From assembly GCA_950097015.1 (NCBI GenBank), contig CATNEN010000039.1, positions 20,460,001 through 20,524,000 on the forward strand: a stretch of DNA of 64,000 nucleotides, read 5' to 3'. Origin of the DNA: Macrostomum hystrix (lineage: Eukaryota; Animalia; Platyhelminthes). Of the stretch, positions 1 through 64,000 are shown one piece after another. The notes beneath the pieces are model-generated. The model searched no databases. It saw nothing but the letters and a program-made list of their open reading frames with translations, and had not been told where the DNA came from. Each line of letters opens with the position of its first letter. Position 1 is the stretch's first letter. The position numbers were made by a program, and so were the translations under genes.

Positions 1-112
1 AAAATCCTCGTTGGCGCCTTCCAAATCCACGGTGACGCCTCCCAAATCCACGGTGACGCCTCCCAAATCCATGGTGACGCCTTCCTAATCCACCGTAAGC
101 CTACCAAATCAA
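1..112. repeat. Short ~21-bp tandem repeat (CCAAATCCACGGTGACGCCTC), about 5 degenerate copies, intronic
   Basis: Tandem copies of ccaaatccacggtgacgcct are directly visible at the window start. Confidence 0.8.
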
Positions 113-243
113 AGATGTCTCGGCACTATACGAAGTAGTGGCCCTATAAAAAAGTCTGTCTGCGGCTCAGGATTGAATAACTTATGTTTTGCTTGATCCT
201 TATAACCAAGATATTAAAAAGGTATAATGCAAAACGATTTCAG

Positions 244-1404
244 ATGCAAGCTGTGACAGTCCACTTGTCAGTACCAACACAATGACCCATGCCACCAATA
301 CGACGGTAAAAGTTGCTGGCATAACAGCTAAATCCAGCCTGCCAGGATTTTCACCAGAACGAATAGCTTTCAACTTTTTAGCAAATGGCAAGTACTTTCG
401 TTTTTCAGCGAAAATCCTGACTGCAAAATTTCTTTATATCTTATGTATATTTAATTGACTAACTGTAGTGAGTAATTTTTCGACCACTGTAGACTCCAAC
501 GTTGGAACATTCGGTTTCTACAGGGCTGCCACCACCAGCCTGAACGAATGGTTTCAGGTGGAGTTCGTGCAGCAGGTGACAGTAAAGTCCGTCGCAATGT
601 CTGGAATTTATTGCCTTCCTGGACTTGCCCGGGAGGCTGTGACTAGCTATATCATTTTGTACTCTCGCTCTGGTATTTACTGGGGTCTGGCGCCTGGTGT
701 AAGTACTGCTTAACGCATAATAATGACTGAAGTAAAGCTTGAATTTAGTTTGATTTGCAATTGAAATTTTTTTCCGAAATAGATAATGCGAGGACCGGTG
801 GGCTATCCCGACAGCTGCATCTCGACTGTGGAGCAGCTCTCAAGCCCAGTGGTGGGCCGCACATTCCGCATCTATCCGCTACAGCTCATTGGTAGACTAG
901 CTGGCAAGCTAGAGCTGTTTGGCTGCTCAGCGGCTACCTCAGTGGAGGCTCCGGCCGTGCCTGTCTGGCCCCATCAGCTGACTGTCACTCAGCGATCGTC
1001 AGCCGGTGCCTTCACCAGCTGGCCAGACGGCCCGCAGTCGTTGCTGTTGCCACTGACAGTCATTAACAGTGACTCCATTGGTAAATCATACGAACTGCCG
1101 GTGAATGCGTCGGTTCGAGTCACCTTTCCTGTTCCACATCGCGTATACAGCCTGATAACGGCTGGCTACAATGGATCGTATATTAGCACCTACGATATTG
1201 TCTTTGGCTCGACTGACGAATCTAAACCGGCGAGAGTTCCTAGAGCCAGCTTGCCAGACCGAACGCTTCTTGGTGGAGTTATTTCAGAGTTGAAGTTCGT
1301 GGAGGACCTGCCGTCGCCTGTGATTGCCAAGTACCTTGTACTGACGCCCAAGCAATACTATGGGGACGCGAAGCTTCAAATTGGTATTCTCGCCTTTCCA
1401 GTCG
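244..1404 (+). CDS. PKD1L gene: N-terminal discoidin (F5/8 type C)-like domain exons
   Basis: C.SPL...ITAKSS; EWFQVEF..VTVKSVAMSG..VTSYIILYSRSGIYW; PVVGRTFRIYP..KLELFGC; a second copy ends PVIAKYLVLTP..LQIGIL. Confidence 0.8.
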
Positions 1405-4400
1405 GTGAGTCATAGAAACGATTTTTGTCTTTGTTTTACGCTCGATCATAAAGACTCAAACTGTATAGAGCTTTCCTCAACTTGAATCATTAGAGTGCCC
1501 AGCGATTGCCAACACGTCACTGAGCACAGCTGTGAGCAGTCTCCCTGGCCAGATACAAATTTCGTTCATGCTGGACAGGCTGCACTACCTTACTAACCTG
1601 ACAGTGGTAGTTCGGTTAGCGCCCTATACGACTGACACAAATATTCTGCTCAGGGTTAATGGCAGTCAGGAGTCTTTGGTGAGTCTTCTATCACAGATAA
1701 AAAAAGTTTGAAAACCGTGGACAGAAGATCCGGAAAAACGATCAACGAATTTTCTAAAATTCATTCTGTCGTTAAATACTCGTATTATCTCGGTCTTTCT
1801 CAGCTGATTCCCGTGATCAACGGCACGAATTTTGTTTGGCTCAACCGCACATTCGCGACCAAAGCTGGAATCTTGGTAGCCAATTTAACGACTGTCGCCA
1901 GTCTGACTTTGGCTGACGCTTTCGGTTGTTCTACTGGACGTAAGTGTCAATCTTACATCATTTTTAGTAGAAAAATCGGCCTATACTTCATGTCGCTGAA
2001 TTCAATGACAAGAATACTATGAATCCTATCGCAGAGTGTCCCGTGAACTACTACTTGTTTGAGGGAGTGTGTCGGCACCATCACGTGGATGGCATGGGCG
2101 GTGTCTCGCGGTCAGTGGCAGAAAGCTATTGTCAGAATGCTAACTGGGACAAGCCTGGGACCTTGTTTCTACCAGCCAGCTACTACGATTATGCAGCAAT
2201 GCGACTGGCCTATGTTGACTGGTCTCTGTAAGTTTACCAATCGAATTGGCTGATTTCTCGTACAAACTATCGAATCGAATAAAATTTAAAACTCTGATTG
2301 CAGGGTTTCTAAAAAAACTTTCAAGATGCCTTGCTGTTAGTAAACTTTTGAAGACACCTTTTAGACAAACTCAAATTTTTTGCGAATTTCAGTTGATTAA
2401 TTAAATTAAGAGAATGAATAACGTTTCGCTCACTCGAATTATCAGGAATTTCAACCAGAGCCAGCAGCCCTTGCGTCGTGACGCCAGATTTCACATCGGA
2501 GTCAGCCAGCGATCCTCCGACGGTCAGTGGGTCTCAGCGTCGAACTCCAGTCTGACCTGGAGACATTGGGCGCCTGGACAGCCAGCGGGAGCCACTGCTG
2601 CTTGTGCAGCCTCTAGTCTCACTGGGGAAGCCTGGACAGCGGTGGACTGCGGCCTAAATCGGGGACACATCATCTGTCAAGTTGAATCGGGTCAGTGCGG
2701 TGGGGGGGGGTCGGTGACGAAGCAGTCAACGCAACCCTCTTGCTCTAAGGTCCCCGAGCTCGATTCCGTGGCGTGGCCGCATTTATTTGGGGCGCAGCCG
2801 CGGAGAGAAGGCTTAGGGGCCTGTCGTGCAATTTACGTCCTTGAGGGCCAACGTCCAAGGCACAGTGAAGTGTACACTGCCTGACGATGAGAAAGTCAGA
2901 GCAGATGTACGCACCTACGTGAGAGTGTGCCTGCGCATGGTGTCTGTGTGCATGTGTGCTCAGGAGTAAGCGAAATGGGCAGAGTTGCCTCCTCGCTGGT
3001 TGTGGGGCTACTGCCACCAAATGATACGCCATTTCTCGCAGCCCTCCTTCAATTATTATTGTTAACACTGGTGACTATCTGCAGCAAGCGAAAATTATTT
3101 TGGGAAGCTAGGGGTTGCACATCCAAGCGGGTTGAAACTCCTAGACCCTGTCTGAGACTTCATCTGGGCCTTCTTGGACGGTGCACCCAATCGAAGGCAC
3201 ACGTCATGCTGTGGCAATAGATCCTCGATCGACAGTGCCGCAATGTACGCTCTCAGTGTGCCCTCATGGGCTAGAAGATGTGCCACAAACCCCCAAGCTT
3301 TCTCTCCACCGCTACGCCTCCTACCTTATGGTGGCTTTGTCGTTGTATTAAAGCTCACCACTTCACTAAACTCGCATAAACATAAAATAATTAGACACTG
3401 ATAATTTTTCTATTGGTTTCAGAAGTAAAGCATGACCTCGGCTGCACTAGACCGTACTACAATGTATTCTACAATTACACAGTGAAGGCGGATAGTAATC
3501 TGGTCATCTACGCGGCAAGTGTGCAGTCGGCATTGCTGAAATGTCAAGCTGAAGCCTGCAAGAGTCTGCTAGCGACTGTCGGACAGTCGGAATTCTATGG
3601 CACAATGATGGACACAGTGTCAGTCGGCTTCCAGCCCACCTGGCAGCAGTATAACTTCTACATCGAACAAGTTTGTCGAAGTAAGTTTCAACGAGACTGT
3701 ATGAAGACAAATATTGAATTTGTCTAAAACAAAAAATCATGATTTGTCTTGTTTTTGTCTTCTTGCATTTCTCACTAAAACTTGAGAAGTGGTCGTATTT
3801 TTAATCAAAAAATCAATACTGTCTATGATCAAACCAATACTCCAGAGGAGTGCTGGTACAGTCTGACTTCGTTGACTTCGAACGTAACGACAACGATCTT
3901 TGTCAATGGCACAAAAGGAAATTCGTCAGATTCGCTGCTTTCGCGCACAACTCTGAGTAGCTCGGATGGCGTTTTCAATGCCTACTATCTGACAGTGAGA
4001 CCATGCTTACACATCATTTATATTATGGCTTGAGATTAACAAAATCTACAACCCGTCTGTACCAAAACTAATGTCACCCAGGTAACTTTGAGCTTGCAAG
4101 TGCGTGTTAGCGGTTTCGGCTTCACAGGCGCCGGCAATAATTTATGGAGCAGTGAGCCAGCAGCCTACGACTCCGTTAATTTGCTCTATTTCGACCCGGA
4201 AGCTGCAATTTGGACACCGGCGACATTCGTTTTAACTCAAAATAAAGTAAGCCTCTTAAAGCTCTTTGTTCTTGTTGGATTTATAATAGGTAGCTTGAAT
4301 ATATTCAAAACTTTCCATGCTGTGCCACACTGTTCCATGCTGTTGAAAAACTTTTCATTTCAGAGTTTTGGTCTGTCTGTGGAGAGGGAGGACATGCTAA

Positions 4401-7400
4401 ATCAGGTGCTAATTTTCCAAGCAAAGTTTGCCATAGTCACTGTACAGTTGCGGCTGATGCCATTGCAATACATTGATTCGGCCGCCTTCAAATTTGACAT
4501 TTTCGGCTGCGCTCTGCAAAGTAAGTCGACAATCCTTAGAATTCCTTTGTATTGCCTGGTTATCAGAAAGTATATGAGAGTTTTGTATGCATCCAACCTG
4601 ACATTCTCATAGTCGGGCAGTTTAAACACGCAAAGGGCTTTGCCTCGTACTTCAACTGAGGATATGAGTCCGACGAAGTACGGGATCCGAGCTTGTAGTG
4701 TACCTCAGTCACCTTAATAATTGTGGTGTTGACCCGTTGCAGCACATCACATCATTTAGAGACAGTAAACCAGCAACCAGTGCGGAGGCAATTCTGACAA
4801 TTTCGCTGACTCCTGAGCACACACGCACACAGATACCGTACGCAGGCACACGCTCACACAGGTGTGTACATCTGCCCTGCCTTTATCATCGTCAGGCAGT
4901 GTACACTTTCACTGTGCCTTCGAGATTGGCCCTCAATCGCTCGACAAGCCCCCAAGCACAGTTCCTCCGCGACTGTGCCCCATCTGAATGTGGCCTCGCG
5001 GCGGAATCGAGCTCAGGGACCTTGGTGCGAGAGGCAAACGCTTTAACCGCTCTGCCACTCACCCCTGCAACCTGGCCCTCAAAATCACTGATTTAAAACT
5101 GTTTTCCCAAACTTTCAGTTCCTACATGCGTTGGCAAGAACAGGTTTGAGTTCGGAGGAAAGGCCGTTGCTTGCCAAAACGATTGGGCTATTTTCTATCG
5201 TAATCTCAACACTAGCTCAGCAATGAACTTTTCAATTGTTAACTATCAAGACGGCTTTGAATTCGACAACCTCACTTGGTTAGGCCTGCGAACACTGAGT
5301 GATTTAACAACTGTGGCTGCGTTTTCGCTGAGAATCGACGCTTGGATTTCAGATGGCGGCTTCCGATACGTTGAATGCCGCCAGATTAAGGTTTCGCCAG
5401 CTTATCTCCGTTTCAGCTTTAACATCGAATCTTGCAATAGCGACTTCGGAGATCAGTTTTTGTTTGAGTCGCTTAACAAATCAACATTCTCTACCTTTGA
5501 CTTCGGTGCTGATACTAATTGCGCATTGGTTGGTGGCAGCGGCTGGTGGTACATCCCTGGCTGCAATTCCATGAAGTTGACTGGCGTCGCCGGAGGCACT
5601 GGCAACGATGCTGTTAGATGGTCGTCGGGAACTACTAGGGGAGCCCAAATTGTCATGAGAATAATTAGCAGAAACTACTTTCATCCTCGTGAGTATACGA
5701 TGCCCATTTTTATTGTTTTTCTTTCAAATTCAAAAGCGTCAATCACGCAGTCAATGTAAAAATGATACTCGTATTTTTCCCAACACGACAATTTCAGCCA
5801 AGTCTATCGGAGAGCTCTGTTACGCGGATGCTTCTTGTGCTATAACGGAAAACACAGTTTGCCTATCGGCCGGCATCCTATTAGATACGAGATGCGCATG
5901 TCGGAAAGGATTCGTGCAACGGGGATTGGAGTGCAAAGCCCGTGAGTTTGACAACTCCTTCGTAGCTTAATCCAAGAGAAAATCTGGGATTTTTACAGCT
6001 TGAACGAGGATAGATTGACAGCTTGAATCAGGATAGATTGACAGCTTGAACCAGAATAGATTGACAGCTTGAACCAGAATAGATTGACAGCTTGAACCAG
6101 GATAGATTGACAGCTTGAACCAGGATAGATTGACAGCTTGAAGCAGGATAGATTGACAGCTTGAACCAGGATAGATTGACAGCTTGAACCAGGATAGATT
6201 CACAGCTTGAACCAGGATAGATTGACAGCTTGAACCAGGATAGATTGACAGTTTGAACCAGGATAGATTGACAGCTTGAACCAGGATAGATTGACAGCTT
6301 GAACCAGGATAGATTGACAGCTTGAACCAGGATAGATTGACAGCTTGAAGCAGGATAGATTGACAGCTTGAACCAGGATAGATTCACAGCTTGAATCAAA
6401 AAAGACTTCTATACTTCTATTGTAGTGATTGACAGCTCGGTACAATCGCTATTTCTTCTTACATCTGCACCAATAATGCGAGATGTCACAGCGAATGTTA
6501 CTGTCATTGTACATGCTCGTCTGGTCAATGGAACTGTTAATCTAACAGAAGCAGCAGCACCGAGAACAAATTTTATCTTCGCAGCTCAGCTGAGGGGTGG
6601 CGGCATAAATGCTACAATTAGCAACACTCAATTGATCAGCGGTGATCCCGCTGCGGCGCGGTACATTGGTGAGGATTTTAATTTTTCACTGACACTGTCA
6701 GTGCGACTTCCCGCTGGCAGTGATTGCTTGAAGATCATTGACATCTGTATTGTCGCTCAGCCTGGTGATAGTGCTAGGTTTTTCGACTATCAGTTAATCA
6801 ACAACGAGGCCTGCATCGGATTCAGTAAAGTCTGCCAGCCTGCATTGGATGTTGAAGCATCTCTTAGGCTGGTGAGTTCTACAATCGTCACGCGCTCACT
6901 TCCGGCGATACTCACTCTTGAGACGCTCTTGATGTTAAGCCCCACCAGCTCTGTCCACGTGGCTGCGGTGCCCATGTTCGACGAAAACTTTGCAGTAAGT
7001 CTTTTTTGAGGACCTAATAATCGCTATAGCCTTTTAATATCATACTTTTTAACTTAATATCATTCTCTCGCTTAACCAGATGGCTTCGTTGTTGCTTTGT
7101 GCAGCCAACTGCACTGGCAGCAGCAACAGCTGCCTTCAGTCAGTGTGCGCACCAACGCTGCTTGAATGGAGTGCGATATCGTCTAGAGAAGCTATCGCGG
7201 CTGGTAGCTCAGGAAGAATACAGGCCAATGCTTCGACCACTCTAAATCTGAGCACGTGTGAGTCCTACAGCTTCATCTGCACTCAGATTTCGACCGGGGC
7301 CAACTCAAGCTTGACCTTTTCGAATGCTAGCGTCAGGGTGGCGTGTGTCCCTCTGATTAGAAATTGCACACCATTCGCTGACGTGGAGGTCTCTCAACTG

Positions 7401-10400
7401 ACCTTCGTGGTCAACAATGAGACTTGGATCAGGCGCTATCCCGCTAGCCTGACCGTCTCGAGTACCCTACGTATTCGTTCAGGGCTTCCTATTGAAGCCG
7501 TGCCATCGCCGCGCATAAATTTTCAGCCGATTGCTTACCTTGCCTCAACAGACATGGCTGTTACCGAGTCATCAAGCTCCAGATTCTGTGACCAAGTCTC
7601 TCTTCAACAGAGCCTTATTAACGGTAGCAGCATCGGTATAAACTGCATCTATGTGTTCAATGTGAGCGCGAACTCATGTTCAAATCTCAGGCAGCTCTGT
7701 GTACTTTACAACACCAGCTTTGGTCCTTCGTATACTGAGAGTGATTTCTCGAACAACCTGGCTTGTGTTGCTCTGCTCGGAAATCTGTCGTGCTCAGAAC
7801 TGTCAGTTGTCAATGCTAGCTGTCAAACCTCAGGCTCGCTGTTAGCGCCGAATGATACCTTGACTATCCAAGCGGCATGGCAAAGAGGGTCTGCCGTGCG
7901 AGTTACCTTAGCCTTCAGCAACCATCGCATTCTTACTTGGGATTGGCTCTCAGCTAGCCATGTCAATAGCTTTTATGCTCAATCGGTCCAGCTAAGCCTC
8001 ATATTCAGAGAGGATGTGGGCCTTTTCAACTTCACTTGCAGAATTGGAAATGAGGCCGGCGATTGGCAAAAAGTTGGCGACATTGTTGTGGCGCCTCAAC
8101 TTAAGGACTTCTTGCGACTTTCCATGGCGTACGTGCCCCAGCCTGTACCACTGAACGCAACGGTGAATTTAGAAATGGTAAGTAATAGATGGTCTAAACT
8201 TTACGCTCTTATAGACAGAATACAATAATTTCTACCCCTCTCTTTTAGATTCAAGGAAGCCCGGTTTCCAACTTGCCCGTTTCGTGTTATGCTCAACTCC
8301 AGCCTGGTTTTTACAGAAATTTCAGCCAGACAATTCTCCCAATGAAGAGTCACAATGAAGTTATCACATTTACGGATGACGCTCCGTATGCACTGGCCAA
8401 TATAACCTGCTGGAATCAGGTGTCTACAGTGACAGCAACATACTACGTCATCTTGCAGGAGAACATCACGCAGCTATGGTTTAATTCAAGCCAGTTGTTG
8501 GTGCCCACAAATCATACTTTCCAATTGTTGCTCAGTGTCAGCACTGGAAGCCATGTGACCTATCAGATAGACTTTGGCAATGGCACAAGTTCGATTGTAA
8601 CCGACGCACAGCTCCTGGCTTGGCGGGCTCCTGACATAGTAAACGTGTCCTACAACAATCCAGGGAGATATTTGATCAATATTGTCGCATCGAATTACCA
8701 TTCACGATCCGAGACCCGCAGTCTGAATGTTTTAGTACAAAATCCAGTTCGTCAACTGATGCTTCAGACGCCAAGATTTGTTGAACTATCTGCCCTAAAT
8801 GCTAGCATTCTGTTCACTCACCCTGATCCACAACCAACTAATGCTTCGTGCCGGGTTGCTTTTGGTAACATGTCTGCTATAGTGAATCTATCAGCATCAT
8901 CTATCCAACTGCCTTTGCGGTGCTACAGAGCACTGTTATTTGAACCAGAGTTCGTGAAGCTCACTTGCTGGAACCTAGTCTCTGAGATCGATGTGTCAAA
9001 CACGAGTGTCAGCTGTCAGGAGGCGGTGAATGGGTTGAACTGGACTGGACCAACGGCGCTTAGAAGGGCTGAGACTAGTTACTACTCACTGACTGTGACT
9101 TACGGTTCAGCGCTTCGTGCAGGAATGAACTGCGGTGACGGGCGAGTGATCTCGCTGACCGGTGTGCCAGGAAATACCTCAGTTCAGTACGCTTCAATCG
9201 GCAACTTTACCGCAGTTATATCTGTTTGGAACGATGTCAGCAATCAATCAACAACATTTGGTCCAGTAGTTGTGCAAGAGATTATAAGAGGTCTCGTCCT
9301 GGAGTACAATGCCAGTGTACTTTACACTCCCGCGGAAGTACATTTCCGTCTGACAAGCCCAATAGTCTCATTGACTAACGTACATTGTCTGTTCAGCTGG
9401 GCTGAGTTCGGCTCCCGTTATCTCTATCTAGACAGTATAGGCACTGTCGGCGAAGCGAGTCATGTCCAGGCATTTCCACGAGCTGCCTTAGGGCTCAGAA
9501 ATTTTAGTCTGAACTGCTCTAATCTGGTCTCATTTCAAACTGTACCTATAACCGTCGACATCATTCTCGACGCCGTGATAATTGGAAGCTTTCGAACCAA
9601 CGGATCAGCGTTACTATCCAATGCGACCTATTTCTTTCTCAACATCACTCGATTCGGCACCAATGGCTGCTTTGTAGTGAAATTCGGTGACTCAACTGCC
9701 GGTGTCAGCTTTGGAGTGCCTGACTTGTGTCAGGCTTATTCAGAATCTCGTGGCATAAACTTCACCGCGATTTCTTACGGGAACTTGTCCATTTCATTCA
9801 GTCATATTTATAGCAGATTAGGTAGCTTCTCCGCAACAATATTTGCCTTTAATCACGTTAGCAATGACACTGCTGAAACGCTGGCCCTCATAATGGACTG
9901 GATGTGCGATGTGCCCAAGCTAAACTTTTCGCACTCTGGTGTTCAGATAGCTCAGTTTGATCCTGGCATGCCCCTTAATCAGATGAGATCAACAGAACTT
10001 ATTGTTGAAGGTCTGGCCGAGTTGAACTGTTCTAAGACTAGCTCAACAATAAAACGTTGGCGCGTTGAAACTACCAGCGGTGTCGCTCTGAACCTGAGCT
10101 TTTCTGATTCCTTTACTTTTCGTCTCCCTGCGCGAACCCTTTGGTATGGCCTTTATAAGGTCGTCCTGAACTTGTCTATGGCGGATGTTTCACCCCCAGT
10201 TTCCAAAGAGTTCGCATTCTATATCAACATAACCAAGACGCCGTTGAGTGCTAACTTTAGCAGTTTGTCACCGATATCTGCTGCGTACAATCAGACTGTG
10301 AGATTGGAGCTGCTACCTCGGGATTGGGACGTCGAGTCAGGAAATCTCACTGCAATGTCGTTTCAATGGATTTGCATGCAGCAGTCGGAGCTTACATCAA

Positions 10401-13400
10401 ATCCGAACACCAGTCGCGTTAGTCCTCCGAGCAGTCAGGGTTTTATCGATTTTAGAGGCTGCTTTGGCAGCGGAGTGGGTGTGGTGTTCGAAGGAAGCGA
10501 CAACGCTGGGTCCTCGCTACTTCTCAATACCTATCACATGCTGCCGAACGTTTCATACGCTCTTCGGGTCACAGTTTTCAAGGACTCCAGGACAGTGTCA
10601 AGCGACTGGCAGATCTTTGTTCACCCCCAAGACGCAGCAGTAATAACCATAGTGTAAGTAGTTTCATTCATTCTGATGTCTAATCTCGTTCTTCTAAAAT
10701 TTACGGCTTGTAACTTAAATTCCGGCAAAATCTTTCTCTACACAGTTGCGAAGATAACTGCGCCGCAAAAGTGACTCCACGCAGCTCGCTTACTTACAAG
10801 GCATCATGCGAAGCAAACTGTGCTACTAAATTCTCTAATTTGAACTTCAACTGGGCAATGCGACAAGCACAGGCCAGTGGCTTTGACGACTTGGCTGCTG
10901 TCACAGAATCTGGTAAGTTAATCTGGTAATGGAATCTTTATCCAAGGTCGCTTTGTTTATAAAAAAATCAATGCACTTTAAAAAAAGTATCCTCATTTTA
11001 CATAGGCTTTCATGGTCCTGTACTTATCCGAAGAGCTAACACTCTTGTACCGGGTGTCGCTTATATAGTACAAGTCTCAGCACTTAGCTTCGCTCAGTAT
11101 AACTCAGCCACAGTTTCTAAGAATTTCATTGTTAATAAGCCTGCAAGCGGAGGAAACTGTACTATTCAACCACGTGAGGGCATCGCCATGGAGACGAAGT
11201 TTCGCATCTCGTGTTGGGGTTGGGTAGAGTTCAATGTGACGTCGACGAGACTGACATACGAGTATCGCATCAGGCCCAAAGGCAGCGTGCGCACCATCTT
11301 GCTCTTCTACGGTCCGACGGCAGTATCTCCTGAAGTTGTTCTGCCCGTTGGCTCGTCTATTCATGGATACAAATCGGATGCGTACATCAATGTAGTAGAC
11401 AGCGTTGGAGACAAAGTGGCATTCATATTCGACGTTAAGGTGAGTGCGCATTTAGCTTATTTGCTTCGTTAATCGATAAAATGTGCAAATTAACAACCGC
11501 CGATTTTTGACAGGTAAACGCGCCACCAATACCAGCCTCGGAGCTTCTGTCCGGCATCACAGCGATAATGGACGGCTCAAGCAACGAATTGAGTCAGCAT
11601 TTGAAAAGCGGCAATCAACAGGGAGCTGCGACCACCCTGATGTGCTTGACGTCTGTCATGAATGCTAAAAATGAAGATGCCGAAGGAGTGAACGCTACCA
11701 GCGAGAAGACGACAGAGTTTAATAAAAAAATGACTGAGGTAACTCCAGCGTTTTCTCGTTTGTAAATAGCCTGTGATCTTGTCGGAGATACTTATTTATT
11801 TTATTTATTTTCAGCTGCGCACAAAGTTGATCGCAGTGGTTGCTAACTTCAGCATCGATACTCCCGAGGATCTGGAACAGACGAATGATGTGCTTAGGAG
11901 TGCTATTCCTGCAGACAGAACCAGCCAAGTTACAATCGAATCACAGGTAATAAGGAAAATATAAGTTCTACCTTTACGAATGAAAACGTACAAGTTGCAC
12001 AACTTAACCGCATAGTGGAGTCATAACACAACCAATCGATTATTTTTCATTCAAAGGAACTTGGCGCTTCCAAGCTTCAGGAGATCACTAGCAGCTTTGG
12101 AAAATTTAAGGACCGACTGCCTGCTGACATTCAACCACTGATGGGCTCAGGTATGTTTAGCAGAAGATATACTGAGCTCAAAATCGGGAGACCAACTACT
12201 TCTGTAAAAATTAAGTCCTACTGTTTGAATACCTGAATTATTGTAGACATTGTCTTCACGGGTTCAAATATATGGTCTGCATCGGATTCCACGGCCAAAT
12301 TGGCAAACAATGAAACTGCAGGCTGCTCCCAAAACTCCTCACAATCCTCGTGTGCTGCAACGACGCCAGCCCCAGCTGCCCAAGCTGTAAATACGAAAGT
12401 CCGAGGCGTAATCGAGTCCGTGCTGACAACAGTCGAATCAGTTAGTGAAATTCTTCTGAACAGCTCTGGCTCCTACTCGATTTCGGATGCAGCTTTGTCA
12501 GTTCAAGGACTACGTCTAAATGGAAGCAGCGGTAACGTCAGTTTTCAGTCCGCTCACGGTGAGGCGACTTTGCCGCCAGCTCTTCTAAGCGGCTGTGACT
12601 CAGTCAAAGCCATCTTCTCTGGCCGCAGTCCGTATGTTTGGCAGCCGACAACATCCGTCGCTTCGTCAGTTCTCATGATAGAAAAGCGTGGCTGCCGCTC
12701 TCGTCGCGCTGTGGCGCCTTCCATCTCGGAAAGTTTTATATTTTCTCTACCTGCAACTGGCGTTGCGAGCAAAGCAGTGATTAATGCAACCCCCACGGAC
12801 CGCTGGCTAAGCTTTTATCATAGTGTGAACGTCACAAGTGGAGTCTTACAGGTGACTGTGCAGCCGCTGAATGCCAGTCAAGAGCTGCAAATATTCGTTC
12901 AGCTTGACCGCGTTCCAACGCCAATTGATTACTTTTTAAATGCTAGCAAAGGTTCATTTTACCTTCCTGCAGTCTCCAATGGTACGTATATGATTGGCAT
13001 CAAGCGAGCCGGCTGCTATCGAGAGACAAGCGGGGCATTGTCCTCGACGTGCTCGGACCCGAGCTTGTCCTACGAGTTTGGCCTCGCTCTGTACGACTGT
13101 CTGGTCTGGGACGCCTCGCTGGAGTCCTGGAGGGCGCCAGCAGCTGGCGGTGCTTCGTGCACCGTTGAAGCATCCGAGGTGCCGAATCGACCGCGTTTCG
13201 TCAGCAACCTATTTGGAAGCCTTGGCGCGGGCATGAATGTGCTGCCGAATCTCATCGACTTTGGTACACTGTTCCAGAACTGGCAGGGAAAGTTAGCTGA
13301 CAGCGCGGCGGTAGTAGGAACCGTTGTGGCTTTGTGGATAATTTTCATTCCAATTGCAGTATTTTTGCGTCGTGTGGATAATAAGGACAACTTAAAGGTT

Positions 13401-16400
13401 AGTCAATAGCTCTTTGCTATCAGCTGCAGCACTTAGGGGTTCTGTCTCCGATACGAGACTATCGTAAACGATAGGTTAGAATAGTTTCCAATCTGGGGAG
13501 ACAAGTGACAAATGAGTTCATAATTCGCTATTTAATTACGTACAATTTTCTAATTAAAAGGGCTTCGGAAACTGACAAAATTGTGGGGTAATGCTTCAAT
13601 TTTCTTTGTAGTGGGTGGTGATTATTCGTATAGTTCAGACTTTTGAAAACCTCAAAACTTCAAAAAAACAATAATATTCTGTATTCTAGATTGGGGGGCA
13701 ACTCTACTCAAAGCCCAAAACCAAAAAACTCAATTAATACACACACATATTTGTCATTTTAGTTCCAGTACTTGCCTTTGGTCGACGATCATAACAATAA
13801 ATTCGTGTACAAGATCGATGTTTTCACTGCCAGCGAAAGGCGAATGGGCGGCACCAACGGATGCCCATTGCTTTCCGTTGGCGGCGAACTTCACAGAGTG
13901 CCAATACGAATTCTTTCCGATGGAGTACGAAAAGTAGGTAGCAGTAAATTCGTTTATTGACTTGCTAAAAACCTAAGAATCCTTATTTTTACCATCTTAT
14001 TATCAGAACTTCCAGACAGGAGACATCAATCACTTCACAATGACATCGGCTAAGCATCTGGGTGATATTCTCGAGATTGGAATCGCGCTCGAAGGTCAGC
14101 GTCCAATAACTCCCTGGAAATTGAGAAGGATCGTAATTACTGATTTGCTTTATAACGTCAGGTTTGTTGTTTATTTTACACTGCGCTCGAATAACTAGCT
14201 CGTAAAAAACTCTCGGGTGTTCATGTCAAAGTATGCCATTATTTTTGTTTTCAGTTACATTTTCCCAACATCAGAAACGATAAGTCCGTACCAGCCGCCC
14301 TTAAGTATTCAGCTAGCGAACAAGGAGCAGCTGGCATTTCAGCAGCACTTTGTGAGGACCAGCTTGTCGCGAAAGTTTCTGGATGATCATCTGTGGATGT
14401 CAGTGGTAAAGCGCAAGACAGATACAAACTTTACGAGGCTGCAACGATTCGGGGTCTGCTTCTGTCTGCTCTTCATGACCATGATATCCAATGCCATGTT
14501 CTACGGCGTGGGCGAAGGGGGCCAGTCAGCGTCTGACTACCTCATCATCGGACCCATCAAGCTATCAATCAATACACTCGTCACATCGATCCTTGGGGCA
14601 GTTGTTGTCGTACCCGTGTCAGCCGCTGTCACCATCTTCTTCTTGAAGTCGAAGCGACGATCACCGAACGACATTGCACCGGAGCCTAGTGCTGCCGAAC
14701 TGGAGAAGAAGATGAAGAACGAAGAGCGAAGAGAACGATATGACTACGAGCTGCAGGTCCAACAAGATTCGGTAAGTTGCCCAGTAACCAAATAATCTCT
14801 CGCTATTCTTGGTACTAGGTGGAGCAACCTTTTTAAGATCCGCTTTTGAGGACGATTGCAGTAAAACTAAATTATATGCGCCTGTACAGTAAAGCTATAT
14901 ACTGTAAACTACATTTCTAAGCACTAGAAACTACGAGTACTAAGTGATCTTTAGTAACCAAGAACCGCTTCGCGATTCAAGAACCGCTTCGCGATTCAAG
15001 AACCGCTGCTTAATTAGTAGTCGCAAAGCAGGTTCTTGCAGTGAGTTCTTGTTTGTTTCGAAGTCATTAGAAGAAGAAAATAATTAATTGAATAAATTTC
15101 AGTTCGAAAGTGGGATAATCTGGCGATGCCAAAAGTCGTTGGGCACTGAGGCCTTGACCGAGGACAATGCAGTGATCAATCCGGCAAGCACGCCTCTGAC
15201 GCTGCAGGCAGTGGACAAGCCTTCAAGAGGATTCCAGCTTCCGCACTGGTGCCAGTACGTTGGTTGGGCTCTGGTGCTCGGCAGCATGCTCGCAGCTGGA
15301 CTATTCTTAGTATTCTACGCCATGCAGTGGGGCAAGGAGAAGTCACAGCAGTGGCTGCTGTCGTTTGTGCTTTCCTTCGTGCAGACGGCGCTATTAGTTC
15401 AGCCATTGAAGGTAAAAGTACTTAAGCTTGACAGCAAAAAACACAAGTAACTGATGTTATATCGGTGTATAGATGCAATGGCATCCTTTCAAACTCTTTT
15501 AATTTCTAAGGTGGCCCTCATTGGATGCATACTGGTAGTGCTGTTTCGCAAGGACTACGACGTTGAAAGTCTTTCACTTATCAGAGTTCGATACTTCAAT
15601 GAAGATTGTCAGAAAGGTAGCCAACTAATTCCTACTTCTTCGGTATATTTTGCTCATGAATAAGCTCTTTTGGCAAACGCAATTTGATTTTTGTTTCCAG
15701 AGGGTGTCGCATTCCTCCACGAACTGGAAGCTCGTGCAAAGCTGAACCCAGTGCGTCGTGCTGCCATCAACGCCACTCTGAAGCTGATCATCACAGTCAC
15801 CCTGCTGCTGCTGCAGTACTGCATCTGCTATGGAAACATTGACCCAGGAACCTTCCAGCTGCACAAGAGTGTCAAGTTCCATCTGAAGTACAACAATCTG
15901 TCATCTGCGACCAGAACTGCAAGTCAGCTGTACAAGGTTATCAATGTCAGCATCCTGCCGGCAGTATTTCCAAAGACAAGCTCCTTTCTGATATCAGACG
16001 GTTGCGGCTATCGTTTGAGTCGTTTGTCCCTGCGCCAACTGAGGCGCCGTCGAAATGAAACACGACGCTGGGCCAGTGACGACGAAACCGGTTGCTTCCT
16101 TCCGGGCTGGATCGCCCCAACCCAGTGCAACCTGTCCGCTTCGCTACTGGAGCAAGCTTTCATGAACCGCCCAGAAGGTGCTACGTACGCTGGCCTGCTG
16201 GCAGACTATCGCGGTGGCGGCTTCACAGCCCTGCTACCTGACGGACTCAAAGCCAGTCGAGCCTTTCTAGCTGATCTGCAACACTTTGGATGGCTTGATT
16301 CATCGACCAGTTTGCTAGTGATCGAGTTGGACTTGTTCTACTCCGATGTCAATATGTTCACATCGGTTGCGATGGCAACGGAGCTGCAACCGTTCGGCGG

Positions 16401-17626
16401 CGCTCAAGCCAGTTCCCGGCTGCTTAGTACGCACCTGTATCGCTACGTAGGGGCCATTGGAGTTTTCGCTCTGGTGTCTGAGATTCTGGCCGGTCTGCTG
16501 ACTTTAGTCCGGCTTGTTTTTCTTCTGGTTCAGCTCCGCAATTGGCGACAGTTTTTTGCAAACTTTGAAAATTGGTTGGACGCGGGAGTCGTAGTTGCCA
16601 TGCTGGTTGCCGGCGTATTCTACGGCCTTCGCACGGCTGGCACGGGTCCGGCTTTGGAGGCCGCAATCAACGGAGGTCGGCCACAGCTCCGTCAGCTGCT
16701 GCTAGTCAATGAGTTTTTCTTCTACTCTCTCGGCGTAGCGACCTTCCTGCAGCAATTGTCTCTGCTGGGCCTCATTAGGTTCAGCAGAAACCTGGGCCAC
16801 CTGCTCGGCACGCTTCGTGGGGTGCTCAGCAAGTTGAGCTCCTTCGCCGTTTTCTTCTGCGTAATCTTCTTTGCCTTCTGTTGTTTGATGAATCTGCTGT
16901 TAGGCCCGTTGCAGCTGCAATTCAACTCACCAGCTGGCACAATGTCTACTATGTTCTCTGCTATGCTGGGCAAGTTTGACATGGCTACAGTCAGCGGTCA
17001 CGGACTGCTCCCGAAGCTAGCGTTCTCATTCTACGTCTCCTTCTTGATGTTCATTGTCATGAACCTATTTGTTGTGATTCTGAACGACAGTTACGAGTGC
17101 TACAGAGAGTCAGGTCAGAGCGATGCTGGGCTTGCGAATGATTTTCAAATTGTGCAGTTTGTCATGCAGAGGCTGCGAGATACTTTCACATCGGATGGAG
17201 CGCCTAAGAAATACAAGGAGGCCGAAGGTTAGTCTACAAATTCCTAGTCTAAACTGATTCAGTTTTAGTTTTTTAAAACCTAAAGTAAATATTTTGTTTC
17301 AACTCCGAATTCGTTACACGTTCAACACCGCATTGCCAGATCTGGAAACACGACTCAAGCGTTTGAGCACCAAGTTTGACATTGTCGACTCACTTGTAGG
17401 CGAAATGTCCAGAGGCGCACTAAAATGGGACAGTCAGCTCTGTCTGTCCTTGGTGATGCTCGAAGACTCGTGTAGCTGCAGCAGCACCGGCGGCGGCCGC
17501 GGCGGGACCAGCAGCAGCAACGGCAACAACATCGTCAGTAGTTGTCGGCGCCACGATAGGAGACTTAATAGTGACGCTTGCTACTTGGAAATCGATATGC
17601 CCGCTAGCAGGCGCAACACAATGTAG
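244..17626 (+). CDS. Polycystin-1-like (PKD1L/REJ family) giant membrane receptor-channel subunit; 5'-partial, ~29 exons and ~4,170 aa in the window
   Basis: Phase-consistent exon chain (approximate): 244-387, 493-698, 783-1404, 1494-1678, 1804-1939, 2035-2227, 2446-2690, 3423-3680, 3846-3994, 4082-4246, 4364-4520, 5119-5688, 5798-5941, 6426-6994, 7080-8177, 8249-10653, 10746-10912, 11006-11439, 11514-11738, 11815-11947, 12057-12150, 12249-13397, 13763-13933, 14007-14161, 14255-14771, 15103-15411, 15511-15616, 15701-17227, 17340-17626 (TAG). Diagnostic motifs: PKD domains (YQIDFGNGT, NCGDG, KFGDST), REJ (G..METKFRISCWGW...YEY..LLFYG...VLPVG..VVDSVG), GPS-like followed by PNLIDF and TM1, PLAT (YKIDVFT...GGT...PWKLRRIVITD), DDHLWMSV..FTRLQR, LPHWC..GW, YRGGGF..GWLD, and pore region MLGKFD..MNLFVVILND. 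Confidence 0.93.
2035..2690 (+). CDS. PKD1L gene: C-type lectin domain (2 exons)
   Basis: CPVNYYLFEGVC..AESYC..GTL; FHIGV..GQWV..WRHWAPGQP..AC..WTAVDC..IICQ. Confidence 0.85.
2700..3065 (+). mobile_element. tRNA-derived SINE family A, copy 1 (intronic)
   Basis: Homologous to 4775-5070 (-) and 44965-45292 (+). Degenerate B-box gagctcgattcc, shared core ggcacagtga-agtgtacactgcctgacgatgagaaagtcag, and an (ATT)n tail. Confidence 0.85.
3090..3325 (-). mobile_element. SINE fragment related to family A (shared core, different 3' part), tail-to-tail with copy 1
   Basis: The reverse strand reads cggtggagagaaagcttggggg..gagggcacactgagagcgtacattgc, which resembles family A cggagagaaggcttagggg..gagggcc..ggcacagtgagagtgtacactgc and then diverges. 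Confidence 0.55.
3846..4520 (+). CDS. PKD1L gene: further discoidin (F5/8C)-like domain
   Basis: ECWYSL...YLTVTL..QVRVSGFGFTG...QLRLMPLQY..AAFKFDIFGC. Confidence 0.7.
4775..5070 (-). mobile_element. tRNA-derived SINE family A, copy 2
   Basis: Reverse strand has A-box gtggcagagcggttaaagcg, B-box gagctcgattcc, and the same core hairpin as the other copies. Confidence 0.85.
5119..5688 (+). CDS. PKD1L gene: fibrinogen C-terminal (FReD/FBG)-like domain exon
   Basis: W.IFYR...NF....YQDGF....WLGL..L..LT....LRID...FSTFD...NCA...SGWWY..C..KLTG...W. Confidence 0.85.
5798..5941 (+). CDS. PKD1L gene: Cys-rich EB/EGF-like module exon
   Basis: GELC..DASC....NTVC......CACRKGFV....C in a phase-1/phase-1 exon. 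Confidence 0.65.
5995..6397. repeat. 23-bp minisatellite (GACAGCTTGAACCAGGATAGATT) x ~17, intronic
   Basis: Direct inspection. Confidence 0.95.
8249..11439 (+). CDS. PKD1L gene: PKD (Ig-like) repeats and REJ domain
   Basis: Repeated (D/C/F)G(N/D)G and N.VS motifs; REJ LPARTLWYGLY, FQWIC..GCFG, C.DNC and GGNCTIQPREG. Confidence 0.88.
15701..17227 (+). CDS. PKD1L gene: TOP domain plus polycystin cation-channel module
   Basis: The 513-aa ORF has LRQLR, YAG..ADYRGGGF, GWLD, multiple TM helices, and LGKFD / MNLFVVILNDSY. Confidence 0.92.
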
Positions 17627-19079
17627 AATGTTGTGCACGGCTCACATGAAATAACAATTATATCCATGGCCAGGAGAATTTACGATTTTACGTTAGAACT
17701 AATCGGTTTATTATCCCAGTTCACTTCTATCTACTTCGTATATAATCTTTGATATTACCCTCTAAAGTTGCTGTTTAAGAAGTGCACTGTATCACTTGTA
17801 ATCCGCAGATACTTTTTGTAGCTCGTACCAGTTTTTATTACTATTTTCTTAGCCTGCATAAATGACCTTGCAATATTACGTAACTTACTTCCTCTTCTAA
17901 GAATAGACGCACGAACTATATTGAACAATTGAACCACTGATATTCATGTGCATGTGCATAATATTTTCTTTAGTGACAGCTAGAGTACATGCGCAGCCCG
18001 CGAGATGGAGTTCTGTGTGTTTCCGCTGCATAACTCCCGAGAACACTCACTCACACTCACACAGTAGTAATATTACATAATAGTAGTATTATACTACAGT
18101 GGTCCTTGGGGTGTACCCAACACTTGCCCTGAAATTTTCATTGTGGTGATAGAGGAAATTAAATATTATTTTTGGACAATACAAAAGTATGTTAACAAAC
18201 GTATAATGTTACTAATAATTAACAGAGTTATTATTAAAAGAGAGTTAACATTGGATAGCAAATTGCATCGGAAACACCATGGTTCACTGAGTTAATTAAA
18301 TAAAAATTCAATAAAAATTTTTACATTCTCATAATTGATTCGCAAGGAGGTGAATTTGAGATTCGCGACATCTGTGGAACTTAAGAAAGAAGAATTGAAA
18401 GAATCGCCATTCAAAATACAGTCATTTATTTTAGCAGTCTTTATAATGCCTGAAAATAGCAGAACATTGGATTTGCGCCTCCGATTTCATGTGTAAAGGG
18501 CAATTGTGTTAAAGTTAAGAATGTACGAAAAATATGCCTCGACTCTTCTTGCAACCAATGCAGAAGATTGTTCAGAATTCAATTTTCTCTTCTGGTGGCA
18601 AATGTCAATGGCGCAAACAGAGATAAAATGTAAGAAAAGTTTATTTGAGTATGAAGATCAAACATTTTGTGCTTGAATTCATAAACTCATAAACTAATTC
18701 ATTGTCGTTTATGTTTTCTTCCGTGAAAATAAACTTGAAAACAGCGTTTCTCCACGGTAATAAAAATATTAATTTAGCAGCATAACAAAATTGTAATAAC
18801 TAAGTTTGAAATACCGTTTAGAGTAAAGAAAGTTAGAGTTTTTTTGCTACTAAGAGTTGTTGAATGCCTTTTTAACTATCCGCATATCTATAAAAAGTTA
18901 GAATTTTCGCATTGTCAATAGACACATTTTCAAACTACGGTGGCTTCTTGAAATTTAATCCTATATTTCTCGATCGAATTCGAGCTACATTATCAGTCCG
19001 AGGGTCAATAATTTATTTCCCGAGTACTGAGAATCCATGAACAAAATATTACTGTTTTGATCTGAAAATCTGACGTAAA

Positions 19080-27639
<8,560 letters not shown>

Positions 27640-27884
27640 ATCTTTGATTAACTGCTTGCAACTGTTTGAGTTCTTTAATAAGTTTGAATTGTTTTTTTCT
27701 TCATAGAATTGATTTTTAAACCTACTGAATTTTTGGGACTGAAACTGTGGACTTAAGCGGCTCGTCACTACTCCGATTGTTTGTCACTCATGTTTGAACA
27801 AAGGTCGTTGTAGGATTATTCGTCCATTATGAAATAACAAAGCTAACTAAAGGGATAATTCACACACCGAGGGGATAGCTTGCA

Positions 27885-28180
27885 GCTAAGGGGATGGGAT
27901 AATTTGCCTCTAAGGGGATTGGATAATTTGCCACTTAGGGGATGGGGTATTTGCCACTTAGGGGATGGGATAATTTTCCACTAAGGGGATGGGGTAATTT
28001 TCCACTTAGGGGATGGGGTAATTTTCCACTTAGGGATGGGATAATTTTCCACTAAGGGGGTGGGATAATTTTTCACTAAGGGGATGGGATAATTTGCAAG
28101 AAAAGGGATGGGATAATTTAAAACTAAGGGGATAATTTACAAATAAGGGGATATGTGAAGTACTTGCAGCAAAGGGGATG
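27885..28180. repeat. ~24-bp degenerate minisatellite (TAAGGGGATGGGATAATTTTCCAC) downstream of CAMK4
   Basis: Direct inspection. Confidence 0.85.
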
Positions 28181-29772
28181 TTTTCAAACAAATGCAGTTA
28201 ATTTACGAGCTAGCTGGGTTATTTTTAAGACGAAAAAGGCAAAAATTTACAAACATGTGATTTGAAACTCTATAAGGGATTATTTTTCATAGCTCAATTA
28301 AGCGGAAACAGCGGCACCGATTTATTTTTCTTTTTACCTAGTCGCATAGCTTAAAGAAATGGACATTTGTAGGCTTTAGTTGTTTCAAAAGGCTGTGCCG
28401 TGTTTTCTATATTTTTTGTTAGAAAACTGAATTTAAACAGACTTCTTACCGGCCTCATAAAGCATCATGATTTCAGTTTTTTGTTAAACTGGTTTCGCAA
28501 AACAGGATGCACTTTTTGCACTACAGAAACATACTCTTTAGCCGCGCCTTGGGTCAGAATTTTAGTTGCTTTTTTTCAGAGCTTATAAGTTGAAATATTT
28601 TCTAGAATTGATTTTTATCCTGGCACAATTTTGCTGGTCGAGAAACCATGTTATTTTAAAGAAATTATTCAATAAAAAAGGACTTCGCACGCGCATTACA
28701 CTACTCATCTTGGATGAGTAAAGCAGCTTGGCTTTTTGTCCGATTTAAAAATAAACTGTCTGTCTGCTTTGTTATTTTAAAAAATGAAAAAACAATTACG
28801 AAATTCTAACAAAATCGTAACAAAAAATGTTTTCTATGAGAGATTTTTTACAGGAGTAACTTAAGGACCTCTAGAAGAAAATTTATTTGCATTTTTTGTA
28901 TTCATGAAAAAAGCTTTCTAAAATTCGTTGAAGCAACAAGTTTGCTTCTAGTTCTTAAGGACTAGTGGTCCTTAGAGTAACTTTGATACTGACCTAAGTG
29001 TAACAAAAATAACAACATAAAAGAGTGCTCAGTGTCCGATTATAACAAAAACAAATGAATAAGAATGGTGATTTCCAGTGACTCTAAATTTCAACAGGAT
29101 TTTTACAATATTAGGTGACGCGATATTTTCATTTAGTAAACGAAGCCTACGAAATACCTATTGCTGAGGTCTTACGAGCTATTTTCAAGTGGGTAAGTTT
29201 TTTTCGCTTCTTTACTATGGGTTTCCCCGATTAGTTGTTCTAAAAATAGAAACCGTTTTTAATATTGGCCAACCAATCAAGTTTCGGGTTGCCTTCTGAC
29301 CCCTTCTGCCTCAAGCATACGAGCTACGTACATTCTGTCGTGACTTTTTAATCTCCTGGAAGTGCAGTGTACACAGTGTACAGTGGATCAAAATTTACTG
29401 CCTTTAACGATGAATTCCAAAGCTTCCAAAGCCGTCCGGTTTCAGCACATCTGACCCGATTGGGGCAGGTGTAATCAATTATTATTATTATAATAGGAAC
29501 AAATTATGAAAATATGTATTGATTGCTTGCTAGAGTATGCGCAAGACATCCAAAATGCCAGTATTTGAATAGAATATTTACATTATAAATAATGTCGTTT
29601 AGGACAGAGAAAAACACTACTGACAGATTGAATGCGGCTAGACCCATAGTTTAGACGTCATAGTTAAAATAAATCAGAGCTTCATATTGCTGACCAGATG
29701 CAGTTTACAATTTTGTACAGTTAATTATTTCATAGATACAAACAAAGTATATTTTATCATTAAACAGCGCGC

Positions 29773-32700
29773 TTAAACTAAAGCCGCTTCTTTGCTGAAC
29801 GCTGAAATCGACTCCTCAGCCATCGACCCGGTTGAGAACACCGACGGACTTGCGGGTGGAGGCGGCGGCGGCGGAGGGGGCGACCTTCGCGATTGCCAAC
29901 CGTTGCGCAATGAGACAGAGGCGTCGGTGAATAGAAGCGACGCTTCGCTCTCTAAGATGTCGGCGACATTCTGCTGCCGCTGCTGCTGCTGCTGTTGCAT
30001 CTGTCGAATACTTCGCAGCTGCTGCTGCCTGCTTTCGCTGCCACCAGCGACTGCTCGCGACGTTCCAGCCGGCGGGCTAATTGAACTGTTGGACGATTTG
30101 CGTCGCTTGTAGTAGGCCTTGAAATCCAACTGCTGCGTGAACTCGGCCTCCTTCTTTTGCCGCTCGTATTTCCAGTTGTGCTCGATGACTGCAGGATGGG
30201 GTTTTAAGTGAATTATGACACACTAATGAACTACGGAACACAGACACTGTACACAGACACTGTACACAGACACACACTCGCACACACTTATCAACGTCAG
30301 TAGTGCCTTTTTCCGCTCTATCCGATGAAACAACTTCCAGAATCACAAAACATTGGCATCGTCGAGATGTTCAACGATTCTTGTAGGGGTGTCTGGTGGC
30401 AAAAAAAGCCATCACAGGCATAATTTTTGTGCTCACAGAATTTCATCACGTAACCCCGTCGTCTATTATCGTTGACTATTTTAACGTGATTAATTTCCTA
30501 ATTTCTTCATTTTTAACCACAATGGATTCGCCAAAAAGGCTTATACAGAGCACCGCGATTCTTCCTTGTCACCGGGGTCTACGACAAGAATCGCTGAATA
30601 TCTCGACGATGCTGACGTCGGACGGCTTTGAAAGCTAGTTCATTGTAAAGGGTGGAAAATGTCGATTCGTATGGTGGACTTTCACGAAAATCGGTCATTC
30701 AGTTTTGGAGCTATGGTGAAGTAGGCAGTGTGTATTGGGAATACCACAGTTGTCTTTCTACTGTTTAAGGGAAGGGTGATTTCCCGTTGAGATTTCATGC
30801 AAACTGACAACAGTTTAAAGGGCTCACATTGATAGTCGGGATTTCTCGGTTTCCACCAGAATTTCTCCCAGCAGAGCAGGGCGGTAAAGAGCAGGACGAA
30901 AGCGAATGCGAGGACAAGCAGGTGCAGCTGGTTGGTGAAGAACAACGACCTGGCGATGCCCTCCGGCGATTTCGGATCGTCGAATTCCTGTTTGCGAGTG
31001 AAAGGTCACTCCGTTCCCGTCACTCTGTTCCCGTCACTCCGTTCCAGTCAGTCTCTCCCCGTCACTCTGTTCCCGTCACTCCGTTTCCGTCACTCCGTTT
31101 CCGTCACTCCGTTTCCGTCACTCCGTTTCCGTCACTCCGTTTCCGTCACTCCGTTTCCGTCACTCCGTTTCCGTCACTCTGTTCCCGTCACTCCGTTTCC
31201 GTCACTCCGTTTCCGTCACTCCGTTTCCGTCACTCCGTTTCCGTCACTCCGTTTCCGTCACTCCGTTTCCGTCACTCCGTTTCCGTCACTCCGTTCCCGT
31301 CACTCCGTTCCCGTCACTCCGTTCCCGTCACTCCGTTCCCGTCACTCCGTTCCCGTCACTCCGTTCCCGTCACTCCGTTCCCGTCACTCCGTTCCCGTCA
31401 CTCTGTCCTTATCACTCAGTTTTTTGTTCTATGTTTCAGCAACGAGCTGCTACCGCAACAAGAGAGCATGGCTGCTTCGTGCCTAACTAGCCATGCAAGA
31501 AGCTCTGCCCTATGTCAACAATTGAAGGCTGGAAGCATCGATTGGATTCTAAGCATTCGTTTTGGCTTAATCAATATATGCTCAAAACTAAGGCGCGTCA
31601 GCTGCTGCTTTCTCAGAAATTCGAAAGCATCGTCTGTTAGATTTCTTAAATTTTCTGGTCATATTTCTCTCAAAATCAATGTAGTAATTTGATTTTGCAA
31701 TTAATCCAGGTAGCCAGGGCTAATTAATCCAGGTAGCCAGGGCTATTTAATCCAGGTAGCCAGGGCTAATTAATCTCGGTAGCCAGGGCTAATTAATCTC
31801 GGTAGCCAGGGCTAGTTAATCTCGGTAGCCAGGGCTAATTAATCTCGGTAGCCAGGGCTAATTAATCTCGGTAGCCAGGGCTATTTAATCCAGGTAGCCA
31901 GGGCTATTTAATCCAGGTAGCCAGGGCTATTTAATCCAGGTAGCCAGGGCTAATTAATCTCGGTAGCCAGGGCTAGTTAATCTCGGTAGCCAGGGCTATT
32001 TAATCCAGGTAGCCAGGGCTATTTAATCCAGGTAGCCAGGGCTATTTAATCCAGGTAGCCAGGGCTAATTAATCTCGGTAGCCAGGGCTAATTAATCTCG
32101 GTAGCCAGGGCTAGTTAATCTCGGTAGCCAGGGCTAATTAATCTCGGTAGCCAGGGCTAATTAATCTCGGTAGCCAGGGCTATTTAATCCAGGTAGCCAG
32201 GGCTATTTAATCCAGGTAGCCAGGGCTATTTAATCCAGGTAGCCAGGGCTAATTAATCTCGGTAGCCAGGGCTAGTTAATCTCGGTAGCCAGGGCAAATT
32301 AATCTCGGTAGCCAGGGCTAATTAATCTCGGTAGCCAGGGCTATTTAATCCAGGTAGCCAGGGCTATTTAATCCAGGTAGCCAGGGCTAATTAATCTCGG
32401 TAGCCAGGGCTAATTGATCCAGGTAGCCAGGGCTAATTGATCCAGGTAGCCAGGGCTAATTAATCTCGGTAGCCAGGGCTATTTAATCCAGGTAGCCAGG
32501 GCTAATTAATCTCGGTAGCCAGGGCTAGTTAATCCAGGTAGCCAGGGCTAATGAATCTCGGTAGCCAGCGCTAATTAATCTCGGTAGCCAGGGCTAGTTA
32601 ATCTCTGTAGCCAGGGCTAATTAATCTCGGTAGCCAGGGCTAATTAATCTCGGTAGCCAGGGCTATTTAATCCAGGTAGCCAGGGCTAATTAATCTCGGT

Positions 32701-35700
32701 AGCCAGGGCTATTTAATCCAGGTAGCCAGGGCTAATTAATCTCGGTAGCCAGGGCTAGTTAATCCAGGTAGCCAGGGCTAATGAATCTCGGTAGCCAGCG
32801 CTAATTAATCTCGGTAGCCAGGGCTAATTAATCTCGGTAGCCAGGGCTATTTAATCCAGGTAGCCAGGGCTAATTAATCTCGGTAGCCAGGGCTATTTAA
32901 TCCAGGTAGCCAGGGCTAATTAATCTCGGTAGCCAGGGCTAGTTAATCCAGGTAGCCAGGGCTAATGAATCTCGGTAGCCAGCGCTAATTAATCTCGGTA
33001 GCCAGGGCTAGTTAATCTCGGTAGCCAGGGCTAGTTAATCTCGGTAGCCAGGGCTAATTAATCTCGGTAGCCAGGGCTAATTAATCTCGGTAGCCAGGGC
33101 TAATTAATCTCGGTAGCCAGGGCTAATTAATCTCGGTAGCCAGGGCTAATTAATATCGGTAGCCAGGGCTATTTAATCCAGGTAGCCAGGGCTAATTAAT
33201 CTCGGTAGCCAGGGCTAATTGATCCAGGTAGCCAGGGCTAATTAATCTCGGTAGCCAGGGCTAATTAATCTCGGTAGCCAGGGCTAATTAATCTCGGTAG
33301 CCAGGGCTAATTAATCTCGGTAGCCAGGGCTAATTAATCTCGGTAGCCAGGGATATTTAATCCAGGTAGCCAGGGCTATTTAATCCAGGTAGCCAGGGCT
33401 AATTAATCTCGGTAGCCAGGGCTAATTAATCTCGGTAGCCAGGGCTAATTAATCTCGGTAGCCAGGGCTAATTAGTCTCGGTAGCCAGGGCTAATTAATC
33501 CAGGTAGCCAGGGCTATTTAATCCAGGTAGCCAGGGCTAATTAATCCAGGTAGCCAGGGATATTTAATCCAGGTAGCCAGGGCTATTTAATCCAGGTAGC
33601 CAGGGCTAATTAATCCAGGTAGCCAGGGCTAATTAATCCAGGTAGCTGGGCTAATTGATCTAGGTAGCCAGGGCTAGTTAATCTTGGTAGCCAGGGCTAA
33701 TTGATCTCGGTAGCCAGGGCTAATTGATCCAGGTAGCCAGGGCTAATTGATCTAGGTCTCTGTGTCCGGGGCTAATTAATTAGCTGCTGGTAAGTCGGGG
33801 CTAATTAATCCAGGTAGCCAGGGCTAATTAATCTAGGTAGCCAGAACTCGCAGATAGCTAAGTCAAATTAAACAGCATCAGAATGCTTACCGCCTCGCTA
33901 CCCTTGTGCTGCAGTCCAACAAGATCAACAAGCACCCTGTGCTGCTTGGTAACTAGCCAGCTGATGAGGCAGTTAGTGACACTGGGCTCCAGTTTGGTGA
34001 GAAGTCCGCGGACAGACGGTCGCTTAATTACCATCTGTAGTTTGATGTTGAGCACTGAAGCCGGATGCTCCTGACGCATGTGCAGGTACATGAAGTGCTC
34101 AATCAGCGCACCGTAATGCCGGGCTGCCTCACTGCCGGCGTCTCCGTGACTGGCGTTCCGCGATGTCGATTGGCGAACGTCGAACGAGCTATCGCTGGAG
34201 TGTTGCAGCGAGGAGTCTCTGACCAACTCGCTCCAGGACTGCACCACTGAGAAATGGAAGCAGGTGACGGCAACGGAGTGACGGCAACGGAGTGACGGGA
34301 ACGGAGTGACGGGAACGGAGTGACGGGAACGGAGTGACGGGAACGGAGTGACGGGAACGGAGTGACGGGAATCTATACAGACATCTAGCTCGTTGTAAAG
34401 TACAGTTTAATGATAAATACCTTACTGAGTTGCACCCAAGTTGTGTTTACAGTGGGAAAGCCAAACACGAATTCATAAAATTTCGAACAACAATGGAGGC
34501 CCCGCTGCAGTAAAGTGCAGGTTTCACATCGCGTGTATTGGGAAGTTTTATTACCTTGACAAGGCAGCCACAGAAGCTATACCTGCACTTTTTATTCTCT
34601 CACGAACCGCAGAATCAGACTGAATTTCATAATCTTATCAAATCCACCTAAATCCTTTATATTAATAAACTACTATTCTTACTATTATTATATTATATCC
34701 CGTACATGCCGAGCTGCGACATTTAGCTGTAAGATTAGCGCATGCCTCAGTTAACAACCGACATTTGGCTTGTTTATTAAACTTACTGAATTTTATAAAT
34801 GCTCCTCTGATTCTTACCGATCGGACTCGATCCCATTTCGTAGGCTATGATCTCCTCGTAAGAGCCGTTAACGACAGTCATCTGGAAAATAAAAAAGTTG
34901 AACAAAGGTTTACTTATAACAAGTAAATAAGATGTTTGATTTATATACCAAACAACAGAAAAAAAAATTTAGTTATTTTTTTTAAATCACTTTTTAGTAA
35001 AAAATCTAGAATCGATATAGATATTTTTTTAGTTTACTATAAAATATATAGGATTCATAATTATTAGTTGCTTTTTTACTAACGAGAAAAAATTAATTCA
35101 ATAAATGTTTTTTTATTTTTAAAATTGTGTATAAAAATTTCTTTTATTTATATTTTACATTAATTCATAAATTCTTGATGATGTTTATCAATAATATATC
35201 AATATATATTCGAAAATATAATGACAATAAAATATTTGGCGAAAATATCATAATTGATATGTTTAACTGATTTCCGTAATTGTATATATTAAATTTCGTG
35301 TACTAGTAACCAAAAAATTACTTTTTTTGCTGAAAGAAATTGTGCAAATGTGTGAATGGTTCTTTAATGTTACGCGTTATATAAGTTTCATGGAAATTTA
35401 ACGAAATTTTATTTCTGGACCTGATTGTTTACCGACGTAAATGTGACTTATTCTCGATAAAAATTCTCAAACACCTGTTTTCGAATGTTACTGAGTCTTA
35501 GAGACAATCTTTCCATTGTTCTAAAGGTGCAAATCTGACAGCTAGAAAAATGTAGAGATTGAAGTTAATTACCTTTGACAGCCGTTAAATTGAACCCTTA
35601 AATTGTGTTTTTAATTGAAACTGACAGGCTGCAGTATGTCAACGATACATTTCTTAGGTTTCCACGGAAAAGGACAGATTTGAACGTACAGTCTCCAGTT

Positions 35701-38700
35701 AGTAAGGATCTCGATTTAGTCTAAATCAAATCATGCAGCCCTTACTAACGAGAAAAAATTAATTCAATAAATGTCTCGAGCAGTTTGTAACTAGGAATAA
35801 TTTAAATTATATTCTATGACTGCTAATCAAAATAAAATCATTTTAATCATTACGATCAGTTACGAATACCAGCATCGACCATGTAATTTCTAACATTAGC
35901 TTGAAACAGTTTGGAATCGTCCAAAGACTGCGAGCTCTGTCCCAGGGCCGTGGTGATGCCGGCGGTGAACATTGAGGTGATGACTAAGCCGAAGCAAATC
36001 CACAGGAAGGCGAATAGGCGACCGCAGATGGTTTTTGGCGAGCGATCGCCGTAGCTGGTGGTTTGACAGTCGGGTCCAGATGGTTTTGAGTTGATAGTTA
36101 CGAGATTTTTTATGTTATATTATTAGAAACAAAAAGCTGCGAGAAAATATTGTAGCCTTGCAGGGGGGAGAGAAGGGGAAGAGGAGAGATCTAAAAAGGG
36201 AAAGGAGAGATCTGAAGGGGAGAGGAGAGATCTAAAAAGGGAAAGGAGAAATCTGAAGGGGAGAGGAGAGATCTAAAAAGGGAAAGGAGAGATCTGAAGG
36301 GGAGAGGAGAGATCAGAAGGGTGAGAGGAGAGATTGAAGGGGGAGAGGAGAGATCGGAAGGGGGAGAGGACAGATCGGAAGGGGGAGAGGACAGATCGGA
36401 AGGGGGAGAGGAGAGATCGGAAGGGGGAGAGGACAGATCGGAAGGGGGAGAGGAGAGATCGGAAGGGGGAGAGGAGAGATCGGAAGGGGGAGAGGAGAGA
36501 TCGGAAGGGGGGGAGGAGAGATCGGAAGGGGGAGAGGAGAGATCGGAAGGGGGAGAGGAGAGATCGGAAGGGGGAGAGGACAGATCAGAAGGAGGAGAGG
36601 AGAGATTGAAGGGGAGAGGAGAGATCGGAAGGGGGAGAGGAGAGATCGGAAGGGGGAGAGGACAGATCAGAAGGGGGAGAGGAGAGATCGGAAGGGGGAG
36701 AGGAGAGAACGGAAGGGGGAGAGGAGAGATCAGAAGGAGGAGAGGAGAGATTGAAGGGGAGAGATCGGAGTGAAAGTAGGAGTCGTATAAGGAGGAGATA
36801 AATGTTTATTGGGGGATAAGAAGACTATGTGTTGGCTACAGAAAATTTTGTTGCGCATATTGAAAAAAACCAGCCAGACACAGCTATCCCTACAAAAACT
36901 TTTTTTGCTAACTTGTTGTTTTTTCAACAGGTCCTGAAAACGTGTTAATTTTGAAACTTCCAAATCGATTCACCGCTTCCTCTAGTAGGGCCACCGAAGC
37001 AAATAAAAAGCAAAAGTAGCGCAGTGGCCTGCGTCTTGTATTTTTAGAACAGAATTTAATTAGATTTTTGTGTTTCTGAGCCAATTTCTCAAAGCTGGTA
37101 GCGAACTGGGCATAAACAGACAGTCAAGCTAAAAGTGCTCGGCAAAAAGTTTTAGTCAACTAAATCGAGTCAGTTTCGGTCAGACAGTGTTTAAGTTGGT
37201 CGAGTTGTTGAAATAAACACAATCCAATCGCTACACATCATTTTGGGAGAGTTTTGTAACAAGAAAGCTTAGAGGATTCCACAGTGGCGGCCAAGGCAAC
37301 AAGGATTTGTGGGAAACTGTTAGTAGGCCGTCGATCTATTGCAATTCTGAATGGGGATTTCTAGCTGGGAGGCGGGGAAATTATCTGAACTCTCTTTTTG
37401 GCCTCTTTTTTCGACCTCCTGTGACCTCTACGCCTCTTCTACCCTTTCTTCCAGCAGTTCCGGCAAAACTTGTTCGTAGGCGGGGCTCGCACAGAGACTG
37501 AAAGTTTCTACCACAATTTTTCCTTCATCATTTTCGCGGCTGCATCCATCTTGTCTGCCAGTTTGTTAACAATATTGAATTTCATTGCTGTAAGCATTCG
37601 GTTGGTTTAAAAAATGTGACTTTCCAGCAAGGAACTGTCAAGAAAGCTGCAATGTTTGAATCAAAGTGAGAGAATGGAGAGTTAAGTGTGAGAGAATGGG
37701 AGAGTTAAGTGGGAGAGAATGGAGAGTTAAGTGGGAGAGAATGGAGAGTTAAGTGTGAGAGAATGGTAGAGTTAAGTGGGAGAGAATGGGAGAGTTAAGT
37801 GGGAGAGAATGGAGAGTTAAGTGGGAGAGAATGGAGAGTTAAGTGGGAGAGAATGGAGAGTTAAGTGTGAGAGAATGGTAGAGTTAAGTTGGAGAGAATG
37901 GAGAGTTAAGTGGGAGAGAATGGAGAGTTAAGTGTGAGAGAATGGGAGAGTTAAGTGGGAGAGAATGGAGAGTTAAGTGGGAGAGAATGGAGAGTTAAGT
38001 GTGAGAGAATGGTAGAGTTAAGTTGGAGAGAATGGAGAGTTAAGTGGGAGAGAATGGTAGAGTTAAGTTGGAGAGAATGGGAGAGTTAAGTGGGAGAGAA
38101 TGGAGAGTTAAGTGGGAGAGAATGGAGAGTTAAGTGGGAGAGAATGGAGAGTTAAGTGTGAGAGAATGGTAGAGTTAAGTTGGAGAGAATGGAGAGTTAA
38201 GTGGGAGAGAATGGAGAGTTAAGTGTGAGAGAATGGGAGAGTTAAGTGGGAGAGAATGGAGAGTTAAGTGGGAGAGAATGGAGAGTTAAGTGTGAGAGAA
38301 TGGTAGAGTTAAGTTGGAGAGAATGGAGAGTTAAGTGGGAGAGAATGGTAGAGTTAAGTTGGAGAGAATGGAGAGTTAAGTGGGAGAGAATGGTAGAGTT
38401 AAGTGGGAGAGAATGGAGAGTTAAGTGGGAGAGAATGGAGAGTTAAGTGGGAGAGAATGGAGAGTTAAGTGGGAGTGAATGGAGAGTTAAGTGGGAGTGA
38501 ATGGGAGGGCTCTGTTGCAGGGAATCGAGGTTCTGCACTGTGACACATAAATGGGTTACCCAGGCCGAAAGTACAATATGGGATAACCGATTTCGTTAAG
38601 AACGTGACATTTGATCCCAGACGAACAACGCGCTCTCACCCAACGGTTGTCATGGTGATGAAAGCCCACCAGCAGCCCTCCCAGAAGCCGCGCAGGAACG

Positions 38701-41700
38701 GCCTGGGAAATTCTTGAGGATTTTTTAGGCGCTCCTGAAATTTATTAGGCAATGACCGATTATTAATTAGACAAGGCTACTTGTACCTACGCAAGACAAT
38801 GTCAATAGAATTTTAGATTAGGATTTTTAGAAAAAAAACTAATTATGAGAATCCTTTTAAAGAAAACTAGTTACAATAGCAAAAACTATCTCGTCGACAT
38901 GTTTCTCACGGAGAAAATGTTACGGAAGCCACGTTCTCCGCAAAATGTAGGGTTTTTTAGCAGTGTATTTTTCTGTGAAAACCAGCCTCGCAAACATTTT
39001 CTAGGAAACACAGTTTCTAAGAAACCTTCCATTTCTAGCGGTCCTACCGCATTAATTCAGCCTCGCCGTGGTTTTACAGTGTTATCCGTGCGCATCAGTT
39101 TTAAGAATCAGCTAAGCTCACCATCAGCCAGGCGATGACGCCGGCGTAGGCGCATGACACCAGAATGATGACCAGCAGAGGCCAGGCGTGTACAACGAAG
39201 TTCAGCTGCGAGATGCCAGACAGGTGCGAACGGAGGCTCGGATCCAACCAGACCGCGCCTGACAGGGATTTAGGGGATGGGCGAGGATTTGAGTTTGAAT
39301 CTCAGCCAAGGATTATTATAAAAGTGTGACCTCAAGTGTGATCTCAAGTGTGACCTCAAGTGTGACCTCCTGTGTTACCTCCTGTGTGACCTTAAGTGTG
39401 ACCTCATGTGTGACCTCCTGTGTGACCTCAAGTGTGACCTCAAGTGTGACCTCCAGTGTGACCTCCAGTGTGACGTCCAGTGTGACGTCCAGTGTGGCTT
39501 CAATTGTGACCTCCAGTGTGACCTCCAGTGTGATCTCCAGTGTGATCTCCAGTGTGATCTCCAGTGTGATCTCCAGTGTGATCTCCAGTGTGATCTTAAG
39601 TGTGTCATTCGGTTTTGGAGATATTGTGAAGCATAGGCTGTGGTATTCGAAATACCCTTATGTCTTTCTACGGTTAATAAATCCATTAGTCTCACGGTGC
39701 GTTGTTTTTGTGAAATCAAGATCCAGTACCGGTACCTCCTAGTTAAAACTGAGAAACAGTCATCTGTAATTAGCGAACCCTATAGGTCTTGAAAACATGT
39801 ATTTCAGTAAGCCTTTTTAAAGGGCTAGAACTGTGAATTTAACTGGAGTATGCTAATGACAGGCAGTCTAGACTTGTCACCTGAAAAAAGTCCAGAGTTG
39901 AGATGCGAAATATAGACTTATGCTAAATAAAACGGGCGCTATCTGACAGAAAATGACAAACTCTATCAACTATTCAATGAGAATTGAAGGAAATCTAAGT
40001 TGTGCCTGAATAAATTGATCTAAAATGAGGTGAGATAGAGATGGTGAGAATGAGAGAGTTAGAAAGATACAGGGTGAGATCGAGAATGAGAGAAAGCTGT
40101 TAAGGTGAGAGGGGAAATGATTAATGATTCTTAAAAAATTAAAATCAAGGAATATTGGGATTTTCGGAATATAGTGATTCTTGGAATATTAGGATTCTTG
40201 GAATATTGGGATTCTTGGAATATTGGGATTCTTGGAATATTGTGATTCTTGGAATATTGGGATTCTTGGAATATTGGGATTCTTGGAATATTGGGATTCT
40301 TGGAATATTGTGATTCTTGGAATATTGGGATTATTGTAATATGATGATTTTTGGAATATTGGGATTCTTGGAATCTTGGGATTCTTGACATATTGGGATT
40401 CTTGGAATATTGGGATTCTTGGAATATTGGGATTCTTGGAATATTGGGATTCTTGGAATATTGGGATTCTTGGAATATTGGGATTCTTGGAATATTGGGA
40501 TTCTTGGAATATTGGGATTCTTGGAATATTGGGATTCTTGGAATATTGAGATTCTTGGAATATTCACACTCTTGGAATATTGGGTTACTTAGAATATTTG
40601 GATTCTTCGAATATAGGGATTCTTGGAATATAGCGATTCTTGGAATATTGGGATTCTTGGAATATTGGGATTCTTGGAATATTGGGATTCTTCGAATATA
40701 GGGATTCTTCGAATATAGCGATTCTTGGAATATTGGGATTCTTGGAATATTGGGATTCTTGGAATATTGGGATTCTTCGAATATAGGGATTCTTCGAATA
40801 TAGCGATTCTTGGAATATTGGGATTCTTGGAATATTGGGATTCTTGGAATATTGGGATTTTAGGAATATTGGGTTACAATGAATAATTGGATTCCTGGAA
40901 TATTGGGATTCTTGGAATATTGGCATTCTTGGAATATTGAGATTCCTAGAATATTGGGGTTTATCATCGTGAGATATATACAAAATCTTGGGATTTCGTG
41001 AATGATAGAATAATGGTAATCCTTCAATATTTTTGGGATTTCCAAACTGTTGGGATTACAAAGATCAACTGTTGTGAATTTCTGCTTTTAAGATTAAACT
41101 GGTTTCGTGTTTCGAAAGCGATTTTGCTGCACATGGAAATAAAATGTATAATCTCCGTTTTCCGCGAAATCAACAGACTTAGTTTTATTTTCGATATATT
41201 TTGTTTTTCTTCTAATTTATAACCGATATAAATAAGGACATTTTATTTAGGGACAAAATTTCTCTAATCTGGCCGTAATCAGAGCCTTATACCGCAGAAT
41301 CGCTTGGCATTGCATATTTTAGTTTGCCCTTGCGACATAACTGAAAATACTGTCCTAAATAAGGAACCACACAAAAAATAGAAAAATGAATTGTTCTAAT
41401 CAGCAAATTCACTATACAAAGTCACTAATTTGCTAGCACTAGCAGCCACTATTGGAAATTTCCTTTCATATTTCTTTCCTCTCAGAGATTTAGAAATTTG
41501 TTCAAGCCAAAAAAACGTTTATTGACCCTCGTTCTTTGAAAGCAAAAGAAAAACTTAAACGTGGTTAATCTTTCTTACTTTAAATTTGTTTAGATTTCAG
41601 AAGAACCTGCAGTTAAAAATTCTTAGGATCAATTTAGATTATGTTAAGATAATCAATGGATTAGGGAAGATTACACTTCGATAATCTAGGGATTTGGGCG

Positions 41701-43771
41701 GATTACAGTTCGATAATCTAGGGATTTAGGTAGATTACAGTTCGATAATCTAGGGATTTGGGCGGATTACAGTTCGATAATCTAGAGATTTGGGTAGATT
41801 ACACTTCGATAATCTAGAGATTAGGGTAGATTACAGTTCGATAATCTAGAGATTAGGGTAGATTACAGTTCGATAATCTAGGGATTTTGGCGGATTACAG
41901 TTCGATAATCTAGGGATTTGGGTAGATTACAGTTCGATAATCTAGGGATTTGGGTAGATTACAGTTCGATAATCTATAGGGATTTCGGTAGTGTGGTCAG
42001 ATAATCTTGGGATTTTGGCAGAATATGGTCAGATAATCTGTGGATTTAAGTGGATTATGGTCAGATAATCTGTAGATTTAGGTAGATTATGGTCAGATAA
42101 TCTGTAGATTTAGGTAGATTATGGTCAGATAATCTGTAGATTTAGGTAGATTATGGTCAGATAATTTATGGATTTAGGTGGATTATGGACAGATAATCTG
42201 TAGATTTAGGTAGATTATATGGTCAGATAATCTGTAGATTTAGGTAGATTATGGTCAGATAATTTATGGATTTAGGTGGATTATGGACAGATAATCTGTA
42301 GATTTAGGTGGATTATGGTCAGATAATCTGTAGATTTAGGTGGATTATGGTCAGATGATCTGTTGATTTAGGTAGATTATGGTCAGATAATTTATGGATT
42401 TAGGTAGATTTTGGTCAGATAATTTATGGATTTACGTAGATTATGGTCAGATAATTTATGGATTTAGGTAGATTATGGTCAGATAATTTATGGATTTACG
42501 TAGATTATGGTCAGATAATTTATGGATTTACGTAGATTATGGTCAGATAATTTATGGATTTACGTAGATTATGGTCAGATAATTTATGGATTTAGGTAGA
42601 TTATGGTCAGATAATTTATGGATTTAGGTAGATTATGGTCAGATAATTTATGGATTTAGGTAGATTTTGGTCAGATAATTTATGGATTTAGGTAGATTAT
42701 GGTCAGATAATTTATGGATTTAGGTAGATTTTGGTCAGATAATTTATGGATTTAGGTAGATTATGGTCAGATAATTTATGGATTTAGGTAGATTATGGTC
42801 AGATAATTTATGGATTTAGGTAGATTTTGGTCAGATAATTTATGGATTTACGTAGATTATGGTCAGATAATTTATGGATTTACGTAGATTATGGTCAGAT
42901 AATTTATGGATTTAGGTAGATTATGGTCAGATAATTTATGGATTTAGGTAGATTATGGTCAGATAATTTATGGATTTACGTAGATTATGGTCAGATAATT
43001 TATGGATTTAGGTAGATTATGGTCAGATAATTTATGGATTTAGGCGGATTAGGATTAGATTCTTGTGTAATTTCAGGATTTAGTGCTCGCTACCCATTTC
43101 GCTGGTTGAACTGAACTAGTGTTAAGTGTCTTGCTAAACGACACAAAAATGGTTCCAGTGGAGTTGGGAATCGAACCTCCGACCTTCAAGTCGTGAGTCC
43201 GACGCTCTAGCCGCAATAGGCCACAATCCACGATTATTACGATGATTGTATGAATAAATAAACTTTGGATTTTGATTAAAGAGTAGAAACTCACCAGGCG
43301 TGGTTACAATGGGCAGGAATGTGTGTTCCGTAAGCAAGTCAAACAGTGCCATTTTGGTCACGGGCAAGCTGATGTTGCAGTCCCTTGTGGCACCGCTGCT
43401 CAGCAAGTGGCTCTCGCTACTGAACTGACGATAACGCAGGCCGGCCTTGGAGCCGCAATGTCCTAGGCCGACTCTGGCCAGGTCCCAGAATACGCCATGC
43501 AGTTGGTTCTGCTGCGAATCCGAGAATGGAGGATGACTGAAGTGGCAGACGATCAGCTCCGACATTGGACTAGTCGGAGATAGGCCCATCTGTCTTTCTG
43601 TCTTTACAACGATTTACCTGTCTAAACTGCCAACGATAATGATCTCTGATGTGATAAAGTTGCATAGATATATACATGCTGCAGCAGCAGCAGCAACAGC
43701 AGCAGTCGCTTCGCTATTGGCTCCTGGGTACTTGGCTGATCAGCATTCTCGGAAACTGTTAAGCTTGTAGC
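29773..43771 (-). CDS. iGluR-topology ligand-gated channel with a K+-channel selectivity filter (GluR0/AvGluR1-like: S1-M1-P[TTVGYGD]-M3-S2-M4-cytoplasmic tail), ~590 aa
   Basis: Exons on the minus strand: 43771-43676 (tentative, contains a poly-Leu signal), 43589-43295, 39258-39122, 38734-38640, 36054-35895, 34881-34818, 34246-33891, 30987-30828, 30188-29773, total 1779 nt with all phases consistent. S1 HPPF..HGVFWDL..TFLP; M1 WPLLVIILVSCAYAGVIAWLME; P-loop [33 protein letters not shown]; M3 GRLFAFLWICFGLVITSMFTAGITTAL; S2 start MTVVNGSYEE; third TM LHLLVLAFAFVLLFTALLCWE. Confidence 0.88.
30307..30660. mobile_element. MITE-like element with long imperfect terminal inverted repeats, last intron of the channel gene
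   Basis: gcatcgtcgagatgttcaacgattcttgt (from 30356) pairs with acaagaatcgctgaatatctcgacgatgc (to 30612) at 27/29; degenerate pairing extends about 50 bp further out. Confidence 0.7.
31005..31410 (+). repeat. 14-bp minisatellite (CCGTCACTCCGTTY) x ~28
   Basis: Direct inspection. Confidence 0.95.
31700..33845. repeat. 23-bp minisatellite (TAATTAATCTCGGTAGCCAGGGC) x ~90
   Basis: Direct inspection. Confidence 0.97.
34263..34371 (-). repeat. 14-bp minisatellite, reverse complement of the 31005-31410 array, x ~8
   Basis: gtgacgggaacgga is the reverse complement of tccgttcccgtcac. Confidence 0.93.
36163..36770. repeat. ~21-bp purine-rich minisatellite (GAGGAGAGATCGGAAGGGGGA)
   Basis: Direct inspection. 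Confidence 0.95.
37664..38505. repeat. 22-23-bp minisatellite (AAGTGGGAGAGAATGGAGAGTT)
   Basis: Direct inspection. Confidence 0.95.
39322..39605. repeat. 12-bp minisatellite (GTGTGACCTCMA)
   Basis: Direct inspection. Confidence 0.93.
40148..40960. repeat. 17-bp minisatellite (GGAATATTGGGATTCTT)
   Basis: Direct inspection. Confidence 0.95.
41665..43055. repeat. Two adjoining, related 32-bp minisatellites (GATTACAGTTCGATAATCTAGGGATTTGGGTA, then GATTATGGTCAGATAATTTATGGATTTAGGTA)
   Basis: Direct inspection; the unit switches near 41990. Confidence 0.94.
43075..43235 (-). mobile_element. tRNA-derived SINE family B fragment
   Basis: Reverse strand has A-box-like tggcctattgcggctagagcg, B-box ggttcgattcc, then gcaagacacttaac and aaatgggta motifs shared with 47118-47605. 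Confidence 0.7.
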
Positions 43772-44964
43772 CTACTGGTTAGAGCTACGGATTAGTGATT
43801 AGTGTGAGTGTGGGTGCATCCCCAGTCCATGGACTGAACAGCAGTACACAGCGACTAGAAAGCTGGTTATCGACCAAAAAATACACTACGGAGATGGAAA
43901 ATTTTAGTGTGTTTTTATTATGTCGAGTCTATAATTACACGGGCCAACTTTTTGTTGCGCACCTTCTGAAACAATAATCCAGTCGCCAGCTCTTCAGATC
44001 GTCGAGATATTCAATGGTAATGGCCGAAGGTCTGATTTCTTCCATAAGAGCTAGTGTATTTCATACACCCCTATACACGACTTTGCATCTCTGTCTTTGG
44101 TGGTCACCTACCTTTATCTAGACGGATTTGCCGGACCTTCAAGGGCTTCAACAGGTGGAAATAGGCCACTATATGAACATCTAGTCTGCCAACCAATCAG
44201 TCACCACCCAAACACACAGCAGTTAGCATTCAGGCGCTGCCAAAAAAATCACAGGGGAACTCTCCCCTTGGTATAAAAGCAGGGGGCAACCTGTCTTGGT
44301 AGTCCAACTGCCAATAAGAGTACATAAATCCAGTACCGACCAGTTGATTAAAGACAAAATGTAAAGCCACTCTACTTAAAAGCAACATGTGGCTTTGAAA
44401 TCAAGAGTCATTTCTACTACTAATATGCATGCATATAACGGCTATATTGTGAATAATAAACGAGTTCAGTTTTTTACTATTCTTTAAATGTCTCTTTTGA
44501 ATCTGATTTCAAAAGAAAATAAGAAAATTAAAGGACTGTCAGTTGCAAGTTGGAAATGACTCATTATTCAAAGGGTTGGGGCTGAAAGGATTCAGAAAAT
44601 GAGTAAGGAAATTGTAGGGAGAAGAAATTTTGTGTGGAAATGGGCGAATACCAGATAGAAGAAAATATGGATAGTGAGGGAATGAACGCTGGGACAGAGA
44701 ATGCGAAAGATAACAAGGGAAAGTGCGAGAGAGGAAGAGAAGGAGAAAAAGGGAGAAAAAGAGGGAGAGAAAGGGGAGAGAGGCGAGTTGGAGGGTAAAC
44801 TGTGAGGTAGATTTATATATTTCTGTAGTATTATTATTGTATATGTCTGCAACAGTATGTCTGTACTTTTTACATCGCATTTTACAACTTACATCTTATC
44901 TCTCTGTATGTCTGTATTATTAATAAGTTTTCATTTTCAGCATAAATAATTATTATAAGGGCGA

Positions 44965-45292
44965 TGGAGAGGGTGGTCAGTGGGAGAGCGGTTAACGCGT
45001 TCGCTTCTCGCACCAAGGTTCCTAAGTTCGATTCCGCGGCGAGGCCACATTTATCAGCCGCGGAGAGAAGGCTTGGTGGCTTGTCGTGCAATTTACGCCC
45101 TTGAGGGCCAACATCCAAGGCACAGTGAGAGTGTACACTGCCTGACGATGAGAAAGTCAGGGCAGATGTACACACCTGTGTGAGCGTGTGCTCAGGATTC
45201 AGTGAAATTAGCAGAATTGCCTCCTCGCTGGCTGCGGGTCCAGTGTCACCATTGCTCGCAGCCCTCCTGCAATTATTATTATTATTGTTATT
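44965..45292 (+). mobile_element. tRNA-derived SINE family A, copy 3 (most complete)
   Basis: A-box gtgggagagcggttaacgcg, B-box agttcgattcc, core hairpin and (ATT)n tail. Confidence 0.88.
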
Positions 45293-46141
45293 AAAGGAGA
45301 GGGTAAAGGCGAGAGTTGAAGGGTTGAACTGTGAAGTAGACTCGATGGAAGCGACAATGTAAAAAGAATAGATTTAATAGAACAGGTGAAGATCTATTCA
45401 ATATAACCAGAGTTGATAAGTAAGAGATTATCAAGCGTTAAATGTGGTACTGATTAGCAGACGCAACCCAAGAACTAGAGCACACTCTAGCATTGTAGAA
45501 AATTTAATTAATAAAAAATGCTAATACACTGGAGCTTAACTCAAAAAAGGAATGTGCCTTATATTAGGAAATTCTCAGGCAAGCTTATTGACTGACTCAT
45601 CCTATAATAGAAAGGCAATTGGCAATGCTTTTAGCAGCGAAATTCAAAACAATGACGCACGATGAAAGAATGGAAAGCACGATACTGATTAGCTGGGATA
45701 AGTCGAGCATTTCTCAGGCAGCAGATAGTAAGCTAAATTCAATAAGCCTTCTATTGTGAAATCTGCTCATTTTTTCATGCAACTTTTTGTCACGAGTCTA
45801 TAACTGAACGCCTCGCTGATTACCTATAGTTTACTAAAATACTGGTAGTTAATAGAGATCCCCTGTATTGACAAGGCTATAGTTTGATAAGCAACAGGTT
45901 TGTTTACCTGTTAAGAACAGGGTCGTTTACATATTAGGAACATATTTGTTTATCTGCTAAGAACAGGTTTGTTAAACCCTTAAAACATGTTTGTTTACAT
46001 ATTCCTTTCATGGCAAAGAATATGATTGTTACCTATTTTAACAGGCTTGTTGCCTAAATGGATAAAGTTTTTAGTTGTAAATAAACTCTTTTAATCGTTT
46101 AATTCAGCATTTTACATATTTAAGTTGGAAGTTAGAGTAGG

Positions 46142-46534
46142 TTTTGAACAAGTTTACCTGTTAGAACAAGCTTACCTGTTAGAACAAGCTTACCTGTTAG
46201 AACAGGCTTATAAGTTAGAACAGGCTTACCTGTTAGAACAGGCCTATAAGTTAGAACAGGCTTACCTGTTAGAACAGGCTTACCTGTTAGAACAGGCTTA
46301 CCTGTTAGAACAGGCTTACCTGTTAGAACAGGCTTACCTGTTAGAAAAGGCTTACCTGTAAGAACAGGCTTACCTGTTAGAACAGGCTTACCTGTTAGAA
46401 CAGGCTTACCTGTTAGAACAGGCTTACCTGTTAGAACAGGCTTATAAGTTAGAACAGGCTTACCTGTTAGAACAGGCTTACCTGTTAGAACAGGCTTACC
46501 TGTTAGAACAGGCTTACCCGTTAGAACAGGCTTC
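46142..46534. repeat. 18-bp minisatellite (TTAGAACAGGCTTACCTG), intergenic
   Basis: Direct inspection. Confidence 0.95.
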
Positions 46535-46849
46535 AAAAATAATTAAACAAGAACAAAACTACCTAAATCTGTGAACAAACATTATTTGTAAATTACAACA
46601 GTTTAAAAAAGTTAATATCATTTACATTGTACAAAGTTTTAAAGCTGCGAATAAAAATATATTATTTGCTAACGACAGTTTAGATTGCACTATAATATTA
46701 AACAATTTTTACAACATCCAGAGGGTAACAAGTTACAGATGATAAATTTATTAAACTTATGGCTAAGCAAATTAGCACAAGTTACGCATAACAAAATAAA
46801 TGTTGATATAAGGACAGCAATAGAAGTACACGAGCTAGACAGCTGTCAA

Positions 46850-49800
46850 TCAAGCTGTTGGCTCAGTTCTCAACGGTATAACATAGCGCTGTGGCACAGC
46901 CAATGACGGCGCAATGCCTTCCGGATATGATGAGTCCTCGAAGAACAGCTGATAGTCTTCGTGTACAGAGGTTGGCGGCTCGTCCACCAGGGCCCGGTAG
47001 AAACAGGTGGTCTGCGGATACAGGGCCAGCACCATCTGGTGGCGAATGGGGATAATCTGTGTTAGACATTATGAATTACAAAATCAAGTCTTTGCAGTAT
47101 GAGACAGTCTGTCTGCTCAACCATTACAGTGAGCTTGCAGCATAAGGTAGGTCCGGAGTTCGAATCTCAGCCCGAGCTGCACAACCATTACAGGTAGCTT
47201 GCAGCATAGGGTAGGTCCGGAGTTCGAATCTCAGCCCAAACTGCACAACCATTACAGGGAGCTTGCAGCATAGGGTAGGTCCGGAGTTCAAATCTCAGCC
47301 CGAGCTGCACAACCATTACAGGGAGCTTGCAGCATAGGGTAGGTCCGGAGTTCGAATCTCAGCCCGAGCTGCACAACCATTACAGGGAGCTTGCAGCATA
47401 GGGTAGGTCCGGAGTTCGAAACGCAGACCAATCTTAAAAAACAATTTGTACCATCGAGCAAGACACAAATAAATTCCTAGTCCTACAGTTTACCCAGCTT
47501 GTAAAATGGGTGTTAGCATTAGCTGGGGTAGAAATTCGTGTGGCCGTCCGCGGCATGAACAGCTGTACACAGCTGTTGCCGGGTCACTAGCCAAACTGTC
47601 ATTAATTATCTATGTAGCATACTAATTATAAGATCATTTTGAACCAGATTTAGGATAACAAAAATCGAATCGGATTACTGGCTAACTAATCCAATGGATT
47701 ATCGAAATAGCAATACAGTTCAAATTTTTTGTAATCCGATCTGTTTTTCGAAATTTTAAGAATAGCATAAAAACGTTTCAAGATTCAATTTTAGATTTTC
47801 AGATTTGAGAATCCAAGATATAAGCTTACTGAATTTGAGGATCAATGATACGGATTATTACATTGAAGGATCCAAAAATAAATTACTGGATTTGCAGATA
47901 ACGGGTTATTGTAGTTGAGATCTAAAATTGGATTTATGGATCTAGGATAGGGTTCTTAGATTTGAGGATCTAGGATAGGGTTCTTAGATTTGAGGATCTA
48001 AGATAGGGTTTTTAGATTTGAGGATCTAGGATAGGGTTCTTAGATTTGAGGATCTGAGATAGGGTTTTCAGATTTGAGGATCTAAGATAGGGTTTTTAGA
48101 TTTGAGGATCTAAGATAGGGTTTTTAGATTTTAGGATCTAAGATAGGACGTTTAGATTTGAGGATATATAGGATAGGGTTCTTAGATTTGAGGATCTAAG
48201 ATAGGGTTTTTAGATTTGAGGATCTAAGATAGGGTTTTTAGATTTGAGGATCTAAGATAGGGTTCTTAGATTTGAGGATCTAAGATAGGGTTTTTAGATT
48301 TGAGGATCTAAGATAGGGTTCTTAGATTTGAGGATCTAAGATAGGGTTTTTAGATTTGAGGATCTAAGATAGGGTTTTTAGATTTGAGGATCTAAGATAG
48401 GGTTTTTAGATTTGAGGATCTAGGATAGGGTTTTTAGATTTGAGGATCTAAGATAGGGTTTTTAGATTTGAGGATCTAGGATAGGGTTCTTAGATTTGAG
48501 GATCTAAGACAGGGTTTTAGATTTGAGGATCTAGGATAGGGTTCTTAGATTTGAGGATCTAAGATAGGACGTTTAGATTTGAGGATCTAAGATAGGGTTT
48601 TTAGATTTCAGGATCTAAGATAGGACGTTTAGATTTGAGGATCTATAGGATAGGGTTCTTAGATTTGAGGATCTAAGATAGGGTTTTTAGATTTGAGGAT
48701 CTATAGGATAGGGTTCTTAGATTTGAGGATCTAAGATAGGGTTTTTAGATTTGAGGATCTAAGATAGGGTTTTTAGATTTGAGGATCTAAGATAGGGTTT
48801 TTAGATTTGAGGATCTAAGATGGGGTTTTTAGATTTGAGGATCAAGATAGGGTTTTTAGATTTGAGGATCAAGATAGGGTTTTAAGATTTGAGGATCAAG
48901 ATAGGGTTTTTAGATTTGAGGATCTAGGATAGGGTTTTTAGATTTGAGGATCTAAGATAGGACGTTTAGATTTGAGGATCTAAGATAGGGTTTTTAGATT
49001 TCAGGATCTAAGATAGGACGTTTAGATTTGAGGATCTATAGGATAGGGTTCTTAGATTTGAGGATCTAAGATAGGGTTTTTAGATTTGAGGATCTAAGAT
49101 AGGGTTTTTAGATTTGAGGATCTAAGATAGGGTTTTTAGATTTGAGGATCTAAGATGGGGTTTTTAGATTTGAGGATCAAGATAGGGTTTTTAGATTTGA
49201 GGATCAAGATAGGGTTTTTAGATTTGAGGATCAAGATAGGGTTTTTAGATTTGAGGATCTAAGATAGGGTTTTTATATTTTAGGATCAAGATAGGGTTTT
49301 TAGATTTGAGGATCTAAGATAGGGTTTTTAGATTTGAGGATCAAGATAGGGTTTTTAGATTTGAGGATCTAAGATGGGGTTTTTAGATTTGAGGATCAAG
49401 ATAGGGTTTTTAGATTTGAGGATCTAAGATGGGGTTTTTAGATTTGAGGATCTAGGATAGGGTTTTTAGATTTGAGGATCTAAGATAGGGTTTTTAGATT
49501 TGAGGATCTAAGATAGGGTTTTTAGATTTGAGGATCAAGATAGGGTTTTTAGATTTGAGGATCTAAGATAGGGTTTTTAGATTTGAGGATCAAGATAGGG
49601 TTCTTAGATTTGAGGATCTAAGATAGGGTTTTTAGATTTGAGGATCAAGATAGGGTTTTTAGATTTGAGGATCAAGATAGGGTTTTTAGATTTGAGGATC
49701 AAGATAGGGTTTTTAGATTTGAGGATCTAAGATAGGGTTTTTAGATTTGAGGATCAAGATAGGGTTTTTAGATTTGAGGATCTAAGATAGGGTTTTTAGA

Positions 49801-52800
49801 TTTGAGGATCAAGATAGGGTTTTTAGATTTGAGGGTCTAAGATAGGGTTTTTAGATTTGAGGATCAAGATAGGGTTTTTAGATTTGAGGATTAAGATAGG
49901 GTTTTTAGATTTGAGGATCTAAGATAGAGTTTTTAGATTTGAGGATCAAGATAGGGTTTTTAGATTTGAGGATCAAGATAGGGTTTTTAGATTTGAGGAT
50001 CTAAGATAGGGTTTTTAGATTTGAGGATCAAGATAGGGTTTTTAGATTTGAGGATCTAAGATAGGGTTTTTAGATTTGAGGATCAAGATAGGGTTCTTAG
50101 ATTTGAGGATCAAGATAGGGTTTTTAGATTTGAGGATCAAGATAGGGTTTTTAGATTTGAGGATCTAAGATAGGGTTTTTATATTTTAGGATCAAGATAG
50201 GGTTTTTAGATTTGAGGATCTAAGATAGGGTTTTTAGATTTGAGGATCAAGATAGGGTTTTTAGATTTGAGGATCTAAGATAGGGTTTTTAGATTTGAGG
50301 ATCAAGATAGGGTTTTTAGATTTGAGGATCTAAGATAGGGTTTTTAGATTTGAGGATCAAGATAGGGTTTTTAGATTTGAGGATTAAGATAGGGTTTTTA
50401 GATTTGAGGATCTAAGATAGGGTTTTTAGATTTGAGGATCTAAGATAGGGTTTTTAGATTTGAGGATCAAGATAGGGTTTTTAGATTTGAGGATTAAGAT
50501 AGGGTTTTTAGATTTGAGGATCAAGATAGGGTTTTTAGATTTGAGGATCAAGATAGGGTTTTTAGATTTGAGGATCAAGATAGGGTTTTTAGATTTGAGG
50601 ATCTAAGATAGGGTTTTTAGATTTGAGGATCAAGATAGGGTTTTTAGATTTGAGGATCTAAGATAGGGTTTTTAGATTTGAGGATCTAAGATGGGGTTTT
50701 TAGATTTGAGGATCAAGATAGGGTTTTTAGATTTGAGGATCAAGATAGGGTTTTTAGATTTGAGGATCAAGATAGGGTTTTTAGATTTGAGGATCTAAGA
50801 TAGGGTTTTTATATTTTAGGATCAAGATAGGGTTTTTAGATTTGAGGATCTAAGATAGGGTTTTTAGATTTGAGGATCAAGATAGGGTTTTTAGATTTGA
50901 GGATCTAAGATGGGGTTTTTAGATTTGAGGATCAAGATAGGGTTTTTAGATTTGAGGATCTAAGATGGGGTTTTTAGATTTGAGGATCTAGGATAGGGTT
51001 TTTAGATTTGAGGATCTAAGATAGGGTTTTTAGATTTGAGGATCTAAGATAGGGTTTTTAGATTTGAGGATCAAGATAGGGTTTTTAGATTTGAGGATCT
51101 AAGATAGGGTTTTTAGATTTGAGGATCAAGATAGGGTTCTTAGATTTGAGGATCTAAGATAGGGTTTTTAGATTTGAGGATCAAGATAGGGTTTTTAGAT
51201 TTGAGGATCAAGATAGGGTTTTTAGATTTGAGGATCAAGATAGGGTTTTTAGATTTGAGGATCTAAGATAGGGTTTTTAGATTTGAGGATCAAGATAGGG
51301 TTTTTAGATTTGAGGATCTAAGATAGGGTTTTTAGATTTGAGGATCAAGATAGGGTTTTTAGATTTGAGGGTCTAAGATAGGGTTTTTAGATTTGAGGAT
51401 CAAGATAGGGTTTTTAGATTTGAGGATTAAGATAGGGTTTTTAGATTTGAGGATCTAAGATAGAGTTTTTAGATTTGAGGATCAAGATAGGGTTTTTAGA
51501 TTTGAGGATCAAGATAGGGTTTTTAGATTTGAGGATCTAAGATAGGGTTTTTAGATTTGAGGATCAAGATAGGGTTTTTAGATTTGAGGATCTAAGATAG
51601 GGTTTTTAGATTTGAGGATCAAGATAGGGTTCTTAGATTTGAGGATCAAGATAGGGTTTTTAGATTTGAGGATCAAGATAGGGTTTTTAGATTTGAGGAT
51701 CTAAGATAGGGTTTTTATATTTTAGGATCAAGATAGGGTTTTTAGATTTGAGGATCTAAGATAGGGTTTTTAGATTTGAGGATCAAGATAGGGTTTTTAG
51801 ATTTGAGGATCTAAGATAGGGTTTTTAGATTTGAGGATCAAGATAGGGTTTTTAGATTTGAGGATCTAAGATAGGGTTTTTAGATTTGAGGATCAAGATA
51901 GGGTTTTTAGATTTGAGGATTAAGATAGGGTTTTTAGATTTGAGGATCTAAGATAGGGTTTTTAGATTTGAGGATCTAAGATAGGGTTTTTAGATTTGAG
52001 GATCAAGATAGGGTTTTTAGATTTGAGGATTAAGATAGGGTTTTTAGATTTGAGGATCAAGATAGGGTTTTTAGATTTGAGGATCAAGATAGGGTTTTTA
52101 GATTTGAGGATCAAGATAGGGTTTTTAGATTTGAGGATCTAAGATAGGGTTTTTAGATTTGAGGATCAAGATAGGGTTTTTAGATTTGAGGATCTAAGAT
52201 AGGGTTTTTAGATTTGAGGACCAAGATAGGGTTTTTAGATTTGAGGATCTAAGATAGGGTTTTTAGATTTGAGGATCTAAGATAGGGTTTTTAGATTTGA
52301 GGATCAAGATAGGGTTTTTAGATTTGAGGATCAAAACTGGTATCGGGTTTTTCTTCAAGAAATATGTATATTAGTCAGAAAGATGGACTGATCGACACAA
52401 TAATCTGCGTAATTATTAATATCATTATTAAAACTGACTAATATAATTTAGCAATCAATACTAGCAACAAGAACAGCGAATTTTGACGAAGAATTTGGCT
52501 ACAATTTTTAGCCAGCTAACTAGATACACAGAGCGTGGGCAGAGAATGATTAGACAAACACCCAATTTAGCCGTCAGTAGATTGAACATGCCGATTCCAA
52601 TCAGGCCAGTCACGACACAAATAATTGGGACAGCTAAGCATACACTCGCTCAGTGTTCATCAATCAGAATCAGCTCTAGCTAGTGTTTTTAAACAAAAAT
52701 TTACCTTGGAAAATATCTCTAGAAAAAGGAAGGTCAAATCTTAAGCAGTGATGAAATAAAAATGTATCGAACTAGAAAATTTAAACGAATTTTAGGAATC

Positions 52801-55800
52801 ATTTAATCCAAGACTTAGGCTTATAAAATAGACTACGAGTAGGGGATATAAAAAATAGCAGATTAGCATTAGACTAAAGGATTTGGAAACTGAGGCTTTG
52901 AATGATCTGGGAAACATCAAACTGGAATTTGAGGATATGGAAGATAACAAACTGGAATTTGAGGATCTGGGAGATAACAAACTGGGATTTGAGGATCTGG
53001 GAGATAACAAACTGGGATTTGAGGATCTGGGAGATAGCAAACTGGGATTCGAGGATGTGGGAGATAACAAACTGGGATTTGAGGATCTGGGAGATAACAA
53101 ACTGGGATTTGAGGATCTGGGAGATAACAAACTGGGATTTGAGGAACTGGGAAACATCAAACTGGAGTTTGAGGATATGGAAGATAACAAACTGGAATTT
53201 GAGGATCTGGGAGATAACAAACTGGGATTTGAGGAACTGGGAGATAACAAACTGGGATTTGAGGAACTGGGAGATAACAAACTGGGATTTGAGGAACTGG
53301 GAAACATCAAACTGGAATTTGAGGATATGGAAGATAACAAACTGGAATTTGAGGATCTGGGAGATAACAAACTGGGATTTGAGGAACTGGGAAACATCAA
53401 ACTGGAATTTGAGGATATGGAAGATAACAAACTGGAATTTGAGGATCTGGGAGATAACAAACTGGAATTTGAGGATCTGGGAGATAACAAACTGGGATTT
53501 GAGGAACTGGGAGATAACAAACTGGGATTTGAGGATCTGGGAAAAAACAAACTGGAATTCGAGGATCTGGGAGATAACAAACTGGGATTTGAGGATCTGG
53601 GAGATAACAATATGGGATTCAAAGGATCTGGGGTATAAAATAACTGGGATTTGGGAATCCGGAATAATTGCAAGATATCGGGTATCTAGGAGAAAATAAT
53701 AAACATTAATTTTCGGTGTATTTAAACAAACTAAGATTTTAAAATGCCCAAAGTATTTGTGCACTCACCTCGCCTTTCTTGAAGATTGCTTCCGGATTTG
53801 TCTCCGGATTGGCCTTCCAAACTGGCAGCGGAATGACGCAATTCTTTGGCAGCGAGTGTCGCCTAGAACGAAATCAATAAGCAGAGAATGGCACTTAAAA
53901 CAGACATTTCCCGAAACATATGTTAATTTAGGATGGCGGGAACAAGTATTATGCTTAAATGCCAGGCACAGCAACAAAATGTAAGCTGGTATATTTTATC
54001 GTATTTAGCAAGATTTAGCAAGGGTCGGTTACACCATCTTTTTCAAAGCTAACAATGCAAAGCTGACACCAAGGCCGTGCATAAAATAGTTTTGGTTTGG
54101 TCTATTTAAAACAACTGTTGGAGCATGCACGATAAGAGCACATGAAAGAGCTCTTTGACAAGACATCGCACCATACTAACGCTCGCATGTTCTTGATTAT
54201 TAATCTTTCATCAATGATCTGCGAATCAACTAACTTCTGTGTCCTTCAATGACCAGTCAGTCAACTACCTCACTGTGTCCTTCAATGACCAGTCAGTCAA
54301 CTACCTCACTGTGTCCTTCAATGACCAGTCATTTAATTACCGGACTGTGTCCTTCAATGACCAGTCATTTAATTACCGGACTGTGTCCTTCAATGACCAG
54401 TAATTAAACTAACTTACTGTGTTCTTCAATGACCAGTCATTTAATTACCGGACTGTGTCCTTCAATGACTAGTAATTAAACTAACTTACTGTGTCTTCCA
54501 ATGACCAGCCATTTAAAGACCTTACTGTGTCTGTCAAAGACCAGTAATTAACTACCTTACATCCTCTGCCAATGACCAGTTTTTTAACTACCTTCCTGTG
54601 TCCGTTAATGACCAGTTACTTAACTACCTTCCTGTGTCCGTTAATGACCAGTTACTTAACTACCTTCCTGTGTCCGTTAATGACCAGTTACTTAACTACA
54701 TTCCTGTGTCCGTTAATGACCAGTTACTTAACTACATTCCTGTGTCCGTTAATGACCAGTTACTTAACTACATTCCGGTGTCCGTTAATGACCAGTTACT
54801 TAACTACCTTCCTGTGTCCGTTAATGACCAGTTACTTAACTACCTTCCTGTGTCCGTTAATGACCAGTTACTTAACTACCTTCCTGTGTGCGTCAATAAC
54901 CAGTAATGAAGCTACCTCACTGTGCAATTCAATGACTAGTTCCAAGCTCCTTACTAGGTAGGCTTGAAGTCAAAGTCAAATTGTTTTTCAAGCTCGTGAC
55001 TAGCGTGCACTTTGCTAAGGAAAGGTGCGCATAGAAACGCGATTCTGAAAGCAAAGGATGGCTAGAATGAGGATAAAATGAAATTAGGAAAAAACTAGCA
55101 AGAGATTATTGGTGCGCAAGCGCTAAAACTACTACTACCACTAAATAGAGGGATGTGAGTAGTAGTAGCAGCGAAATATGCACGTCAAAAAAACACGTTT
55201 TAAAGTCCACTTACTCCGGCCTGCTTGTGGATTTTTGAATGATTTTATCAAGGAGAAAGATAGGAAAACATTATCCTATGTAACAGATTGATGATTTACT
55301 AAAACAAAAGTATGACAAAATAAGCACTCACTCTTTGCCTTCCTCCGCGTCGACGTCAGCAACGTGATACCGGCTATTGACCCACTGATACTTGATAACT
55401 TCAGCCAATATCCAATTATCTTCGCCATCCTCGCGTACTAGGGCCGCTATTTTGTCCCTAGGCTGACAGATGTAGGACGGATCGGGAGGCCTGGAGCCGC
55501 ATAGTGGCGGAGCTTCGTGACCCGGTTCGCCAACCCACAGCGGCAGGGTTCGGGCAGCGTCCTGCAGCAGGGACATTAGTACACCGCGTCGAACTACCGT
55601 CGGGGCGCTGTATTTACTTAGAGACTCCTTGATTTCGCGAATTTCAACGATCAGATCTAACGCCTTCTTTAGGCATCTGAGAATAGGATTAGGAACAGGA
55701 TTCAGTGACCTTTGATTGGCAAACTGTTTCGCATGAAATATTGCTTAACAATATCCGTTATCAACTTAATACTCAAGAATTACTCAGGGGGTAGGTGATA

Positions 55801-56825
55801 TCCCATCAGTGGAGGAGGGATGGGTGATTCCATCAGCGGAAGAGGGTGATCGATTTCAGCAGCGGAGGAGGGGTGGGTGATTTCAGCAGCTGAGGAGGGG
55901 TGGGTGATTCCAGCAGTGGAGGCTGGGGTGGGCGATGTCTGCAGCGGAGGAGGAGTGGGTGATTCCAGCAGTGGAGGCTGGGGTGGGCGATGTCTGCAGC
56001 GGAGGAGGAGTGGGTGATTCCAGCAGTGGAGGCTGGGGTGGGCGATGTCTGCAGCGGAGGAGGAGTGGGTGATTCCAGCAGTGAAGGCTGGGGTGGGCGA
56101 TGTCTGCAACGGAGGAGGGGTGGGTGATTTAAGCAGCGGAGGAGGGGTGGGTCACGTGGGTGATTCCAGCAGTGGAGGTGGGTGATTCCATCAGCGGAAT
56201 CTCGATTCTCATCAAGATTTTACTCAACAGTTCCCCTCCAGCAATCAGACATTAAAGTTTTCATCTTATCTTTTACTCAATCTAAAAAAGTTATGCATAA
56301 ATTAGACAAAAGGCATACCTTAAACTTAAAGTAAAATCATATTTAGTTTTACCTGATTAAACAGATCAGTTATATTATATCAATAGCTAAAGTAACAAAG
56401 AGTGCATGGCTCATTAAATAATTAAATAACAAATTTAACTCACTCTTGCTCACTCTCAGCATCATTCATTGCTTGCATATAGAGTGCCTGCAGCCTATTC
56501 TTAGTCTGTGAGACAACTGCAAAGATGAGTATTAATTATATTATTTGTACTTTAAATGCCTCCATTTTTATAACAATAACTGCAATAGTAAACTAAATAA
56601 ACAAAATACACTCACCACGTGATTCATTGCGAACTTTCTCGCAGATTTTGTTGATTGAATCGATAGTGACATCACTGCTGCTTTTCTCCTTCTAAAATAG
56701 ATCAAAACTTAATTAATTAAAGTAAAACTATAGCTTTTTCATATTAAACTTACAACAGCCTTCTTCAATAATGTGTGTAGTTGGGCCAATTTATCCTGCA
56801 GTAGCTCTTCCTTTTGCTTTGCCAT
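46850..56825 (-). CDS. SGF29: SAGA-associated factor 29 (tandem Tudor H3K4me reader), 6 exons, ~281 aa
   Basis: Exons 56825-56754, 56691-56616, 56516-56444, 55676-55332, 53862-53769, 47035-46850 total 846 nt in frame. Motifs RRGVLMSLLQ..TLPLWVG..PPLCG, WILAEV, DVDAEEGKERH, VIPLPVWKANPETNPEAIF, VLALYPQTTCFYRA, LFEDSSY-like and VPQRYVI. Confidence 0.96.
47118..47605 (+). mobile_element. SINE family B copy whose B-box head segment is tandemly amplified (64-bp unit x ~4.7)
   Basis: Units start at 47118, 47182, 47246, 47310 and 47374, each with gagttcRaa. They are followed by gagcaagacac..tacccagcttgtaaaatgggt, as in 43075-43235. Confidence 0.75.
47935..52333. repeat. 4.4-kb 27/28-bp minisatellite (GATAGGGTTTTTAGATTTGAGGATC[T]AA) with a 1536-bp higher-order duplication, SGF29 last intron
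   Basis: Rare variants recur exactly 1536 bp apart (49275/50811, 49831/51367, 49925/51461, 50181/51717). Confidence 0.97.
52897..53640. repeat. 30-bp minisatellite (TTTGAGGATCTGGGAGATAACAAACTGGGA)
   Basis: Direct inspection. Confidence 0.95.
54236..54940. repeat. 36-bp minisatellite (TGTGTCCGTTAATGACCAGTTACTTAACTACCTTCC)
   Basis: Direct inspection. Confidence 0.93.
55790..56200. repeat. G-rich minisatellite with a 55-bp compound unit
   Basis: gcagcggaggaggagtggg recurs at 55941, 55996 and 56051. Confidence 0.9.
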
Positions 56826-57167
56826 AGTTATAATTTTATTTTATGTACAACTGCAGCTACGTTAACCTGTATAATCGATAGCTGAAAAGGTTAGTTGGTT
56901 TGATCATTAAAGTGCATTGTAGTATGACAAAAAGGTTAAAGTTATGTTAAGGTATCTTAGTAATCAAAAACAGTACTACCAACATAAACTTTCAATAAAC
57001 ACTTGACTGTTAGTAGCTAGAGAACTTAACTATATTTTATCATCTAAGCTTCAAAATAACATAGATAAAATCTAATTTAAATATGGGTTTCAAATGGTAC
57101 CACAAAAAACAACAATGTAAACAAGTAACAATTCTGTGCCTTGGAGGTAGGCACAGAAGGGTGCTAA

Positions 57168-57601
57168 CCCTAATGGAGCGAATTTAAAAAAGCTGCGGAC
57201 ACTCCTGCTAGGCCCGCAGGTGCGCAGTTGGTTTCAAGAAAAAGAGTGCAAATCCGCAATTGCTATATATCTTCAGTCTGACTCAGTGTAGTAATTGATT
57301 TCAGGAAAAAATGTCGAAAGACCTTTTTTGATCTCTGTAGTGTATTTCTAAAAATAGAACAGGTACGTGATGTTTTCGCAAAAATATGTACACATACCAA
57401 ATGACCTTTTTTGATCTCCGTAGTGTATTTCTATAATTAGAACAGCTAAGGTTTAGGGCACAAGGGCACATTGTTATACATCTACATACTTACGACAACT
57501 TTACACACACAAGGCGCGGCTGCGCAGACAGGAATTTCGCAGGCAATTTTCACAAGCACGCCGGACGCTGTCCGCAAAAACCCCTATTGGCTCCAATAGG
57601 G
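57168..57601. mobile_element. Non-autonomous DNA transposon (MITE), copy 1, with 9-bp TSD GGGTGCTAA
   Basis: Imperfect 16-bp TIR ccctaatggagcgaat / attggctccaataggg; gggtgctaa at 57159-57167 and 57602-57610; homologous to 61081-61567. Confidence 0.85.
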
Positions 57602-58155
57602 GGGTGCTAATAGCCCAAGCCCTCTCTCTGTGGCACCAAATTCATGTGTCCTTGCCACAGAATCTAGCTCAGAGACCTTAGTGCAAGAGGCAACTACACA
57701 ATCTGTCACTTAACCCTGTTTTAGTCTAATGCACTTAATACACTACAAATATAAAGCAAACAAGACAGCTGACAAGGAATTTTTTATAAAAAAGTGGTCT
57801 AAAGGCAGTTAGCACAGAAATCACAAGGAAAAGATTTAGATCTTTCTAAATCTAGAAAATAAACTGAAAGGTGACACACAGATAAGAAAAACTCGAAAAA
57901 TCAATTTTAGAAAACTTATATTAAAAATTAAATTAGGCCTAGCTCTAGCTAACTCATATTATAAGAATGTTAGATAGCTATGTGACACATTCATTATTTT
58001 GCTAGTTTTAATGTTTTATTAGATAAATTTGTCTTGACTTAATAGTAGCCAGCTACTACCTATTTAATTGGGCCTACTAGGCCTAGCAAAAGGTTGCCAA
58101 AGCCATAAGGTTGCTAGGCCTATATGTTTAAGAAATATGCTCAATGTAGAGGATG

Positions 58156-58330
58156 TACGAGGGGTGTCCAAAAAGTCTTGGACTTTTTTGGATAACTCTT
58201 TTTAACAGCTAGCAAGAATAACAGGAACACACTTATTTTATAGTGGCTTTATTTGCAAATGTCACAGTTAAAGAATTTTGAAAATATCACTAACTGTTCA
58301 AAAGTTATGCCTCCTTAACTGCAGTGGGGT
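58156..58330 (+). mobile_element. Probable Tc1/mariner terminal fragment
   Basis: TA followed by CGAGGGGTGTCCAAAAAGT resembles typical mariner TIR starts. I found no matching right TIR in the window. Confidence 0.45.
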
Positions 58331-61080
58331 ACTGTATCTAAATACATGAACATCCTGAACTCGAACTAAACTACAATTTTGAAATCTCACAGAAATGAAA
58401 CAAATTTAAATTTCTGCACAAAATCTCTAGCATGATGACGTGTGCCACGTCATCACTCTCTATATCTATGGTAAATTGTTCATTTGCTTCTGCTTGTGTG
58501 GCGCTATGAAACAGCCAATGAAGATACTCATTTTGTGAGCAGAGCAAGCTTAAAGCCTTTGTTGCCAAGCTTGCCAGAATTTTTTCTTAATCTGTGGATC
58601 CATGGATGTCCACTCAAAGACAGCACAGCATTGCTCAGCCTACACCCTCTGGCATATAAGGTTGAATGGTGCTGAAAAAATATATGCATTGATGCATATA
58701 ATCGTTAGCGTCGGGAAAAGTTTACGTCGGCAATGTATTTCATATGAAGCCTAAATGTTGGGGTTTTTTGAGAGATGAATCATCAGCATGACTAATTGTC
58801 CACTTGGGGTGGGTTAGGGAATTCCCTGTCACACACCCCAATTAAAATCTTGTCCCGCTAGCAGCCACCCCACTCCAGTGTATGTACATTTTAATGTCGG
58901 TTTAACGTCGGTAAAAACCGATCGGCCAAAGTTATATACATCATAATTGGGTCTCTGTACATATTTATGTAAGCAAGCATCCTAATATTAAGAAGCACAT
59001 TCTGAAATTTAACCTAGACATAAAAATTGATTAAATTGTATTTGTAGGCCTATCCTTTAAATTTTAAAACATCATTTATATGCAAAAGGGCAAAAAACAG
59101 TAAAATGAAGCCTTGAAAATTATATTCCACTTAATGACAAAAAACCTAGACAGCTATTCTAGAATATTTAGTTAAATATATGCTTTTTGGCAAAAGGTTG
59201 AATGTCACTGATTACTAGGCCTAGAGTCTTTGACTTTGGCTTAGTTACTATTTGTCTGAATTGCTAGGCCTAGGCCCTATAAAGAAATTGCCAAAAGCAG
59301 GTGGTGTTTTGCTGGCCACTGCATGATTGTCAACATATTGTGTGTCACCTCATACATGTGTTTGATAGATAAAGAAGGCTCCCTGGCTGCACAGATGGTA
59401 CAACTTCAGCAGGTGCAACAGTGAATGACACTGATAAAGCAGCAGAGCTGCCAGAGCATCCAGCCATTAGTGCAGTGTTGACAAATGGACACAGAGAGAG
59501 GCAGATGGGCAGAAAATAGCCAGAACTAGCTATGAACTGAATCGAATGAGCTTAACAGAATATTTAATGGGGGCTAGGCCCAGGGGAAGAAAAGAACAGA
59601 ACAGTTTTTTCAGAGTTAAAAATAGCTCGTATATTAAAACATTCCTAGACATCAGTAATTTAAAAGTGTGCGTCTTTGGTATTTTTCTTAGGACAAAAGG
59701 TCTTAAAGTATAAAGACTAGGATTAAAGTAAATATATAATTATTTTGAATAAATTACAAACTGTTTGCAATTTTATCTTAAATGGTTTATCTTTTTGGCA
59801 CTATTTTGAAGTATGCTTAGTATGAAAATTTTGTGTCCAGCCCTTGTCACACGAGCATGACTCTCACCCTTGTTTAGAGATGAGATTTGCGAACGACATT
59901 TTAGGTTAGGCCTATACACGTATCTGTAGAATTAAAAAATATATACTGTCTCAGATAGTTGTGTTTTAAACGGTTGTTTTATTTAATCTTCAGACTAGGC
60001 TATTTAGCTTCGTAATTAATTGAAGTCTCAGTCAGAGGACAGGTTGTACCATCGCAATTTAGGTTGATAAGGGCCTATTTACTAGTAAAAACCGTATTCT
60101 GTAGTAGGCCCTTGTTTATTTTATTTATAATAGTAGGGCCTTTTGCTTCTTTTGTTCAGAGTTTATAGTGTTGAAAATCAGGATTTGGGTGTACAGAGAC
60201 AGTAGGCCTAAGCAGAAAGTAGGCATATTGAGTGTTTGTCAGCTTGTGCACTGACAAACATTGTCAGGCACTAGCTTTGCTGCAACTGACTGTTTATAGC
60301 CTAAGTCTACAATGTGTTAATTATATATTATTTATAATAAATCATGTAACTTCCAACTTGTGCCACTTCGTGAAGTTCTCAATCTTATCTTACAAATAGG
60401 CCTAGACCTATCTTCTTGCAAGTTAGTCCTATTCACCTATTGCTTATAGTTTAATATATATATATTGTGGCTTAAGTGTATAAAAGAGATGTAGGGCCTG
60501 CCCTGAAAGATATTGTAGATTTATATAAATTGGTAGCAAAGTTACAACATGATACAGTGCCTATAAACCAAAGCAGACTATTCAGGAGATAAAAGTGCCA
60601 TCAAGCTATGCTAGGGCATAGGGGGCCTACTAAGTTGAATATTCCTGTGTAAACAATGCTTATAAGTATATAAGTATAATTTATCAATTATATTCAAAGG
60701 CCTTGTCCAAAACTGATTTAGGCCCTACCAGTTTAATGCTTACTAAAGTAGACAAGACTATGCCTAAAAGATATATGCCCTAGGCCTAGAGCCTAGTCTT
60801 GATCATGTTAGGTGCATTCCATTATTTTAAGAAATATTAGAAAGCTAGAGTCGAGTGCAGCTAAAAATGTATCTTTTGTATGCTTTAAAGTTGAAAGATA
60901 CATAAAAATGTTAGATAAGCTATAACTCTATTTTCTATAATCAACAACCTTAATTTTTTAAAGCCCTAACTATTATAGTACTATACATGCATCATACACA
61001 CCTTGAGCACTTTGGATGCCAAGAAATCAGGGCAAGGCACGTGTAGGCCAACAATGTATGCCTAAATTGGTAGATTTATT

Positions 61081-61567
61081 CCCTAATAGTGTGAATTTGA
61101 AAAAGCTGCAGACACTCCTGCTAGGCGCACAGGTGCGCAGTTGTTTTCAAGAAAAAGAGCACAAATCTACAATTGCTATATATCTTCAGTCTGACTCAAT
61201 GTAGTAATTGATTTCACGAATAAATGTCGAAAGACCTATTTTTGATCTCCGTAGTGTATTTCTAAAAATAGAACAGGTACATGGTGATTTTGCAAAAATA
61301 CAGACACATATCAAATGACCTTTTTTGATCTCCGTAGTGTATTTCTATAATTAAAACAGCTAAGGTTGTCTTTTTGCACTCGGGCACTGCGGAGCATGTA
61401 TTCATGTAGGGGCATAAGGGCACACTGTTTGTTATACATATACATACTTTCAACAACTTTACACACACAAGGTGCAGACAGGTATTTCTTTCTGCGCAGC
61501 CGCACAGGCAATTTTTCACAAGCGCGCCAGACGCTGTCCACAAAAACCCCTATTGGCTGCAATAGGG
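61081..61567. mobile_element. Same MITE family, copy 2, with 8-bp TSD GATTTATT
   Basis: Co-linear homology with 57168-57601; gatttatt at 61073-61080 and 61568-61575. Confidence 0.85.
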
Positions 61568-62806
61568 GATTTATTTACTAATTTCATGCCCAAAATCAAT
61601 GTACACCCTATTGTTTAGAAAATGACACACTAGAACAAATTTTGGAGGACAAACTATGTGCCAACTATATTTTGCCATTATAACAATTGACCATTCCATC
61701 TGTGCAGCAACTATATGCAATCTGTGTGCCATTTATAATATTATGTTTTATCTTAGTAGAACTAAAAGTTATTGTTACATTTATTAATTATCTGCTATAT
61801 TAATGAACTTATCTAGATTCCAATATATGAACTCAAATGTGGCTTTCAGTAATTTATCTGTAAAGAATGATTGAAATTTTGTGACATGGACAGACAGAAT
61901 GAGATATAATTGAATTTGATGGATAAAATATTTTAGTAGTTTATCTAGCCATGAATTATAATTTATTTATAGTTTGTTTGATTTTAAATACCAGAAAGAT
62001 TTTTCATACTTTTTTAACTACTAGGCCTACTAGATACCAATATGCTAGCTAGAGAAGAACTAAAAAATTGTTTGTGTTCAGTGTTGTTTTGATATTTGGT
62101 ATGTAATTTACCATTTAATAAATTATATTGTGTATAATCATTCTTTCTTGTTTCTTAAATAAGTTTTAATTAGTTATAGTTTTAAATAATGTCTGACCTA
62201 GCTAATTGCTCAATCAACCAATGTCTATCTTATCTTGAGAGCTCATTACTAGGTATACTAATGTTTTTTTAAATGAAAATATTTAGTGTTGCCCTTTGTT
62301 GTCTTTTAAAATAAAGGACAAATTCTGATTGTTTTAACACAAAAAATTTTGGCCATAACCATTTTGGTCTGAAGACGAATGTCAATGTTCTGATTCTTTA
62401 AATATCAAATTTAAGCATTGTTTGCTAGCTTTTGTTATTTATTACTAAATAATTGTTAAGAAAGTCAACATGGATATATGTTTGTAAATTATTGTATAAT
62501 TCAGTAGTGTGACAGTGTCACTTTTGTCAGTTGTAAAGTAGTTTCCCTAATAATTAATGCATTCTGTGTATAAATATAATCATATATCAAAGCAAAATAT
62601 AGTCATAGAAAAAAGTAATTATAATTTTTTTAAATGAAACTAATGTTTTTTATACTGTGTATTGAAATTTTACATAAATGTTAAAATAAACTCTGGTTTA
62701 TCTATTCCAGAATATATTTTTTCAACTAAAAACTCCTAGTTGCAAAAACAACAGCTATATTTATTGTTGCTCATCAATTTAATGTTTTGTCATTCCTGCT
62801 AGCTCC

Positions 62807-64000
62807 ATGCCTGGTCCTAGTTCAGCATTGAAGCAACGCAGTAAGATCTATTGTGGCGCTCTTGGCACTCCAGCAACTAGCAGCAATGGGCCAGGCACTG
62901 CCATTCAGATGCCCCGGCCAGCCAACCTGGTTCGATCGATGAAAGAAAATAGGGTGACGCCATTCGTTGCTTTTTCAAAAGAGAAGCCCACTCTTTCTCA
63001 GCAGCAGCAACAGCAACGAATAGCAAGCCTCACTGCTCGCATTAAAGACTTAGAGCTAGAGAACAGTAACCTGCGCAAATGTCTCGACACAGCTAATAAT
63101 TGTCGAGCTCTATTGGCTGAAGTGCACGATCAAGCAGTCCTATCAATGCAGTATTTGTCAAAGTTTGCACACCTTAGCAAATCAGCTCTTGATGAGCTAG
63201 TCATTAATGTGCCTCCTCTGCTAACAATAGCACCTGTTCCAGCTGTTGCACTGGTTGATTCAGCTGTACAAGTAGAAACGCATGTTGCTGCTGTAGTTGC
63301 TACTGTGGAAAGTAGCATCGCTGAGGCGCAACCCAATCAAGCAGCAACGAAGCTATCTCGTCGAACCATAACCCTCGATCGTGCTCAATCTGAGCCAGAT
63401 GAATTAAGCGTAGTTCAGCATCAGCTAGCGCGACATCTCACAACGCTTATCGAATCCCCAGATGCTTCTGCGCAGTCTCAGTCGGAGCCGGAGTTGATGG
63501 AAGTCCAGGAAGGGCAGGACGATAATCAGGCTAAACAGTGCCACCGAACTCAAAATATTGAACCAATTATGGAAGTGCAGCAAAGTCCAAAGTCTGACAC
63601 GAGTCTTAAGCCTGTAACTCAGCCACAAAGTGGACTGTCTGAAAACCCTGAGCCAGTTGATTCTGTCAAACTGGAAGTGATTGTGGTGGAGCAAAAGCAG
63701 GAGAAAGCTAAGCCAAAGTCTAGACAAATTGCCAACCTCAAGAGACCTATTCGAGTAAATCGTAGAAGCAATGCTCGTTCTAGTCAGGAGCGGATTGTAG
63801 ATCCAGTTGAGGAGCAGCAGGGGGCGCCGCTGCAGAATCCGTTCATTCCTAGGCACCGTCTAGCTCGAACACCGCCCAAACCTGGTGCAGCTTATCAGAA
63901 TCTAAGCATGAATTCTAGCAACAATGTCCCTTTAGAGGACAATCAACAAACACTATCTTCGCCATTATCTAGGCAGACTCTGTCTCCGACTGAAACGATG
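62807..64000 (+). CDS. Uncharacterised protein with an N-terminal coiled coil and a long Ser/Pro/Glu-rich disordered region; 3'-partial
   Basis: A stop-free frame of 398 codons runs from ATG 62807 to the window end, so it is missing from the ORF track. It is preceded by acceptor ttcctgctag (62802). Coiled coil: QQRIASLTARIKDLELENSNLRKCL. Confidence 0.8.
   Translation, partial: MPGPSSALKQRSKIYCGALGTPATSSNGPGTAIQMPRPANLVRSMKENRVTPFVAFSKEKPTLSQQQQQQRIASLTARIKDLELENSNLRKCLDTANNCRALLAEVHDQAVLSMQYLSKFAHLSKSALDELVINVPPLLTIAPVPAVALVDSAVQVETHVAAVVATVESSIAEAQPNQAATKLSRRTITLDRAQSEPDELSVVQHQLARHLTTLIESPDASAQSQSEPELMEVQEGQDDNQAKQCHRTQNIEPIMEVQQSPKSDTSLKPVTQPQSGLSENPEPVDSVKLEVIVVEQKQEKAKPKSRQIANLKRPIRVNRRSNARSSQERIVDPVEEQQGAPLQNPFIPRHRLARTPPKPGAAYQNLSMNSSNNVPLEDNQQTLSSPLSRQTLSPTETM

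Follow-up and report, generated by a model that had tools for sequence, protein, structure and literature searches.

The window analysed here, a stretch of 64,000 nucleotides from the flatworm Macrostomum hystrix, carries on its minus strand a gene of eight certain coding exons. They lie between positions 43589 and 29773 and are separated by seven canonical GT-AG introns. Once joined, the exons comprise 1683 nt, that is 560 codons plus a stop; their phases agree and internal stop codons do not occur. All exon boundaries follow the pattern CAG-exon-GT(G/A/T)A. A preliminary description of the locus had counted nine in-phase exons, of which eight stand, while the ninth (start 43771) lacks an ATG and is a candidate only. 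The parts listed there were all found on the minus strand: the binding-domain segments S1 and S2, M1, a P-loop, the M3 helix with SMFTAGITTAL, a third transmembrane segment and a Q/P-rich tail.

Exon 1 (43295..43589; minus strand, as are all exons) runs from an ATG at 43589 to the donor CTG/GTGAGT, where the slash marks the splice site, and is left in phase 1. It encodes S1, the first lobe segment of the binding domain, with the motifs HPPFSD, GVFWDL and FLPIVTTP (motif string HPPF..GVFWDL..FLPIVTTPG). The exon is 63% identical to residues 80-179 of the Macrostomum lignano protein P0002 and is conserved in the paralogs C7 and C33, both of which have an ATG at the equal position. Exon 2 (39122..39258; acceptor TGTCAG/GC, phase 1 in, phase 0 out) comprises the pre-M1 stretch AVWLDP and the hydrophobic M1 helix, with 79% identity to P0002 and matches in paralogs. 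The putative cytoplasmic linker, the pore helix and the first half of the selectivity filter are encoded by exon 3 (38640..38734), which is 100% identical to residues 289-320 of P0002 and shows a pN of only 0.04-0.06 versus the paralogs. It ends within the filter Gly codon (GG/GTGAGA). This codon is divided GG/C by intron 3 (36055..38639; 2585 nt, with 21-bp and 22-bp minisatellites), and splicing of TTVG/YGD restores TTVGYGD. The intron within the filter had been described before, and the same split between P-loop and YGD exons is common to all three paralogs.

Exon 4 (35895..36054; 91% identity to P0002) contributes the rest of the Gly codon, YGD and the M3 inner helix SMFTAGITTAL and extends to ..KLFQAN. 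The second binding-domain segment opens with exon 5 (34818..34881; S2a, MTVVNGSYEE..GSSPI) and continues in exon 6 (33891..34246; S2b). In the exon 6 motif YGALIEHFMY, the E stands where iGluRs have their residue for binding the ligand's alpha-amino group. The junction of exons 5 and 6 was confirmed by paralog C11, which lacks the S2a/S2b intron and has both parts fused in one open frame. Exon 7 (30828..30987; 85% identity to P0002 residues 575-626) encodes the post-S2 linker and the M4 transmembrane helix, the third long hydrophobic segment. The predicted cytoplasmic tail of 138 aa is encoded by exon 8 (29773..30188), which comprises a K/R-rich juxtamembrane stretch, Q-rich and P-rich parts and a TAA stop at 29775-29773. 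As noted previously, the exons are scattered among minisatellite-bearing introns; the arrays have units of 12 to 32 bp.

Upstream of exon 1, at 43628..43771 of the minus strand, an open frame containing a run of Leu (..AKRLLLLLLLLQHVY..) is a candidate 5' exon. It has no ATG, lies in another frame than exon 1 and would require a 38-nt intron (43627-43590). The frame lines up in order with the N-terminus of the M. lignano model, which resembles a signal sequence (weak match, E 15); position and equal spacing to this model are all that speaks for it. In full-length relatives, a signal peptide is followed directly by the binding-domain S1. This segment would have to reach the outside, yet neither a signal peptide nor an upstream start was found 5' of exon 1 of the window gene. 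SGF29 is the neighbouring gene directly upstream, as it is in the M. lignano models. From its stop to the S1 exon lie 3.2 kb that show neither conservation with the paralogs nor any Pfam domain. No upstream exons add voltage-sensor helices S1-S4 or an ATD, which agrees with the absence of both reported in the preliminary description.

We then compared the pore with known channels. With exon 4 alone, the Pfam domain Ion_trans_2 (PF07885) was recovered at 7.3e-8 (32.6 bits versus a cut-off of 22.5), and with the ortholog P0002 at 2.3e-15 (56.7 bits). Lig_chan (PF00060) stayed below its cut-off for exon 4 (1.5e-4, 22.1 bits) and reached 32.2 bits for P0002 (cut-off 30.8) and 21-36 bits for other members of the family. 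Two halves of a periplasmic-binding domain had been expected to flank Ion_trans_2. Ion_trans_2 scored above cut-off; S1 and S2 have diverged too far for Pfam SBP_bac_3 and Lig_chan-Glu_bd. In the PDB, the top sequence matches of the family profile were Kv, KcsA and TOK1, K+ channels that match only around the filter, and AtGLR3.4 matched across profile positions 95-488 (E 1.2e-11). Using hhalign, a canonical iGluR of the same genome was aligned with a probability of 92.6% in an alignment that covers the P-loop, M3 and S2, with FTA..TTAL of M3 placed onto YTANLAAF of the iGluR motif SYTANLAAF and S2 onto S2. Among 88 family members TTVGYGD is nearly invariant, with two single-sequence substitutions (V to L, Y to F). 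Pore helix and filter nearly equal the Shaker/Kv sequence, and a GYG filter alone is no guarantee of high K+ selectivity. K/R residues of the window gene are clustered after M1 and after M4, so by the positive-inside rule we read S1 and S2 as probably located outside.

Exon by exon, S1 and S2 yielded no Pfam or PDB sequence match, and the fold of the binding domain is therefore taken from predicted models of relatives. We used AlphaFold (AF2) models of the ortholog P0002 and of P0017, a member of the cnidarian clade, and not of the joined protein of the window. In both models S1 and S2 form a two-lobed periplasmic-binding-type domain whose segments flank the pore, as the preliminary description had proposed. 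The best structural match (VIA-align) was the ligand-binding core of GluR0 with Z 19.6 and 19.9, fitted at about 2.8-2.9 Å over 211-215 of 221 residues. The AvGluR1 LBD gave Z 17.0-17.4 with the two models, and the LBD-TMD of AtGLR3.4 Z 17.8 (338/365 residues, 4.7 Å). When whole chains of both models were searched with Foldseek, the listed matches were all iGluR LBD-TMD chains. Block-mean pLDDT values of the P0002 model were 79-97 in S1, the pore domain, S2 and M4 (M4 helix at 593-621, pLDDT 82-94), and the mean pLDDT of the P0017 model was 85.7.

We think it rather probable that the gene (560 aa from the conserved ATG) encodes one subunit of a channel that combines the body plan of a glutamate receptor with the pore of a K+ channel and is opened by a ligand. 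The subunit would be ordered S1, M1, a re-entrant pore loop (Kv-like pore helix plus complete TTVGYGD filter), M3, S2, M4 and tail, and the two separate segments S1 and S2 would build a clamshell with the pore between them. If the subunits assemble as those of GluR0, AvGluR1 and iGluRs do, an inverted K+ pore would be built from four of them. A small ligand outside the cell would then close the clamshell, closure would pull on the S2-M3 linker and the M3 gate would open. K+ flow through the open gate would produce an inhibitory, hyperpolarising response. We infer K+ conduction from the filter sequence and from what PMC11479355 describes for GluR0 and AvGluR1.

What the ligand might be is constrained by the pocket. 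In S1, the stretch from the 'P..G' strand to the 'PG' motif has no conserved R/K across the 88 sequences. The acidic column of S2 at the amine-binding position holds D in 83/88 and E in 4/88 members (87/88 together), and the Ser/Thr of the S2 'GS/GT' turn is kept in 79/88. Because the S1 Arg that holds the carboxylate is absent family-wide and the S2 acidic residue is kept, the ligand is, judged from sequence, probably not glutamate or another classically bound alpha-amino acid. The name 'glutamate receptor' is accordingly doubtful for the family as far as these residues tell. The architecture put forward in the preliminary description is supported (fold of relatives, hhalign); the pocket is devoid of the canonical Arg.

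Since this Arg is absent, the clamshell may not bind anything. It could be a vestige or a structural module in a leak K+ channel, or in a channel gated by a partner protein, pH, ions or membrane stretch. iGluRs and amino-acid-binding proteins use the residue in question to anchor the carboxylate of the agonist, and it is conserved nowhere in the family; the Macrostomum copies have, in addition, replaced the YG and CC..C motifs of the family, and the divergence of S1 and S2 from the Pfam models fits such a loss. However, the S2 acidic residue and the turn Ser/Thr were kept as given above, and both lobes were modelled with high confidence in a predicted closed, GluR0-like form. Insect IRs likewise lack these residues and are still ligand-gated. 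We consider a vestigial clamshell unlikely, though worth serious attention, and prefer a ligand-opened channel.

Three paralogs with conserved exon blocks are present in the same 220-Mb M. hystrix genome, and the closest proteins are two M. lignano models, P0001 and P0002 (60-100% identity per exon). The conservation of motifs and exons across the three paralogs and both M. lignano proteins is far above chance. Versus the three paralogs, the window gene has a pN of 0.24-0.26 and a pS of 0.64-0.70; it is under purifying selection. This bears on the reading that, within a genuine family, the window copy is decaying or unexpressed and its locus yields no working protein. The Leu-rich upstream frame has AAG where the M. 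lignano model has ATG and is not in frame with exon 1, and the introns are swollen with minisatellites. Yet 560 codons are free of stops and frameshifts, all seven splice-site pairs are intact, the pore exon is identical to that of M. lignano, pN is far below pS against every paralog, and the position of the ATG is shared with C7 and C33. Decay of this copy appears improbable. Co-transcription of the exons and expression of the gene are inferred.

An ordinary K+ channel (Kv, Kir, K2P) or ordinary non-selective iGluR misread from scattered exons is refuted by fold and architecture: although the pore exons alone match Kv and KcsA pores best and the single-exon Lig_chan match is below cut-off, voltage-sensor S1-S4 and a second pore are absent, M3 is followed by S2 and M4 in iGluR order, and the filter is TTVGYGD instead of a Q/R/N-site loop. 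We give this reading next to no weight. With Kv and KcsA the family shares the pore helix, the filter and an Ion_trans_2 score above cut-off. It differs in lacking a voltage sensor, in placing the pore between the halves of a binding domain, in the extra M4 and in a pore that would be inverted in the membrane by the positive-inside rule. With canonical metazoan iGluRs (AMPA, kainate, delta, NMDA, epsilon, lambda) and plant GLRs it has in common the LBD-TMD-M4 body plan, the whole-chain fold, S2 motifs and an M3 sequence S-x-F/Y-T-A-x-L/V..L-T that aligns with SYTANLAAF. Those receptors, in contrast, possess an ATD, an Arg/Thr/Asp-Glu agonist triad and a pore that bears a Q/R/N site and passes cations non-selectively; identity to them is about 11-19%, and Pfam Lig_chan is matched only at threshold.

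The window gene is a member of a large family. More than 250 further relatives carry no other label than 'uncharacterized' or 'potassium channel domain-containing'; cnidarians account for most of them, and a few come from an acorn worm (hemichordate) and an annelid. A rotifer protein was not among the relatives listed. The family was first described as poorly characterised and invertebrate. We found no functional study of any member in the searchable literature. The family is not limited to obscure invertebrates, being large in Cnidaria. It is an old animal family, present in cnidarians and several bilaterian phyla, and apparently unstudied. Tentatively, we propose that the gene, its three paralogs and these relatives could constitute an ancient family of K+-conducting ionotropic receptors, giving a direct, fast, inhibitory response to an extracellular ligand other than a classical alpha-amino acid. 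It might be an iGluR-superfamily branch in which a Kv-like filter was retained or reacquired and which has escaped the standard iGluR classifications. In a large metazoan iGluR phylogeny (PMC6307864), potassium or GluR0-type sequences are not mentioned.

To our knowledge, the design of clamshell plus K+ pore has so far been found in bacteria (GluR0) and in one rotifer protein (AvGluR1). Here it extends to a family in cnidarians, a hemichordate, an annelid and flatworms. Textbooks present channels with a clamshell and a true K+ pore as the 'missing link' that leads from K+ channels to glutamate receptors, and the family makes the origin of the iGluR pore testable in the lab-tractable animals Nematostella, Hydra, Clytia and Macrostomum. 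If its members work as predicted, they would be an animal receptor class that directly hyperpolarises cells on ligand binding. This would bear on the evolution of inhibition in early nervous systems, and such receptors might serve as compact chemogenetic silencers.

The glutamate receptor GluR0 of Synechocystis PCC 6803 and Nostoc is prokaryotic and K+-selective (Chen et al. 1999, cited in PMC12332018 and PMC11479355) and, according to the latter, has no M4. The window gene resembles it in the missing ATD, the S1/S2 clamshell interrupted by M1, P-loop and inner helix, and the TXVGYG-type filter. However, GluR0 is intron-less and binds amino acids, whereas the flatworm family has M4, a long tail and introns and lacks the carboxylate-binding Arg; identity in the aligned LBD is 13-16%. 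AvGluR1 of Adineta vaga has a eukaryotic iGluR architecture (Janovjak et al. 2011, Lomash et al. 2013), and its agonists are glutamate and hydrophobic or polar amino acids, as stated in PMC12332018 and PMC12226733. It shares with the family the eukaryotic iGluR-type subunit, M4 and the K+ signature, and by fold its LBD matches as given above; the family, in contrast, has no ATD and a non-canonical pocket. A bacterial GluR0-type gene, acquired by contamination or recent horizontal transfer, is refuted for this locus and hardly credible: the GluR0 LBD is the best structural match, and AvGluR1 phylogenetically resembles bacterial iGluRs according to a review (PMC12226733), but the gene has M4 and spliceosomal introns (seven, not the eight on which the same exclusion had first been based), the four copies are dispersed over different chromosome-scale contigs, relatives occur throughout Cnidaria and in several bilaterian phyla, and SGF29 adjoins upstream in synteny with M. 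lignano.

The channel gene lies on the minus strand of the window and comprises eight exons with stop-free frames and boundaries checked by hand: S1 (43589-43295), M1 (39258-39122), P-loop (38734-38640), M3 (36054-35895), S2a (34881-34818), S2b (34246-33891), M4 (30987-30828) and tail (30188-29773), all on the minus strand. Every acceptor is CAG, every donor starts with GT (GTGAG, GTAAG or GTTAG), phases are consistent across all junctions and internal stops are absent, giving 1683 nt in total (560 codons plus TAA). The seven introns measure 387 to 4036 nt and consist mostly of tandem repeats whose units are 12 to 32 bp long, which agrees with the minisatellite introns of the preliminary description. 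The reported interruption of the filter TTVG/YGD by an intron was likewise found: exon 3 ends with ACC GTT GG and exon 4 starts with C TAC GGC GAT, such that the joined exons read T-T-V-G-Y-G-D and a Gly codon is interrupted as GG/C. While nine in-phase exons had been claimed, eight were recovered, and the ninth, at 43771, is a candidate only. The original observation is confirmed and its interpretation as a receptor-like channel is supported.

Using the pore exons, three paralogs (on contigs C7, C33 and C11) were detected in the host assembly (220 Mb, 42 contigs), and the TTVG/YGD exon split is common to all. Comparison of the window with the paralogs by tblastx revealed the same exon blocks in the same order and no conservation of the channel gene's introns. 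For paralog C11, a search of the 10 kb upstream of M1 did not recover the S1 exon. This paralog has lost the S2a/S2b intron: both segments form a single open frame (7344-7757 of L038, a stretch of its locus; G000:C11:5506344-5506757, plus strand), and the S2a/S2b junction is therefore independently confirmed. Over the 254-324 codons aligned with the paralogs, pS was 0.64-0.70 versus a pN of 0.24-0.26, figures which somewhat overstate constraint because they were drawn from conserved HSPs; in the P-loop exon, pN was just 0.04-0.06 (again from conserved HSPs). Judged by its sequence, the channel locus is a real, conserved gene.

An HMMER scan with the M3 exon retrieved two close proteins, both from Macrostomum lignano (A0A1I8J4Y3, the ortholog P0002, and A0A1I8GUP9, or P0001), followed by cnidarian proteins. 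Residues 80-731 of P0002 are collinear with the window exons at 60-100% identity, by which the host is a Macrostomum-like flatworm other than M. lignano. A search with P0017, a family member from the cnidarian clade, gave 259 relatives from Hydra, Hydractinia, Nematostella, corals, octocorals and jellyfish as well as Saccoglossus and Dimorphilus. Some of them carry extra N-terminal Ig, CUB, EGF or FN3 domains, and the database names of all 259 are either 'uncharacterized' or 'potassium channel domain-containing'. Two further homolog searches, limited by length and shared words and thus little informative, returned the two M. lignano models only (ortholog region 84-640) and no match (S2b exon of the window).

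On the strand of the channel gene, ~3.2 kb further upstream, lies the terminal exon of a gene homologous to SGF29 (Tudor domain, 47035-46853, minus strand, Pfam 5.8e-16), which has a stop of its own. In M. lignano, both UniProt models begin with an SGF29 Tudor fragment joined to the channel. Because the SGF29 exon of the window adjoins upstream and has a separate stop, we take P0001 and P0002 to be chimeras, and the SGF29-channel gene order to be conserved between the two flatworms. In addition, nothing in the window corresponds to residues ~180-235 and 374-425 of P0002, where block-mean pLDDT is mostly 36-58. Since both stretches coincide exactly with intron positions of the window, the model seems to have read through introns here.

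For the domain architecture, exons were searched singly and the fold was taken from the full-length database relatives P0002 and P0017. Ion_trans_2, expected from the preliminary description, was detected by Pfam, with Lig_chan at threshold, but the SBP_bac_3 halves expected beside it were not detected. Scanned exon by exon, S1, S2a, S2b, M1 and M4 had no Pfam match, and no binding-domain family was found; per-exon paralog profiles against PDB sequences gave no more than chance matches for S1 and S2b, and the SBP_bac_3 scan of the host genome returned no match inside the window. A 23-sequence family profile matched plant GLR3.4 in a single stretch (E 1.2e-11, profile positions 95-488), while its alignments with K+ channels spanned only ~40-95 positions at the filter and inner helix. 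An hhalign comparison with a canonical iGluR that the host genome encodes without introns yielded a probability of 92.6% from the P-loop through M3 into S2, pairing FTA.LTTALT of M3 with YTANLAAFLT.

The AlphaFold2 model of P0002 (88-sequence alignment) reached a block-mean pLDDT of 79-97 in S1, pore domain, S2 and M4, and the P0017 model had a mean pLDDT of 85.7 and a pTM of 0.72. The matches listed by Foldseek for either model consisted of iGluR LBD-TMD chains alone, with E values as low as 1.5e-13. In VIA-align, the GluR0 ligand-binding core ranked first for P0002 (Z 19.6, 2.9 A, 215/221 residues), the matched range, 86..569, spanning both sides of the pore, and scored Z 19.9 for P0017. That the flanks would fold as a bilobed binding domain was thus borne out in both models. 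Ranked after GluR0 were a glutamine-binding protein, the AvGluR1 LBD (Z 17.0-17.4) and AtGLR3.4, which aligned as a whole LBD-TMD chain (Z 17.8, 338/365 residues, 4.7 A). As a lead only, the ESM Atlas placed P0017 nearest to its own cnidarian clusters, then to clusters of iGluRs, GLRs and IRs; bacterial clusters of the GluR0 type stood at 0.89. Between the SGF29 exon and exon 1 of the window there is no conserved coding block and no Pfam match, hence no amino-terminal domain (ATD) and no voltage sensor, and in full-length relatives the signal peptide is directly followed by S1; both results uphold the earlier reading on these two points. The modelled relatives make a glutamate-receptor architecture of the channel highly probable. 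An ordinary Kv, K2P or Kir channel, a canonical iGluR and bacterial contamination were rejected.

The start ATG at 43589 lies ~12 codons ahead of the first strand, a placement shared with paralogs C7 and C33, and no signal peptide was found from this ATG. Directly upstream, an open frame (43771-43628, minus strand) includes a run of Leu residues, collinear with the signal-like N-terminus of the M. lignano model. At the position of that model's ATG the open frame reads AAG, and it is not in the frame of exon 1. Excision of 38 nt (GTTTAG...CAG, 43627-43590) would bring it into frame with exon 1 and recover the spacing seen in M. lignano. We retain this stretch as a putative ninth exon, as originally proposed, and considered that a trans-spliced leader might provide the start codon for the ATG-less frame. 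Were the signal peptide truly absent, the binding domain would be cytoplasmic, a reading we disfavour: cnidarian family members have signal peptides, and the distribution of Lys and Arg speaks against it. K/R clusters follow M1 and M4 (..KYERQKKEAEF..KRRK), from which, by the positive-inside rule, we infer that S1 and S2 lie outside and that the pore is inverted, as in iGluRs.

Among 88 family members TTVGYGD is effectively invariant (exceptions: one TLGYGD and one TVGFGD), and WWAF of the pore helix and S-x-F-T-A of M3 are nearly so. K+ selectivity is accordingly a likely prediction from the sequence. At the position of the amino-group-binding Asp/Glu of iGluRs, S2 has an acidic residue (D in 83/88, E in 4/88; E in the window copy, within ..LIEHF..), and the Ser/Thr in the preceding turn is kept in 79/88. 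At the S1 site that holds the carboxylate in iGluRs and amino-acid-binding proteins, the family has no conserved Arg or Lys. Because the S2 acid is kept and an S1 Arg/Lys is not conserved, the predicted cleft is probably functional and probably takes no classical alpha-amino acid. For the predicted ligand gating, we see even chances.

GluR0 is K+-selective and lacks both ATD and M4, AvGluR1 combines a eukaryotic architecture with the K+ signature, and both are seen as connecting K+ channels with iGluRs (PMC12332018, PMC11479355, PMC12226733). The literature found (outside subscription journals) does not mention the family; this holds for a large phylogeny of metazoan iGluRs (PMC6307864) and for a survey of voltage-gated-like channels in 623 species (PMC12749960). 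Since reviews describe GluR0 and AvGluR1 and the literature found omits the family, the design is known and the family appears unstudied.

The region separating exon 1 from the SGF29 stop gave no tblastx match to the paralogs other than a ~280-bp repeat (44976-45252), which also occurs twice near paralog C11 (L038, about 1221-1491; L035, a second stretch of that locus, about 4449-4576). Alignment of this repeat in each of the three frames makes a dispersed mobile element probable, as opposed to channel coding sequence. Stretches resembling tRNA occur at 43150-43250 (intron 1) and 47113-47420 (..GGTTCGATTCC.. / ..GGAGTTCGAATCTC..), the latter a 64-bp unit repeated 4.8 times; as ARAGORN calls no tRNA gene in these repeats, they are probably tRNA-derived SINE remnants. 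Between 48001 and 52000, a very strong GC skew (+0.74 to +0.78) at just 33% GC suggests a long strand-asymmetric G-rich satellite. At least 138 Lig_chan matches occur in the host genome. They include several open frames of canonical iGluRs without introns, ~900-1050 aa in length (among them C38:30422412-30423233 and C7:8785120-8785956), which suggests that the iGluR repertoire of this flatworm is large. Finally, composition shifts sharply at 18001-22000 of the window, where a drop in GC to 0.30 (18-20 kb) is followed by a GC skew of -0.33 (20-22 kb).
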